64,000 nucleotides of DNA from contig DBOG01000014.1 in assembly GCA_002299915.1 (NCBI GenBank), positions 6,268 to 70,267 on the forward strand, given 5' to 3'. Below the pieces are notes generated by a model. The model had not been told where the DNA came from, did no database searches, and saw only the letters and a list, made by a program, of their open reading frames with translations. Made by a program: the position numbers and the translations under genes. This document shows, piece by piece, positions 1 through 64,000 of the stretch (position 1 is its first letter; the number at the start of each line of letters is the position of its first letter). The DNA comes from Proteobacteria bacterium UBA652 (GTDB lineage Bacteria; Pseudomonadota; Gammaproteobacteria; Nitrosococcales; Methylophagaceae).

Positions 1-135
1 GAAAATAAGCTGTTAAAAGCCAAACAAGCGCGTTGGCTAGAAGAGCGCGATACGCTAATCGCCCAGCGACAGCAGGCGCGACAAGGAATTGATTCAATGA
101 TAGAACGCCTTAAAGCGGTGGATGATGTGTTATGA
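1..135 (+). CDS. coiled-coil protein, 3' end only (ZapB-like / small coiled-coil partner usually found upstream of zapA)
   Basis: Frame 1 is open from the window edge and ends at TGA 133-135, overlapping the zapA ATG (ATGA). The peptide ENKLLKAKQARWLEERDTLIAQRQQARQGIDSMIERLKAVDDVL is heptad-like. Position is directly upstream of zapA. Confidence 0.4.
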   Translation, partial: ENKLLKAKQARWLEERDTLIAQRQQARQGIDSMIERLKAVDDVL

Positions 136-437
136 GTTCTCCTGTAACCGTACGTATTTTAGGTAAAGAATATCAAGTTGCTTGCCCAGAAGAGGAGCGG
201 GCATCATTGGAAGCATCCGCCTCATTACTAGATGGAAAAATGCGGGAAATCCGAGATGCAGGCAAGATTGTGGGCTTAGATCGCATAGCAGTACTTGCGG
301 CGCTCAACCTTGCTAATGATGTGATTAAATTCAATGGCGCAGAAACAAAAGATAAACAAGATATTGGGCGCCAACTTGAAACCTTGACCGAACGGGTCGC
401 TGTGTTCTTAGAAGAAGAGCGTCAGATCGAAATATAG
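132..437 (+). CDS. zapA: cell division protein ZapA
   Basis: 101-aa ORF. N-terminus VTVRILGKEYQVACPEEERASLEASASLLDGKMREIR and LDRIAVLAALNLANDV are typical of ZapA. A 6S RNA-like sequence follows, as in the enterobacterial zapA-ssrS arrangement. Confidence 0.85.
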   Translation: MSSPVTVRILGKEYQVACPEEERASLEASASLLDGKMREIRDAGKIVGLDRIAVLAALNLANDVIKFNGAETKDKQDIGRQLETLTERVAVFLEEERQIEI

Positions 438-494
438 CGTTACCACGTAAAAGAATAATATTCCCCCTTTCTCAAAATAAGAGCGTATGATTGT

Positions 495-685
495 AGTTAG
501 TCCCTGCGGTGTGCGTCAGTGGCATTCGTTTCTTGACCCGATAAGCATTTATGCACAGGAACTGATTGGACGTGGGCGAGCAAGCCTATCTTGAATAGGA
601 AGCCCAAAGCGACTAAGAAGTACCGACTTGAACCAAAAGATGGTTCAAGAACACCGTTCACAACGGCACTGTGGGGCATTTATTT
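495..685 (+). ncRNA. ssrS: 6S RNA (SsrS), boundaries approximate
   Basis: Non-coding stretch right after zapA. The 5' CCCUGCGGUG (502-511) pairs with the 3' CACUGUGGGG (667-676). The internal CUUGAACCAAAAGAUGGUUCAAG hairpin resembles the E. coli 6S 3' arm (CCUUGAACCAAGGGUUCAAGG). A T-run follows. Confidence 0.65.
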
Positions 686-734
686 TTTATGATGGGACGC
701 TCTCCCTCGGATATTTTTAAAAAGGAATAATTTA

Positions 735-1550
735 ATGAAACAAGTAATTCTATTTGTACTCTCCCTGTGTGTAGCATTTTCGACCCCTGCATTCGCAGAT
801 GGCCATATGGGTGGCCATGTTAGTGATGAAGTGAAAGAAATGATCGTAGAGGCTGAGAAGGGCGATGCTGAAGCACAATATGACCTTGCCTTAGCCTATG
901 ATTTTGGCGATGGTATCGCAGAAGATAAAACAGAAGCTGTCAAGTGGTATATCAAAGCGGCGGAACAAGGGTATGTGGATGCCCAATATAATTTAGCCGT
1001 CAGTTATGATGATGGTGAAGGGGTTGAAGTCGATCATGCTGAAGCGGTCAAATGGTATCGCAAGGCTGCCGAGCAAGGCGATATGAAAGCGCAATATAAC
1101 TTAGCGGTAAGCTATGATGAGGGTGAAGGCATAAAGCAAGATCATGCTAAAGCGGTTGATTGGTATTTAAAAGCGGCTGAGCAAGGCCATGATTCTGCCC
1201 AATATAACTTAGGTAGAAGTTATGATACGGGTGAAGGCGTAGACATTGATCACGCGGAAGCGGTGGATTGGTATCGCAAAGCAGCTGAGCAAGGCCATAC
1301 CTCAGCGGCGTATAATATTGGTGTCAGCTATGATGAAGGTGAAGGTGTCCGCCAAGACCATGAAAAAGCAGTGGAATGGTATCTTGCAGCGGCAAGAGAA
1401 GGGCATCCAGAGGCGCAATATAATTTAGCAGTCAGCTATGAAATCGGTGAAGGTGTGCGGAAAAATAAGGAAGAAGCCATCAAATGGTATCGTCGTGCAG
1501 CTGAGCAGGGCGATGAAGATGCAGTGGATAAACTGAGAACATTAGAATAA
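735..1550 (+). CDS. secreted Sel1-like (SLR/TPR-family) repeat protein, six 36-aa repeats
   Basis: Signal peptide MKQVILFVLSLCVAFSTPAFA. Six units of the form AQYNLAVSYD-GEGV--D---AVKWY-KAAEQG. SD-like AAAGGAA lies upstream of the ATG. Confidence 0.85.
   Translation: MKQVILFVLSLCVAFSTPAFADGHMGGHVSDEVKEMIVEAEKGDAEAQYDLALAYDFGDGIAEDKTEAVKWYIKAAEQGYVDAQYNLAVSYDDGEGVEVDHAEAVKWYRKAAEQGDMKAQYNLAVSYDEGEGIKQDHAKAVDWYLKAAEQGHDSAQYNLGRSYDTGEGVDIDHAEAVDWYRKAAEQGHTSAAYNIGVSYDEGEGVRQDHEKAVEWYLAAAREGHPEAQYNLAVSYEIGEGVRKNKEEAIKWYRRAAEQGDEDAVDKLRTLE
870..1518 (+). repeat. six in-frame tandem 108-nt Sel1 coding repeats
   Basis: Recurrent gcncaatataanttagcngtnagntatgatgannggtgaaggn ... gtnnantggtat ... gcngancaaggn units with a 108-nt period, seen directly in the sequence. 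Confidence 0.7.
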
Positions 1551-1575
1551 TATGACATTTAATAGGGATATAAAA

Positions 1576-2175
1576 ATGAAAAATAGACTTACTTTTTTAC
1601 TATTAGGCTGCATCTTATTATCAGCGCCTTCATTTGCAGAAGACGATCTAAGCGATCAATTACAAGCGATGATGATGTTGGCAAAACAAGATTATGCCCC
1701 CGCACAATATGAATTGGCGAGAGCATATGATTTTGCTGAAGGGGTAGATTTAGATCATGAAGAAGCCGTGAAATGGTATCTTAAAGCTGCCAATCAAGGT
1801 CATGCAGAGGCACAATACAACTTAGCCGTCAGTTATGATGAAGGCGAAGGCGTGTCAGTTGATCATGCAGAAGCCGTGGATTGGTATCGTAAATCAGCCG
1901 ACCAAGGTGATGCAGAAGCACAATATAACTTAGCTGTGAGCTATGATGATGGTGAAGGCGTTAAGGAAAATGACACGGAAGCCTTCAAATGGTACAAGCT
2001 ATCAGCCGAACAAGGTGATTCTGATGCGGAATATGAGATGGGCATCAGTTATCGTGATGGTGAAGGCGTAAAGCAGGATAAAGATGAAGCCATTAAATGG
2101 TTTTTCAGAGCGGCTGCCCAAGGAGACTATGAGGCGGTAGATGAGTTAAAGTCTCTGGATGCTTGGAATTTCTAA
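1576..2175 (+). CDS. secreted Sel1-like repeat protein, four repeats (paralog of the upstream gene)
   Basis: Signal peptide MKNRLTFLLLGCILLSAPSFA. Four 36-aa Sel1 units nearly identical in consensus to the upstream gene. ATG 1576 is preferred over ATG 1552 because of the AGGGA SD and because the signal peptide then sits at the N-terminus. Confidence 0.8.
   Translation: MKNRLTFLLLGCILLSAPSFAEDDLSDQLQAMMMLAKQDYAPAQYELARAYDFAEGVDLDHEEAVKWYLKAANQGHAEAQYNLAVSYDEGEGVSVDHAEAVDWYRKSADQGDAEAQYNLAVSYDDGEGVKENDTEAFKWYKLSAEQGDSDAEYEMGISYRDGEGVKQDKDEAIKWFFRAAAQGDYEAVDELKSLDAWNF
1696..2127 (+). repeat. four in-frame tandem 108-nt Sel1 coding repeats
   Basis: Same 108-nt unit as in 870-1518. Confidence 0.65.
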
Positions 2176-2186
2176 ATGATAAATAG

Positions 2187-2220
2187 ATCAGGCTTGCTTA
2201 GCAGCAGGCCTGATTTGTTG
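2187..2220 (+). terminator. putative intrinsic terminator after the Sel1 gene pair
   Basis: ATCAGGCTTGCT/AGCAGGCCTGAT stem of about 12 bp (one G-U pair) with a 4-nt loop, followed by TTTGTTGG. Confidence 0.55.
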
Positions 2221-2430
2221 GATCGCAGTTTGGGTTTTTATCGTACATCCTTAAACTAGAGTAATTCCCTTGTGATTTTTATAAATCGGGGATAGAATAG
2301 ATAGGTAATCCGCCCTAACAAATAACTCTTCTTCAAAGCAAAACACACTAGACATCTTTTTCTTCCTGGTTTGAGATTGTTACAATCTATTAAGTGCCAC
2401 TTTTAAATCTCCTCTATTTCGGTTCGCTTT

Positions 2431-2694
2431 TTAAGTCACGATAAAATTTTCATGGGTGCCTTGCTTGATTAGCGTTAAAATAATCTCGGCTTCGAGATAT
2501 TCATAAGCAAGCAAATATAATTGTGCATTGTGTTTGTACTTAAATACTTGAATACCTGCCAAGTCCCCGACTTTTGTATCACCAACGTCGGGATTTTCAA
2601 TGATTTTTTTTACAGCGGCATCGAGCCCTACCTTTTCCGCTTTGTGCATTTTTTTAACAGCCCGTTTAAAGCTACCTGACTGCTTAACTATCAC
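2431..2694 (-). CDS. type II toxin, RelE/ParE superfamily-like
   Basis: 87-aa basic ORF. Its start overlaps the upstream small ORF's stop by 4 nt. The pattern K-FKR-VKK ... GD-K-GDLAG--V-KYK ... Y-L-Y is typical of plasmid-stabilisation/RelE-ParE toxins. Confidence 0.65.
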   Translation of the reverse strand: MIVKQSGSFKRAVKKMHKAEKVGLDAAVKKIIENPDVGDTKVGDLAGIQVFKYKHNAQLYLLAYEYLEAEIILTLIKQGTHENFIVT

Positions 2695-2909
2695 CCGAAT
2701 TTATAATCGGAAACATCACCCGCCTTTACTTCTTCTATACCAACTAAGATACCTTTTATAAAGCCTAGGGGTAGATCGGGGTTTTCATCTGCGATTTTTC
2801 CAATTCTAGCCCAATATTCAATTTGTTTGGGTGTGCTTCTGTGTTGTGCTTTTCCATTGATTGAAGCATCACTAACAAGCTCGCTAGAGAGTTTAACTGC
2901 TGTAGACAT
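2691..2909 (-). CDS. ParD-like antitoxin
   Basis: 72-aa ORF immediately upstream of and overlapping the toxin. SSELVSDASINGKAQHRSTPKQIEYWARIGK resembles ParD-like antitoxins. AAGAGGA SD. Confidence 0.6.
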   Translation of the reverse strand: MSTAVKLSSELVSDASINGKAQHRSTPKQIEYWARIGKIADENPDLPLGFIKGILVGIEEVKAGDVSDYKFG

Positions 2910-3059
2910 TATAAAATCCTCTTGTTATAGGTTATAACGCCATTGTACACTAAAGGTTTTAATTTGCAACCTTTAGGGGTTTAATTGCCACTCTTTCATT
3001 GCTAAATTGTTTTAATTCGGGTCAGCCAGCTTGATTTTAAAAGTTAGCTAGCGAGAGTA

Positions 3060-4881
<1,822 letters not shown>

Positions 4882-5004
4882 TCAGATACCAAGCTGTTTG
4901 GTGAGATACAATCAAGTTTCAAGCGATAATAATAGCATAAATAAGCGGCGTAATAATATGGACTAAATAGGCTGGTTTACGATAGAATTAGCGGGATTTC
5001 ATCT

Positions 5005-5028
5005 GGGGATAGGCGATCGCCTATCCCC
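5005..5028. promoter_or_regulatory. perfect 24-bp palindrome in the hemB/carA divergent intergenic region (operator or leader hairpin)
   Basis: GGGGATAGGCGATCGCCTATCCCC is its own reverse complement. It lies 47 nt upstream of the carA start and is followed by T-rich sequence. Confidence 0.4.
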
Positions 5029-5074
5029 AATTTGTATCTATATTTTAGATTTTTATCTGTTTTGGAGGTTTCTG

Positions 5075-6202
5075 TTGCGTACTAGTGCATTACTCGCGCT
5101 TGAAGATGGCACGGTGTATCACGGCGAATCGGTTGGTGCCACTGGGCAATCGGTGGGTGAGGTGGTGTTTAATACATCGATGACAGGCTATCAAGAAATC
5201 CTAACGGATCCTTCGTATAGTAATCAAATTGTGACCCTGACTTATCCGCATATCGGTAATGTGGGCGTGAATAAAGAAGATGAAGAGTCGACGAAGATCC
5301 ATGCAAGCGGTTTAATTATTCGCGAATATTCACCAGTGGTGAGTAATTGGCGCAGTGAAGGCGCATTGGATGCCTATCTTGAGCAACACAATATTATCGG
5401 TTTAGCGGGTATTGATACCCGCAGTTTGACCCGTAGATTGCGTGAGAAAGGCGCATTGAGAGGCTGTATCGTTGCGGGTGATAATATTGATGTGGATGCG
5501 GCGATTGCAGCTGCACAAGGCTTTGCAGGCCTAAAAGGCATGGATTTAGCGAAAGTTGTGACAACAGAAAAAGCGCATGATTGGACAGAGGGCTGTTGGC
5601 ATTTATCAGGTGAGTCTCAGGCTATTGCACCTAAATTCCATGTGGTGGCCTATGATTTTGGTGCAAAAAATAATATTTTACGGATGTTAGTAGAGCGTGG
5701 CTGTCGCTTAACGGTGGTGCCTGCGCAAACATCGGCGGCAGATGTATTGGCGCTTAATCCAGATGGTGTGTTTTTATCGAATGGACCCGGCGATCCGGAG
5801 CCGTGTAGCTATGCGATTGCGGCAATTCAAACGCTATTAGAAAAAAGCGTGCCCATGTTTGGTATTTGTTTGGGTCATCAATTACTGGCCTTGGCGTGTG
5901 GTGCACACACATCAAAAATGAAATTTGGCCATCATGGTGCGAATCATCCGGTACAAGATTTAGCCACGAAACGGGTGATGATCACCAGTCAAAATCATGG
6001 TTTTGCCGTGGATGAGGAGAGCTTGCCTGCGACATTACGTGCAACGCATCGGTCATTGTTCGATGGTACTTTGCAAGGGATCCACCACACTAGCAAGCCT
6101 GCTTTTAGCTTTCAAGGGCACCCAGAAGCCAGTCCGGGTCCGCAAGATGCGGCACCTTTATTTGATTATTTTATAGAACTCCTTGAACAAGCAGGCAATT
6201 AA
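5075..6202 (+). CDS. carA: carbamoyl-phosphate synthase small (glutaminase) subunit
   Basis: 375 aa. [41 protein letters not shown] and HHGANHPV motifs. TTG start preceded by GGAGG. Confidence 0.95.
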
Positions 6203-6207
6203 GACTC

Positions 6208-9200
6208 ATGGCAAAACGTACTGACATAAACAGCATTTTGATTTTAGGCGCGGGCCCAATTGTGATTGGGCAAGCTTGCGAATTCGATTATTCTGGCGCA
6301 CAAGCATGTAAAGCCCTGCGCGAGGAAGGTTTCCGCGTGATTTTGGTAAATTCAAATCCTGCGACGATTATGACCGATCCAAATATGGCGGATGCAACTT
6401 ATATCGAACCCGTTACCTGGGAAGCGGTGCGTGAAATTATTAAGGTTGAACGCCCTGATGCAGTCTTGCCGACGATGGGGGGGCAAACAGCCTTAAATTG
6501 TGCCTTAGATTTAGAGCGCGAAGGGGTGTTGGCAGAATTTGGTGTTGAAATGATTGGCGCCGATAGCGAGGCTATCAATAAAGCGGAAGATCGCGATTTA
6601 TTCCGCTCTGCGATGAGAAAAATTGGCCTAGATATGCCAAAATCAGCCATTGCCCATACGATGGATGAATCCTTAGGAGCGCAAAAACAATTTGGCTTTC
6701 CTGTGATTATTCGGCCTTCATTTACGATGGGCGGCAGTGGTGGCGGGATTGCTTACAATATGGTGGATTTTGTTGATATTTGTCAGCGGGGCTTGTATCT
6801 CAGCCCGACCTCGGAATTATTGATTGAAGAATCCATCATTGGTTGGAAAGAATATGAAATGGAGGTGGTGCGGGATCGTAATGATAATTGCATTATTATC
6901 TGTTCAATTGAAAATTTTGACCCCATGGGCGTGCATACGGGTGATTCGATTACGGTTGCACCCGCCCAAACACTGACCGATAAAGAATATCAAATCATGC
7001 GGAATGCCTCATTGGCGGTGTTGCGTGAGATTGGCGTGGAGACAGGTGGTTCAAATGTACAATTTGCCGTGCAACCTGATACCGGTCGGTTGATCATTAT
7101 TGAAATGAATCCACGGGTCTCACGTTCATCCGCATTAGCATCGAAAGCAACAGGCTTCCCGATTGCCAAAGTGGCGGCTAAATTGGCAGTGGGCTATACG
7201 CTGGATGAGTTGCAAAATGAAATCACGGGCGGCACGACACCGGCTTCATTTGAGCCAAGCATTGATTATGTGGTGACCAAAATTCCACGGTTTACCTTTG
7301 AGAAATTCCCGCAAGCCGAAGATCGCTTAAGTACCCAAATGAAATCTGTGGGTGAAGTGATGGCGATTGGCCGGAATTTCCAAGAATCATTACAAAAAGC
7401 CTTGCGTGGTTTAGAGACTGATCGTGATGGGCTGACTGAAATTTTGCAGTTAACCGAACCCGATGCGGCTGAAACTTTGCGCCGTGAATTACGGATGCCA
7501 GGATCAGATCGGCTGTGGTATGTTGCCGATGCCTTCCGTTATGGATTTGAGTTTGAGGAAGTGCAACGATTAACGCATATTGATCCGTGGTTTTTGATTC
7601 AAGTGCAAGATATTGTGACTATCGAACAAGAATTGAAAGGTTATTCATTGGCTGATTTAGATGAAAATGAATTGCGGAGTTTAAAACGCAAAGGGTTTTC
7701 AGATTCACGGTTAGCTAAACTACTGCAAAAAACAGAAAAACAAATTCGTGAAAAACGTCATGAATTGAATGTACGCCCTGTGTATAAGCGGGTGGACACC
7801 TGTGCGGCTGAGTTTGTGAGTGACACGGCTTATATGTATTCAACTTATGATCAAGAGTGTGAGGCAAATCCAACAGATCGCGATAAAATCATGATCTTAG
7901 GCGGTGGCCCAAACCGAATTGGACAAGGGATTGAGTTTGATTATTGTTGTGTGCATGCGGCATTAGCCTTACGTGATGATGGTTTTGAAACCATTATGGT
8001 GAATTGTAACCCTGAAACAGTATCAACTGATTACGATACATCGGATCGTTTGTACTTTGAGTCTTTGACCTTAGAAGATGTGTTGGAAATTGTAGCGATT
8101 GAACAGCCGAAAGGCGTTATCGTGCAATATGGTGGCCAAACACCATTGAAATTAGCCCGTGCTTTAGAAGCCGCAGGGGTACCGATTATTGGCACTTCGC
8201 CTGATGCGATTGATCATGCAGAAGATAGAGAACGTTTCCAGCAAATGGTTGAGAAATTGAATTTATTACAGCCCCCTAATCGACTTGCTTTTTCAGCAGA
8301 TTCAGCAGCAGCACAAGCCGCAGAAATTGGTTATCCGCTGGTGGTGCGTCCTTCTTATGTGCTCGGTGGCCGCGGCATGGAGATTGTGTATAACGAAGAA
8401 GAATTGAACCGTTATATGAAAACTGCGATTTCAGTATCAAATGATTCGCCCGTATTGTTAGATCGCTTTTTAGATGATGCGATTGAGGTGGATGTGGATG
8501 TAATTTGTGACGGTAAAGATGTGTTGATTGGCGGCATTATGGAACATATTGAACAAGCTGGTGTGCATTCAGGTGATTCAGCGTGCGCGCTGCCTTCTTA
8601 TAGCTTAAGCGAAGAAATTCAAGATCGGATGCGTGAGCAAGTGCGTCAAATGGCCTTGGAGTTAGGTGTGAAGGGCTTGATGAATACCCAGTTCGCGATC
8701 CAAGGCGATAAAATTTATTTATTAGAGGTGAATCCACGTGCTTCGCGTACCGTGCCGTATGTATCAAAAGCGACAGGTGTGCCTTTGGCGATGGTGGCAG
8801 TACGTTGTATGGCTGGGCGTAGCTTAGTGGAACAAGGTGTAACAGAGGAAGTGATTCCTGACTATTATTCTGTGAAAGAAGCGGTATTCCCGTTTATAAA
8901 ATTCCAAGGGGTGGATCCTATTTTAGGCCCTGAGATGAAATCAACAGGCGAAGTAATGGGAGTAGGGCGAACTTTTGGCGAAGCTTTTGCAAAATCACAA
9001 TTAGCGGCCAGCGTGGTATTACCAACCAGTGGCACAGCGTTTATCAGTGTGCGTGAAGTGGATAAGGCGAGTGTGGTTGAGATTGCGAAGGAGTTAGTGG
9101 CGTTAGGATTTAATCTATTAGCAACTCGTGGCACGCAGCAAATATTAAATGATGCGGGCGTGGCGTGTGAGCATGTGAATAAGGTCGCCGAAGGTCAACC

Positions 9201-9432
9201 ACATATTGTTGATCTGATTAAAAATGACGAAATATCCTTGATTGTGAATACCACGGAAGGCCGCCAGTCGGTGGCCGATTCGCTGGAGATTCGTCGCGGT
9301 GCTTTGCAGCATCAAGTGAACTATACAACGACGCTGGCGGCAGCGCGGGCAACATGCCAAGCATTGCGTAGCGAGAATGTATCCTCTGTAAATCGATTGC
9401 AAGATTTACATCAAGAATTGGTAGGAAAATAA
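6208..9432 (+). CDS. carB: carbamoyl-phosphate synthase large subunit
   Basis: 1074 aa. Duplicated ATP-grasp halves and an MGS-like C-terminus. [19 protein letters not shown] and [20 protein letters not shown] motifs. Confidence 0.97.
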
Positions 9433-9434
9433 TT

Positions 9435-9917
9435 ATGGCAGATAAAGTCCCTTTAACTTCACGTGGCGCGGATGCAATACGGGTTGAGATCCATCAATTG
9501 AAAACAGAAGCGCGCCCTGAAGTGGTGGCGTCGATTGCAGAAGCACGGGCGCATGGCGATTTGAAAGAAAATGCGGAATATCATGCAGCAAAAGAGCAGC
9601 AAAGTTTTATTGAAGGACGGATCAAAGAACTCGATGGCATTATTTCAAATGCTCAAGTGATTGATGTGATGTCGTTAAACCAAAATGGTCGAGTGGTATT
9701 TGGTGTGACTGTTGACTTGGTGAATGTTGAAACAGATGATGAGGTCACTTATCAGTTAGTCGGCGATTATGAGGCGGATATTACCTTGGGTCGCGTGTCG
9801 ATTAGCTCACCGATTTCCCGTGCATTGATCGGCAAGGAAGTCGAAGATATTGCTGAGGTACAAGCACCGGGCGGTAAAATCGAGTATGAAGTGCTGGCCG
9901 TTAGATACGAAGCCTAA
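9435..9917 (+). CDS. greA: transcription elongation factor GreA
   Basis: 160 aa. AEARAHGDLKENAEYHAAKEQQ and ISSPISRALIGK motifs. Confidence 0.95.
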   Translation: MADKVPLTSRGADAIRVEIHQLKTEARPEVVASIAEARAHGDLKENAEYHAAKEQQSFIEGRIKELDGIISNAQVIDVMSLNQNGRVVFGVTVDLVNVETDDEVTYQLVGDYEADITLGRVSISSPISRALIGKEVEDIAEVQAPGGKIEYEVLAVRYEA

Positions 9918-9954
9918 TCCGCATTAAATATTGAAGTTTAGAGGGGTATATCTA

Positions 9955-10400
9955 ATGCCTGTTATTGGTGAACGGTTACTGCTGACTTTGTGGATTGGAA
10001 GCCTATGGACAGTGGGCTATTTAGTGGTGCCGATGGCATTCGTTTCTTTAGGTGACGTGACGCTGGCGGCGACCTTTGCGGGAAAATTGTTCCGGATTGT
10101 GATGTATCTTGGTGTGGCGTGTGGCAGCATTTTACTTATCACGCAGTTTATAACGCGAGGGCGGCATCTATTTCAGTCGTGGCGTGCTTGGCTGCTATTG
10201 ATAATGTTAATCTGGCTATTTTTATTTGGGTGACACAAGTGCACATCGTTGAGTTGAAACAGCTTGGATGGCAGGAAAATTCCGCCTTGTCAGACATGTT
10301 TTCCTTATGGCATAAAGTGAGCCAGGTGATTTATGGTGCGTTGAGTTTACTGGGTTTTATTTTAGTGATTACAATGGATAAGTCAGATGGCAAAAAGTAA
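9955..10400 (+). pseudogene. DUF4149-like membrane protein, reading frame broken (apparent 1-nt deletion near 10219-10230)
   Basis: Two overlapping ORFs (9931-10233 and 10119-10400) together give one about 148-aa multi-TM protein: ERLLLTLWIGSLWTVGYLVVP ... VELKQLG ... LWHKVSQVIYGALSLLGFILV. The junction lies in T5/T3/G3 runs. ATG 9955 has a GAGGGG SD. Confidence 0.5.
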
Positions 10401-11004
10401 ATCCAGCCAGAATTGGTTGCAAGAACACTTTAATGATCCTTATGTTAAAAAGGCGCAAAAATCAGGTGTGCGGTCTCGGGCGGTGTTTAAACTAGAAGAG
10501 CTAGATAAAAAAGATAAATTAATCAAACCAGGGATGGTAGTGGTTGATTTAGGAGCCGCACCTGGCGGTTGGTCAGATTATGCTTTGCGTCGGGTCGGGG
10601 ATAAAGGCGTGGTGATTGCATTAGATATATTGCCCATGACACCGCTAACAGCTGTACACTTTATAGAGGGTGATTTCCGCGAGGATGGCCCCCTATCTGA
10701 ACTGAATACGGTATTGGATGGTCGTAGTATAGACCTTGTATTATCGGATATGGCCCCCAACTTATCAGGAGTGGATGCTATTGATCAGCCGAGCAGTATG
10801 TATTTGGTTGAATTGGCATTAGATTTTGCCTTACAGAATTTGAAAAAAGACGGTGTGTTTTTAACCAAGGTATTTCAAGGTGAAGGCTTTGATGCTTTAT
10901 TAAAAGAGATGCGTTTGCAATTTAACAAGGTGGTTTCTCGTAAACCCGATGCATCACGCCAGCGAAGTCGAGAGATTTATCTGCTGGCCCGTGGCTTAAA
11001 ATGA
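10387..11004 (+). CDS. rlmE: 23S rRNA (U2552-2'-O)-methyltransferase RlmE/FtsJ
   Basis: 205 aa. SSQNWLQEHFNDPYVKKAQ, RSRAVFKLEELD, VVDLGAAPGGWS, SDMAPN and KVFQGEGF motifs. Confidence 0.92.
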   Translation: MAKSKSSQNWLQEHFNDPYVKKAQKSGVRSRAVFKLEELDKKDKLIKPGMVVVDLGAAPGGWSDYALRRVGDKGVVIALDILPMTPLTAVHFIEGDFREDGPLSELNTVLDGRSIDLVLSDMAPNLSGVDAIDQPSSMYLVELALDFALQNLKKDGVFLTKVFQGEGFDALLKEMRLQFNKVVSRKPDASRQRSREIYLLARGLK

Positions 11005-11048
11005 AAGAATATTAAAATAAACAGTGTAGTAACAGAGGGTAATATATT

Positions 11049-12965
11049 TTGAACGAGATGATGAAAAATCTGATTTTATGGGTTGTGGTGGCATTAATAT
11101 TGATGTCGGTATTCAATAATTTTGCGCCTAAATCAGATGATCCAAAAGAGATTGAATATTCTAATTTCATTAAGAGCTTGCGTGATGGCACCAGTGGCTT
11201 TACGGAAGTGGAACTTGATGAGCAAAAGGGAATTATTACCGGTAAATATGCAGATGGTGGTGAATTTACCGTTGATCGGCCGAATGAAGATCCAGAACTC
11301 ATTAATGATCTTGTGAACAGTGGGGTAGCATTTGATGTAAAACCACGAGAAGGTAAGAATTTATTCGTTGAATTCCTGATTGGATTTGGTCCAATATTGT
11401 TATTGATTGGGGTATGGCTTTATTTCATGCGCCAAATGAATGGTGGCGGTGGCGGTAAAAACCCGATGTCATTTGGTAAAAGCAAGGCGCGGATGCTGAG
11501 TGAAGATCAGGTGAATGTGACCTTTGATGATGTCGCGGGTGTGGATGAAGCCAAAGAAGAAGTGGGTGAATTAGTGGAGTTCTTGCGAGAGCCTGCTAAA
11601 TTCCAGAAATTAGGTGGTAAAATTCCGCGTGGTATTTTGATGGTGGGCGCGCCAGGGACAGGTAAAACCTTACTTGCTAAAGCGATTGCAGGCGAAGCAA
11701 AAGTACCGTTCTTTACGATTTCAGGTTCTGATTTTGTTGAGATGTTTGTGGGTGTCGGCGCGTCTCGTGTGCGTGATATGTTTGAGCAAGCAAAAAAACA
11801 TGCACCTTGCATTATCTTTATTGATGAAATCGATGCGGTGGGTCGTCATCGTGGTGCAGGTGTCGGCGGTGGTAATGATGAGCGTGAGCAGACTTTGAAC
11901 CAGCTATTGGTTGAAATGGATGGGTTTGAAGGTAATGAAGGCGTGATTGTGATTGCAGCAACTAACCGGCCTGATGTGCTTGATCCTGCCTTATTACGAC
12001 CCGGTCGATTTGATCGTCAAGTGGTAGTGGGCTTGCCTGATATTCGCGGACGCGAGCAAATTTTAGCGGTACATTTACGCAAGGTACCAGCAGCTGAGGA
12101 TATGGATGTCAGTGTGATCGCACGGGGCACACCTGGCTTCTCAGGTGCCGATTTGGCTAACTTAGTGAACGAAGCGGCCTTATTTGCGGCGCGTACCAAT
12201 AATCGTTTAGTGTCCATGGAAGATATGGAAAAAGCGAAAGATAAAATCATGATGGGTGCAGAGCGTAAATCCATGGTGATGAGCGAGAAAGAAAAGAAAA
12301 ATACGGCGTATCATGAGGCTGGGCATGCGATTGTCGGCCGTTTAGTGCCTTCACACGATCCTGTTTATAAGGTGAGCATTATTCCACGCGGTCGTGCCCT
12401 TGGCGTTACCATGTTTTTGCCGGAAGAAGATAAATATAGTAATAGCAAAGAAGAGTTAGAAAGTAGCTTGTCTAGTTTATATGGTGGCCGCTTGGCAGAA
12501 GAATTGATTTTTGGCAAGGATGCGGTGACAACGGGTGCATCGAATGATATCGAACGGGCGACAAGCCTTGCTCGGAGCATGGTAACGAAATGGGGTTTCT
12601 CTGAGAAGTTAGGCCCATTAGCCTACGGTGAAGATGAGGGAGAAGTGTTCTTAGGGCGGTCTATGTCGCAAAGCAATTCAATTTCAGGCGAGACAGCAAA
12701 ACAGATCGATGAAGAAGTACGAACGTTGATCAGCCGAAACTATGATCGGGCGGAAAAAATCTTAAAAGACAATATCGATAAATTACATGCGATGGCAGAT
12801 TTATTGATGAAATATGAAACCATTGATAGCGATCAGATTGATGCAATCATGGAAGGGCGCGAGCCTGGTGCCCCAAAAGATTGGTCAGATACACCACCGA
12901 CAGCGCCAACGGCAACATCGGAAGATGATACGCCCGCAGCGGATGCAGCAGGCGAGCCTGCGTAA
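11049..12965 (+). CDS. ftsH: ATP-dependent zinc metalloprotease FtsH
   Basis: 638 aa. Walker [17 protein letters not shown] region, HEAGHA zinc site. The start could instead be ATG 11058 or 11061. Confidence 0.95.
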
Positions 12966-12979
12966 GAAACGCATCAAAA

Positions 12980-13816
12980 ATGCAATTAGATTGCGCAGGT
13001 AAAATACTCGATCTCACTGAACCACGAGTCATGGGGATCTTAAATGTCACCCCCGATTCATTTTCAGATGGCGGGCAGTTTGTTTCTATAGAAACCGCAC
13101 TGATGCAGGCGCGCCAAATGGCAGCAGAAGGGGCGGCAATTCTTGATATTGGTGGCGAGTCTACACGGCCAGGTGCGAAGGTTGTACCCGCTGAAGTAGA
13201 AATTGCACGGGTAGTGCCTGTTATTGAAGCTATTCATAGAGAATTAGATGTTGCTATTTCAATTGATACGATGAAGCCAGAAGTGATGCGCGCAGCTGTC
13301 GCTGCGGGTGCAGGTCTGATTAATGATGTGCAGGCCTTACAGGTCGACGGGGCTTTAGCGGCAGCGGCGGCGCTTGATGTGCCGATTTGCTTGATGCATG
13401 CACAAGGTACACCTCAAACTATGCAAGATGATCCACAGTATGATGATGTCGTACAAGAAGTGATCGACTTCTTGTTGGCACGGGTTGCTGCGTGCGAGGC
13501 TGCTGATATCGCACGTGATAAACTGATCCTCGATCCCGGTTTTGGATTTGGCAAGCAAGCACAGCATAATCTAAGATTGATGAAACATTTAGCTAATTTG
13601 GTGGGACAAGGCTTACCCGTGTTGGTTGGCGTGTCTCGTAAATCGATGATTGGTAAATTATTGAAGGTGAGCACGGCAGAACGTTTATCTGCCAGCTTGT
13701 CGCTAGCGACCTTGGCGGTGTGGCAGGGTGCAAAATTGATCCGTAGCCATGATGTCAAAGAAACGGTGCAAGCGATTGCGATGTGCCACCATGTGATGCA
13801 GGTGAATGACGGATGA
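12980..13816 (+). CDS. folP: dihydropteroate synthase
   Basis: 278 aa. [36 protein letters not shown] and DPGFGFGK motifs. Confidence 0.92.
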
Positions 13817-15153
13817 TGAAACAAAAACACTATTTTGGTACGGACGGCATTCGCGGCTTAGTGGGTGAAGGCAATATTACCCCAGAATTTGCCTTAAAAC
13901 TAGGTTGGGCGGCAGGTAAGGTGCTGGCAAACAGTGAACATAGCAAAGTTGTTATTGGTAAAGACACTCGGATCTCGGGCTATATGTTTGAATCAGCATT
14001 GGAAGCGGGTTTATCTGCGGCGGGGGTTGATGTGTTATTACTGGGCCCGATGCCCACTCCTGCGATTGCCTATTTAACCCGCACCTTACATGCACAAGCA
14101 GGTATTGTCATCAGTGCCTCGCACAATTCATTTCAAGATAATGGCTTCAAATTCTTTTCCAGCCAAGGCACAAAATTATCAGATGACGTTGAGTTTGCCA
14201 TTGAAGATTTACTTGATCATCCAATAAAAACAGCTGAGCCTGCGATGCTTGGGAAAGCCAGTCGGGTATCAGACGCAGCGGGTAGGTATATTGAATTTTG
14301 TAAAAGCTCAGTGGGTAGGCAAACTGATTTATCGGGAATGAAAATAGTATTAGATTGCGCGCATGGTGCTGGCTATCATGTCGGCCCACAGGTCTTCACC
14401 GAATTAGGGGCGACGGTGGCCACGATTGGTGCAGAGCCAGATGGTTTAAATATTAATCAAGGTTTTGGGGCAACGGCCACAGAAGCCCTACAAGCCGCTG
14501 TACTGACTGAACAGGCGGATGTCGGTATTGCGTTAGATGGTGATGCTGATCGCTTGATTATGGTCGATCACCGTGGTGAGGTAGTGGATGGAGATGAACT
14601 TGTTTGCATGATTGCCCGTAGCCAACAACGGCAAGGTACAGGGAAAGATTCTGTTGTCGGCACGCTAATGACTAATTTAGGCGTTGAGCATGCTTTACAG
14701 CAGCAGGGTATTACACTGCATAGAGCCAATGTGGGTGACCGCTATGTGCTTGAGATGATGAAAAAAACAGACAGCATCTTAGGCGGAGAATCGTCAGGTC
14801 ATATTATCTGTTTAGACCAAACAACCACCGGTGATGCGATTATTGCCGCATTGCAAGTGTTAGTTGAAATGCAGCAAATAGGTAGCAGCCTTAATACACT
14901 GCGGAGTGGCGTCACTAAATATCCACAGAAATTAATTAATGTACGGATACAACAGCAGATTGATTTAGCGAAAAATGATCAGATTATGAACGCAGTAAAG
15001 CAGGCAGAAACACAATTGGCGGATGCCGGGCGTGTGTTATTACGTGCATCGGGCACCGAGCCTGTGATTCGGGTGATGGTAGAAGGGCAAGATGCTTTAT
15101 TGGTGGATAAATTAGCCAATGAATTGGCGGCAGTGATTCAAGAAAATGTATAA
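13813..15153 (+). CDS. glmM: phosphoglucosamine mutase
   Basis: 446 aa. YFGTDGIRG, active-site [21 protein letters not shown] and GGESSGH motifs. ATGA overlap with folP. Confidence 0.95.
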
Positions 15154-15188
15154 GATCGATTGTAGATTATCAAAGCAGAGGTGGGTTT

Positions 15189-15962
15189 GTGCGTAAGCCA
15201 ATGGTAGCAGGAAATTGGAAGATGAATGGTAACTTTGTCAGTAATGAAAAATTACTGGCAGGCTTAGCTGTACAAGCAGAAAAACTAACCGATCTTGATG
15301 TCGCTGTGTTCCCGCCAGCAGTCTATCTACAACAAGTAAAAGAAGCGCTACGGGATACAGGAATCGATTGGGGCACTCAAAACTTATCGCAATTTGATCA
15401 AGGTGCGTATACGGGTGAACTATCAGCAGTCATGCTGAAAGATTTTGCGTGCCGTTATGTCTTGATTGGTCATTCAGAACGCCGCTGCTTATATGCCGAA
15501 CTCGATTTAGATCAGCATGTACTAGATAAAATATGCGGTGAAAAGTATAGCATGGCACTCAATACGGGACTTTCGCCTATTTTATGTATTGGTGAAAGTC
15601 TTGCAGAATATGAAGCGGGTCAAACCGAAGAAATTATTGCGCAATTATTGGATATTGTTATCGCAGAACAAGGTGTAAAGGCTTTATCTAAAGCGGTGCT
15701 CGCTTATGAACCCGTCTGGGCGATTGGCACAGGTAAAACGGCAACGCCTGAGTGGGCGCAGTCTGTACACGAATTTATGCGCAAGCGTATTGCAAAACAT
15801 GATGAAGAAACAGCTGCGGGCATACAAATCCTTTACGGCGGCAGCGTAAAAGGGGATAATGCGACACCGTTATTTTCTATGGCAGATATTGATGGTGGGC
15901 TGATCGGGGGTGCGTCACTTGATGCAGATGAGTTCATTGATATTTGTTTGGCAGCGCTCTAG
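15189..15962 (+). CDS. tpiA: triose-phosphate isomerase
   Basis: 257 aa. VAGNWKMNG, IGHSERR, AYEPVWAIGTGKTAT and YGGSV motifs. GTG start. Confidence 0.9.
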   Translation: MRKPMVAGNWKMNGNFVSNEKLLAGLAVQAEKLTDLDVAVFPPAVYLQQVKEALRDTGIDWGTQNLSQFDQGAYTGELSAVMLKDFACRYVLIGHSERRCLYAELDLDQHVLDKICGEKYSMALNTGLSPILCIGESLAEYEAGQTEEIIAQLLDIVIAEQGVKALSKAVLAYEPVWAIGTGKTATPEWAQSVHEFMRKRIAKHDEETAAGIQILYGGSVKGDNATPLFSMADIDGGLIGGASLDADEFIDICLAAL

Positions 15963-15989
15963 AGTATATTTTTGGAAGAGGTTTTTTAG

Positions 15990-16337
15990 ATGAACATGAT
16001 TTTATTAGTGGCACACATTGCTATCGCAGTGATGTTAGTCGGTTTGATTTTAATCCAGCATGGTAAAGGTGCTGATGCAGGTGCCGCAGCACTTGGTGGT
16101 GGAGGCGGTGGCGCAGGTGGTGGTTCAGGTTCAGTATTTGGTAGCCAAGGTTCGGCTTCATTTCTAAGTCGCAGCAGCGCGATTCTAGCCGCTTTATTTT
16201 TCTGCACCAGCCTAACACTCGCTTATTATTCAGGTAATAATCGTGGCGAATCGGCGGTGAGCGTAACAGAACCTGCTGCAGCAGCCGTTATTGAAGAAGT
16301 TGCCCCCGAGGTAATACCCTCAGATCTACCTGAATAA
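15990..16337 (+). CDS. secG: preprotein translocase subunit SecG
   Basis: 115 aa. Two TM helices flanking a Gly-rich loop (LIQHGKGADAG ... GGG). Conserved position before tRNA-Leu. Confidence 0.85.
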   Translation: MNMILLVAHIAIAVMLVGLILIQHGKGADAGAAALGGGGGGAGGGSGSVFGSQGSASFLSRSSAILAALFFCTSLTLAYYSGNNRGESAVSVTEPAAAAVIEEVAPEVIPSDLPE

Positions 16338-16344
16338 AAAACAT

Positions 16345-16429
16345 GCCGACGTGGTGAAATTGGTAGACACGCCATCTTGAGGGGGTGGTGGCTTAGGCTG
16401 TGGCGGTTCGACTCCGCCCGTCGGCACCA
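16345..16429 (+). tRNA. leuU: tRNA-Leu (anticodon GAG), class II with long variable arm, CCA encoded
   Basis: Acceptor stem GCCGACG/CGTCGGC. Anticodon stem CCATC/GGTGG with loop TTGAGGG. Long variable arm. T-arm GCGGTTCGACTCCGC. Same secG-tRNA-Leu(GAG) linkage as in E. coli. Confidence 0.9.
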
Positions 16430-16440
16430 AAAAAATATAA

Positions 16441-16467
16441 AGCCCGCTTATGTAGCGGGCTTTTTTG
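16441..16467. terminator. bidirectional intrinsic terminator between tRNA-Leu and acs
   Basis: AGCCCGC-ttatgta-GCGGGCT hairpin flanked by an A-run upstream and TTTTTT downstream. Confidence 0.75.
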
Positions 16468-16470
16468 TGC

Positions 16471-18435
16471 CTAAGTTCTCCCTTGTAGCTGCGGTAAAAT
16501 TGATTCATTTTCTAACGTTGAGGTATCAGAGGTGATTTCCTCGCCTTTGGCGATGGTGCGGAGTAGGCGGCGCATGATTTTCCCCGAACGCGTTTTAGGC
16601 AAATTATCCGCATAGCGAATTTCATCGGGTTTGGCGATGGCACCAATTTGCTCGCCAACCCAAGCACGTAGGGTTTGCGTGAGTTCATCGTCAATGCCGC
16701 CAGTAGGGCGTTCACCTTTTAATACGACATAGGCAAACACAGATTCACCCTTGATATCATGGGGTTTGCCGACAATAGCTGCTTCTGCAACCAGTGGGTT
16801 GGCGACTAAGGCAGATTCTATTTCCATGGTGCCAAGCCGATGGCCTGATACATTGAGTACATCATCAATTCGGCCCATGATCCAGAAAAAACCATCTTCA
16901 TCTCGCCGTGCACTATCGCCGGCAAGATAATATTTACCGTCAAAGTAGGGCCAATAACTATCTTGATAGCGCTGGTCATCTCCCCATACGGTTTGGAGCA
17001 TAGAGGGCCAAGGTTGACGGATCACGAGATAACCGCCTTCATTAGCGGTGGTGATTTCTTCACCTTCTTGATTGACGATAGCGGCATCAATACCAGGTAA
17101 GGCACGGGTGCAAGAGCCAGGTTTGGTGGTGGTTGCGCCTGGAACTGGGGCAATCATATGGGCGCCTGTTTCGGTTTGCCACCAAGTGTCTACGATAGGG
17201 CAACGTTCGCCACCGATCACTTTGTGATACCAGATCCAGGCTTCGGGGTTAATGGGTTCGCCGACGGTGCCGAGTAAACGTAATTTGGAGAGATCGTGTT
17301 TGTTGGGGAAATCATCACCTTGTTTGATCAATGCTCGAATGGCGGTGGGCGCGGTATAGAAAATAGTGACGCTATGGCGTTCACACATCTCCCAGAACCG
17401 ACCAGCATCAGGATAGGTGGGTACACCTTCGAATATGACAATCGTTGCTCCTGTCGCCAGTGGGCCATAAGCCACATAACTATGCCCTGTGATCCAACCG
17501 ACATCAGCCGTACACCAAAATACATCGGTATCTTGAATATCGAATACCCAGCGCATAGTAGTAATCGCATTAAGCAAATAACCACCAGAAGAATGTTGGA
17601 TCCCTTTGGGTTTGCCGGTTGAGCCAGAGGTGTAGAGTAAGAATAAGGGATGTGTCGCATCAACCCAAACAGGTTCACAGACGTGGCTTTGGCCTTCTAC
17701 AGCATCCTGCCACCAAATATCGCGCCCAGCTTGCATACTAATATTATGCCCTGTACGTTTGAATACAATCACAGATTCAATACTTTTGCAGCCTGATTCA
17801 AGCGCACTGTCCGTCGTGGCTTTCAGCTCAACAACCCGGCCTCCACGATGTCCGCCATCTGCGGTGATCACCATTTTTGCACGGGTATCTTCAATCCGAT
17901 CTTTTAATGACGAGGCAGAGAATCCGCCAAACACCACAGAATGAATCGCGCCAATTCGGGCGCAGGCTTGCATCGCAACCACGGCTTCGGCAATCATCGG
18001 CATATAGATGATAACGCGGTCGCCTTGGGCAATCCCTTGGGCGGTTAAAGCGTTGGCAAAGGCGCAGACGCGGCTATGGAGTTCGCGATAAGTAATATGT
18101 GCTACATCACCGGCATCACCTTCAAAAATAATGGCTGTTTTATCAGCATGTTTTTCAAGTTGGCGATCTAAGCAGTTATAAGACACATTGAGTTTGCCGT
18201 CGGGAAACCAGCGATAGAAAGGCGCATTGCTATCATCTAATGTTTGGGTAAATGGGGTTTGCCAATCAATCTCACTGCGGGCCTGATTAGCCCAAAAACC
18301 AATATTGTCTTTTTCTGCCGCGGCATATAAATCGGCTAATTTATCCGCAGATAGGCTGGCTGTTTTTAGAAAAGCAGGGCTGGGTGGAAATTGGCGATCT
18401 TCATGCAAGGTTGATTGGATATTATTTTCAGACAT
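16471..18435 (-). CDS. acs: acetyl-CoA synthetase (AMP-forming)
   Basis: 654 aa. [23 protein letters not shown] and [11 protein letters not shown] motifs. Confidence 0.95.
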
Positions 18436-18519
18436 AGTAGAGCCTTCAATGTGTATGTTTTTTCAATAAGGTGAAATAACCACCCTAAAATAATATAGGG
18501 TGGTCATTTTTAATTTGGC

Positions 18520-20040
18520 TTAGAAGAATCCTAGTGGGCTAGTGCTATAGCTAACTAAGAGGTTTTTAGTTTGTTGGTAATGATCGAGCATCATTTTATG
18601 GGTTTCACGACCAATTCCTGATTTTTTGTAGCCACCGAATGCGGCATGGGCCGGATAGAGGTGATAGCAGTTTGTCCAGACGCGGCCTGCTTGAATGCCG
18701 CGACCCATGCGATAGGCAAGATTCATATCACGGGTCCATAATCCTGCCCCTAAACCAAACTCAGTATCATTAGCAATCGCTAAGGCTTCGGCCTCGTCTT
18801 TAAAAGTGGCAACAGACACGACTGGGCCAAAAATTTCTTCTTGGAACACACGCATATTATTAGTGCCTTTTAATAGCGTGGGTTCGATATAGTAGCCGCT
18901 GTCAAATTCACTGCCGACTTGTGCCACTTTCCCACCTAATAGTAATTCGGCCCCTTCTGCTTTACCGATATCCATATAGCTGAGGATTTTGTCGAATTGA
19001 TCTTTTGATGCTTGTGCGCCGACCATGGTTTCCGTGTCCAATGGATTGCCGCGAATGATTTTTTTAGACCGGTCGATAACAATGCTGATGAACTCATCAT
19101 AAATGCTTTCTTGAATTAACGCACGAGAAGGGCAGGTACACACCTCACCTTGGTTGAAGAACGCGAGTACAGCGCCTTCTGCGGCTTTGCTGATATAGTC
19201 ATCTTCTTGATTCATAATATCTTCAAAGAAGATATTGGGTGATTTACCGCCTAACTCAACGGTTGATGGGATTAAACTTTCAGCGGCGCGTTTTAAAATA
19301 TGTTGGCCGACAGGGGTAGACCCGGTGAAAGCAATTTTAGCGATGCGGGAGCTGCTAGCTAATGCTTCGCCTGCTTCTTTACCATAGCCATTAACGATAT
19401 TAAGCACGCCTGGTGGAATTAAATCACCAATCACTTCCATTAATTTTAAGATGGAAACAGGCGTTTGCTCTGCCGGTTTCATTACAATGCAGTTACCCGT
19501 TACTAATGCAGGTGCTAGTTTCCAAGCGGCCATTAACAGCGGGAAATTCCACGGGATAATTTGACCGACCACACCTAGTGGCTCATGGAATTGATACGAT
19601 ACAGTAGTTTCATCAATCTCTCCCATGGTGCCTTCTTGGGCGCGCATACAACCGGCATAATAACGGAAATGATCAACGCATAATGGTACGTCTGCATTGA
19701 GCGTTTCACGAACAGCTTTACCGTTATCCCAAGTTTCAGCAACAGCCAGCATTTCAAGATTCGCTTCAATCCGATCGGCAATTTTGAGCAAGATATTTGA
19801 GCGTTCGGTGACCGATGTTTTCGCCCAAGCGTCTTTTGCGGCATGGGCAGCATCTAAGGCGAGGTTGACATCTTCTTCAGTTGAGCGCGGGATCTCGCAA
19901 AAACCTTCACCTGTAACCGGTGAGACATTACTAAAGTAATCTCCTTTAACAGGCGCGATCCAATCACCATTTATATAGTTACCATAACGTTCTTTGAATG
20001 AAACAACTGCGCCATCTGTACCTGGTTGTGCGTAAATCAT
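18520..20040 (-). CDS. NAD(P)-dependent aldehyde dehydrogenase (acetaldehyde dehydrogenase-like, AldB/ExaC type)
   Basis: 506 aa. [22 protein letters not shown] and [13 protein letters not shown] (catalytic Cys) motifs. Upstream of acs on the same strand. Confidence 0.9.
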
Positions 20041-20194
20041 AAATTTTACTCGCTATTTATTAAAGGGATAAAAGCTTAATCATAAACCTGTTAAAGACAA
20101 ATGTACTTGACTGAGAATCCTAAAAACTTGACTATCATTCCCGAATGGCGCGAGAATTGAATTTATGATTTATAAAACCTCTCTAGCGTAACAG

Positions 20195-21103
20195 ATGCAA
20201 CAGGCATTACTACCACTGTCAAAAAGACGCGAAAAGCGTCAATTATTGGTTGAAAACAAAGTGTCTTTTCAGGGACCAGAATCGATATTGAGTGTGTATG
20301 ATACGTATCGCGCTGCTTCTCGGGTGGGGTTGGATGCGGAACAGTTACTTTATTGTGGCATGGTCAAAGGTCGGAAGATTATGCATGATCTCCACCAAGA
20401 ACAAGGGCAAGTATTTTTGCCGCATGAATCGTATGTGATGCCGCCGGGTGAATATGTTGAAATTGATTTTCCAGAGGCCAATGAAAAACGCCCAACAACC
20501 TGTTTGACTATTGAAATTCCTAAAGATCGGATTGAGTTTTTATCGGAGAGGATGCGGGATATCACTAGGCTAGATACGCTGGAACATGACTGGCAATATC
20601 AGCCGCATGTGATCCATACGCATCACACAGGAGAAACCCAGCAATTATTAGAGCGGCTGGTGACCTTGTTTACTAATAATGTGCCCGATAAGGAGATATT
20701 GGTTGATTTAGGGGTGACGGAACTTATCATTCGTATGCTCAGGCAGCAGGGGCGAGACGTGTTATTAAATGCGTGTCGTTATACTCCTGATACTAATGGT
20801 GTGGTGGCCGTATTGGCATTGATAACACAAAATATCTCACAACCGCTCGATATTGATATGTTATGTAAAAAATCCTGTATGAGCCGAAGTAAATTGTATG
20901 TCGAGTTTAAGAAACAGCTAGGGTGTTCTCCTGGTGAATATCAGCAACAATCTCGGTTAAAAATTGCAGCGGCAGCGATTCAGAATGGCACATCCGTAAC
21001 GGAGGCTTGTTATCGTGTTGGATTTAACGATTTAAGCCATTTTAGCCGTCGATTTACGCAACGCTATGGTTGTGTACCCAGCCGATATCATTCTACTAAA
21101 TAG
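20195..21103 (+). CDS. AraC-family transcriptional regulator
   Basis: 302 aa. C-terminal double HTH (SRSKLYVEFKKQLGCSPGEYQQQSRL ... VGFNDLSHFSRRFTQRYG). Divergent from the aldehyde dehydrogenase gene. Confidence 0.8.
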   Translation: MQQALLPLSKRREKRQLLVENKVSFQGPESILSVYDTYRAASRVGLDAEQLLYCGMVKGRKIMHDLHQEQGQVFLPHESYVMPPGEYVEIDFPEANEKRPTTCLTIEIPKDRIEFLSERMRDITRLDTLEHDWQYQPHVIHTHHTGETQQLLERLVTLFTNNVPDKEILVDLGVTELIIRMLRQQGRDVLLNACRYTPDTNGVVAVLALITQNISQPLDIDMLCKKSCMSRSKLYVEFKKQLGCSPGEYQQQSRLKIAAAAIQNGTSVTEACYRVGFNDLSHFSRRFTQRYGCVPSRYHSTK

Positions 21104-21111
21104 GCATAAAA

Positions 21112-21150
21112 AAGCCCAAGCGACTTAAAAGTAACTTGGGCTTTTGTTTT
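21112..21150. terminator. bidirectional intrinsic terminator between the AraC gene and the DUF937 gene
   Basis: AAGCCCAAG ... CTTGGGCTT hairpin with an A-run on one side and TTTTGTTTT on the other. Confidence 0.65.
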
Positions 21151-21165
21151 GAGCTGGTTTAGTGT

Positions 21166-22293
21166 CTAGCCAGGTTGTGGTTGGAATAAAGCTAGTTTTT
21201 GCACTAACCCTTCTACAACAGGCTTAATAACTGGGCCAACACCTGGGATAGCATCAAGCTTGCTTAGTAATGCTTGAAGTTGAGGCAAGCCATCAGAAAC
21301 AATTTTCATGATCGGCTCTTGCGCAGCTGCAGGCAGTTTATTTAACATGCCCGCTAGATTACCTAGTTCACTTGTTGCTGATGTGAGTTGTGGTAATGCT
21401 GCTTCAGCAGAGGCAACATCAGTGATGCTACCAAGAGAGCTCATAAGGCCGCCCATTACGCTTGTTACATCCTTGCCAAGACTAACACCATTAACAGCAC
21501 CAGCGGCAGAACTTGCCACATCACCCATCGTGTCTCTAGCAGAATCAACAGTACTCCCCATTGTATCTCTTGCAGAATCGACTGTTTCACCAACTGTATT
21601 TCGTGCTGATTCAGCGAGGTTATCTACATCGCCTTTGAAAAACATATTATAAGCAAACCATAAAGCAGCCGCGAGTAATGCAAGCGGTATCAGTTTACCT
21701 AAGAATGATTTTCCTTCACGCGCAACTTGTTGCGGTGCACCAGTTACATTTGAAGATAAGTGTTGAGAGAATCCAGTTGGCATTGCCGCAGTAATATTAT
21801 CTTTTTGGCCATTTAGCATACCCATCAAGCTACCAACATTTAAACCACCGCCACCACCGCCGAGCAATTTGCGTTTAATAACACCAAAAACAATCGGTGC
21901 GAGCAAGCCTAATAATGATTTAACAGGGCCCTTACCAGCGCCACTAAACCCAGCGACGGCACCCACTAGATTACCTAGACCACTACCATTACTACCCAGC
22001 AATGAGCCTAAAACATTTACCCCTGCGCTCATCATACTGCTTTGGCCACTGCCACCCAGTAAGCCGCCTAAGTTATCCAGGATGCTATCATCTTGATCGC
22101 TAATAGCGCCGAGCATGGCTTCGGCACCTGAATTAGATGCGCCAGCTCCCATTAGACCACTTAATAGGCCTGGTAATGCGCTGCTAATTGCGGAACTGTT
22201 TTGGGTGGAATCCCCGCCTAAAACCCCTCCTAGCTGGCTCATTACTTGTTCACTAAGTTGATCTTTAACAAGGTCAATTAAATTAAAACTCAT
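21166..22293 (-). CDS. DUF937-like Gly/Ser-rich membrane protein with short tandem repeats
   Basis: N-terminus MSFNLIDLVKDQLSEQVMSQLGGVLGG plus Gly/Leu/Ser-rich low-complexity region is typical of DUF937. One TM helix (LIPLALLAAALWFAYNMFF). Repeated TVDSARDTMG units. ATG 22293 is 7 nt after GAGGAG. Confidence 0.55.
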   Translation of the reverse strand: MSFNLIDLVKDQLSEQVMSQLGGVLGGDSTQNSSAISSALPGLLSGLMGAGASNSGAEAMLGAISDQDDSILDNLGGLLGGSGQSSMMSAGVNVLGSLLGSNGSGLGNLVGAVAGFSGAGKGPVKSLLGLLAPIVFGVIKRKLLGGGGGGLNVGSLMGMLNGQKDNITAAMPTGFSQHLSSNVTGAPQQVAREGKSFLGKLIPLALLAAALWFAYNMFFKGDVDNLAESARNTVGETVDSARDTMGSTVDSARDTMGDVASSAAGAVNGVSLGKDVTSVMGGLMSSLGSITDVASAEAALPQLTSATSELGNLAGMLNKLPAAAQEPIMKIVSDGLPQLQALLSKLDAIPGVGPVIKPVVEGLVQKLALFQPQPG

Positions 22294-22472
22294 CGTCATA
22301 CTCCTCAATTTGTATGTTTAGTGTTTCCAGACTGAAAATGACTGGAATATAGTTAGCATAACGTAAATTTAGATGTAATGTAATAAAACCGCCACTACGC
22401 TGTGAAAAATTTAGAGAGTGAAGAGAGCGGTAAGATTATTTAGGAGGATAATGATCGAGGATATGAAAAAAT

Positions 22473-22961
22473 ATGCAAAGATATAATTCAGTAATGAGTG
22501 ATGAAAGAAGTCAAGCAATACGTGACGAACGCTATTTCGCTTTGCCTATCGCCCAAGCGAAACAAGAAATCATGGATAAACAGCCTGACCATGCCAAGAA
22601 ATATGTAGCGCCATTGAATGCTTATATACTAAACCACCCAAGGCGATTTTCATTGGCGAAAGAAGTGGCGGACATCGAGGGATCTGCCAATTATCTGGCG
22701 CTCGCGCTTGAACAAACTGCACATGTCTCAGGTCAGGTAGATTTATCGGCAGTAAAAATAATTATGATGGAATATTATGCTGACGAGGGGCAGTTACCCA
22801 GAACAAAAACGGCGGTTATTGGCTTACTAAATGAGCGCCTAGGCCGTCGATTATTCAATCGTTATGAATTGCTTGAGTATGAAGGTAATGATATGGGGTT
22901 TTCTATCATTTTTCGGAATATTGAACAAAACAAGAAAGTGGCACTTGAAGCGAATATTTGA
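22473..22961 (+). CDS. hypothetical protein (no recognised family)
   Basis: 162-aa ORF in an otherwise empty interval upstream of nuoA. No signal peptide or TM helix. Start uncertain (22473 or 22494). Confidence 0.35.
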   Translation: MQRYNSVMSDERSQAIRDERYFALPIAQAKQEIMDKQPDHAKKYVAPLNAYILNHPRRFSLAKEVADIEGSANYLALALEQTAHVSGQVDLSAVKIIMMEYYADEGQLPRTKTAVIGLLNERLGRRLFNRYELLEYEGNDMGFSIIFRNIEQNKKVALEANI

Positions 22962-23099
22962 ACGAGAATTTTATTTGTCTTATCGCCTATTAGTATAGCA
23001 ATTAAAAGGGTCTAAAATAAATCGAATTTTAGTGCGGAGCGTGCTGGATTGGTTTATAATTAGTCCAACTTATACCTTATTATAAGAAGATAGCGTCAT

Positions 23100-23456
23100 A
23101 TGCTGGAGAGTTACCTACCTATCCTATTATTCATTCTGCTGGGAATCGGCTTTGGAGTTGGCCCGCTATTAGCAGGATTCGTTTTGGGCGCCCATCGTCC
23201 TGACGCTGAGAAAAGCTCTACTTATGAATGTGGATTTGAGCCGTTTGAAGATGCACATATGAAGTTTGATGTGCGCTATTATTTGGTGGCTATCCTATTT
23301 ATTATTTTTGATTTAGAAATCGCTTTTTTATTCCCCTGGGCCGTCGTGCTTGATGAAATTGGCATATTCGGCTTGCTGGCGATGTTTTTATTTCTTGCCA
23401 TTTTGGTGGTGGGTTTCGTTTATGAATGGATGAAAGGCGCATTGGAATGGGAATAG
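23100..23456 (+). CDS. nuoA: NADH-quinone oxidoreductase subunit A
   Basis: 118 aa, three TM helices, YECGFEPF and [11 protein letters not shown] motifs. Confidence 0.92.
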
Positions 23457-23947
23457 AAGGGGTATTAGAAGAAGGGATCGTCACCACTTCTGCAGATAAA
23501 TTAATTAATTGGGCGCGAACAGGATCGCTGTGACCAATGACCTTTGGTTTGGCATGTTGTGCTGTGGAGATGATGCAAGCAGGAGCGTCACGCTATGATT
23601 TAGATCGCTTTGGAGTGGTGTTTCGGCCGAGTCCGCGGCAATCTGATGTGATGATCGTAGCGGGCACATTGGTGAATAAAATGGCACCTGCGTTGCGTAA
23701 GGTGTATGACCAAATGTCAGAGCCGCGCTGGGTGATCTCGATGGGGTCTTGTGCTAATGGTGGTGGCTATTATCATTATTCTTATGCCGTGGTGAGGGGA
23801 TGTGATCGGATTGTGCCGGTTGATATTTATGTGCCGGGTTGCCCGCCGACTGCCGAAGCCTTGCTGTATGGCATTATCCAGTTACAAAATAAAATAAAAC
23901 GCACGCATACGATTGCACGTCAGCCTTCTCAAATGGAGGAAGCTTAA
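23447..23947 (+). CDS. nuoB: NADH-quinone oxidoreductase subunit B, interrupted by an in-frame TGA at 23531-23533
   Basis: ATG 23447 overlaps the nuoA stop. The frame reads [45 protein letters not shown] ... [10 protein letters not shown] ... VPGCPP. The TGA sits where homologs have the Trp of the SLWP motif. The ORF track only reports the part from ATG 23537. Confidence 0.8.
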
Positions 23948-23953
23948 CGCCGC

Positions 23954-24622
23954 ATGGAAACGCTTCAGGAGAAATTACTCAGCCATTTTAAATCAACAGG
24001 GAAAATATGTGAGTTGGTGCATGATGAGTTAACCATGCAAGTGCCAGCAGAAAGTGTGGTGGAAGTGTGTACGCAACTGCGGGATGAATTTGGCTTTGAG
24101 CAGTTAATAGACCTTTGCGGTGTGGATTATTCGGAATATGGCGGTGCTGCTTGGTCAACTAAAGACACCGGTTTTAGTCGCGCAGTAAACACATCGGATA
24201 ACACCTTACGAGAAGAATCAGGCCAGCGTTTTGGGGTGGTGTATCACTTGTTATCGATTAGCGAGAACCAACGTGTTCGGGTTAAAATTCGCTTAGATGC
24301 TGAGGCGCCTGTCGTTGATAGCGTGGTGCCCGTATGGGCATCGGCAGATTGGTTTGAGCGCGAGGCATTCGATTTATTTGGCATCCTATTTAATGGCCAT
24401 CAAGATTTACGCCGTATCCTGACAGACTATGGCTTTATCGGCCATCCGTTCCGCAAAGATTTCCCGATCAGTGGCCATGTTGAAATGCGCTACGATCCTG
24501 AGAAGAAACGGGTGGTGTATGAACCTGTTCAGATTGAACCTAGAACATTGGTTCCCCGTGTTATTCGAGATGATAACCGCTATCATGTCGAACCCTCGAA
24601 AAGAAGGTTGCGTAATGGCTGA
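23954..24622 (+). CDS. nuoC: NADH-quinone oxidoreductase subunit C
   Basis: 222 aa. [23 protein letters not shown] and HPFRKDFP motifs. Confidence 0.9.
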
Positions 24623-25868
24623 AATTCAAAACTATACCTTAAATTTTGGGCCACAACATCCTGCGGCGCATGGTGTATTGCGGTTAATCCTTGAGATGGA
24701 AGGTGAGGTGATTCAACGTGCGGATCCGCATATTGGGTTATTGCATCATGGCACGGAGAAATTAGCAGAAACCAAACCCTATAATCAAAGCATTGGCTAT
24801 ATGGATCGGCTCGATTATGTGTCGATGATGTGTAATGAGCACGCCTATGTGAAGGCGATTGAGACCATGCTGGGGGTAGATGTGCCTGAACGGGCACAAT
24901 ATATTCGGGTGATGTTTGATGAGATCACGCGGATCTTAAATCATTTGATGTGGTTGGGTGCGCATGGGTTAGATATCGGCGCGATGACGATATTTTTGTA
25001 TTGTTTCCGTGAGCGTGAAGATCTGATGGATTGTTATGAGGCCGTATCGGGCGCACGTTTGCATGCAACCTATTATCGCCCAGGTGGTGTGTATCGCGAT
25101 TTACCCGATAGTATGCCGCGCTATGAAGCCTCGAAATGGCATAGCGAAGAAGAAGTGAAAAAGAAAAACACCAACCGTGAAGGCAGCTTATTAGACTTCA
25201 TTGCCGATTTTACCGATCGCTTCCCTGGGTGTGTCGACGAATATGAAACCTTATTGACGGATAACCGTATTTGGAAACAGCGTACGGTGGGGATTGGTGT
25301 GGTTTCTCCAGAGCGCGCCCTGCAATTAGGGTTTACGGGACCAATGTTGCGCGGATCGGGTATTGCGTGGGATTTACGCAAAAAACAGCCTTATGCTGTT
25401 TATGACAAGATGAAATTTGATATTCCAGTTGGGGTAGAAGGCGATTGCTATGATCGTTATTTAGTACGCGTGGAAGAAATGCGGCAATCGAATGAGATTG
25501 TTAAACAATGTGTGGCTTGGTTGAAAGACAATCCGGGCGATGTGATGTCGAATGATTTGAAAGTGTCGCCACCGCCCCGCACAGAAATGAAAACAAGCAT
25601 GGAAGGCTTGATTCATCACTTCAAACATTTCACTGAAGGCTATTGTGTGCCAGAAGGTGAAATTTATTCTGCTGTCGAACATCCTAAAGGCGAATTTGGC
25701 ATTTATATGGTGTCGGATGGGGCGAACAAGCCTTATCGGGTAAAAATTCGTGCGCCGGGATTTGTACATTTATCGGCGATGGATGAAATGATTAAGGGAC
25801 ATATGTTGGCGGATGTGGTTGCGGTGATTGGTACGATGGATATTGTGTTTGGTGAGGTGGATAGATAA
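24615..25868 (+). CDS. nuoD: NADH-quinone oxidoreductase subunit D
   Basis: 417 aa from [24 protein letters not shown] to DIVFGEVDR. The ATG overlaps the nuoC stop (ATGGCTGA). Confidence 0.95.
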
Positions 25869-26368
25869 TGCAACTCACAGGCTCACGCGACGAATTATTC
25901 AGTGCTGACATCCGTACACAAATCGCGGTGTGGCTGGCGAAATACCCAGAAAATCAAAGTCAATCTGCCTTGATCCCTGCATTACATATTGTGCAAGATG
26001 CGAGTGGTGGTTGGTTGAGTGAGGCAACGCTTGATGCGGTGGCAGTGTATTTGGATCTGCCCAAAATCGCCGTGTATGAAGTGGCAACATTCTATGGCAT
26101 GTTTGAGCTTTCGCCTGTTGGCAAACATAAAATTAATGTGTGTACGAATATTTCTTGTCAACTTAATGGCTCAGATAAAGTAGTAGCACAATTAACAGAA
26201 AAATTAGGCGTTGGGCTAGGCGAAACAACGGCGGATGGCAATATTACGCTGAAAGAAGTGGAATGTATGGGGGCTTGTTGTGGTGCACCTATGTTGGAAG
26301 TGAACCGTGATTATCATGAGTTTTTGACGCCTGCAAAGATTGATGAAATTCTAGCGGGGCTAAAATAA
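25868..26368 (+). CDS. nuoE: NADH-quinone oxidoreductase subunit E
   Basis: 166 aa. 2Fe-2S cysteines in CTNISC and CMGACCGAPM. Confidence 0.9.
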   Translation: MQLTGSRDELFSADIRTQIAVWLAKYPENQSQSALIPALHIVQDASGGWLSEATLDAVAVYLDLPKIAVYEVATFYGMFELSPVGKHKINVCTNISCQLNGSDKVVAQLTEKLGVGLGETTADGNITLKEVECMGACCGAPMLEVNRDYHEFLTPAKIDEILAGLK

Positions 26369-26369
26369 A

Positions 26370-27663
26370 ATGGCATTAGATTTAGTCTGTTTCCGCACCC
26401 GGCACGCTTGAATCCTATTTGAGTGTGGGCGGTTATAAGCAATTAGAACGGGTGTTGAAAGACGGCATTTCTTCAGATGATATTATCGAAGAATTAAAAG
26501 ATTCTGCTTTGCGCGGCCGGGGTGGAGCAGGGTTTCCGACAGGCTTGAAATGGAGCTTTATGCCGCGACGGATGCCAGGCTCAAAATATATTGTGTGTAA
26601 TTCGGATGAAGGCGAGCCGGGCACATGTAAGGATCGAGATATTCTGCGATTTAACCCGCATCAATTGATCGAAGGCATGATTATCGCGGGGTATACGATT
26701 GGCGCACAATCGGGCTATAACTATATCCGTGGTGAGTTTTATGAGCCGATTGATCGGTTTGAGGCGGCCTTAAAAGAAGCGTATGAAGCGGGTTATTTAG
26801 GTAAAGAGATATTCGGCAGTAAATTTAGTTTTGATTTATATACACAAATGGGCGCGGGTGCCTATATTTGTGGTGAGGAAACGGCATTATTAGAATCTTT
26901 AGAAGGTAAAAAAGGCCAGCCACGTTATAAACCGCCTTTCCCTGCTGGTTTTGGCTTATATGGTAGGCCGACCACGATTAATAATACGGAAACTTTGGCA
27001 TCTGTCCCTGTGATCCTTGAAAAAGGGGGGGATTGGTTCCATGAAATTGGTACGCCAAATAATGGTGGGCCTAAAATATTCAGTGTGTCGGGTCATGTCA
27101 ATAATCCGGGTAATTTTGAAGTGCCGATGGGGATGCCTTTTTCAGAATTATTAGCGCTTGCTGGTGGGATGAAAGATGGCAATAAAATTAAGACGGTGAT
27201 TCCGGGCGGTTCATCGACGCCTATTATTCCAGGCGAAGAGATGATGGATGTGCCGCTGAGTTATGACGGCATTAGTAAGGCGGGTTCGATGTTGGGCGCC
27301 GGATCTGTGATCGTAATGGATGAAACGACCTGCATGGTGCGTGCTCTGGAACGGATTGCTGAATTTTATTATGAAGAATCTTGTGGTCAATGCACGCCTT
27401 GCCGCGAGGGAACTGGCTGGTTATATCGCGTGGTAAAACGAATTGAGCATGGCGAGGGCAAACAGGAAGATTTAGATAAACTGGTGGATGTCGCCCATAA
27501 TATTGATGGTAATACGATTTGCGCTTTAGGCGATGCGGCGGCTGCGCCTGTGATTAGTTTTATCAAGCATTTCCGTGAAGAATTTCAATATCATATCGAT
27601 CATGGTCGCTGCATGTGTGGTGATACTGCAATCCCTGAAATGGGGGAGGCACAGCATGGTTAA
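26370..27663 (+). CDS. nuoF: NADH-quinone oxidoreductase subunit F, 5' end in a different frame (apparent +1 frameshift about 26395-26410)
   Basis: The main ORF has [31 protein letters not shown] and [12 protein letters not shown]. The conserved [11 protein letters not shown] is encoded upstream of the first possible start (TTG 26419) in that frame. The ATG at 26370 (2 nt after nuoE) encodes [10 protein letters not shown], resembling NuoF N-termini as I recall them, and then stops at 26409. Confidence 0.85.
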
Positions 27664-29998
27664 GATTGAAATTGATGGCATGCCGATGACTGCCGATCCG
27701 TCGAAGATGATTATTCAAGTGGCGGATGAAGCAGGGATTGATATCCCCCGTTTTTGTTACCACAAGAATCTCTCGATCGCGGCAAATTGTCGGATGTGTT
27801 TGGTGGAAGTGGATCAATCTCGTAAAGCTTTACCCGCTTGCGCCACACCAGTAACCGAAGGGATGAAAGTATTTACCCTCTCTAAGCGCGCAATAGCGGC
27901 ACAACGTGGGGTGATGGAATTTTTATTGATTAACCATCCCTTAGATTGCCCGATTTGTGATCAGGGTGGTGAATGTGAATTACAGGATCTGTCCATCGGT
28001 TATGGTGGCGATGTGAGCCGATTCACTGAAGGTAAACGGGTGGTGAAAGATAAGGAAATCGGCCCACTCGTCGGCACAGATATGACGCGGTGCATCCATT
28101 GCACACGTTGCGTACGCTTCGGCCAGGAAATTGCGGGTATTAGGGAAATGGGTGCGGTTGGCCGTGGCGAGCACATGGAAATCGGTACGTATGTTGAAAA
28201 GAGCCTGATATCAGAATTATCAGGCAATATTATTGATCTTTGCCCCGTGGGCGCACTGGTTTCAAAACCTTTCCATTATAAGGCACGTGCTTGGGAATTA
28301 ACCGCTCATACCTCTATTTCACCCCATGATTGTATGGGCTCTAATATTGAATTTCATACCCGTCGGAATGAAGTGATGCGAGTGGTGCCGCGTGAGAATG
28401 AAGATGTCAACGAAACGTGGATTTCGGATCGCGATCGCTTTAGTTATCTGGCGTTGAATCATGAACAACGATTATATAAGCCGATGATCAAAACCAATGC
28501 GGGTTGGCAAGAAGCCGATTGGCAGACCGCATTAGAATTTGCAGTTGAAGGGTTACAGAATGTGACAAGAACAGAAGGCGCTGCCCAATTAGGCGGCCTG
28601 CTATCATCAACGGCAACCGTAGAAGAAGGCTATTTATTCCAGAAATTACTCCGCGGCATGGGCACAAATAATATTGATCACCGTTTGCGCCAGCAAGATT
28701 TTGCAGATCAAGTAGATGCACCAGCAACGGCCCCATGGCATGTATGTGACTTTGGTGCCAGTGATGCGGTGATGTTGATTGGCTGTAATATTCGTGCCGA
28801 ACAACCGATGATTGCCCATCGGATCCGCCAAGGTGCATTAAATGGATCATCGGTGAATGTGATCAATTTCTTTGCAATGGATTGTTTGATGCCAGTGGAT
28901 AAGCAGCTGGTGGTTGATACCCAGAGTATGGTGAATTTGCTGGTAGAAATTGCAGTTGAACTCACAACCGAGACCAAGGTAGCCGTTCCTCGCGCATGGG
29001 GAAAACTATTAAAAGATGTGAAACCTACCGCTGAAGCGGAAGCACTGGCAGGGCAGCTCATCCGCGCAGCTAGGGCGACGCTTTTTGTGGGCGCATTGGT
29101 GGATCATCATCCACAAGCGGCGACGATTCGAGCATTGGTGCGGTTTATTGCGTCATTGAGTAATAGTTACATCGTGATTTTACCAACTGCCAATGATAAT
29201 GGTTTGACGCTTGCTGGCGCGATACCGTATTCAACCGAACAAAAAGGGCTGAATGCAGATGCGATGATGGCAGAGTCGTTAAGGGCTTATTTATTATTAG
29301 GCACGGAGCCAGAATTAGATTGTGCGAATCAAAGCGAAGCATTAGATTCATTGAAACAAGCTGAGTTTGTGGTGACTTTGAATTGTTTTATGACGGATGC
29401 GATGCGCTCGTATGCCAATGTTATCCTACCAATCGCCAGTTTCGCTGAAACCTCGGGAACGTATGTGAATGTTGATCAGCTCTGGCAGTCTTTTACGGGG
29501 GCTGTGAGCCCCGTGGGTGAAAGCCGCCCTGCGTGGAAAGTATTGCGGGTATTGGGTAATTTGGCAGAAGTGGCTGGTTTTGAGTATGTGTCTTCAGAAG
29601 AAGTACGGGATGCAGTACAGTTGGAGATTGAACAAACGTCTGCCGCCGCAAAAGAAACCTTTGTGCCTGATACGCTAACAGTACCAAAGTCAGATCTGAT
29701 TTGGGTGGCAGAAGTACCGAGTTATCAAGCAGATAGTTTGACTCGTCGCAGTGATGCGCTGCAGGCAACGCCTGAAAATCAACTTGCTAATATTGCGCGG
29801 ATGAACACAGCAGAGGCGACACGACATGGTGTTGAGAAATCAATACGGATTACTGTAACGCAAGATGATGCGTCGGTGACTGTTGCATTTGAATTAGATG
29901 ATACGATTGCCGATGGCTGTTTATATCTAGCAGGTGGCACCATTAAGTCAATTGGATTGGGTGCGGCGTATACGGCCGTGAGTGTACAGCATGATTGA
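27656..29998 (+). CDS. nuoG: NADH-quinone oxidoreductase subunit G
   Basis: 780 aa from MVKIEIDG. 2Fe-2S and 4Fe-4S motifs ([40 protein letters not shown]). The ATG overlaps the nuoF stop. Confidence 0.95.
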
Positions 29999-31070
29999 TT
30001 TATTGATGTCGATTGTCGATTGGGTTACCGCACAGACAGTGCTCTATACCATGATCAAAATTGTGGCTATCATTGCACCACTATTATTGACCGTCGCGTA
30101 TGTAACGTATGCAGAACGGAAGGTGATTGGTTATATTCAAGTTCGGATTGGCCCAAATCGCGTTGGACCGTTTGGTTTATTACAGCCGATTGCAGATGGC
30201 TTAAAGCTGATGCTGAAAGAAGTAATCTTGCCGGCAAAATCGAATATGTATTTATTTGTAATTGCACCGGTATTAGCTATCGCGCCTGCTTTGGCTGCAT
30301 GGGCAGTAATGCCCTTCGATGCGACCCTCACATTGGCAAATATTGATGCAGGCTTACTGTATATTTTAGCCATTACTTCTATGGGTGTGTATGGCATTAT
30401 TATTGCGGGCTGGGCATCGAATTCTAAATATGCGCTATTGGGTGCGTTGCGGTCAGCGGCACAAGTGGTCTCTTATGAAATCGCGATGGGCTTTGCTTTG
30501 GTCGGCGTGTTGGTTGCGGCGGGCAGCTTGAATATGGGTGATATTGTACTGGCACAACAAGGCGGATTCTGGCATTGGTATTGGTTGCCATTATTGCCTT
30601 TATTTGTAGTGTATTTTATTTCAGGTGTGGCCGAAACCAACCGTGCGCCGTTTGATATGGCAGAAGGGGAATCTGAGATTGTCGCGGGTTTCCATGTGGA
30701 ATATTCGGGGATGGCCTTTGCCGTTTTCTTCCTCGCGGAATATGCCGATATGATTTTGATTTCCATGCTAGCGGCAGTCCTATTTTGTGGTGGTTGGTTA
30801 TCGCCGTTTGAAGGGACTTTTTTAGCCGATTTCTTTGCATGGGTGCCAGGTATTATTTGGCTATTTATGAAAACGTCTTTCTTTTTATTCCTCTATCTTT
30901 GGTTCCGCGCTACTTTTCCTCGCTATCGCTATGACCAAGTGATGCGTTTGGGCTGGAAGATTTTTATCCCAGTAACGCTGGTATGGCTCGTCGTCGTTTC
31001 GACAGCCCAAGTAATGGATGTGGGGATTTGGTTTAATGAACAAGCGGATGCATTGAGGGCGGCGTTATGA
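29991..31070 (+). CDS. nuoH: NADH-quinone oxidoreductase subunit H
   Basis: [45 protein letters not shown] and [15 protein letters not shown] motifs. ATG 29991 overlaps the nuoG stop. Confidence 0.95.
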
Positions 31071-31558
31071 TGCAAGCCTTAAAACATTATGTAAAAAGCT
31101 TTATGCTCTGGGAATTATTGCTGGGGATGAAATTAACAGGCAAGTATTTATTTGCCAAGAAAATAACCGTGCAATATCCCGAAGAGAAAACGCCACAATC
31201 ACCGCGTTTTAGAGGTTTACATGCCTTACGCCGCTATCCCAATGGCGAAGAACGGTGCATCGGCTGTAAATTATGTGAGGCTGTGTGCCCTGCGCTGGCG
31301 ATTACGATTGATTCCGAGCCACGCGATGATGGCACCCGTCGTACCACGCGTTATGAAATTGATTTGTTCAAGTGTATTTATTGTGGATTTTGTGAAGAAT
31401 CTTGCCCGGTTGACTCGATTGTGGAAACGCGGGTATTCGATTATCACTTTGAAAACCGCGAAGACAGCATTATGACAAAAGAGAAGTTATTAGCAGTGGG
31501 CGATAAAAATGAAGATCAAATAGCCGCCGATCGTGCCGCCGACGCGAGGTATAGATAA
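31067..31558 (+). CDS. nuoI: NADH-quinone oxidoreductase subunit I
   Basis: 163 aa. Two 4Fe-4S motifs, [12 protein letters not shown] and [12 protein letters not shown]. Confidence 0.95.
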
Positions 31559-32187
31559 TGGAAAAATATATTTTTTATGCCTTTGCCGCTATTTTATTAT
31601 TTTCCGCAACCATGGTGATTACAGTGAGAAATCCCGTACGTGCGGCTTTATTCCTCGTATTAGCTTTCTTTACCAGCGCAGGAATTTGGCTGATGCTAGA
31701 AGCAGAGTTTTTAGCGATCACTTTAGTGCTAGTCTATGTCGGCGCGGTGATGGTGTTATTTTTATTCGTGGTGATGATGCTGAATGTGAATCTGACACCT
31801 GTACAAGAGGGCTTTACCCGTTATTTGCCGCTCGGCATCTTAGTGGCGGCATTGATTACGGCTGAAATGATTGCCGTATTAGGCGCATCTCATTTTGGAT
31901 TAGATATCGTATCCGCGCCGATTGCCCATGGTGCTAATTATAGTAATACTAAGGAGTTAGGGCGATTGCTGTATACCGTGTATGTGTATCCGTTTGAGAT
32001 CGCATCGGTGATTTTAACCGTGGCAATTGTGGCGGCGATTACGCTGACGCTACGCCGTAAAACCAGTAAATTCCAAGATCCAGGGAAGCAAGTGAAAGTT
32101 CGCCGCGAAGATAGGGTGCGCTTAGTTAAAATGGACGCAGTGAAACCTAAACCACCTGCGGTAGCATCGGAGGAGACAGCATCATGA
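31558..32187 (+). CDS. nuoJ: NADH-quinone oxidoreductase subunit J
   Basis: 209 aa, five TM helices. NPV-AAL-LV and [17 protein letters not shown] motifs. Confidence 0.9.
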
Positions 32188-32495
32188 CTGCGATTGCATT
32201 ATCAGATTACTTGATCCTAGGTGCATTATTGTTCAGCTTATCCGTAGCGGGTTTATTTATTAACCGTAAAAATATTATTATTTTACTGATGTGTATCGAG
32301 TTGATGCTGTTGGCTGTAAACCTAAATTTTATTGCTTTCTCCCATTTTGCTGGCGATATAGCAGGCCAGATATTTGTATTCTTTATTCTCACCGTGGCCG
32401 CAGCAGAGGCGGCGATTGGGCTGGCCATTTTAGTGGTGTTGTTTAGAAATATGAGCACCATTAATGTGGCTGATTTAGATCAGTTGAAGGGGTAA
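32184..32495 (+). CDS. nuoK: NADH-quinone oxidoreductase subunit K
   Basis: 103 aa, three TM helices. [14 protein letters not shown] and [13 protein letters not shown] motifs. Confidence 0.92.
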
Positions 32496-32499
32496 GGGA

Positions 32500-32700
32500 A
32501 TGAATGGGTTTGCTTTTTTCCCACTGATTATATTCGGTTTTATCGCGTTTTTATTGTTAGGATTTGTCTTGATATTTTTGTTTCGAGATAAAAGTAAGGA
32601 TATCAAGAATAATAAGCAGGCACTGAAGGGGTTGGTAGGTGTGCTATCTGGGAAAATGGGAAATTCCATGCCTGTTGTGGAACGGGTGAGAAGGGATTGA
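32500..32700 (+). CDS. small single-pass membrane protein inserted between nuoK and nuoL (no recognised family)
   Basis: 66-aa ORF. The ATG is 4 nt after the nuoK stop and is preceded by AAGGGG. The TGA overlaps the nuoL ATG (TGATG). N-terminal hydrophobic helix FAFFPLIIFGFIAFLLLGFVLIFLF followed by a Lys/Arg-rich tail. Confidence 0.45.
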   Translation: MNGFAFFPLIIFGFIAFLLLGFVLIFLFRDKSKDIKNNKQALKGLVGVLSGKMGNSMPVVERVRRD

Positions 32701-34652
32701 TGATAAATCAAAGTTTATTATTAACCATCGTCCTCGCACCTTTATCGGGGAGTGTGATCGCGGGGCTATTTGGTTATCGCATCGGTAGAACTGCTTCACA
32801 TTGGGTAGCCGTTTTAGGGGTGGCGATTGCTTTTATCTTATCGACCTATGTACTAAAGCTGGTACTGAATGGCGCGACTTATAATGTGGCGGTATACCAG
32901 TGGATGCAAGTGGGCTCACTCAGCCTTGAAGTGGGCTTTATGGTGGATTCACTGACGGCGATGATGATGGTGGTGGTGACCTTTGTCTCCTTAATGGTGC
33001 ATATTTATACTATCGGTTATATGCACGATGATGATGGTTATACCCGCTTCTTCAGCTATATTTCCTTATTTACCTTTGCCATGTTGATGCTGGTGATGGC
33101 AAATAATTTCATGCAATTATTTTTTGGCTGGGAAGCAGTCGGATTGGTCTCTTATTTATTGATTGGATTCTGGTATAAAAAACCGACCGCCATTTATGCC
33201 AACCTCAAAGCATTCTTGGTCAATCGCGTAGGTGATTTTGGCTTCATCCTCGGGATTGCAGCGGTATTGATGTACACAGGAAGTCTGGATTATGTCACGG
33301 TGTTTGCCCAAGCACCGGAGATGGCAACCCAAACCATGAGCCTGTTTTCAGGCACACAATGGTCAGTAATGACGGTGACTTGTATTTTGTTATTTATCGG
33401 TGCAATGGGTAAATCAGCCCAAGTGCCATTACATGTGTGGCTACCTGATTCAATGGAAGGCCCAACGCCAATTTCAGCTTTGATCCATGCGGCGACAATG
33501 GTAACAGCAGGTATTTTTATGGTGGCGCGGATGTCGCCCTTATTTGAATTCTCAGAAACAGCGCTGTCGTTTGTGTTGGTGATCGGTGCAATTACGGCGT
33601 TATTTATGGGTTTCTTGGGGCTGATTCAAAATGATATTAAGCGGGTGGTGGCGTATTCAACCTTATCTCAACTAGGCTATATGACGGTGGCGCTCGGTGT
33701 ATCGGCTTACTCAGCCAGTGTTTTCCATTTAATGACCCATGCTTTCTTTAAAGCGTTGTTATTCCTCGCTGCTGGCTCGGTGATCATGGCCATGCATCAT
33801 GAACAAGATATTCGCAAAATGGGGGGCTTGAAAAAATATGTGCCGATTACTTATTGGACGAGTTTAATCGGATCATTGGCTTTAATCGGTATGCCGGGCT
33901 TTGCAGGGTTCTTCTCCAAAGATACGATTATAGAAGCGGTGCATGCCTCGCATATTACAGGCAGTGGATTTGCTTATTTTGCAGTGGTGGTAGGGGTGTT
34001 TATTACGGCGTTATATAGTTTTCGAATGTTTTTCCTCGTATTCCACGGCAAAGAACGATTCGATGCCCATGGTCATCCGCCACATGAATCTCCAGCAGTG
34101 GTGACAGTCCCGCTCATTTTATTGGCGATTCCTTCAGTGGTGGCGGGTTATTTGCTGAGTAAAATGGTATTTGGTGATTTCTTTGAGGGGGCAATTATCG
34201 TGCACCCTGAACATGATGTATTGGCACATGCTGCGGAAAACTTTCATGGGCTATGGGGATTCATGTTGCACGGCATGCAACAACTTCCCTTCTGGCTAGC
34301 AATTTCAGGGGTGGCAACGGCTTATTTCCTTTATTTAAAACGACCGGATTTACCACCGCTGATCCAACGGCGATTAAGCTGGGTGCATCGTGTTCTCGAT
34401 AATAACTATTATTTTGATGCCTTTAATGAAAAAGTTTTTGCCGGCGGTGCGAGATTGAAAGGAAAATTACTGTGGCAGCTGGGCGATCAGAAGTTGATTG
34501 ATGGCTGGGGGGTGAATGGTGTCGCAAAATCGGTTGGTTGGATAGCAAAAACGGTGCGTAAGCTGCAATCAGGATTGTTATACCACTATGCCTTTGCGAT
34601 GATGATTGGCGTGTTAGTGCTGCTCTATTGGCCAAGGATATCGGGCACATGA
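32700..34652 (+). CDS. nuoL: NADH-quinone oxidoreductase subunit L
   Basis: About 650 aa antiporter-like subunit. [48 protein letters not shown]. ATG 32700 (a TTG at 32697 is also possible). Confidence 0.95.
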   Translation: [650 protein letters not shown]

Positions 34653-36157
34653 TGTCAGAACATTATTTACTATCGATATTGATCTGGTTGCCTATTGTAG
34701 GCGGGCTGATTGTGTTGATGAAAGGCAATGCCCGCTGCATGCGAAAATCAGCGCTGACCTTTTCAGTACTGACTTTTATCGCGTCAATCTTGCTGTATAC
34801 GGGATTTGATAACGGCACCCATCAAATGCAGTTTGTCGAACAACTATCGTGGATAAGCAGCTATGACATTAATTACTATCTCGGTGTCGATGGCTTTTCG
34901 ATGCCCTTAATTATTTTGACCACCTTTTCAACGATATTAGTCGTGGTGGCGGGCTGGGAAGTGATTCAAGATCGTGCCCATCAATATATGGCGGCGTTCC
35001 TGATAATGGAAGGCTTAATGATTGGCGTATTCTCCGCTTTAGATGCGGTGTTGTTCTATGTGTTTTTCGAGGCAATGCTCATTCCATTGTTTTTAGTCAT
35101 CGGTATTTGGGGCGGGCCGAATCGAGTCTATGCGACGATTAAATTCTTCCTCTATACCTTCTTGGGCTCAGTCTTTTTACTGCTAGCTTTACTTTACTTG
35201 CATCGTGCATCGGGTAGCTTCTCTTTATTGGCATTCCAAGATGTAGCCTTAACCATGACAGAGCAAACATGGTTGTTCTTTGCCTTTTTGATTGCCTTTG
35301 CGGTGAAAGTGCCGATGTGGCCAGTACACACCTGGTTGCCTGATGCGCATGTGGAAGCGCCAACAGGTGGCTCGGTTATTTTAGCCGCGATTACGCTGAA
35401 AATTGGCGGCTATGGCTTTATTCGATTTGTGTTGCCGATGTTACCTGATGCCAGCATGGCATTTGATTGGCTAGTGATTACTTTATCGCTGATTGCGGTG
35501 GTGTATATTGGTTTCGTTGCTTTGGCACAATCGGATATGAAGAAGCTGATTGCCTATTCTAGTATCGCGCATATGGGGTTTGTAACCTTGGGGTTATTTG
35601 CCATTTTTAGAATCATAGCGAATACGACAGATACCACGGGTGCGATCTTAGCCGTTGAAGGCGCAATGGTGCAGATGATTTCTCATGGGTTAATTGCAGC
35701 GGCGATGTTCTTGAGCGTCGGCGTATTATATGATCGTATGCATAGTCGTGAAATTGGTGCTTATGGTGGTGTTATTAATACGATGCCGCTGTTTGCAGGC
35801 TTTGCGGTGTTTTTTGCAATGGCAAATGCCGGCCTGCCAGGCACATCAGGTTTTGTGGGTGAATTTATGGTGATTTTAGCTGTATTCCAAGCCAATTTCT
35901 GGTTTGCCTTTTTGGCTGCGACCACCTTAATCTTAGGTGCCGCTTACACGCTGTGGATGGTGAAGCGGGTTATGTTTGGTGATATTGCCAATGACGGGGT
36001 GGCGGCATTGCAAGATGTGAATCGTCGAGAATTCTGGATGCTAGCTGTATTAGCGATGTTGGTACTAGTATTAGGCGTGTGGCCTGCACCGTTGGTCGAT
36101 GTATTCCATGCATCCGTTGAGCATTTATTAACGCAAATTGGGCAGTCTAAATTATGA
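34649..36157 (+). CDS. nuoM: NADH-quinone oxidoreductase subunit M
   Basis: About 502 aa. [26 protein letters not shown] and [10 protein letters not shown] motifs. The ATG overlaps the nuoL stop. Confidence 0.95.
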
Positions 36158-37506
36158 CCTTTTCTATTCCTAATATCGCGTTTGCGTTACCTGAAATGGT
36201 CTTACTGGGATTTGGTTGTGCGCTATTATTGATTGTTGCCTATGTAGATAGGGCGCCACAGGGTAGTGGATTTATTGCTTACTGGTTTAGCCAAGCAACA
36301 TTTGTGATCACGGGATTGGTGATTTTTCAGGGTATGGGTGGAGAGGGCGGTCAAACCTTTAATGGCGGTTACATTAAAGATGGCTTGAGCGATATATTAA
36401 AACTTGCGATTTGCCTTATCAATATGGTGGTATTGCTGTATTCCAGACATTACCTACAAGCCCGTGGTTTATTTACAGGCGCCTATTATATTCTCGCCGT
36501 ATTCGCGACCTTAGGCATGTTGATTATGGTCTCTGCCTATCATTTTCTTACTTTGTATCTTGGTTTAGAGCTGTTATCGCTGTGTTTATATGCGATTGTG
36601 GCGATGCATCGCGATAATAAAATCGCCACCGAAGCGGCAATGAAATATTTCATTCTGGGTGCTTTGGCATCGGGTATGTTGCTATATGGCATGTCGATTA
36701 TTTATGGTGCGACAGGCAGCCTTGCAATTCCAGAGGTGGCGGAAGCCATTCTGAGTGGCTCGGTGAATCGTGTGGTGCTCAACTTTGGTTTAGTTTTCTT
36801 AGTGGTCGGCATTGGCTTCAAATTAGGTGCGGTACCTTTTCATATGTGGTTGCCAGATGTGTATGATGGCGCCCCCACGGCAATGACCTTATTTATCGCG
36901 ACAGCGCCTAAAATAGCGGGTTTTGCAATGATTATCCGCTTATTGGCAGAAGGCTTAGGCGGAGCGCATGCACATTGGCAGACTTTGCTGATCATTTTAG
37001 CGGTATTATCGATGGTAATTGGTAATCTAGCCGCAATTGCCCAAACGAATATTAAACGTATGTTAGCGTATTCCACTATTTCCCATGTTGGATTTATTTT
37101 ATTGGGTGTATTGGTCGGCACAGCAGAAGGTTATGCCGCAGCGATGTTTTATGTGTTGGCATATGTATTGATGACCTTGGGTGGCTTTGGCATGATTTTA
37201 CTGATGAGTCGCGCCGGATTTGAAGCAGATAATATTACCGATTATCAAGGGCTGGGGCAGCGTTATCCATGGTTTGCCATGATGATGATGATTTTGATGT
37301 TCTCAATGGCGGGGGTGCCACCGATGGTGGGGTTCTTTGCTAAGTTCGCAGTAATCAATGCCGCTGTTGACGCGGGGTTGATGCCGATTGCCATTGTTGC
37401 ACCCAAAACATTCCAATGGGCGCTCAGTGTGAATGCCTTAGCCGTGTTAGGATTGGGTTTCTTTCCAGGTGCACTGTTGGCGCTGTGCACACGCATATTT
37501 ATGTAG
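36154..37506 (+). CDS. nuoN: NADH-quinone oxidoreductase subunit N (about 30 aa shorter than typical, C-terminal helix apparently missing)
   Basis: 450 aa. [31 protein letters not shown] and [10 protein letters not shown] motifs. After [17 protein letters not shown] the usual -YYLR--K-MYF- helix is not seen. Confidence 0.88.
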
Positions 37507-37513
37507 GTAATTA

Positions 37514-37822
37514 ATGACAACGCTGTTAATTTTAACTTTTCTAATCGCCGCTAGCCTGCCTTTTATAACGCAACGCTTATTCCTGTTTTGGCCCCGATCA
37601 GCAGGTAAATCTGTCGGTCTGCGGTTATTAGAACTACTGGTGTTTTATGGTTTCTGCATGCTGATTGCACGTGGATTGGAATCGCGCTTTTCAGGTGATA
37701 TTTATCCACAAACATGGGAATTTTACGTTACGACCTTTTGCTTCTTTTTAGTGTTGGCGGTGCCGAGTGTGATTTATCGCTATCAGTGGTTGCCAGCACA
37801 AGCAAAAGCACGCGACAGTTGA
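37514..37822 (+). CDS. DUF2818-like small membrane protein (commonly follows nuoN)
   Basis: 102 aa, three predicted TM helices, 7 nt after nuoN. Position and size match the DUF2818 genes seen after nuoN in beta- and gammaproteobacteria (recalled, not searched). Confidence 0.55.
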   Translation: MTTLLILTFLIAASLPFITQRLFLFWPRSAGKSVGLRLLELLVFYGFCMLIARGLESRFSGDIYPQTWEFYVTTFCFFLVLAVPSVIYRYQWLPAQAKARDS

Positions 37823-37830
37823 GTTTTAAA

Positions 37831-38805
37831 TTAACGCTTTTCAGTGGCAGCTTGTCGCTGATCTGTCGCCAATACAGCTAGCATCTGTTCCATGTCTTCA
37901 GGCAGTACAGCATGCCAGATCACATTTTCACCCGTCGTTGGGTGTACAAAGCCAAGCGTTGCCGCATGGAGCGCTTGGCGACGGAAACCTTGCACGACAG
38001 TACGGAATGCTTCATCCGTATTTTTAGGTAATTTCAATCGTCCACCATAAACAGGATCACCCAATAAAGGATAGCGGATATGTGCCATATGCACGCGGAT
38101 TTGGTGGGTACGGCCTGTTTCCAGCTTACACGTAATATGCGTATGCCCCCGAAAGCGCGTAACAACACGATAATGGGTAACAGCATGCTTGCCCGAATCG
38201 GTGACTGTCATCTTTTTACGATCGATATGATGGCGGCCAACAGGCTCATCCACTATCCCGCCTGCTGTCATCACACCACACACAATCGCCTGATATTCAC
38301 GGATCACCGTGCGTTTTTGTAGTTGCGTAGTCAAGGAATGATGTGCAGGCAATGTTTTTGCCACCATGAGCAGCCCTGTGGTGCTTTTATCAATCCGATG
38401 GATAATACCCGCGCGTGGCAGTGTCTCTAATTGTGGAACATGATGCAATAAGGCATTCACCAGCGTACCATTTTGGTTACCCGCGCCGGGATGCACCACC
38501 AAACCGGCTGGTTTATTAATGATAATGACATCATCATCTTCATACACCACATCTAAGCTAATCGGTTCTGCCGTCCAATTTTCATCGGCCACTTCAATCG
38601 TCGCATTGATTTCAATCTGCTCGCCACCCATTACTTTATCGCGCGGCCGCAGTGTTTCGCCATTCACACTCACATAGCCTTGCTTAATCCAGCCAGTAAG
38701 CCGACCACGGGAATAATCAGGGAATACTTGTGCCAAAGCCTGATCAAGGCGCATACCCGCGAGTTCATCAGGGATTGTATCGGCAAGGTGGAGAGAATCA
38801 GACAT
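37831..38805 (-). CDS. rluD: 23S rRNA pseudouridine synthase RluD
   Basis: 324 aa. N-terminal S4 domain (RLDQALAQVFPDYSRGRL). HRIDKSTTGLLMVAKT catalytic motif. THQIRVHMAH. Confidence 0.9.
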   Translation of the reverse strand: MSDSLHLADTIPDELAGMRLDQALAQVFPDYSRGRLTGWIKQGYVSVNGETLRPRDKVMGGEQIEINATIEVADENWTAEPISLDVVYEDDDVIIINKPAGLVVHPGAGNQNGTLVNALLHHVPQLETLPRAGIIHRIDKSTTGLLMVAKTLPAHHSLTTQLQKRTVIREYQAIVCGVMTAGGIVDEPVGRHHIDRKKMTVTDSGKHAVTHYRVVTRFRGHTHITCKLETGRTHQIRVHMAHIRYPLLGDPVYGGRLKLPKNTDEAFRTVVQGFRRQALHAATLGFVHPTTGENVIWHAVLPEDMEQMLAVLATDQRQAATEKR

Positions 38806-38949
38806 GTTTTTTTTGTGTTTTTATAGTATAAGAGGCGCATTATACCGTAGGTTGATTGAACTATTAGCTGGAAAATTGTAAATGAAGTATATCGGCGTAG
38901 ATTTTTTTACCGATGAATACGACAATGATAGGGATAGCACAGTCGGCAG

Positions 38950-39183
38950 ATGCGCGCGCATACATTATTAACACCTTCCTGTGCGGCTGGTCATGCTACA
39001 AATCGACATAGTGTGAAGGACAATATTGATTCACTGGCTGGAATAAAGGCCGAGAAAATTATCAAGCGGCTAGCGCAGTTTGGGAATGGAGAACGTGAAT
39101 CAACAGTGATGCATCATTTTTCTGTAGGTTACACTGAAGCTGAGGTTGTGAAGATGGCGAATTATTTTGAGGAGCAGGAATAA
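38950..39183 (+). pseudogene. degenerate class-I c-type cytochrome remnant (flavocytochrome-c small-subunit-like), haem motif CXXCH changed to CAAGH, no signal peptide in frame
   Basis: The peptide SCAAGHATN-HS ... IDSLAGI ... LAQFGNGERESTVMHHFSVGYTEAEVVKMANYFEEQE follows the CxxCHG-nG ... PsLAG ... FksGeR--T-M----kGY---E---mA-YF pattern, but with Gly in place of the second Cys. A possible signal-peptide start (ATG 38913) lies in another frame across a GCGCGCGC run. Confidence 0.45.
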
Positions 39184-40405
39184 ATTGAATATTTTTAATA
39201 TAGCTTGGCTGAGTTTTATTTTATGTTTATCAGGCTCGGCCTTAGCGGTGGATTTTGATGTAACCCTGTCACCACCCATACTAGATAACCCTATTGAAAT
39301 CTCAATTCCATCAGATGCGGGCGGCTTAGCTGACCCACTTCGATTTGTGCCTGACTGGGCTGCATATAGTGCCTGTGGTGCTGGTGGAATTTATCTATTT
39401 AATCTCAATCTTCCTGCATATCAAAATAAGGATTTCTTGATTACTTTTGATGGTGATGCGCCGCTTGCTTATCCGGTTCTTATTTGGGGCGGGAGAAATG
39501 TTATTGTTAGAGGCTTGGATATTAAACTGGAAACAGAAGCTGGAAATGAGGCGGGCGCTCTCGTGTTACATACACCGGGGCATCCAGAGGTCGCTAATCC
39601 CCATCCTATTGTGCCAACATGCCGTGGGTTAGGTTTAAACCGAAATAGTAATTCAACTCACTGGATTGAAGGCCTACATTTAGATACCAATGGGCATGAT
39701 GCAGATGGCATTGTTATTGCTGGCCCTGCAAGTGCTGGCAGCTCAAAAGTGGTGATACAAAACGCGTTAATTGAGGGTATTGAAGGATATTATTACCTTC
39801 ATGGTGATATTTTACAGACACAATCTGGACATTTGAATGAATTGGCATTTGAAAATGTAACGATGCGGCAAGCATCGGAGGGCGTGACGCTGTCATATCC
39901 TGTGAATAATTTAATACTGCGAAATGTGGATTACGATACTGATACACGGTTTGATTCGGATGATCCAGGGGATAGTGCATATGGTGGGGCTGTTGCCGCG
40001 ACTAACGTCCAAGAGACTTATACGCTAGAAAACCTTTACGTTAAGTATAAAAATGAAGGTGAATTCTGGGTGCTCATACAAGATCAACATTTTACATCGC
40101 CTGCTCAAGCGGGAACAGTGGTTTATGGTGTTACGACCGTATATAACCCAGAAGTTATTTACAATGCCGCCCCACCAGGAGGAGATTATGCCCCTGCCAA
40201 CTTGGTTGGTCGATTTTATGAGCAACAAATAAGCGAGCCAGTAATGGGTGAGTGTGATGGCGTGTCAGGGGTTAATATTAATGATGTTATTTGTGTGATC
40301 AATCAGATATTGAATTCAACGAGTTCGACTGTTGGAGAATGTGATGGTCAGCCTGGCATTAATATCAATGATGTCATTTGCACGATAAATGAAGTATTGA
40401 ATTAA
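39167..40405 (+). CDS. secreted protein, probable right-handed beta-helix body with two C-terminal Cys-flanked dockerin/EF-hand-like repeats
   Basis: Signal peptide NIFNIAWLSFILCLSGSALA. The central region has short G-rich turns (NVIVRGLDI, GIVIAG, VVIQNALIEG). The C-terminus has GECDGVSGVNINDVICVINQILN and GECDGQPGININDVICTINEVLN. The start may be TTG 39185 rather than ATG 39167. Confidence 0.6.
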   Translation: MRSRNKLNIFNIAWLSFILCLSGSALAVDFDVTLSPPILDNPIEISIPSDAGGLADPLRFVPDWAAYSACGAGGIYLFNLNLPAYQNKDFLITFDGDAPLAYPVLIWGGRNVIVRGLDIKLETEAGNEAGALVLHTPGHPEVANPHPIVPTCRGLGLNRNSNSTHWIEGLHLDTNGHDADGIVIAGPASAGSSKVVIQNALIEGIEGYYYLHGDILQTQSGHLNELAFENVTMRQASEGVTLSYPVNNLILRNVDYDTDTRFDSDDPGDSAYGGAVAATNVQETYTLENLYVKYKNEGEFWVLIQDQHFTSPAQAGTVVYGVTTVYNPEVIYNAAPPGGDYAPANLVGRFYEQQISEPVMGECDGVSGVNINDVICVINQILNSTSSTVGECDGQPGININDVICTINEVLN

Positions 40406-40423
40406 TCATCATTAAACCGTAGT

Positions 40424-41248
40424 TTATTTTTTCTGGCAACGAGAACAAAAATAAGTCGCCCTTTGGCCTAGTTGGATAAGCTGGATGGCTTGCATACACT
40501 TCACACAGGGTTCATTGGCGCGACCATAGACGGTGAGTTGTTGGCTGAAATAGCCGGGTTTGCCATCGCTTTGGCTGAAGTCTTTTAGGGTGGTGCCGCC
40601 GGCTTTGATGGCTTGGGTGAGCACTTGTTTAATGGTGCTAGCCAATAGTGCGCTTTGTTTTTTCGTTATTTTTCCTGCCGGTTTCTCTGGGTGGATATTG
40701 GCGAGAAATAAGGCTTCATTGGCATAGATATTCCCAACACCAACAACAATTTTGCCATCCATAATAAAGCCTTTGATATTGCAGCGTCGGTTGCGGCTTT
40801 TCTGGTAGAGTAAATCTGTATCAAATTCATCGCTAAGTGGCTCGGGGCCGAGATGTTGGATGAGAGTATGTTGCTCAATGGGCTCATCTGTCCAGAGAAT
40901 AGCACCGAACCGCCGTGGATCGGTGAGGCGCAGCACTTTTTGATTGCTAAATTGAATATCTAGGTGATCATGTTTTTCGGGTTCGGGAATCGGCGGGGAG
41001 AGGATCCGTAAGTGACCTGACATGCCGAGATGGAGAATCAAGGTGCTGCCACAATTTGATTCTAATAGACAATATTTGGCTCGGCGATATACGCGGCTGA
41101 TGATTTTATCTTGCAGTGTATTGGCGAGATCGTTCGGTACCGGCCAGCGGAGTTGATGATGGCGGGTCGTGGTGGCAATGATCGTTTTACCTTCGATATG
41201 CGGTGCGATGCCACGGCAGGTGGTTTCAACTTCAGGTAATTCAGGCAT
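40424..41248 (-). CDS. mutM: formamidopyrimidine-DNA glycosylase
   Basis: 274 aa from MPELPEVETT. H2TH region and C-terminal zinc finger CVKC ... CSRCQ. The longer ORF start at 41275 is rejected. Confidence 0.92.
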   Translation of the reverse strand: MPELPEVETTCRGIAPHIEGKTIIATTTRHHQLRWPVPNDLANTLQDKIISRVYRRAKYCLLESNCGSTLILHLGMSGHLRILSPPIPEPEKHDHLDIQFSNQKVLRLTDPRRFGAILWTDEPIEQHTLIQHLGPEPLSDEFDTDLLYQKSRNRRCNIKGFIMDGKIVVGVGNIYANEALFLANIHPEKPAGKITKKQSALLASTIKQVLTQAIKAGGTTLKDFSQSDGKPGYFSQQLTVYGRANEPCVKCMQAIQLIQLGQRATYFCSRCQKK

Positions 41249-42104
41249 CGGGAAACAGCTGCGTTTTGATGGCAATGGGGAAATGATATTGCAGTTTGTG
41301 TTGATGCTGTTGGAGGATCATTGCTTTTTCTGTGAATTGGATATGATAGTTGATAGGCGTATCGTCGCCTTCGAGCTGGAGGCTGAGTGTTGCACCTGCC
41401 TCTGCTGGTGGTTGTTTTACAATCTGCAGGTTGGCTGCTTGCGTGTGTTGCCATGCGGTGAGTAGGGCTCCTATTTGGTCTGGATTGAGTGTGTTATCGC
41501 TGCTGGTCCAGTGGCCTTCGACTTGTGATAAAAAACCATCGGGCCGCTCTAATCCGATCCAGCTGACATGAAGCAGGCGAGGCTGTTTATTACTTAACGA
41601 TGGAATAAGTTGATTATCAAGGAAGCTACTGGGATTAGCGAGTAATAAGGGATAGATACGATCAGCAATCAGATAGACTTTGTGTTGGTGATGAAGATAG
41701 CGCTGTTTATTGAGGGGAGATGTGTTGCCAAATTCAAATAGATGGTGATCGAGCAGAAGTTGGATTTGTGGAGGGGAAAGACCAAAAGGTGAGAGATCAA
41801 GATCATCGGATTGTTGGCTAAAGACGGGCGTGTTAAGTAAATCTAAGATAAATTGAATACGATTTGGATTGGCTTTGGCTAGTACAGGCGAAATCAGGTG
41901 CCAGTCGCCCTGTGTTGTGGATTTCACTAATAGAAGATCATTATGTTGCCGCTGAATGTGAATACGATTGATGCTGTCAGTTTGGATTTGGGTAAGTTGT
42001 TGGGGGCTGGATATTGTTGGCGGGCGCTGAGTAAGCCAGAAGAGACCAGAAATCAGTAGTAATAAGCCGATATTAATAAGGAATGATTTACGCATTAGTC
42101 TCAT
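41241..42104 (-). CDS. DUF4340-like protein (accessory component of GldG-type ABC systems)
   Basis: N-terminal TM anchor MRLMRKSFLINIGLLLLISGLFWL. The ATG overlaps the stop of the GldG-like gene (ATGA). The stop overlaps the mutM start by 8 nt. Confidence 0.55.
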   Translation of the reverse strand: MRLMRKSFLINIGLLLLISGLFWLTQRPPTISSPQQLTQIQTDSINRIHIQRQHNDLLLVKSTTQGDWHLISPVLAKANPNRIQFILDLLNTPVFSQQSDDLDLSPFGLSPPQIQLLLDHHLFEFGNTSPLNKQRYLHHQHKVYLIADRIYPLLLANPSSFLDNQLIPSLSNKQPRLLHVSWIGLERPDGFLSQVEGHWTSSDNTLNPDQIGALLTAWQHTQAANLQIVKQPPAEAGATLSLQLEGDDTPINYHIQFTEKAMILQQHQHKLQYHFPIAIKTQLFPDA

Positions 42105-43435
42105 CGATGTCGACGACGCCACCAGATAACAGTACCGATGATGAGTAATAAGATAGGTAGCGCAAGAAAGAAGCCAAGCCCAATTACCATACTGTGTGTT
42201 TTACTTAGACTGAGTTGGATGTCATTGCCTGTTTTTATGGGGATTTGAATCAGCGCATCATCGCCCACCAACCAGTTTATCAGTGCAATTCCGAGATCGA
42301 GATTACTGGCATTACCAAGATAGGCATTACTGAGAAAATCCCCATCACCAATAATGGCAATCCGTTGTTGTTCTTCACTGAGCAATAAGCCAATATCAAA
42401 GGGGCCAATACCGTCTACCATTTCATCAAATTCGGGTGGCTTGGATGTGCTTTCTATATCAGACCAGACATTTTCTTTGCTGGTGAGTAGGGGAAACGCT
42501 TGCCAGTGGTGGGAGGCACTTTCCTGGTATCTTACACCAACGGCATGGGGAAATAAGGTGACGGAAGGTACGGCTTGACCGATAGGATGATCGGCATAGC
42601 GGCTGATAATTATAAATTTCGGATCGCTGATGCCGAGTAATTCACCATTGGGATCAATCAGAGTACCTGGGGTGAATTGGATATTCAGTTGTTCAGCAAG
42701 GGCCGCAAGGTGTGTATTTGATTCTGGCTCTGTTAACCAGAGTAAATTACCGCCTTGTTCAATAAATGCTTTCACAATATCAATTTCACCTGGTAGCCAA
42801 GCTGTTTCTGGGCTGGCAATGACGAGCACAGCCGTATTGTCGGGGATCTGGCTATGCTCAGCAAGATTGAGCGTACGTGATTGGAAGCCTTTTTGATGGA
42901 GTTGTTGCTGCCAAAGGTTTAGACCAAAGTTGGCATCAGACAACGGGCGTTCACCATGCCCCTCAGTGAAGATGAGCCAGTGTGCTGCATCACGTGAGAT
43001 ACGGATAAGTGCATTGGTTAGCGATTGTTCTGAGAGATCATAAACATGTTCTTGGCGCGTATCACGCTGGACGATGATTTCACCTTCCTGCTGAATATTG
43101 AATTCACGCACTTGATCGGGGGCGAAATTAGGATCGATATAGTGTAGTTCAAGTAAGGGGTTTTGTGTCTGATAGCGATCAAATTGCGCAGTAATAGCAG
43201 GCTTGAGATCGCTATTATTGCTGATAAATGCGGTAATCGTTATAGGTTCTTTGATCTGTTTGAGTAGTGTTATTGTCGTCTCTGATAGGCTGTGGCGTTG
43301 GGTGGCAGTCCAATCGCTGTGTTGATTCGTTTGGATGGAGAGCTTGGCGAGTAATGTCGTTGCAAGCAAAACCAATAGATAGAAGATAATGGTTTGGAAG
43401 CGTAAATGGCGGGTATTTTTATGCGTGATATTCAT
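42101..43435 (-). CDS. GldG-like ABC transporter auxiliary protein (ABC_transp_aux family)
   Basis: 444 aa with N- and C-terminal TM anchors and a large periplasmic domain. Follows an ABC ATPase and an ABC-2 permease, with overlapping stop/start codons. Confidence 0.65.
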   Translation of the reverse strand: MNITHKNTRHLRFQTIIFYLLVLLATTLLAKLSIQTNQHSDWTATQRHSLSETTITLLKQIKEPITITAFISNNSDLKPAITAQFDRYQTQNPLLELHYIDPNFAPDQVREFNIQQEGEIIVQRDTRQEHVYDLSEQSLTNALIRISRDAAHWLIFTEGHGERPLSDANFGLNLWQQQLHQKGFQSRTLNLAEHSQIPDNTAVLVIASPETAWLPGEIDIVKAFIEQGGNLLWLTEPESNTHLAALAEQLNIQFTPGTLIDPNGELLGISDPKFIIISRYADHPIGQAVPSVTLFPHAVGVRYQESASHHWQAFPLLTSKENVWSDIESTSKPPEFDEMVDGIGPFDIGLLLSEEQQRIAIIGDGDFLSNAYLGNASNLDLGIALINWLVGDDALIQIPIKTGNDIQLSLSKTHSMVIGLGFFLALPILLLIIGTVIWWRRRHR

Positions 43436-44172
43436 GATGACAGCCGCATACTATTAAGGTGACGGATAGTCAGAATAAGGCAGAGACCAGTAAGCAAGAG
43501 GAAGTAAGCGATATCACTGGTATTTACATCGCCTTGCAGTAGGGGATTTAAGTGGGTGGGAATGGCGAACCAGTTGAGAACACTGGCACCATCGCTACTG
43601 TTTGAGCTGAATAGCCAGAGTAAAAAGAGGCTGGCAAAGGTGCTAATGGCAGCAATAATAGGTTGTTTTGTGAGCGAGGAAAAATACAGGCCTACGGCAG
43701 TAAAGCTAGCAACTAATAGTACGAGACCCAGTAAGCCTGCAGCGAGTTGGCCATAATCTAAGTGACTGCCCAACGCAAGCGATAAGGGCATTAAGCTGAC
43801 CATACACAATAAAATAATAAAGAAGGCAAAAGTACCCAGGAATTTTCCAATGACTAATGCCGACATGGAAAGAGGGGCAGAAAAAAGCAGGGGAAGTGTT
43901 CCATTTTGACGTTCTTCGGCAATCAGTCGCATCGTGATCAGTGGGGTTATGAGTAGTAATATCAGTGCGGCATTATTCAATAACATGGTTGCAACCAACT
44001 CGGTAACCCCGGGTGCACCTGGAATAGTGACAAGCTGAGATTGAAAACTGAGGAAATAATCAACATGACTGAGGAAAAGATAGGCCAAAATCAACTGGGT
44101 GAGAGCTAAAATAACCCATGCCAAGGGTGATAAAAATAGGCGGTAGAGTTCATTGCGAGCGAGCGAAATCAT
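43432..44172 (-). CDS. ABC-2 type transporter permease
   Basis: 246 aa, six predicted TM helices. Overlaps both neighbours by 4 nt. Confidence 0.75.
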   Translation of the reverse strand: MISLARNELYRLFLSPLAWVILALTQLILAYLFLSHVDYFLSFQSQLVTIPGAPGVTELVATMLLNNAALILLLITPLITMRLIAEERQNGTLPLLFSAPLSMSALVIGKFLGTFAFFIILLCMVSLMPLSLALGSHLDYGQLAAGLLGLVLLVASFTAVGLYFSSLTKQPIIAAISTFASLFLLWLFSSNSSDGASVLNWFAIPTHLNPLLQGDVNTSDIAYFLLLTGLCLILTIRHLNSMRLSS

Positions 44173-44915
44173 CCGGTTTCCTCAAGCTGGTCATCATCAA
44201 ACTGAATAATATTCATAAATGCATCTTCTAAAGAATCTTGCTCTGTTAATGCGGATACAGCGCCTGTAAACAGTAATTTTCCATGATGCATAATCTGTAC
44301 GCGATCACACAATGTTTGCACTTCAGGCAAAATATGGGTGGAGAGGATGACGCTATGTTGATCTGCTATATCACGGATCAATTGCCTAATTTGGCGGATT
44401 TGAATGGGATCCAGCCCACTGGTAGGCTCATCTAGAATCACCACCTCAGGTTTATGGATAATGGCTTGTGCAATGCCGACCCGCTGTTCATAGCCTTTAG
44501 ATAGATTTGCTATCAATCGCTGTGATAGATCACTTAATCCACAGCGTTCAATCACCTCCGCTACTGCTGCGGACTGTTGTTTTGTTGGGATCTGATTTAG
44601 CCGCGCACAAAAACGTAGGAATTCGGCGACGGTTAGAGATTTATAAAGCGGTGGTTGTTCTGGTAAGTAGCCAATATGTTGTTTGGCTTGCAATGGTTGC
44701 GAAAAGAGATCATAGCCATTCACTGTTATTTCACCATGATGGGGTGCAAGATTGCCCGTGAGCATTTGCATGGTGGTGCTTTTACCAGCACCATTTGGAC
44801 CAAGAAAGCCCAATACTTCCCCTTGATTAACATGAAAGCTAATCGAATCCACTACGTGTTGTGTGCCGTAATGACAGGATAATTCAGTAGCAGTGAGGAG
44901 GGCGGTTTCTGTCAT
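44169..44915 (-). CDS. ABC transporter ATP-binding protein
   Basis: Walker A GPNGAGKST, signature LSKGYEQR, Walker B VVILDEPTSGLD, H-loop STH. Confidence 0.92.
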   Translation of the reverse strand: MTETALLTATELSCHYGTQHVVDSISFHVNQGEVLGFLGPNGAGKSTTMQMLTGNLAPHHGEITVNGYDLFSQPLQAKQHIGYLPEQPPLYKSLTVAEFLRFCARLNQIPTKQQSAAVAEVIERCGLSDLSQRLIANLSKGYEQRVGIAQAIIHKPEVVILDEPTSGLDPIQIRQIRQLIRDIADQHSVILSTHILPEVQTLCDRVQIMHHGKLLFTGAVSALTEQDSLEDAFMNIIQFDDDQLEETG

Positions 44916-44996
44916 CTGTAGATCTATATAATGTGGAGACTAATATTATATAGAATAGGTCACTCGAAAGTCGCAAAAATTAGATTATCTGTCAGT

Positions 44997-45149
44997 CTCT
45001 CAGCGATCCCTACGAAACAAGTGAAAACGCATTCATGAATAAAACACTTATAGTACACTTCCCCTCAGAATTAACAACCGATCAAATTGTTAAACTATTC
45101 GCGTTTTGTTATTTATCGTTTTTATTCATTTTGTAGGGATCGCTCAGAG
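44997..45149. repeat. about 153-bp element bounded by 17-nt terminal inverted repeats (MITE-like or long regulatory palindrome)
   Basis: Left arm CTCTCAGCGATCCCTAC (44997-45013). The reverse complement of the right arm (45133-45149) is CTCTGAGCGATCCCTAC, a 16/17 match. Additional imperfect inner symmetry (TGAATAAAA on both arms) and a central TTAACAA-N9-TTGTTAA palindrome. Confidence 0.5.
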
Positions 45150-45192
45150 TCCGAACCATTAGGTTTGAACACTGTGCATAAAATCGATAAAC

Positions 45193-45260
45193 AGGCTCTA
45201 TCCACACACGAACGACAGGAGAGAGGGTCTAGTATTAGATAGAGCCTATTCAGCGACTTT
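45193..45260 (-). terminator. possible terminator hairpin after the EF-hand gene (long loop)
   Basis: AGGCTCTATC (45193-45202) and GATAGAGCCT (45238-45247) form 10-bp arms. On the minus strand the hairpin is followed by GTTTATCGATTTT. Confidence 0.35.
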
Positions 45261-45269
45261 TTCTATTTG

Positions 45270-45548
45270 TTAGCTTTTAGTAAAAAAGCGAACAAATTCT
45301 TGCGGGTCAACTGCGCCATCCTGGCTTGTATCAATTGCATCCCAATTACCTGAAACATCTGGGTCAGCAGCAGATTCTTCTTTGCTAACAGTTCCATTAC
45401 CATCAACATCCAGTGCTTTCCATTTTGTATTCAAATCTGTTGTTTCAGTCGCAGGTGCATCCATTGTAGGTGCAGCTGGAACAGCAGCATCTCCTGCATA
45501 TGCTGATGTTGATAGCACTGCAATAGATAAGATAGTTAATAACTTCAT
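45270..45548 (-). CDS. secreted EF-hand calcium-binding protein
   Basis: 92 aa. Signal peptide MKLLTILSIAVLSTSAYA. Two canonical 12-residue EF loops, DVDGNGTVSKEE and DTSQDGAVDPQE. AAGGAA SD. The longer ORF to 45662 would run through the promoter. Confidence 0.75.
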   Translation of the reverse strand: MKLLTILSIAVLSTSAYAGDAAVPAAPTMDAPATETTDLNTKWKALDVDGNGTVSKEESAADPDVSGNWDAIDTSQDGAVDPQEFVRFFTKS

Positions 45549-45611
45549 AATTAATTCCTTTTTTTGTCTAAACAAATTACTGCATGAGAGTCTACGCAGT
45601 ACTAGGGCTAA

Positions 45612-45627
45612 TGCAAAGCGTGTGCCA
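45612..45627 (-). promoter_or_regulatory. sigma-54 (-24/-12) promoter
   Basis: The minus strand reads TGGCAC-ACGCT-TTGCA, an exact match to TGGCAC-N5-TTGCA. It is 64 nt upstream of the EF-hand ATG and downstream of a sigma-54 activator gene. Confidence 0.75.
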
Positions 45628-45721
45628 ACTAAAATAAATAATATAAAATAACTATAAATCAATTAGATACGGGTTTTTTAAAGTTTTGGTTAGAGTCGCG
45701 ACATAAATAAAAGGCGGAAAG

Positions 45722-45739
45722 TGTCTGGCTTACCCGACA
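45722..45739. promoter_or_regulatory. TGTC-N10-GACA box 1 (GlrR/QseF-type activator site)
   Basis: TGTCtggcttacccGACA, about 120 bp upstream of the -12 element. Confidence 0.6.
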
Positions 45740-45854
45740 GTTATTGCTCGGTTGATATGGGGCAAGGGGACAAAAACCTCTTTCCCTTCACTTGTAATTG
45801 TATAAATGTCTGATATTAAATGTGTTTTATATGTTTAATAGATTGTTTATTATT

Positions 45855-45872
45855 TGTCGTGCAATAGAGACA
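45855..45872. promoter_or_regulatory. TGTC-N10-GACA box 2
   Basis: TGTCgtgcaatagaGACA. An AT-rich, bendable stretch lies between boxes 1 and 2. Confidence 0.6.
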
Positions 45873-45941
45873 AAGAGAATCAAGATAAAGCAATGTAGTT
45901 AAAAAGAGCAGTAAAGACTTGCTAATACGCTTAATCTGTCG

Positions 45942-45959
45942 TGTCACTTATTAGCGACA
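45942..45959. promoter_or_regulatory. TGTC-N10-GACA box 3
   Basis: TGTCacttattagcGACA, just downstream of the regulator stop codon. Confidence 0.6.
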
Positions 45960-45974
45960 TTGGGGTGAAACAGC

Positions 45975-47342
45975 CTATTTTTGGGGCTTAAATTGGGCTG
46001 CTTTCAGATCATGTCGTTTGAGTAAACGATAAAATTCAGTCCGATTTCGCTTTGCTAAACGGGCTGCCTCTGTCACATTACCATTGGCTAGCTGTAATAG
46101 TTTAATGAGATAGTCTCGTTCAAAGTTAGTTTTTGCATCGTTAAAACTCAGTAACGTTGCCTGTTTTTCTTGTAAGGCATTGTCCACTAAGTTAACAGGA
46201 ATTAACGGTGTGGTGGCAAATGTACAGATATGATCAATGATATTTTTTAGCTGTCGTACATTCCCTGGCCAGTGGTAACTGACCAACTTCTCTAATGCTT
46301 CATTAGAGAAGCCTTTCGCGAGAGAGGCACTATTTGTAATGAAGTGTTGCGCTAAAATAGGAATATCTTCGAGTCGTTCTGTTAAAGGGGGCAAGCGTAA
46401 GGTGACGACATTGAGTCGATAATAGAGATCCATCCTAAACAGCTCTTCAGATATAAGCTGCTGAAGATCGCGATGGCTAGCAGAAATAATGCGGACATCA
46501 ACTGCAATGGAAGTGTTGGCACCGACGGGACGTATTTCACTTTCTTGCAGTGCGCGGAGTAGTTTCACTTGGAAAGCAGGCGACATATCACCAATTTCAT
46601 CTAAGAATAAACTGCCGCCATCTGCAGTCTCAAATAAGCCTTGGCGCGACTCGGTTGCACCTGAGAAAGCGCCTTTGCGGTGACCAAATAATTCAGACTC
46701 TAATAAATCTTCAGGAATCGCACTACAGTTCACCGCAATAAAAGGTTTATCGCTACGTTTGCTAGCTTTATGCAGCGCCTGTGCGATAAGTTCTTTACCC
46801 GTGCCGCTTTCGCCTTGGATATACACACTGACATCACTTTGTGCAACGCGCTGCACTTCACCCAGCAAACTTTCCATCACCACACTTTGACTAATAATAT
46901 CGTGTCGCCAAGTATCTTGCTCTGCAGTAGTTTGATTAGGGAGAGCATTGATGTTGAGCGCTAAGCCTTTGGTAATGAGTGTGAGCAATTCTTGGCTATC
47001 AAAGGGTTTAGTAAGAAATCCAAAAGCACCTTGATTGGTGGCAGCAACGGCTTCTTTTATAGTGCCGTGTGCGGTTAAAATAATAGTGGGTAGGCCTGGG
47101 TGGTGTTCTTGGATATGACTAAATAATGCGAGTCCATCCATTTCTGCCATTCTGAGATCGGTAATCACCAATTGTGGTGAAAACCTGGGGATCACAGAGG
47201 TGGCTTGCTTGCCACTGGTGGCTGTCTGAACTTCCAGCCCTGTCGCGCGTAGGCGAACGGCTAATAGCTTTAGCAAACTTGGATCATCGTCGACCAATAA
47301 AACCCGCTGACCATGAAAATTATTATCTATAGATTCACTCAT
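45975..47342 (-). CDS. sigma-54-dependent response regulator, GlrR/QseF-like (NtrC family)
   Basis: 455 aa. Receiver domain (LLVDDDPSLL ... DLRMAEMDG). AAA+ domain with GESGTGKE, GAFSGA loop and ESELFGH. C-terminal Fis-type HTH. Gene order kinase-lipoprotein-regulator matches glrK-qseG-glrR. Confidence 0.85.
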   Translation of the reverse strand: MSESIDNNFHGQRVLLVDDDPSLLKLLAVRLRATGLEVQTATSGKQATSVIPRFSPQLVITDLRMAEMDGLALFSHIQEHHPGLPTIILTAHGTIKEAVAATNQGAFGFLTKPFDSQELLTLITKGLALNINALPNQTTAEQDTWRHDIISQSVVMESLLGEVQRVAQSDVSVYIQGESGTGKELIAQALHKASKRSDKPFIAVNCSAIPEDLLESELFGHRKGAFSGATESRQGLFETADGGSLFLDEIGDMSPAFQVKLLRALQESEIRPVGANTSIAVDVRIISASHRDLQQLISEELFRMDLYYRLNVVTLRLPPLTERLEDIPILAQHFITNSASLAKGFSNEALEKLVSYHWPGNVRQLKNIIDHICTFATTPLIPVNLVDNALQEKQATLLSFNDAKTNFERDYLIKLLQLANGNVTEAARLAKRNRTEFYRLLKRHDLKAAQFKPQK

Positions 47343-48006
47343 CTAGTTTTTTATTTAAGTCTGTTTCAATTGCTTTCAGTGCTTCTATTTTGCTGTTTTC
47401 TTCTTCTAATTGCATCTCTGCATTATCAAGTTTTTTATTAATATCCGTTTCAATTGCTTTGAGTGCTTCTATTTTAGAGTTTTCGGCTTCTAATTCAGCC
47501 TGTACTTTTTGTAATTGACGGTTTAAGTTTATCTTTTCTTTTTGCATCTTCTCAAGTTGATTTAATAGATTAATTTGATTGCTATGCAACCATTGCAATT
47601 GCGCTGAGCTATCTGGCGCTGCTTGAATTGTTTGTAGCAATTCAAGTGATCGCTTCAAGGGAATACAGCTAAAATCAGCATTGATAGCATAGACCAGTAG
47701 CCACGCCGTTTGCCAATTGGCCAGTGAATCATAGTCTTGTTTAAGCTGTTTACAGGCTATTTTTTGCTGTGATTTCTCCAGCCCTTGATATTGCATGCTA
47801 CGAAGGAATAAATGATAGACTCCTGCCTGCTCTGGTGCCATTGAAAAAGAGCCAGGTGGCGGAAATGACTGCGACGGGCGAGCGTGTGGTGTGACCACGA
47901 CTGCCTCAGAATTGGTTTCCGCTGTAGATTCAGAGGGGAGCGTGGTATAACAACCTTGAAGACTGATTAGCAGTAAGTAGAAAAGTGGGTTAACTAATTT
48001 TCTCAT
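47335..48006 (-). CDS. QseG-like lipoprotein with duplicated coiled-coil C-terminus
   Basis: Lipobox LISLQGC. Located between the kinase and the regulator. The C-terminal ENSKIEALKAIETD-NKKLD, present twice, resembles the E. coli QseG tail KLENLTDIERQLS. Confidence 0.55.
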   Translation of the reverse strand: MRKLVNPLFYLLLISLQGCYTTLPSESTAETNSEAVVVTPHARPSQSFPPPGSFSMAPEQAGVYHLFLRSMQYQGLEKSQQKIACKQLKQDYDSLANWQTAWLLVYAINADFSCIPLKRSLELLQTIQAAPDSSAQLQWLHSNQINLLNQLEKMQKEKINLNRQLQKVQAELEAENSKIEALKAIETDINKKLDNAEMQLEEENSKIEALKAIETDLNKKLDE

Positions 48007-48009
48007 GGT

Positions 48010-49479
48010 TTACATATTATCCTGTGGAAATTGTAGAAAAAAACGGGCACCAGGGTAATCCTCCGTTGGTGTTAATAGTTCGATCGTACCATTATGCGCT
48101 GCTAAGTAATAATTGACGAGAGCCAAGCCGAGGCCCGACCCTTTTACGCCCCATTGGTGCGGCAGATCTCCTTGATAAAAATCATTGAAAATATAGGGAC
48201 GGATCGCTTCAGAAATACCGGGGCCTTGATCTTCGACGGTAAGTTGAATGGTGTCATCATGTATATTTAAACTGATTTTAATCGTGCCATCAATAGGGGA
48301 GAATTTGAGTGCATTGGAAAATAGGTTGCCGATAATAATTTTAAGTTTGTCATAATCCGCATGAATATAGGTACGGTCAAAATTATGCGCTACCGAAATA
48401 TGTCTATTTTTAATGAGCAACTGGTATTCGTTGACAATACGGGCAATCAAACCATCTAGTTCAAAACTAGAAAAGGCAAGATCCACACGGGTGGCAATTG
48501 TTTTCTGATATTCTAACAAGTTATCGACTAGATTGTGGATGTTCAGATTACCCATTTTCATTAATTGCACGATTTCTGCTTGTTCGGCATTAAGTTCACC
48601 CACTACATTTTCGGATAATAGATCCGTGCCTTCTTTTAGGGTGGCCAAAGGTGTTTTGAGTTCATGCGATATATTACGAATAAAATGTTCTTTTTCTTGT
48701 TCTAAATGATTGAGATTTTGCCTAAGTGATTCCAAACGTGCGCCTAATTCGGTTAAATCTTTTGGCCCATTAATGGCGATAGGATCTTCAAATCCAATAT
48801 CCCCTAAATTACGGATGGCCTCGCCTATCTTTTTGATAGGTTGCGTTAAAAAGTGAACAAATAGCAATGCGAGAAATAGTGCTAGTGGGATACTTGCCAA
48901 CGCAGAGTAAATAAGCCGTTGCTGCATATTTTTAGATCGTGTTGCCAGGGTGTCTGCCTCGACTCCAATCTTCTTTTCACCATCATCCAATAAGGTTTTT
49001 GCTTGCGTTGTTAATTGATCGAAGGCGCTTAAATCAGACTTGGCTAATTGTAGTTCATGTCTTGCAGATTTATCCAAAATATCTTGATGCAGTTGGGTTT
49101 CAGTTGTCTCAAGGATTTCTAAGCTACCAAATAGATTAGTATCTTGTGTGTAGGCCTGAAGTGAGCGTAGCACATCTAAAAAGGTCGCTCTATTTTCTAA
49201 ATAGGATTCAAATAACTCGGGTTCATCTAAGACTTGGAATTGTCGAATATTACGTTCCATCGAGATCAAACGTTCGAGTAAGACACGACTGCCTTCCGTA
49301 TGCTTCACTGCTTGGAATAGGGTATGTTGACTTTGTTGGGTATATTTCCCCACATCTAATACGGTATAGATGATTACAAATATTAATGGCACAGTAACAA
49401 TGACAAAGCTCGCCAATACCCATTGGTAAAGCGAACCAATGCTAAACGTTTTGTTTTCAGCAGTGTTGTTTTGGATCAT
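48010..49479 (-). CDS. sensor histidine kinase, GlrK/QseE-like
   Basis: 489 aa. Two TM helices flanking a periplasmic domain, a HAMP domain, H-box FIRNISHELKTPLATL, and N/G boxes (NLFSNALKFSP, GSGLGLALV). Confidence 0.8.
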   Translation of the reverse strand: MIQNNTAENKTFSIGSLYQWVLASFVIVTVPLIFVIIYTVLDVGKYTQQSQHTLFQAVKHTEGSRVLLERLISMERNIRQFQVLDEPELFESYLENRATFLDVLRSLQAYTQDTNLFGSLEILETTETQLHQDILDKSARHELQLAKSDLSAFDQLTTQAKTLLDDGEKKIGVEADTLATRSKNMQQRLIYSALASIPLALFLALLFVHFLTQPIKKIGEAIRNLGDIGFEDPIAINGPKDLTELGARLESLRQNLNHLEQEKEHFIRNISHELKTPLATLKEGTDLLSENVVGELNAEQAEIVQLMKMGNLNIHNLVDNLLEYQKTIATRVDLAFSSFELDGLIARIVNEYQLLIKNRHISVAHNFDRTYIHADYDKLKIIIGNLFSNALKFSPIDGTIKISLNIHDDTIQLTVEDQGPGISEAIRPYIFNDFYQGDLPHQWGVKGSGLGLALVNYYLAAHNGTIELLTPTEDYPGARFFLQFPQDNM

Positions 49480-49615
49480 GGTTTATCGATGCTTTGAAAT
49501 AAGGATTAAGTGTGCTGGTGAGATTATAAATAAACAGCATGGAGAAGTAGACGATTATTCCACGGGAAAGTTGCAGTCATTCAATTACACGGAATAATAA
49601 CGCGATAAATAGACA

Positions 49616-49646
49616 TAAAAAAACCCGCAATGGCGGGTTTTTTTAT
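49616..49646. terminator. intrinsic terminator after rpmG (symmetrical A/T flanks)
   Basis: AAAAAAACCCGC-aatg-GCGGGTTTTTTT. Confidence 0.8.
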
Positions 49647-49663
49647 TCGATAATGGAAATCGA

Positions 49664-49820
49664 TTATTTGATTTTTGATTCTTTATACATAACGTGTTTA
49701 CGTACAACAGGATCAAACTTTTTCATTTCAAGTTTTTCAGGCATGGTACGTTTGTTTTTGGTCGTTGTGTAGTAGTGACCGGTGCCTTCAGAAGAAACTA
49801 ATTTAATTTTTTCACGCATG
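49664..49820 (-). CDS. rpmG: 50S ribosomal protein L33, with an apparent 1-nt insertion after codon 6 (or a GTG start at 49816)
   Basis: Not in the ORF track (under 60 aa). The body reads [48 protein letters not shown] 49820, with AAGGAG 7 nt upstream, gives MREKIK and then goes out of frame at the AAATTT run. The interval is 157 nt, not a multiple of 3. Confidence 0.8.
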
Positions 49821-49830
49821 GTAAAGCTCC

Positions 49831-50067
49831 TTACACTTTTTCGCCGCGAGCGCGGAGTTCAGTTAAAATGGTGTCAATGCCTTTTTTATCGATAATACGC
49901 AGGCCATGATTGCTGACACGTAGTTTGATAAAACGGTTTTCTGATTCCACCCAAAAACGGTGGGAGTGAAGGTTGGGTAGAAAACGGCGGCGGGTTTTGT
50001 TATTGGCATGAGACACATTGTTCCCAGCCATAGGGCGTTTCCCCGTTACTTGACATACTCTAGACAT
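49831..50067 (-). CDS. rpmB: 50S ribosomal protein L28
   Basis: 78 aa. [33 protein letters not shown]. Confidence 0.95.
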
Positions 50068-50179
50068 TTCGAAAATGCTCCTGAAAATCTGTTCTGTTTT
50101 AGGGCTAAAATAGCCCAATTAAATCCGTAAAGCCCGCCATTATGCCACAGTCACATTTAGATGTGTAGTCTAATTATGC

Positions 50180-50665
50180 TTAACTTTCTTGCAACCCCAT
50201 ACTATGGAGTTTTTCTTTTAATGCATCCATGTTGAGCTCGCCTATTTTGCGCATTAAGATGTCGCCTGTTGGGGAAATAAGGAAATGCGTTGGGGTAACG
50301 CGAACTTGATTAAATGCAGCGGCGATCTCGCCTGTTTCATCCCAAATGATAGGATAAGGCAATTGTTTGCGCGCACGCATGGCTTGGAGTTGGGCAGGTG
50401 TGTCGTGCGCTAATGCAATCGCTAAGAAGCGCAAGCCTTGTGCTGCAAATTGATCATGCAAGGCAATCAGTTCAGGGATCTCTTTGATACAACCAGGGCA
50501 ATCAGTTGCCCAGAAAATGACGAGCAAGGGACTTTGGGGTTTGGATAACACAGCATGCTGTACGCCATCAATATCGGTAAGCGTAAGATCGGGTGCTTGT
50601 GGGGAAGAACAGGCCGTTAATGCAATTAAAGCGAGCGTGAATAAAAAGGGACGTATCATAATCAT
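50180..50665 (-). CDS. TlpA/ResA-family thiol:disulfide oxidoreductase, lipoprotein
   Basis: Lipobox LTACSS. Thioredoxin motif WATDCPGCIKE. ATG 50665 overlaps the stop of the upstream gene. Confidence 0.8.
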   Translation of the reverse strand: MIMIRPFLFTLALIALTACSSPQAPDLTLTDIDGVQHAVLSKPQSPLLVIFWATDCPGCIKEIPELIALHDQFAAQGLRFLAIALAHDTPAQLQAMRARKQLPYPIIWDETGEIAAAFNQVRVTPTHFLISPTGDILMRKIGELNMDALKEKLHSMGLQES

Positions 50666-52299
50666 ATTGGGCAAGTCAGTTGACCTAAACTTTCGGTTAA
50701 TTTTAAGTTTTCACGATAGTCTACAGGACAATCAATAATGGTGACGGTATCTTGGGCTAAGGAATGTTCCAGTGCTGGCATCAGTTGCTCAGTGCTTTCA
50801 ATTCTGACGCCTGTAGCACCAAAAGATTCAGCATATTGAACAAAATCTGGGTTGTTAAATTTGACATGGCTACTGCGGCCAAATTGATTCTGTTGTTTCC
50901 ATTCAATCAGTCCATAACTGGCATCATTCCACACTAAAATAACGACAGCGATATTGAGCCGCATCGCCGTTTCTATTTCTTGGGAATTCATTAAGAATCC
51001 TGCATCGCCGGTAACGGCGACCACTTTGCGTTCTGGGTATGCCAGTTTGGCAGCAATGGCACCAGGCACTGCAATCCCCATGCTGGCAAAGCCATTGGAG
51101 ATAATGCAGGTGTTTGGATGTTCGCAGCGAAACATGCGTGCCATCCACATTTTATGCGCGCCTACATCGCAGATAACAATATCTTTTAGATCTAGTGCGG
51201 TGCGTAAATCCCAAATAATTTTCTGGGGTTTAACCGGAAATTTAGGATCATCGCGATACTGATTCATTTCATTAATTAAACCATTGCGTAATGTACGCAT
51301 GGCTTTGCCTTGATGGGGAATCGCTAAGTCAGCTAGCTGAGTGAGGCTATTATTAATATTACCAATCACACTTAATTTGGGCGTGTAATGCGCATCCACT
51401 TCGGCATGATTAGCATCAATATGGATTAAAGTACGATCCCGTGAGGGGTGCCATAAATGCGGATGGTATTCAACCATATCATAGCCGATACAAATAATGA
51501 CATCAGCATTACCAAAACCACAGTTAGCATAATCATTGGCTTGCAGACCGACACTGCCCAATGCCATGGGATGGCGAAAAGGAATGATCCCTTTGGCCAT
51601 AAAGGTATTGGCAACGGGAATGTTTAATCGTTTTGCAAAATGAGCAAGCGCTTTACCCGCATCCGCGCGCACCACGCCATTACCTGCCAGAATAATGGGG
51701 TGCTCGGCTTGAGAAATTAATTGGGCGGCTTGTTCCAGCTGTGCTGTGGCTGGCTCTGCACATAAAGCAGGGTGCACGTCTAACGGTATATCTTGTTTAG
51801 CCACGGCCATCTCAGCAATATTTTCAGGAAACTCAATAAAACAGGCTCCCGTTTTTTCTGTTTGCGCGACATTAAATGCCTTACTTACAATTTCAGGAAT
51901 GGTTTCTGGGCTGAGAATGCGAGTAGCGTATTTCGTGATAGGTTGAAACATCGCTTCTAAATCTAAGACTTGATGCGATTCTTTATGTAAACGATGGGTA
52001 GAGGCTTGCCCTGCGATGGCGACGAGTGGCGCATTATCCATATTGGCATCAGCAACGCCCGTAATAAGATTGGTCGCACCCGGCCCAAGTGTGGCGAGGC
52101 ACACGCCAGCTTTACCTGTCAGTCGACCATACACATCTGCCATAAAGGCCGCACCTTGCTCATGGCGGGTGGTGATAAATTCAATTTTAGAATCCAGCAA
52201 GGCATCCATTACATCTAAGTTTTCCTCACCCGGAATACCAAAAATATAGCGTACGCCTTCATTTTCAAGGCATTGGATAAACAGTTTGGATGCGTTCAT
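50662..52299 (-). CDS. thiamine-diphosphate enzyme, acetolactate synthase large subunit-like (catabolic AlsS type)
   Basis: 545 aa from MNASKLFIQCLENEGVRYIFGIPGEENL. TRHEQGAAFMADVYGR. ThDP motif GDAGFLMNSQEIETA ... VWNDASYG. Confidence 0.8.
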   Translation of the reverse strand: MNASKLFIQCLENEGVRYIFGIPGEENLDVMDALLDSKIEFITTRHEQGAAFMADVYGRLTGKAGVCLATLGPGATNLITGVADANMDNAPLVAIAGQASTHRLHKESHQVLDLEAMFQPITKYATRILSPETIPEIVSKAFNVAQTEKTGACFIEFPENIAEMAVAKQDIPLDVHPALCAEPATAQLEQAAQLISQAEHPIILAGNGVVRADAGKALAHFAKRLNIPVANTFMAKGIIPFRHPMALGSVGLQANDYANCGFGNADVIICIGYDMVEYHPHLWHPSRDRTLIHIDANHAEVDAHYTPKLSVIGNINNSLTQLADLAIPHQGKAMRTLRNGLINEMNQYRDDPKFPVKPQKIIWDLRTALDLKDIVICDVGAHKMWMARMFRCEHPNTCIISNGFASMGIAVPGAIAAKLAYPERKVVAVTGDAGFLMNSQEIETAMRLNIAVVILVWNDASYGLIEWKQQNQFGRSSHVKFNNPDFVQYAESFGATGVRIESTEQLMPALEHSLAQDTVTIIDCPVDYRENLKLTESLGQLTCPI

Positions 52300-52585
52300 A
52301 GGTAAATTCGTTTTAAAATTTCGTATCAAGATAGACTAACAGAAAGCGTTAAGATTACAGAATAATTTGACAACAGTGAAGGGGGGGCTTTATTCGATAA
52401 TACAAAATACGGATGAGACTAGCTGTTTCCAACTTTCTTGTGAATCAAAATTGTTGAGAAATAATTGTAGGGTCTTTTTCGTGGCATTACCCTGATTCGC
52501 ATTCATCAGATAGAGGGGAATATAAGAGGGCGGCTTTGCGGCCATCAGAAAACCACACAGTTATTGCATGCGGTTAGCATCATTA

Positions 52586-52948
52586 TCAAGAGAATTGATG
52601 GCTAAAAGTTAGATTGGTTTGTTGATACTTTTTTAATGATCCCAATTCTGTTGAGAAAAGAGTATCTAGTGTGTCATCATTTGATTTATCAATAATGCGT
52701 TGCCGATCATAAAACTCATAGGCGTTGGCGATAACCAGCAATTCTGCCGCTTGGCGATAATGCCTATCGTCGGCACATTGTTTGGCGGCTAGCGTAATCT
52801 CTGCTGCGGAGAGTGTATTTTTAACTGATTCGGTGGAGAGACAGATTGTAAGCATAGATGCTTCAATTTCTGCATGCTGGCTGACATGTGGTGCGGCGAC
52901 ACTTATGGTGATAAACAATAAGCTTAGATGCAGTGCGTTTTCAAACAT
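52586..52948 (-). CDS. hypothetical protein with a possible N-terminal signal sequence
   Basis: 120-aa ORF 5 nt downstream of the acyltransferase gene, in an AT-rich region. No family recognised. Confidence 0.35.
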   Translation of the reverse strand: MFENALHLSLLFITISVAAPHVSQHAEIEASMLTICLSTESVKNTLSAAEITLAAKQCADDRHYRQAAELLVIANAYEFYDRQRIIDKSNDDTLDTLFSTELGSLKKYQQTNLTFSHQFS

Positions 52949-52953
52949 ATGCT

Positions 52954-54108
52954 TTAAAGTGTACGTTTAGAGGGTCGAATACGATGAATAATATTTTCTA
53001 ATAAAATATAGTTTCCTTTCATTTTCAGACATCTTTTTTCGATTAAATGCCAAGAGAGGAAGGCTAGAATAAAGCTGATTACAAAAGCGAGTAATATCAT
53101 TTTCGAGACCGAAATATTGGGAAATAGGGCGGCAATGGACTGCTGGACAGGGAAGGCATAGATATATAAACCGTAAGAATAATCACCAAAATGGTTAAAC
53201 CGCCGGATAGTGCCTTTAGGGATGTAGGCGAGATAAAACACTAAATAGGGTAATAAGATACTGTAGCAAATTAAGAATAATTTTTTGTCATATATGACTA
53301 ATAAAAAAAATAAAAAAAGAATAGCAAAAAACAATTTTGATGAGATCACAATGTGGTCTCGCCACATGTAAAATGCGGAACCGATGAAAAAACTAGTGAA
53401 TAGCCGAAGCGCATCACTGGGTGGCGGCCCCCTAAAAAACACATTGAAAAAACAGGTGCCATAGGTTGGCATGGAGCCATAAATATAACTGAAAGTTTGG
53501 ATGGCAATAGCGATGAGAGCAATACTGAGGAAGATAAATTTGAAGATATTTTTGTTTATCCAGCGCTGTAGGTAAATTAGCGATGTGCCAAGCAGAAATA
53601 AATAGACATACATTCTTATTTCAACAGGAAGGGTCCATAGTGATCCATTAAGGGCCCTTGAGTGCGGGTTATTTAGAAATACGCCAGGCAAGTTCCATTC
53701 AACATAAATTGAGAACATAGTCGTGTTTTTAAGGAGGAAGCGTTGTGTTTGAGGATCAGAAAGATAGTTTGACGTTGTTTCGGTGGTAAAAAACAAACCG
53801 ACTGCGACAATACAGAAGAGGACAGCAACGATAAGCGCTGGATATATTCTTAGTATGCGGGCCCAAATAAAGGCAAGAGGGTTATTGCGGATGAATAGGC
53901 TGTTCGCAACGAGAAATCCACTGGTAATGAAAAACACGTCTAGTGCTATTTTCCCACCATCGATGCCAAGAAATTTGGCAAAAACATCTCCTTGAGAAGC
54001 AGTTAGATAATAACTATGGGCATATAAAACAAGTACGGCCGCAAGGAACCGGAGGAGATTAAAGTTATTATCTCGTGTGTTTGTGTAATGGGATATTACT
54101 TCCCCCAT
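52954..54108 (-). CDS. acyltransferase family 3 (OafA/YrhL-like) integral membrane O-acyltransferase
   Basis: 384 aa, about 10 TM helices. N-terminal NFNLLRFLAAVLVLYAHSY, FFITSGFL and SYGLYIYAFPVQQ motifs. The ATG is 3 nt after the gatA stop. Visibly AT-rich. Confidence 0.8.
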   Translation of the reverse strand: MGEVISHYTNTRDNNFNLLRFLAAVLVLYAHSYYLTASQGDVFAKFLGIDGGKIALDVFFITSGFLVANSLFIRNNPLAFIWARILRIYPALIVAVLFCIVAVGLFFTTETTSNYLSDPQTQRFLLKNTTMFSIYVEWNLPGVFLNNPHSRALNGSLWTLPVEIRMYVYLFLLGTSLIYLQRWINKNIFKFIFLSIALIAIAIQTFSYIYGSMPTYGTCFFNVFFRGPPPSDALRLFTSFFIGSAFYMWRDHIVISSKLFFAILFLFFLLVIYDKKLFLICYSILLPYLVFYLAYIPKGTIRRFNHFGDYSYGLYIYAFPVQQSIAALFPNISVSKMILLAFVISFILAFLSWHLIEKRCLKMKGNYILLENIIHRIRPSKRTL

Positions 54109-54111
54109 TAT

Positions 54112-55569
54112 TTATCCAGCAAACGCATCGGGTGCTTGCTGATGCCAATCGGTGACTTGTTGGTAGCGATGGGCGACATTCAGCAGGCGCGCTTCATCAA
54201 AATAATTACCGATGATTTGTAATCCGACGGGTAAACCATCAACGAAACCAGCAGGAATTGACATGCCAGGTAGGCCTGCTAGGTTAGTGCTGATGGTGTA
54301 GATATCGGCGAGATACATAGCAACAGGATCGTCGGTTTTTTCGCCTGCTTTGAAGGCGGTGGTCGGCGAGGTTGGCCCCATGATGACATCGACTTGTTTG
54401 AATGCTGCTACAAAATCATCACGAATTAAGCGACGGCACTGTTGGGCTTTGAGATAATAGGCATCGTAGTAACCTGCTGACAGGGCATAGGTGCCCGTCA
54501 TAATGCGGCGTTTTACTTCTTCGCCGAAGCCTTCGCCACGCGAGCGGGTATAGAGATCTTCTAAATCAACGGGATCTTCACAACGATGGCCAAATCGCAC
54601 ACCATCCATGCGTGAGAGATTAGTAGAGCATTCTGCTGGCGCGACCACATAATAGGTTGGTACGGCGAGTTTGGTATTGGGTAAGCTAATTTCTTTGATG
54701 GTGGCGCCGAGGGTTTCATATTGTTTGATGGCGGCTTGAATGGTGTCATTCACCGCAGGATCGAGCCCTGCATCAAAATATTCTGTGGGTAAGCCAATCG
54801 TTAGTCCGTCAAGTGGCGTATTCAAATCGGTGGTGTAATCTGGAACAGGGTGGTCAACGCTGGTGGAGTCACGTTCATCAAAACCAGCCATTGCCTGCAT
54901 GAGCATGGCGGCATCTTCTGCACTGCGTGCCATCGGACCTGCTTGATCAAGGCTTGAGGCGAAGGCAATCATGCCATACCGAGAAATGCGACCATAAGTG
55001 GGTTTGAGGCCAGTTAAGTTACACAATGCGGCAGGTTGACGGATAGAACCACCTGTATCGGTGCCTGTTGCAATTGGCGCAAGTTGTGCGGCAACTGCTG
55101 CAGCAGAACCGCCAGATGAGCCGCCTGGCACGCGATCGGTATCCCATGGATTGCTCACTGCGCCATAAAAGCTGGTTTCATTGGAGGAGCCCATGGCAAA
55201 TTCATCCATATTGGTTTTGCCAAGCAGGACCATGCCAGCGGTATTGAGCTTTTCAACCACTGTTGCATTATAAGGCGCGATAAAGTTATCGAGCATTTTT
55301 GAGCCACAGCTGGTGCGTACGCCTTGGGTGCAAAAAATATCTTTGTGTGCCAGTGGAATGCCAGTCAGTGGCCCTGCTGTACCCGCTTTAAATTGTGTAT
55401 CGGCATCGGTAGCTTGGGCTAAGGCAGATTCTTCACAAATGGTGATGTAGGCATTCAGTTCACCGTTATATTGTTTGATCCGGTCAAGATAGTGTTGGGT
55501 GAGCGCAACGCTGGTGATGTCGCCGTTATGAAGTGCGGTGGAGAGTTCAGAAAGTGATTTTGTGTGCAT
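54112..55569 (-). CDS. gatA: Asp-tRNA(Asn)/Glu-tRNA(Gln) amidotransferase subunit A
   Basis: 485 aa. Amidase signature [19 protein letters not shown] and [12 protein letters not shown]. Confidence 0.95.
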
Positions 55570-55617
55570 ATTATTGCCTGTGGTGTGTTTTGCTTGTTTA
55601 ATGTCAGTTAGCGATAA

Positions 55618-55905
55618 TTATTCGATAACTTGAGGGACGAGATAAACCCCTGCTTCTGTTTTAGGCGCAATAGATTGAAATAATTCGCGCTGATTGGTTT
55701 CCGTTACGCAATCTTCGCGCAATCTTTGCACTGCATCGAGTGGATGTGCCATGGGGATAATATTGTGGGTGTCGACTTCATTCATTTGCTCGACAAGGGC
55801 GAAAATATTACTAAGCGTTTGCGCATATTCAGGAATATCCTGCCCATTAATGCCTAAACGTGCTAAGTGAGCAATCTTTTCTACATCGGTTCTATCTAAA
55901 CTCAT
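55618..55905 (-). CDS. gatC: Asp-tRNA(Asn)/Glu-tRNA(Gln) amidotransferase subunit C
   Basis: 95 aa from [17 protein letters not shown]. The longer ORF to 55980 is rejected. Confidence 0.9.
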
Positions 55906-55991
55906 TACGGGTTCCGTGGAATTTAATGGAAAAAAGAGGTAGTTTAAATGATTCTGCGCTTGCTCAACAGCCCCTTGCATTGATAAAGTAG

Positions 55992-57077
<1,086 letters not shown>

Positions 57078-57165
57078 AGAGTGATGCACCGCGCCATTTC
57101 GTCTCCTCGCCTTTGTGAATATATTGTTACTCACAGAGGCGATTTTATTTTAAGGGAAGTGAGAA

Positions 57166-58083
57166 ATTAAATCCTTATTCACGCATGCACCATCACTAAA
57201 TACCCGTTTATTGTTGGTGGGTGTTTTGTCGGCGGTATTACTGTTATTGGATGCACGGACGCATTATATGGTGCCAGTACGTTCGGCAGTAACATCATTG
57301 TTGCACCCTATTCATGTGATAGCGGCAGCACCCAGTAAAATAATACAAGATCTAAGCGCTTATTTCGAAAGTAGGACACAATTACAGCATGATAATGAAA
57401 TATTCGCTGCAAAACAGTTATTGGATAACGCCCGATTACTAAAATTACAAACTTTAGAGTCTGAAAATAACAGATTACGCTCCCTATTAGGTTCCTCTTT
57501 CCGCTTGCAGGAACGTGTACTGGTCGCTGAATTAGTCACCGTTGATTTAGACCCGTTTTCGCAGTGGGTGTTGATTGATAAAGGATTGAGTGATGGTGTG
57601 ACGATTAACCAAGCGGTGTTAGATGCGCAAGGTATTATGGGGCAGGTGGTCGATGTATCAGAATGGACTAGTACCGTTGTTTTATTAACCGATCCTAGCC
57701 ATGCGATCCCAGTGCAGGTTAATCGAAATGGTCTTAGAGCTGTTGCCGTTGGCCAAGGGCTTGGTCAGCCACTCAAATTAATTCATATGCCACAAAATAG
57801 TGATGTGGAAATTGGCGACATACTGAGTACATCTGGCTTAGGCGGCCGATTTCCAGAAGGCTATCCTGTTGGGACGATAGGTAATATTGGCGGCCCAGAA
57901 GGCGAACCGTTTGCTGCGATTGAGGTGTTGCCGCTTGCGAAGTTAAATATCAGTAGAGAATTATTATTAGTGCTGCCTGGAGAAAAGATAACCTCATCTA
58001 TTGGAGCGAAGCCTGTGGGAGAAGATGAAGCAGCAATAATAGGATCGTCAGCGCCGCCAGTAGAGGAGACGCTCGATGAGTAG
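57166..58083 (+). CDS. mreC: rod shape-determining protein MreC (conserved N-terminus begins at an ATT codon)
   Basis: The frame reads (ATT)KSLFTHAPSLNTRLLLVGVL, colinear with the E. coli MKPIFSRGPSLQIRLILAVL. There is an in-frame TGA at 57160-57162 and no ATG/GTG/TTG before 57211. The body contains SGLGGRFPEGYPVG. Confidence 0.8.
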   Translation: MKSLFTHAPSLNTRLLLVGVLSAVLLLLDARTHYMVPVRSAVTSLLHPIHVIAAAPSKIIQDLSAYFESRTQLQHDNEIFAAKQLLDNARLLKLQTLESENNRLRSLLGSSFRLQERVLVAELVTVDLDPFSQWVLIDKGLSDGVTINQAVLDAQGIMGQVVDVSEWTSTVVLLTDPSHAIPVQVNRNGLRAVAVGQGLGQPLKLIHMPQNSDVEIGDILSTSGLGGRFPEGYPVGTIGNIGGPEGEPFAAIEVLPLAKLNISRELLLVLPGEKITSSIGAKPVGEDEAAIIGSSAPPVEETLDE

Positions 58084-58540
58084 AAACATTGTGATCATCA
58101 TGCTGACCTTTTTATTAGCTATTTTATTGATGCTGCTACAACTGCCTGAAGCATGGCAGATGTTTCGCCCTGAATGGGTAATGCTGGTATTGGTTTATTG
58201 GGCATTGGCATTACCCAAGCGTGTGGGTGTGATGTGGGGATGGTGGATGGGCCTATTGATGGATGTTTTATTGGGCGCTCACCTTGGTCTATTAGCCTTT
58301 GCTTATGCTTTAGCAACGTATTTAGCGCTTAAATTTTATTTACAACTACGCCAATACCCTGTGCTGCAACAAACCCTACCGGTTTTCTTTTTGGTGATAT
58401 TTGTAAAACTAATTGCAGCTACGATGGCACCTGAATTTGTGGGGAGACTGGTTTGGGGGCCGGCCTTGGTGAGTGCGGCAGTCTGGCCTTTTATCTTCAC
58501 GGTCTTACGCTGGTTGCGTAGACATTTCCATATTCGTTAA
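58076..58540 (+). CDS. mreD: rod shape-determining protein MreD
   Basis: 154 aa, five TM helices, overlaps the mreC stop. Confidence 0.8.
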   Translation: MSRNIVIIMLTFLLAILLMLLQLPEAWQMFRPEWVMLVLVYWALALPKRVGVMWGWWMGLLMDVLLGAHLGLLAFAYALATYLALKFYLQLRQYPVLQQTLPVFFLVIFVKLIAATMAPEFVGRLVWGPALVSAAVWPFIFTVLRWLRRHFHIR

Positions 58541-58557
58541 CGCACTCAATACATTCA

Positions 58558-60519
58558 ATGGCTATTCGAGCAACCCTTAAAAATCATGGAGATGAAAGTC
58601 GATTAATTAATCGACGTTTATTACTCGCTGGGTTATTTGCTTTTATATTATTACTTGGCTTGATGGCACGGTTGCTTGTATTGCAAGTGCTGAAGTACGA
58701 TCATTTTGATAAATTATCGGCTAATAATCATATTGATATTACAGCAATAGGCCCGCAACGAGGATTAATTTATGACCGAAATGGCGTGTTATTGGCAGAT
58801 AATGTCCCCACCTTTAGCTTGGAGCTCACCGCTGAAAAAGTAGCTAATTTAGAGTTTACCTTACAAACATTAGCAGACTTGTTTGCCTTGGACACAGTAG
58901 AAATAGCGGCTATTAGAAAGGAAATAAAGCAGCAGAGATCTTTTCGACAAGTGGTGGTTAGGCAGCGTTTAACGGAAGAAGAAGTGGCCATCTTTTCAGT
59001 GAATCGCCATCGTTTGCCTGGAGTAGATGTCGTCGCACGGCTGTTGCGGAATTATCCACAAGGTGCTTTATTTACCCATGCTGTTGGTTATGTTGGGCGT
59101 ATCAATGAAAAAGATTTAATGCGGATTGATGTGCAGGCCTACAAAGGGACCTCACATATTGGGAAAACAGGTATTGAAAAATATTATGAATCTACGTTAC
59201 ATGGTGAAGTGGGCTATCAGCAGGTAGAAACCAATGCCAGCGGTCGTGTGGTGCGACAATTATCCCGTGAACCAGCCACATCAGGTCAAGATTTGTTTTT
59301 GTACTTAGATCTTAAGCTGCAACAAACAGCGGCGGATGCGCTTAGTGATGCGGAATTTAATGGCGCCATTGTTGCGATGGATCCTCGAACAGGAGGGGTG
59401 ATTGCGATGGTTAGCCAACCTGATTTTGACCCGAATGCATTTGTTTCAGGTATTGGTTATAAAGCCTATGGTGAATTACGTGATTCACCTGACAGGCCTT
59501 TATTTGATCGTACCTTGCGAGGACGTTATCCACCAGGTTCCACATTAAAACCTTTTGTCGCCTTGGCAGGGCTAGAAGCTGGACTGGTTCACTCACACAA
59601 TAAGGTGTTTTGCCCTGGTTGGTATAAATTGCCGGGAAAGGAGCATCGCTATCGTTGCTGGAAACGGCGGGGGCACGGTAAAATGGACTTACTAAATGCT
59701 TTGGGACAATCGTGTGATGTTTATTTTTATGATTTAACGATGACATTGGGTATTGATCGTTTACATGGTTTTTTGAATTTATTTAATTTTGGTCGTAAAA
59801 CGGGTGTGGATGTGGCAGGAGAAAGTGCGGGATTATCGCCCTCAAGGGAATGGAAGCGCGCTGCCCGGAATCAGGTTTGGTTTCCAGGTGAAACTTTAAT
59901 TTCGGGTATTGGCCAAGGCTTTAATCAAATGACACCGATACAGCTAGCGCATGCGACAGCTATCTTGGCAATGCGTGGCCAAGTTCGTCCGCCACGAGTA
60001 GTGCGTGCAACCCGTGATACAGGTGAACAGGATATTGTATCGTTACCCATAGAGTTAGGTGAAAGTGTGCCCATTATTGATCCTCAGAATTGGGAAAGTG
60101 CGATCGATGGTATGATTGAAGTGATGCATGGAAAAAGAGGCACAGCGCGGCGATCGGCAATTGACTTACCGTTTGAAATCGCAGGTAAAACAGGAACGGC
60201 GCAGGTATTTAATATCAAGCAGAATGAAAAATATGATGCAGCAACCTTGGAAAAGAAATTACATGATCATGCTTTATTTATTGCGATTGCACCTGCCGAC
60301 GATCCACAGTTTGTGGTGGCGGTTGTGGTAGAAAATGGAGGGGGAGGGAGTAAGGTAGCTGCCCCTATGGCACGAAAAATGATTGATGCCTATTTTGGCT
60401 TTGATGAAGAGAAAGAGGAAGTCGAAGCGGACGAGGAAAAGGAAGAAACAGACGAGACACCAGATGAATCTGAATCAGAACAGACCACGAGCAATAATGG
60501 TGCAGGAACGAGCGAATGA
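58558..60519 (+). CDS. mrdA: penicillin-binding protein 2 (peptidoglycan D,D-transpeptidase MrdA) with an acidic C-terminal tail
   Basis: 653 aa. RGLIYDRNG, STLKP (active-site Ser), SGIGQG-like region and KTGTAQV motifs. The last about 40 aa are Glu/Asp-rich. Confidence 0.95.
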   Translation: MAIRATLKNHGDESRLINRRLLLAGLFAFILLLGLMARLLVLQVLKYDHFDKLSANNHIDITAIGPQRGLIYDRNGVLLADNVPTFSLELTAEKVANLEFTLQTLADLFALDTVEIAAIRKEIKQQRSFRQVVVRQRLTEEEVAIFSVNRHRLPGVDVVARLLRNYPQGALFTHAVGYVGRINEKDLMRIDVQAYKGTSHIGKTGIEKYYESTLHGEVGYQQVETNASGRVVRQLSREPATSGQDLFLYLDLKLQQTAADALSDAEFNGAIVAMDPRTGGVIAMVSQPDFDPNAFVSGIGYKAYGELRDSPDRPLFDRTLRGRYPPGSTLKPFVALAGLEAGLVHSHNKVFCPGWYKLPGKEHRYRCWKRRGHGKMDLLNALGQSCDVYFYDLTMTLGIDRLHGFLNLFNFGRKTGVDVAGESAGLSPSREWKRAARNQVWFPGETLISGIGQGFNQMTPIQLAHATAILAMRGQVRPPRVVRATRDTGEQDIVSLPIELGESVPIIDPQNWESAIDGMIEVMHGKRGTARRSAIDLPFEIAGKTGTAQVFNIKQNEKYDAATLEKKLHDHALFIAIAPADDPQFVVAVVVENGGGGSKVAAPMARKMIDAYFGFDEEKEEVEADEEKEETDETPDESESEQTTSNNGAGTSE

Positions 60520-61640
60520 GCTTAATTGATCGACAGCAACCAGCACGTTGGAGTTTGACTGGTTTCTTAGCACGTATTCATTTGGATGCGATGTTATTGC
60601 TTTTATTGTTGGCCGTATCGGGTATTGGTTTATTATTGTTATATAGTGCGAGTGATCAAGATATAGATTTATTGATCCGCCATGGAATACGGCTTGCTGC
60701 GGCGGTAGGGATGATGTTTGTATTGGCTCAAATTCATCCAGACCGTTATCGAGATACGGCTTATATTCTCTATGGGGCTGGCTTGATTTTATTGATTGCC
60801 GTGTTGGTGATGGGCACAATGGGAAAAGGTGCGCAAAGATGGTTAGATTTGGGTTTTTTTCGATTTCAACCTTCAGAAATAATGAAACTGGCAGTGCCTA
60901 TTTTAGTGGCGACCTTTTTATCAGAGAAAACGCTGCCACCTACGGCAGGTCGTCTATTTTTGGGTTTGGTGATGGTATTAATTCCTACACTTTTAATTGC
61001 AAAACAACCTGATCTGGGGACGGCATTACTAATTGCTAGCTCGGGTATTATTGTGCTGTTTTTATCGGGTATTTCATGGCGGATTATTTTTGCTTTTATC
61101 AGTCTGTCTGCTGCGGCATTGCCTGTGCTCTGGTATGTAATGCATGATTATCAGCGTCAGCGGGTGTTGACGTTTATCAATCCAGAAAGCGATCCACTTG
61201 GTTCAGGCTATCATATTATCCAATCGAAAATTGCGATTGGTTCTGGCGGGGTGATGGGCTTAGGTTGGTTACAAGGGAAGCAGTCGCATTTAGACTTTTT
61301 GCCTGAAAGTTCAACGGATTTTGTGTTTGCGGTGATTGCGGAAGAATTTGGCTTGATTGGCGCCTGTCTATTGTTATTAAGCTATTTTTTTGTGGCTAGC
61401 CGTGGCTTATATATTGCGAGTCAGGCACAATCGGGATTTGGTCGATTATTGGCGGGGAGTATTTCGCTGGTTTTTCTGGTCTATGTTTTTGTAAATGTTG
61501 GAATGGTGACGGGATTATTACCTGTGGTGGGTATACCGTTGCCATTAATTAGTTATGGGGGCACATCAATGGTGACCTTATTTGCAGGATTCGGTATCCT
61601 GATGTCTATACATACCCACAGGAGGATGATGGGACCATGA
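60516..61640 (+). CDS. rodA: peptidoglycan glycosyltransferase RodA (SEDS family)
   Basis: 374 aa. FQPSEIMKLA, PDLGTALL, ESSTDFVFAVIAEEFG and PLISYGGTSM motifs. Confidence 0.95.
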   Translation: MSLIDRQQPARWSLTGFLARIHLDAMLLLLLLAVSGIGLLLLYSASDQDIDLLIRHGIRLAAAVGMMFVLAQIHPDRYRDTAYILYGAGLILLIAVLVMGTMGKGAQRWLDLGFFRFQPSEIMKLAVPILVATFLSEKTLPPTAGRLFLGLVMVLIPTLLIAKQPDLGTALLIASSGIIVLFLSGISWRIIFAFISLSAAALPVLWYVMHDYQRQRVLTFINPESDPLGSGYHIIQSKIAIGSGGVMGLGWLQGKQSHLDFLPESSTDFVFAVIAEEFGLIGACLLLLSYFFVASRGLYIASQAQSGFGRLLAGSISLVFLVYVFVNVGMVTGLLPVVGIPLPLISYGGTSMVTLFAGFGILMSIHTHRRMMGP

Positions 61641-62608
61641 AAATTTTGACTATATTAAGCTTGGCATTATGCTGTACTGCTAGCCAGGCACAGGGAGAGC
61701 AATTCCCTGAGTTGCCCGAATTCATTAATAAAATGGAACAGGAGCACGCATTTGATGCGCAAGCTTTGGAGACATTGTTCACGTCTGTCAAAGTGAAAGA
61801 GTCAATATTAAAAGCAATTTCGCGTCCTGCTGAGAAGAGTAAAGCTTGGTATGACTATCGAAAAATATTCTTAGGCCAGAGACGGATTAATGGCGGAGTT
61901 GATTTTTGGCGAGAACATGCCGCTGATTTAGCGCGTGCCGAGGCGGAGTATGGTGTTCCCGCGGAAATAATTGTGGCGATTTTAGGCGTGGAAACACGTT
62001 ATGGCGGCAATGTGGGTGGCTATCGGGTGATTGATGCCTTATCGACATTGGCTTTCCAATACCCTAAGCGGAGTAAGTTTTTTCGGTCAGAGTTAGAACA
62101 CTTTTTATTGTTGGCGCGCGAAGAAGGTAAGCCTCCCTTATTACCTGTGGGGTCTTATGCAGGCGCCATGGGATTAGCGCAATTTATGCCGAGTAGCTAT
62201 CGTCACTATGCAATTGACTTTGATGGCGATTCAAAGCGTGATATCTGGGAAAACCCAACCGATGCGATTGGCAGTATTGCAAATTATTTGGCGGAACATG
62301 GCTGGGTGCGTGGCCAAAGTATTGTGCATAAATCAGCAGCAGCATCAGGCTCGCTTACTGCCGTGCTGGAAGCAGGATTGAAGCCGAGTTTAAACCGTGG
62401 GCAAGTGGCAGCCGCTGGGTTATCATTGACGAATTTACCTCATGGTGAGGATAAGCTATCAGTAATTGAACTGGAAAATACACAAGGCCCTGAATTTTGG
62501 ATAGCACGCCAGAATTTTTACGCAATTACACGCTATAATCATAGTGCGATGTATGCGATGGCGGTGACTCAACTGGGTGACGAGATCCGGCAAAAATATC
62601 AGAAATAA
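61637..62608 (+). CDS. mltB: lytic murein transglycosylase B
   Basis: 323 aa. Signal peptide. GVPAEIIVAILGVETRYG, GAMGLAQFMPSSY and RYNHSAMYA motifs. Confidence 0.85.
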   Translation: MKILTILSLALCCTASQAQGEQFPELPEFINKMEQEHAFDAQALETLFTSVKVKESILKAISRPAEKSKAWYDYRKIFLGQRRINGGVDFWREHAADLARAEAEYGVPAEIIVAILGVETRYGGNVGGYRVIDALSTLAFQYPKRSKFFRSELEHFLLLAREEGKPPLLPVGSYAGAMGLAQFMPSSYRHYAIDFDGDSKRDIWENPTDAIGSIANYLAEHGWVRGQSIVHKSAAASGSLTAVLEAGLKPSLNRGQVAAAGLSLTNLPHGEDKLSVIELENTQGPEFWIARQNFYAITRYNHSAMYAMAVTQLGDEIRQKYQK

Positions 62609-62611
62609 GGG

Positions 62612-63442
62612 GTGAATTCAGTGATAAGAGGATTGCGGATTGGATTATGGGTGATATTGAGTATGTTGTTAACGGCATGTGGTAGCCTGTCTTTACCAGA
62701 ACGCGATCGGCCGCCTATTATTGACCGTGATGTGGCTCATATTCCAGATGCAGTACCCAAAGCGGAGCCGCGAAGTCGTTATGGCAATGCCTCGCACTAT
62801 GAGGTGTTTGGTAAGCGTTACTATACCTTGGATAGCAGTGCGGGTTATGAAGAAACCGGCATGGCCTCATGGTATGGTAAGAAGTTTCACGGTCGTAAAA
62901 CATCAAGTGGTGAAATCTATGATATGTATGGGATGACTGCTGCCCATAAAACATTGCCGTTGCCGACATATGTGGAAGTGACAAATTTAGAAAATGAAAG
63001 GCAGGTTATATTACGGGTAAATGATCGTGGCCCTTTTCATGGGGGTAGGTTGATTGATTTATCCTATGCTGCCGCGAAAAAGTTGGGCGTGGTGAGCAGT
63101 GGCACGGCGCGAGTAAAAGTGCGTGCTGTGTCCGTTGGAGAAAGCAATCAGCATACGGCACACACATCTGAGCGTAGTGCCGTGGTTAAACCCGCGACCC
63201 GTGTAGATAATCAATTAATATTTTTACAGGTGGGCGCTTATGCGTCATTGCAAAGCGCGAGAGGTGTAAAACAAGCGATCCAAAATTTAACGGGAGATCC
63301 TGTCTCAATCAGAGAACTGGATAGGCATAGCGGGACTTTATATCGTGTATGGGTGGGGCCATTAGTGAGTGCAGATCAGGGACGAAAGCTGTCGATGCGT
63401 TTGGATAATCAAGGTTATGATTCACAAGTTGTTATAGAATAA
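62612..63442 (+). CDS. rlpA: septal ring lytic transglycosylase RlpA (DPBB domain plus C-terminal SPOR domain), lipoprotein
   Basis: Lipobox [59 protein letters not shown]. SPOR-like [13 protein letters not shown] ... YRVWVGP. GTG start. Confidence 0.85.
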   Translation: [276 protein letters not shown]

Positions 63443-63473
63443 TTTCAAATTTAGGGGTGTAGATAAAGTGGGA

Positions 63474-64000
63474 ATGAAGTATATGAAAAAGGTAATAGTT
63501 GGATTGATGTTAGCAATGCTAACGGGATTAGGGTTATCACTGAATGTACTGGCAGAGGGTGTAAAACCAGCCATTACAGCACCTGAAATTGCGGCTAAAT
63601 CTTATTTCTTGATTGACCATAACAGTGGCCGTGTATTAGTAGCAGAAAATGCCGATCAACGCCTACCTCCTGCCAGTATTACCAAGTTGATGACGGCCTA
63701 TGTGGTATCAAAAGAATTAGAGGCAGAACGGATCAGCTTAGCGGATGAAGTGTTGATTAGCGAAAAAGCATGGCGGATGGTGGGATCGCGTAGTTTTATT
63801 GAGGTGAATACCAAGGTGCCGGTGGAAGCATTATTGCGTGGTATGATTATCCAATCAGGCAATGATGCTGCGGTGGCGCTTGCTGAGCATATTGCGGGAA
63901 GCGAGGAAAGTTTTGCCGACATGATGAACGATTATGCGACACAGTTGAATATGGAGGACACACAATATCGCAATTCAACGGGTTTACCCGATCCTGACCA
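63474..64000 (+). CDS. dacA: D-alanyl-D-alanine carboxypeptidase (PBP5/6 family), 5' part only, runs off the window
   Basis: Signal peptide. PPASITKLMTAYVV (SxxK) and IIQSGNDAAVALAEH (SGN). The frame is open to the window end. The start may be GTG 63468. Confidence 0.85.
   Translation, partial: MKYMKKVIVGLMLAMLTGLGLSLNVLAEGVKPAITAPEIAAKSYFLIDHNSGRVLVAENADQRLPPASITKLMTAYVVSKELEAERISLADEVLISEKAWRMVGSRSFIEVNTKVPVEALLRGMIIQSGNDAAVALAEHIAGSEESFADMMNDYATQLNMEDTQYRNSTGLPDPD

Follow-up and report, generated by a model that had tools for sequence, protein, structure and literature searches.

A premature TGA at the invariant Trp-29 codon of nuoB coexists with the intact TGG allele in one gammaproteobacterial population and very probably marks a complex I operon in decay

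Mycobacterium leprae has lost its nuo operon and exemplifies the stepwise decay of an operon through unitary pseudogenes. A TGA codon in place of a conserved tryptophan is also met in organisms that read UGA as Trp (translation table 4), namely Mycoplasma and some reduced endosymbionts. Even under the ordinary code termination may be leaky, and UGA followed by C is reportedly the weakest termination context in bacteria. The general weakness of UGA_C termination has been documented (PMC9841425). NuoB, known as Nqo6 or PSST (NDUFS7) in other systems, is the complex I subunit concerned here; in the E. coli protein, residues 43-53 stay disordered until the peripheral arm docks on the membrane arm and the complex is assembled, and the quinone-site wedge is built by residues 58-69 (PMC8357420).

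The window, that is, the whole 64,000-nucleotide stretch of DNA that was analysed, appears to come from an uncultured Methylophagaceae/Piscirickettsiaceae-like gammaproteobacterium. Its open reading frames place all 14 genes from nuoA to nuoN on the + strand between 23100 and 37506 (Table 1). nuoB begins at ATG 23447, within the end of nuoA (stop TAG 23454-23456), and its frame runs through 28 family-typical codons into a TGA at 23531-23533 and continues in sense codons up to TAA 23945-23947. The base after the TGA is C and the next ATG lies at 23537. This layout had been described in the first-pass annotation and matches the sequence, as does its claim that the TGA replaces the conserved Trp of the SLWP motif. 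Codon 29 is TGG in all of the closest species representatives examined in a genome-wide scan (18/18) and in the syntenic outgroup L088 (82% DNA identity), and the aligned mitochondrial PSST chains of solved structures retain the Trp within an NWARTGS(L/I/M) block.

Table 1. Features of the nuo operon in the window. Replacements in NuoG are numbered on the 807-aa ORF that starts at 27575.
Feature	Position	Strand	Remarks
nuoA	23100-23456	+	118 aa, intact; PF00507; 114/118 aa identical to outgroup
nuoB 5' fragment	23447-23530	+	28 sense codons; helix at membrane-arm interface
Premature stop TGA (W29*)	23531-23533	+	A at 23533, G in other strains
nuoB 3' ORF	23537-23947	+	136 aa from ATG; all four N2 Cys ligands
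nuoC	23954-24622	+	ORF intact
nuoD	24615-25868	+	ORF intact; derived R45H in window lineage
nuoE	25868-26368	+	ORF intact
nuoF 5' remnant	26370-26411	+	17-bp deletion after ~26403 shifts the frame
nuoF remainder, shifted frame	26419-27663	+	NuoF profile positions 20-410 of 410
nuoG	27656-29998	+	780 aa, ORF intact; derived H102L, H301Y, A457V in window lineage
nuoH, nuoI, nuoJ, nuoK	29991-32495	+	ORFs intact in window; missing from part of the population (5,871-bp deletion)
66-aa predicted membrane ORF, nuoK/nuoL interval	32500-32700	+	stop overlaps nuoL ATG (TGATG)
nuoL	32700-34652	+	ORF intact
nuoM	34649-36157	+	ORF intact; right end of the 5,871-bp deletion at 35497 in other strains
nuoN	36154-37506	+	450 aa vs 483; in-frame 99-bp deletion ~37389-37401

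Outside the stop, the encoded protein shares 89-97% identity with the NuoB of relatives. The 136-aa 3' ORF, which gene callers annotate as a truncated NuoB, matches NF005012 with 238 bits (cut-off 116) over profile positions 39-164 of 166; the codons for positions 1-38 precede the TGA. The NuoB family profile (PF01058, NF005012) is recognisable together with all four N2-cluster Cys ligands, located at positions 37, 38, 102 and 132 of the read-through protein. What the window lacks is an uninterrupted frame that includes the N-terminal helix and SLWP, and this frame is intact in the allelic contigs L097, L099 and L103. The segment cut off by the TGA is predicted to comprise the conserved helix and SLWP, which stand immediately ahead of the tandem-Cys N2 ligands; we take the 5' fragment to correspond to residues 43-53 of E. 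coli NuoB and W29 to E. coli W55.

Some neighbouring features deserve a record of their own. The 162-aa ORF directly upstream of nuoA (22473-22961) matches no Pfam or NCBIfam family and is the only member of its protein cluster; at its position the outgroup carries GGDEF and trypsin-like genes instead. The 66-aa ORF between nuoK and nuoL (MNGFAFFPLIIFGFIAFLLLGFVLIFLF...) is predicted to encode a single-pass membrane protein translationally coupled to nuoL. Gene calls include it in every strain but not in the outgroup L088, and a profile search returned no family match for this likewise singleton cluster. Many database proteins of 221-289 aa (for example, P0010, P0012, and P0028) contain the NuoA (PF00507) and NuoB (PF01058) domains together. 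Such entries may reflect genuine nuoA-nuoB fusions, or else gene calls that went wrong where the two genes overlap at ATGGGAATAG.

The premature TGA recurs in many independent datasets and is therefore not an artefact of a single assembly. Contigs of X1 (2015), X2 (2024), X5 (2019) and X6 (2021) cover the codon with no difference from the window, and X3 and X9 likewise read A at 23533. The assembled loci L081-L084, 99.56-99.98% identical to the window, all have TGA, and the exact 136-aa 3' ORF is encoded in JGI and ENA assemblies, again with TGA in every case. Altogether, five or more sequencing studies (2015-2024) and five independent assemblies agree on the TGA at full depth.

Position 23533 is nevertheless G, giving TGG and Trp, in other strains of the same population. 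The G stands at full depth in X4 (13.4/13.4), X7 (69.9/69.9), and X8 (25.4/25.4), and in X4 it is the sole difference over 780 bp. TGG is also found in contigs L097 (JGI), L099 (NCBI MAG GCA_002299945.1), and L103 (Logan). L097 and L090 both derive from a single JGI contig of 78,987 nt, 99.8% identical to the window, which encodes a NuoB of 166 aa, a NuoF of 436 aa and a NuoN of 483 aa and has all 14 nuo genes intact. TGA and TGG are alleles coexisting in one natural population. The TGG-carrying runs and contigs are 99.8-99.9% identical to the window; because the TGG and TGA haplotypes are only ~0.1-0.2% apart, the TGA allele appears to be young. The codon is thus disrupted relative both to the orthologues of relatives, which have TGG, and to an intact allele in the same population. 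The first-pass annotation had named the recovery of TGG on re-sequencing as the result that would speak against its reading. TGG is indeed recovered from some samples (X4, X7, X8, and the contigs), but elsewhere the base is A, and the site is polymorphic.

L099 at first seemed to carry insertions in nuoF and nuoH on its TGG haplotype. The inserts are scaffold gaps filled with N, and the contig is uninformative on nuoF. The gaps (9630-9991 and 14201-14516) fall exactly at the nuoF indel site and inside nuoH, which suggests that the source sample was polymorphic there and that the assembler broke. A separate peculiarity concerns 36 nt within nuoB (23750-23785), where k-mer depth is in 5- to 90-fold excess in every metagenome and the assembly graph breaks in all runs; the excess arises because this stretch is identical across many taxa.

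Three further lesions lie in the operon of TGA-carrying strains or datasets. Comparison with L081 revealed a 17-bp deletion in nuoF (~26403/26404) that shifts the frame near the start of the gene. It is present in the window, X1, X2, X6, L082/L096, and L083/L102, and the nuoF start is intact in L081/L098, L097, X3, X4, X5, X8, X9, and the outgroup. In nuoN, a 99-bp deletion situated between the imperfect 12-nt direct repeats GCCATTATTGCA and GCCATTGTTGCA takes out 33 residues, equal to one transmembrane segment. The NuoN of the window accordingly has 450 aa compared with 483 aa in four cluster members that are 99-100% identical, and its profile match stops at position 414 of 483; the deletion is shared by X1 only among the runs, and other strains encode 483 aa. 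The largest lesion, a 5,871-bp deletion read from unitig junctions and depth arithmetic, is absent from the window and has its junction (29625/35497) in X3, X5, and X6. It creates an in-frame NuoG(1-656)-NuoM(291-502) fusion with loss of nuoH-L. Scans of JGI metagenome contigs for this junction and for either nuoB allele gave no match, in a collection from which these samples are absent. In X5, the depths of the junction (123.1) and of the undeleted sequence (65.5) add up to approximately that of the flanks (186-203), and the deletion amounts to ~65% of the population by depth; the corresponding values in X3 are 13.3 and 14.8 against a flank of ~34.

All three lesions occur only in TGA-carrying strains or datasets and none is found in the TGG-carrying X4, X8, and L097/L090, an association behind which stand few independent haplotypes, TGG being known from five datasets only. 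Each of the two small deletions shares a contig with the TGA, whereas the 5,871-bp deletion and the TGA are linked by their co-occurrence in datasets. The order of the lesions is nested, with the TGA in all, the nuoF deletion in a subset and the nuoN deletion in the window and X1, and the 5,871-bp deletion lies on a separate TGA branch. As a control, ~40 kb of flanking genes were inspected in the same runs. Only intergenic or in-frame small indels were present, and no frameshift was seen in any confident flanking gene of this ~40 kb.

Amino acid replacements in the operon point in the same direction. Four whole haplotypes (window, L096, L097, and L098) were aligned over 13100-30207 and polarised by the outgroup L088. 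In nuoA-G, the TGA lineages carry seven derived amino acid changes (NuoC P196L, NuoD R45H, NuoE N100K, and NuoG H102L, H301Y, A457V, and L737F, the last of ambiguous direction with Arg in the outgroup) against at most one synonymous change, and the TGG contig has no nonsynonymous changes specific to it. Long-term divergence of nuoA-G amounts to 177 nonsynonymous and 847 synonymous codons; the 7:1 ratio departs from this (Fisher p = 3.5e-5) and fits the neutral expectation (p = 0.46). Within the population, the nonsynonymous to synonymous ratio is 8:2 for the operon and 5:9 for flanking genes on the same contigs, a marginal contrast (p = 0.047). Short-term polymorphism always over-represents nonsynonymous changes, and the contrast with the flanks is therefore counted as supporting evidence only. 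The lesions in nuoF, nuoN, and nuoG-M, together with the 7:1 ratio, are those of a pseudogene under relaxed constraint.

Other measures of constraint were set aside. The raw Logan ratios of nonsynonymous to synonymous SNPs (12:2 for nuoC-G, 4:24 for nuoH-N, and ~25:24 for controls) are confounded by recombination-like clusters of synonymous SNPs, and the contig-based, outgroup-polarised count was used instead. SNP density also failed as a signal of relaxation: the upstream control has 15 SNPs in 19.9 kb, but the downstream one has ~69 in 19.9 kb and is operon-like. In the membrane-arm genes nuoH-N, the SNPs of the Logan tables are mostly synonymous (the 4 to 24 above), and the clustered ones look like imported recombination tracts that would be mute on recent constraint. 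Tight, mostly synonymous clusters common to several runs lie at 33710-33731 (nuoL) and 35086-35128 (nuoM), and clusters of the same kind lie outside the operon at 55531-55549 (gatA) and 7234-7242 (within ORF 6208-9432); this is the pattern that would be expected of short homologous-recombination imports from a diverged relative. L081/L098 has seven SNPs within 22967-23078, a 112-bp stretch presumed to be the nuo promoter or leader, against almost none in the neighbouring kilobases. These SNPs may have been imported by recombination, or regulatory constraint may be relaxed locally.

The TGA is very probably a G-to-A nonsense, loss-of-function allele that coexists with TGG, the complex I operon being in decay in the strains that carry it. 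A sequencing or assembly error that conceals a true G and an intact nuoB, the base-call error contemplated by the first-pass annotation, could appeal to the datasets with TGG. This option is refuted by the full-depth TGA in many independent datasets: A is read at full depth in X1, X2, X3, X5, X6, and X9 with no G variant reported, TGA is found in JGI, ENA, and NCBI assemblies alike, and G is likewise at full depth in different runs, which has the look of a true between-strain polymorphism. An error has practically no chance of being the explanation. The same can be said with near certainty of recoding, in which UGA would be read here as Trp in the manner of code 4/25 or as selenocysteine. A TGA at a Trp codon is the classic signature of UGA-to-Trp reassignment, but UGA closes 20 of the 56 long ORFs of the window with normal boundaries, among them nuoG, H, J, L, and M, where the overlaps are of the usual ATGA type. 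nuoB is the only window gene split by a lone in-frame stop, the premature TGA of nuoF being a product of the frameshift, and the Trp codons visible in nuoA and nuoB are TGG; G+C content is ~45%. The window as a whole thus does not show reassignment according to table 4/25. As for selenocysteine, no SECIS-like hairpin is present and homologues have Trp at the site, never Cys or Sec, so that the marks of a selenoprotein are missing. No structured RNA element was detected in the 76 nt around and downstream of the TGA, whose minimum free energy of -19.6 kcal/mol compares with a shuffle mean of -20.8 (z = 0.39).

Two escapes at the level of translation, both raised in the first-pass annotation, bear on whether the allele is null. 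If tRNA-Trp decoded UGA-C often enough for a working NuoB, the allele would be a tolerated hypomorph. The weak UGA-C context, the restoration of the exact wild-type residue by tRNA-Trp, the 28 upstream codons still intact and the wide occurrence of TGA haplotypes in samples from 2015-2024 are in keeping with this, and some full-length NuoB is probably made through the weak stop. Functional read-through is nonetheless highly improbable. The UGA is conserved in no relative, with TGG in 18/18 representatives, the outgroup and part of the population, and no stimulatory structure accompanies it, so neither hallmark of programmed read-through is present. In the same genome nuoF is frameshifted and NuoN is short of 33 residues, and other TGA samples have the nuoH-L deletion, lesions that an enzyme still under selection would not tolerate. 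The ratio of amino acid changes looks neutral as well, and the mutation is young enough, with TGG and TGA contigs ~0.1% apart, to account for the upstream codons being intact. The other escape is a restart at ATG 23537, yielding a NuoB of 136 aa that lacks its first 30 residues and assembles into an active complex. This ATG lies 3 nt past the stop, and terminating ribosomes can restart at such a short distance by translational coupling. The product would span profile positions 39-164 of 166 with all four Cys ligands, and both the lesion at nuoB codon 29 and that at nuoF codons 13-18 are placed such that translation restarting further down could still yield most of the protein's length, as if function were preserved. 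What would be missing, however, is the conserved helix and SLWP just before the quinone-site wedge, a block kept from bacteria to the aligned mitochondrial chains. The only Shine-Dalgarno-like element, AGGA, is 14 nt upstream of the ATG, a poor spacing, and the downstream lesions argue that the complex is no longer maintained. A functional restart is thus very unlikely. Read-through or restart may yield traces of NuoB, and as low-level molecular events both proposals are plausible; as functional rescue they are not. With the frameshift in nuoF and a NuoN deprived of a transmembrane segment in the same window, neither could make complex I functional, and judged from these genes neither would rescue the complex of this genome. 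That further parts of the operon are so freely lost in TGA-carrying strains argues against either escape having kept a function on which selection could act. The metatranscriptomes X25, X26, and X15 contained no coverage of this organism.

The preferred reading, a recent nonsense mutation, had been among the options of the first-pass annotation and is upheld by the TGG allele persisting in near-identical strains and by the further lesions accumulating in the operon. A single G-to-A transition in one lineage would have turned the invariant Trp-29 codon TGG into an ordinary UGA and truncated NuoB after 28 residues. Selection on the rest of the operon would then have relaxed, complex I having either stopped working or been dispensable already. 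In the lineage of the window, the nuoB TGA would have been followed by the 17-bp frameshift in nuoF, and then by the 99-bp deletion in nuoN and the NuoD and NuoG replacements; the other TGA branch would have acquired the 5,871-bp deletion and its in-frame NuoG(1-656)-NuoM(291-502) fusion. The TGA presumably abolishes enzyme activity, and the loss is presumably tolerable thanks to a further NADH dehydrogenase encoded elsewhere in the genome; no nqr or ndh gene is present in the parts of the window that were annotated. Complex I may have been dispensable before the TGA arose, which would alter which event was causal and not the nature of the TGA. This is ordinary gene loss caught in progress and not a signal of recoding.

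A more speculative and on balance rather unlikely extension is that loss of complex I was positively selected in a vent- or plume-associated population, in which the null allele would have risen to dominance at most sampled sites over at least nine years (2015-2024). Were this so, shedding a 14-subunit enzyme would be an advantage, for example where Na+-NQR or NDH-2 suffices, and one species would comprise two respiratory ecotypes, told apart by the TGG and TGA haplotypes. Annotators should mark nuoB, nuoF, and nuoN of this genome as disrupted and not take the TGA for recoding; in metabolic reconstruction, no working complex I should be credited to this MAG. Public metagenomes (2015-2024) still contain the founding nonsense mutation, the nested deletions and the ancestral allele in intact form, and the order and tempo of operon decay can be read directly and could be used to test neutral against adaptive simplification of a respiratory chain. 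No new mechanism is revealed; only the timing is unusual.

Set against the NuoB/Nqo6/PSST (NDUFS7) family, the protein encoded here has the expected 89-97% identity outside the stop and all N2 ligands, but its frame is broken at an invariant Trp and it is a disrupted member. With the table 4 code it shares a TGA at a conserved Trp position, whereas UGA here ends about a third of the window genes, the case is a single occurrence and G+C is ~45%. The stop codon, the +4 base and the original Trp that would be inserted are those of leaky UGA-C decoding by tRNA-Trp. In this locus, however, the context is the ancestral TGG-CCA with one base changed, and it bears no sign of selection on the context, of conservation or of a stimulatory element. 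The closest parallel is unitary pseudogene formation and stepwise operon decay as in M. leprae: a single nonsense mutation hits a conserved gene, functionally linked genes then acquire frameshifts and deletions and lose amino acid constraint, and close relatives keep intact orthologues. It differs in that the host is probably free-living and the examined flanking genes are without decay, and in that the process is seen at its very start and still polymorphic, with intact and broken operons ~0.1-0.2% apart co-occurring in environmental samples.

Follow-up and report, generated by a model that had tools for sequence, protein, structure and literature searches.

The window, as we call the whole 64-kb stretch of DNA analysed, contains a QseE-QseG-QseF envelope module whose local, and probably main, target is in all likelihood the adjacent gene for a secreted EF-hand protein and not a GlmY-type sRNA. 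In Enterobacteriaceae, QseE/QseG/QseF (GlrK/YfhG/GlrR) is found with glmY and glmZ (PMC3045617, PMC6075780, PMC12691602), and in E. coli it is known to activate the sRNA GlmY; glmY/glmZ have been shown experimentally to possess three ABS sites together with IHF sites and a sigma-54 promoter (PMC3045617), and the spread of qseEGF outside enterics has been described (PMC12691602). The first-pass annotation had read three minus-strand genes in the enteric order (kinase, lipoprotein, sigma-54 activator) and had taken them for a glrK-qseG-glrR-type set. Every feature it had described was found where it had placed it, the genes in that arrangement, and their identity was supported by the regulator's place in the GlrR clade, the kinase's match to 9m08 and a transitive profile link to QseG. 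Membership of the trio in the QseEGF/GlrK-QseG-GlrR family is supported by these sequence comparisons.

The qseF/glrR-like gene (45975..47342, minus strand) codes for a sigma-54-dependent response regulator of 455 aa with receiver, Sigma54_activat and HTH_8 domains (Pfam); the receiver residue is Asp62, the AAA+ domain carries a GAFSGA loop, and the HTH is of the Fis type. It shares 54% identity with E. coli GlrR along the full length, and the recognition helices are near-identical (RNRTEFYRLL vs RNRTEFYKLL in E. coli). GlrR was the top NCBIfam model (592 bits), followed by NtrC (437) and ZraR (380). In a neighbour-joining tree the regulator fell inside the GlrR clade, apart from the other sampled sigma-54-activator loci, including one Shigella locus; clustering with a different NtrC-family system, which the first-pass annotation had considered, was not observed. 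The main reading has against it that the GlrR score of 592 lies below the equivalog cut-off of 763, that the sigma-54 contact loop is GAFSGA and not GAFTGA, unlike the enteric system, and that rpoN is absent from the 64-kb window, sigma-54 being assumed in the host.

The qseE/glrK-like gene (48010..49479, minus strand) encodes a sensor histidine kinase of 489 aa, with two predicted transmembrane segments and a periplasmic sensor of ~147 aa; HAMP, HisKA and HATPase_c domains (Pfam) come after these. It is 27% identical to E. coli GlrK across 407 aa, and its sensor motif MERNIRQF corresponds to MERSYRQY in GlrK. Arginines R70 and R73 of QseE are required for QseG binding (PMC12691602); as in the enteric system, they are kept in the window kinase, as R76 and R79. 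The top PDB sequence match was 9m08_C, Salmonella QseE from the QseG-QseE complex (167 bits, residues 16-473), which spanned the whole kinase including the sensor domain; the runner-up (86 bits) covered the kinase core only.

The qseG-like outer-membrane lipoprotein (47335..48006, minus strand; 223 aa) consists of a lipobox (LQGC, Cys19), a disordered linker, a small helical domain and a long C-terminal helix, predicted to have 88 residues (AlphaFold model, pLDDT 86) and ending in KIEALKAIETD[IL]NKKLD, a motif common to E. coli QseG (KLENLTDIERQLS). Lipobox and C-terminal L-x-x-I-E motif are shared with enteric QseG; the window lipoprotein differs in escaping direct sequence recognition and in carrying the C-terminal motif in duplicate. 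Direct comparison with QseG by BLASTP, Pfam YfhG or Foldseek gave no match, which counts against the main reading. Profile comparison connected the window lipoprotein family to intermediate lipoproteins (96.7%, E 3.5e-10), and these to enteric QseG (91.8%, E 7e-7); as judged by this transitive comparison, the lipoprotein is a remote QseG homologue. The duplication (47341..47495, minus strand; 84 nt = 28 aa, 1.8 copies by Tandem Repeats Finder) lies inside qseG and doubles the putative QseE-binding motif, which is present in two copies in the window and in relatives L084 and L085, and in a single copy in L086-L091.

Three perfect TGTC-N10-GACA motifs, already pointed out in the first-pass annotation, form the predicted QseF/GlrR-type boxes: box 1 (distal, TGTCGCTAATAAGTGACA, 45942..45959), box 2 (TGTCTCTATTGCACGACA, 45855..45872) and box 3 (proximal, TGTCGGGTAAGCCAGACA, 45722..45739), all without assigned strand and located at -332, -245 and -112 from the promoter start. 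No further copy occurs in the 64-kb window, for which shuffles gave 0.66 boxes expected, with at least three anywhere in 4 of 100 shuffles. Their confinement to 238 bp of one 426-bp intergenic region (Poisson estimate P ~8e-9) agreed with the view that a chance origin of the cluster is very unlikely. The predicted sigma-54 promoter (-24/-12; TGGCACACGCTTTGCA, 45612..45627, minus strand) reads TGGCAC-N5-TTGCA, is the single match in the 64-kb window (0.12 expected), has a predicted transcription start near 45601, and ends 64 nt before the ATG of the EF-hand gene (45548). The DNA between box 3 and the promoter is AT-rich, as had been noticed before (75% A+T vs 57% for the locus), and contains a putative IHF-like site (TATCTAATTGATT, 45657..45669, minus strand; one mismatch to YAANNNNTTGATW). 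L084 and L085 have it at the same place and in the same orientation, with one mismatch and as a perfect copy, respectively. Given a degenerate consensus in AT-rich DNA, this site is weak evidence.

Boxes, IHF-like site and sigma-54 promoter would together constitute a glmY/glmZ-like architecture, as the earlier reading had proposed. The proximal box lies ~110 bp upstream of the promoter, as at glmY; across all lineages compared, E. coli glmY (-107) among them, it lies ~80-126 bp upstream. Boxes at -203/-170/-107 plus GlmY were returned when E. coli, Xenorhabdus and Arsenophonus were run through the same analysis as controls. The box spacing differs, being 87 + 133 bp in the window vs 33 + 63 bp in the enteric system. 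The predicted target also lies downstream of qseF and not upstream of qseE, so that the operon would not be autoregulated through it, and a search for sigma-70-like promoters on the EF-hand gene's strand found none, unlike the enteric system with its overlapping sigma-70 promoter.

The EF-hand gene (45270..45548, minus strand) codes for the 92-aa secreted protein anticipated from the first reading: a signal peptide (45548-45495, minus strand; MK-hydrophobic-AYA/G) and one pair of EF-hands, with loop 1 (DVDGNGTVSKEE, 45410-45375) and loop 2 (DTSQDGAVDPQE, 45332-45297), both on the minus strand, fitting the PROSITE EF-hand pattern, and with Pfam EF-hand_1, EF-hand_5 and EF-hand_6 over gathering scores. 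Differences from L084 by codon position were 11/3/18, the pattern expected of coding sequence. The AlphaFold model is poor (pLDDT 52), which counts against the main reading. A 130-aa TTG-started ORF annotated by one source was rejected: its start lies upstream of the promoter, and homologues lend it no support. The predicted transcript would begin with a 5' hairpin (TACTGC...GCAGTA, 45578..45601, minus strand) followed by a U-rich stretch, and would have a 5' UTR of ~53 nt with the Shine-Dalgarno sequence AAGGAA. Directly 3' of the stop codon there is a strong hairpin, likely a terminator (45184..45258, minus strand; -36.7 kcal/mol, z = -5.6), which points to a stand-alone transcription unit.

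Comparison with relatives largely upheld the predicted arrangement. Boxes, promoter and EF-hand gene are kept in eight Methylococcales-like relatives, five of them with flanking genes unlike the window's, and the kinase-lipoprotein-regulator-EF-hand unit recurs in L084, L085, L087, L089, L173, L174 and L175, at least five with differing flanks. Intergenic identity among five relatives was 52% overall, the three boxes, the promoter (an invariant TTGGCA...TTGCA island in the alignment) and the Shine-Dalgarno/ATG region standing out as conserved islands. The conservation did not extend to Methyloprofundus-like L086 and L088 and Thiomicrorhabdus-like L090 and L091, where boxes and EF-hand gene were not found beside the regulator; this counts against the main reading, and means that the output is not universal or is located elsewhere in those genomes. 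EF-hand homologues adjoin QseEGF-like clusters in 15 loci. A secreted EF-hand ORF comes after box and promoter in Sulfuriferula (L008), in metagenome loci L095, L096 and L106, and in an uncultured gammaproteobacterium (L004); Neptuniibacter (L009) has an EF-hand gene with a perfect box and a TGGCAC-N5-TTGAT promoter, and Pseudoalteromonas (L016) four EF-hand genes with weak sites only. At some distant loci the EF-hand pair gene lies upstream of the kinase, the place of glmY in enterics. All these EF-hand proteins have one common architecture. EF-hand-loop ORFs were present at 12/36 QseF-like loci vs 3/130 other sigma-54-activator loci (Fisher p = 5.9e-7); other outputs at QseF-like loci were BON, EF-hand-BON and MdoG/OpgG proteins, all with periplasmic or envelope-associated domains. 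Conservation of boxes, promoter and EF-hand gene as a unit, in relatives with unrelated flanks and in other proteobacterial classes, is supported by these comparisons.

The first-pass annotation had favoured an EF-hand protein over a GlmY-type sRNA as the output, and the coding-type substitutions, the conserved unit and the Rfam scan it had called for, which gave no hit to GlmY or GlmZ at a threshold as loose as E <= 10, all point the same way. It seems unlikely that what the promoter really makes is a short regulatory RNA functioning as GlmY does, with the EF-hand ORF as minor read-through. Such an RNA could arise if the +1 hairpin and the U-rich run terminated most transcripts after ~35 nt, or if the 5' UTR were processed: hairpin and T-rich tract lie exactly at the predicted transcription start, a similar +1 hairpin recurs in most relatives, a single A-U pair being replaced by G-C between loci, and enteric promoters of equal architecture drive sRNA (PMC3045617). 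However, these are weak hairpins (-4 to -10 kcal/mol, z ~-2 to +0.7), their consensus fold has almost zero covariation support, and a Shine-Dalgarno sequence with a conserved ORF under purifying selection follows at a constant ~45-55 nt. Moreover, 5'-terminal hairpins are a common mRNA-stabilising feature.

It is distinctly unlikely that the protein is a lanmodulin-type binder of lanthanides or another metal, tied to the methylotrophy of a Methylococcales-like host, and not of calcium. The host's relatives bear the names Methylomarinum, Methyloprofundus and Methylococcales, and like lanmodulin (LanM) the protein is small, periplasmic and of EF-hand type in a host related to methylotrophs, but its matches to the NCBIfam lanmodulin model (19.9 bits vs cut-off 135) and to chains 6mi5 and 8fns (E about 0.003-0.004) are far under cut-offs and of the kind any EF-hand gives. 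Lanmodulin has four EF-hands, with a characteristic Pro at loop position 2, whereas the window protein has two ordinary loops, neither with that proline. The gene association also occurs in Neptuniibacter, Pseudoalteromonas and Sulfuriferula, genera not known as methylotrophs. Barely plausible, finally, is an incidental adjacency, in which the boxes would serve read-through control of qseEGF or another regulator and the EF-hand gene would stand outside this two-component system. The system-to-gene link is predicted from sequence, and some relatives carry the system without the adjacent gene; yet boxes, promoter and EF-hand ORF travel together, be it 3' of the regulator gene or upstream of the kinase gene, the proximal spacing stays at roughly 80-126 bp in every lineage, as at glmY, EF-hand genes are strongly enriched beside QseF-like regulators and not beside other sigma-54 activators, and the recognition helix matches the one in GlrR, a regulator with the site TGTCN10GACA (PMC3045617).

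Under the preferred reading, an EF-hand output of the QseEGF-type module, the C-terminal helix of the outer-membrane lipoprotein would contact the periplasmic four-helix sensor of the kinase, as the conserved interface residues suggest, and the kinase would phosphorylate Asp62 of the regulator. By homology to glmY/glmZ, the phosphorylated regulator would bind the three boxes, at distances of 112-332 bp upstream of the promoter, and would be brought to sigma-54 RNA polymerase by an IHF-type bend in the AT-rich spacer; ATP hydrolysis would open the promoter, making transcription of the EF-hand gene sigma-54- and QseF-dependent. The monocistronic mRNA would start near 45601 with its 5' hairpin and end at the hairpin 45258-45184, and the 92-aa precursor would undergo Sec export and cleavage after AYA, leaving in the periplasm a mature protein of ~74 aa that carries a single EF-hand pair.

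With moderate confidence, the most likely role of this protein is that of a Ca2+-binding envelope factor. It may act as a buffer or sensor of Ca2+ in the periplasm, or exert feedback on QseE/QseG as ZraP does on ZraS and CpxP on CpxA. In ZraS/ZraR-ZraP (E. coli, Salmonella) and CpxA/CpxR-CpxP, the gene for a small periplasmic protein lies next to an envelope-sensing two-component system and is induced by it; induction by ZraSR is sigma-54-dependent, and ZraP binds metal and modulates its own kinase. Such feedback would apply here by analogy only: ZraP and CpxP are helical and have no relation to EF-hands, and ZraR belongs to a different NtrC-family branch (380 bits for the window regulator vs 592 on GlrR). 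CaBP of Caulobacter vibrioides, a Sec-exported periplasmic EF-hand protein of the sigV circuit, is encoded beside an envelope-stress regulator, forms a regulatory loop with it, and responds to Ca2+ limitation and acid (PMC13171946). The window protein is likewise predicted to be Sec-exported and encoded beside an envelope regulator, a likeness at the level of the EF-hand motif; CaBP has three EF-hands in 133 aa and an ECF sigma factor as partner, not a sigma-54 two-component system (PMC13171946). No paper in the literature searched linked QseEF/GlrKR to EF-hand proteins, in keeping with the earlier claim of an undescribed output. A secreted EF-hand protein would thus be an output of QseEGF-type systems undescribed in that literature, here and in many non-enteric bacteria, and may link this envelope module to Ca2+.

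The minus strand within 45270-49479 carries three abutting or overlapping genes coding for a histidine kinase (49479-48010), a lipoprotein (48006-47335) and a sigma-54 activator (47342-45975), in the enterobacterial glrK-qseG-glrR order that the first-pass annotation had assigned to them. This order was kept in all 22 loci examined (E. coli included) whose regulator was at least 50% identical. The regulator (455 aa; receiver, sigma-54-AAA+ and HTH domains by Pfam) showed 54% identity to E. coli GlrR across its full length (443 residues), and its recognition-helix region (RNRTEFYRLL) was nearly identical to that of GlrR (RNRTEFYKLL). The top NCBIfam model was GlrR with 592 bits (NtrC, 437; ZraR, 380). 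Among 54 regulators in a neighbour-joining tree, it was placed with GlrR from E. coli, Xenorhabdus and Arsenophonus, in a group that also held regulators of Kushneria, Neptuniibacter, Pseudoalteromonas and Betaproteobacteria; the other sampled sigma-54-activator loci, one Shigella locus among them, branched apart from this group. These comparisons point to orthology with GlrR/QseF, although the NCBIfam score did not reach the equivalog cut-off (763). The sigma-54 contact loop of the regulator (residues 224-229; 46657-46674, minus strand) reads GAFSGA, the canonical form, also found in E. coli GlrR, being GAFTGA. GAFSGA was identical in all 11 aligned relatives of the regulator (63-100% identity). 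PspF tolerates a Thr-to-Ser change in this loop.

The kinase (489 aa; HAMP, HisKA and HATPase_c domains by Pfam) shared 27% identity with E. coli GlrK in an alignment of 407 residues that covers the sensor domain. Its best sequence match in the PDB was chain C of 9M08, the QseG-QseE cryo-EM complex (167 bits, residues 16-473), whereas the remaining PDB kinases scored at most 86 bits and matched the catalytic core only. The segment MERNIRQF aligned to MERSYRQY of the E. coli protein, R76 and R79 being the counterparts of R70 and R73, by which the QseE sensor binds QseG (PMC12691602). By alignment, the kinase is of the QseE type and keeps the sensor arginines for QseG.

The lipoprotein (223 aa, lipobox LQGC) shares with QseG the lipobox, a long C-terminal helix (AlphaFold model, pLDDT 86) and the motif K-[IL]-E-x-L-x-x-I-E-x-x-[ILM], corresponding to the Salmonella QseG segment whose residues L209, E213, R219 and K220 have been mutated (PMC12691602). 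BLASTP against QseG was not significant, phmmer against the PDB and the Pfam YfhG model gave no match, direct hhalign against QseG reached only 0.9-3.7%, and Foldseek of the model against the PDB returned no significant match of any kind, QseG included. The link was recovered solely by transitive profile comparison via intermediate lineages, using the same-position lipoproteins of Kushneria, Neptuniibacter, Sulfuriferula, Rhizobacter and others: hhalign gave 96.7% (E 3.5e-10) between the window lipoprotein family and these intermediates, and 91.8% (E 7e-7) between the intermediates and enteric QseG. A tandem duplication of 84 nt (28 aa; 47341-47495, minus strand) in the lipoprotein gene gives a second copy of the C-terminal motif ENSKIEALKAIETD[IL]NKKLD, which was duplicated in the window and in comparison loci L084 and L085 and present as a single copy in other relatives. 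By analogy with Salmonella QseG, the duplicated motif may be the kinase-binding segment. Based on the regulator, kinase and lipoprotein comparisons, the trio was classified as a putative divergent QseEGF system.

Downstream of the regulator stop codon there are three perfect TGTC-N10-GACA boxes (45942-45959, 45855-45872 and 45722-45739), an AT-rich spacer (75% A+T between the third box and the promoter) and a sigma-54 promoter, TGGCACACGCTTTGCA (45627-45612, minus strand), all of them located where they had first been reported. No further TGTC-N10-GACA was found in the 64-kb window, in which shuffling predicted 0.66, and the Poisson estimate for all three falling inside one 348-bp stretch was about 8e-9; the promoter is the sole TGGCAC-N5-TTGCW of the window. 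An IHF-like site (45669-45657, minus strand) occupied the same position and orientation in L084 and L085. In every lineage examined, the proximal box lay roughly 80-126 bp 5' of the promoter (-107 in E. coli), and this spacing argues for a conserved looping geometry at the target promoter. Activator sites, IHF site and -24/-12 element together have the make-up of a predicted QseF-type target promoter. By homology to the regulation model of glmY/glmZ (PMC3045617), QseE assisted by QseG would phosphorylate the regulator at Asp62, the regulator would bind the three boxes, and an IHF-type bend would bring it to the sigma-54 holoenzyme at 45627-45612, with transcription starting near 45601. A hairpin lies at this predicted 5' end (45578-45601, minus strand) and was also seen in L084, L085, L087, L173-L175, L008, L009, L006 and L013. 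Hairpins such as TGCTG..CAGCA, TACTGC..GCAGTA or, in Rhizobacter, GCGGCTC..GAGCCGC followed by TTTT, were found right at the predicted sigma-54 start, or no more than a few nt from it, in the majority of QseF-type target promoters, regardless of the downstream gene, and could act as 5'-end stabilisers or attenuators.

The ATG of the predicted target gene (45270-45548, minus strand) is located at 45548, 64 nt past the promoter. The 92-aa product proposed by the first-pass annotation, with a signal peptide (MKLLTILSIAVLSTSAYA|G) and two canonical EF-hand loops, was corroborated: both loops matched the PROSITE pattern, and EF-hand_1 (33.9 bits), EF-hand_5 (33.8) and EF-hand_6 (28.6) scored above the Pfam cut-offs. 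Comparison with the L084 homologue revealed 11/3/18 differences at codon positions 1/2/3, a pattern as would be expected of coding sequence. A word-indexed homologue search found four proteins, and the AlphaFold model built from these four homologues was poor (pLDDT 52) and added no support. The gene is thus predicted to code for a secreted protein of about 74 aa in its mature form with one EF-hand pair. Rfam searches detected neither GlmY nor GlmZ, at the gathering threshold over the whole window or at E <= 10 over 44900-46100; positive controls for GlmY scored 143 bits (L007) and 128 bits (L011). The output is therefore not a recognisable GlmY-type sRNA: whereas the enteric QseEGF system controls the sRNA GlmY (and GlmZ), the window contains an EF-hand gene instead. 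The sole Rfam family above threshold in the window was 6S RNA (SsrS, RF00013; 498-681, plus strand; 88 bits, full model).

A strong hairpin follows the EF-hand stop codon (-36.7 kcal/mol, z = -5.6), indicating that the EF-hand gene is a self-contained unit. Between this terminator and an ABC-transporter gene there is an imperfect palindrome of about 165 nt (44991-45155; arms GTAGGGATCGCT[C/G]AGAG; -55 kcal/mol, z = -6.1), present in one copy in the window and giving rise to spurious miRNA-model matches on both strands; possible readings are a MITE-like insertion and a large regulatory hairpin. An ABC-2-type transporter operon (42101-44915, minus strand; ATPase, ABC2 permease, ABC_transp_aux/DUF4350 and DUF4340) is located directly 3' of the EF-hand unit. 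It also follows the module in L084. Since it does not do so in L085, L089 and L173-L175, it is probably outside the regulon.

Names attached to homologues suggest that the host is Methylococcales-like. Close relatives were obtained by exact-protein look-ups, either directly (regulators 69-84% identical) or, for L173-L175, through lipoprotein homologues. The whole set, from the kinase, lipoprotein and regulator genes to the boxes, the sigma-54 promoter and the secreted EF-hand ORF, was kept in L084, L085, L087, L089, L173, L174 and L175. Relative to the promoter, the boxes of these loci lie near -335, near -247 and at about -105 to -115, and the 5' UTR measures about 45-55 nt. The flanks of these loci vary (PEP carboxylase/RuvB, porin/aldose epimerase, sox genes/ECF sigma factor, ParDE-transposase and others), which indicates that the trio and the EF-hand gene move as a unit. 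When the intergenic regions of five loci were aligned, identity was 52% overall, with conserved islands at each of the three boxes, at the promoter and around the Shine-Dalgarno/ATG region. Neither the boxes and promoter nor the EF-hand gene were found beside the regulator in the Methyloprofundus-like loci L086 and L088 and the Thiomicrorhabdus-like loci L090 and L091. The EF-hand output is not universal among relatives.

Two collection scans returned no close relatives, being dominated by the generic sigma-54-activator motifs VNCSAIPE, LFLDEIGD and FLDEIGDM; they provided the distant QseF-like loci (50-57% identity). Boxes and promoter were located ahead of a gene for a secreted EF-hand pair in Sulfuriferula (L008), in an uncultured gammaproteobacterium (L004) and in three metagenome loci (L095, L096 and L106). 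In Neptuniibacter marinus (L009), a perfect box lies at -113 and is accompanied by a TGGCAC-N5-TTGAT element; the EF-hand genes there form a tandem pair. Four EF-hand genes stand in tandem in Pseudoalteromonas (L016), oriented divergently to the kinase gene. The boxes at this locus are weak and the element reads TGGCAT-N5-TTGTA; L016 was counted toward gene association and left out of promoter conservation. Candidate cultured carriers are Neptuniibacter marinus ATR 1.1 (NZ_LUTR01000024.1), Pseudoalteromonas sp. ASV78 and a Sulfuriferula isolate. In L004, L009 and L096, the EF-hand gene lies directly 5' of the kinase gene in the same orientation, that is, in the slot occupied by glmY in Enterobacterales (Xenorhabdus, Arsenophonus and E. 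coli). All QseF-linked EF-hand proteins aligned as one architecture, consisting of a signal peptide, a variable linker and an EF-hand pair at constant spacing.

The cassette of boxes and promoter also precedes other genes. It is found 5' of GlmY in enterics, ahead of a BON-domain protein in Herbaspirillum (L006:6089-6433) and ahead of MdoG/OpgG in Rhizobacter (L013:6037-7620). Genes for EF-hand-BON fusions (Sulfuriferula L008:6607-7122 and L106:2190-2708), each directly after a cassette-linked EF-hand gene, tie the EF-hand and BON outputs together. In four metagenome QseF-like loci (L097:5080, L098:5163, L100:5146 and L101:5115), the cassette stands ahead of a conserved protein, about 55 aa long and with the C-terminus ...ALEELAERVNAARSVV, for which neither a signal peptide nor a Pfam match was found. 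In Kushneria (L005:1660-2375) and a Burkholderiales MAG (L010:5870-6500), perfect boxes and a sigma-54 promoter were followed by no convincing ORF; Rfam GlmY was absent from both at the gathering threshold, and from Kushneria L005 also at E <= 1. At both loci, a QseF-like regulator from outside Enterobacterales may have an undescribed sRNA as its output. The identifiable protein outputs have domains that we take to be periplasmic or envelope-related. Together with glmY and rpoE, which are among the enteric QseF/GlrR targets (PMC6075780), these domains fit a role in envelope homeostasis.

The EF-hand gene could be adjacent to the trio merely by coincidence. The data argue against this: boxes, promoter and EF-hand ORF moved together across loci, and small ORFs with a PROSITE-type EF-hand loop occurred at 12/36 QseF-like loci versus 3/130 other sigma-54-activator loci (Fisher p = 5.9e-7). 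The recurrent 5' hairpin makes it possible that a short sRNA is the product; set against it, statistical support for these hairpins was modest, and the RNAalifold consensus of eight UTRs was weak (-1.8 kcal/mol), its covariation term being close to nil, so such a product appears a slender prospect. If the protein itself is the output, it might be a lanthanide binder like lanmodulin, which is unlikely. In lanmodulin, the EF-hands number four and loop position 2 is Pro, whereas the window protein has two ordinary loops with V and T at this position, and its NCBIfam LanM score was 19.9 bits against a cut-off of 135. Besides, the association of QseF with EF-hand genes extends to genera that are not known to be methylotrophs.

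With the secreted EF-hand protein as the preferred output, two roles may be considered. It could buffer or sense periplasmic Ca2+, or it could exert feedback on the kinase or the lipoprotein, in the manner of ZraP and CpxP, periplasmic proteins with feedback on their kinases. Caulobacter offers a recent precedent, in which an envelope-stress regulator is coupled to a periplasmic EF-hand protein (PMC13171946). We put forward as a tentative and rather doubtful proposal that a secreted EF-hand pair, sometimes BON-fused or replaced, is the commonest and possibly ancestral QseEGF output in Gamma- and Betaproteobacteria, and that what the system monitors in the outer membrane or periplasm is a state dependent on Ca2+ or divalent cations.

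A 2025 structural paper with 135 systems describes qseEGF clusters as widespread among Pseudomonadota, also outside enterics, and does not discuss non-enteric targets (PMC12691602). QseF-like activators were catalogued by Francke et al. without an EF-hand link. Full-text literature searches found no paper joining GlrR, QseF or QseE with EF-hand, QseEGF or GlrK with calcium-binding, or sigma-54 with EF-hand and two-component. The sensor-activator machinery and the enhancer grammar are already known; the EF-hand output class is undescribed in the literature searched, as the first-pass annotation had supposed. QseEF/GlrKR has been intensively studied for enteric virulence and cell-envelope homeostasis, and as late as 2018 its signal in E. 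coli K-12 was given as unknown (PMC6075780). The promoter-level link to a secreted EF-hand protein provides a testable lead on what QseE/GlrK senses, shows a single enhancer-promoter cassette rewired from one kind of output, protein-coding gene or sRNA, to the other, and gives regulatory context to a family of tiny bacterial EF-hand proteins almost without functional annotation. Should the tentative proposal on QseEGF output and cation monitoring hold, QseE/GlrK would have envelope cation status as its physiological signal and might have the EF-hand protein as a feedback partner.
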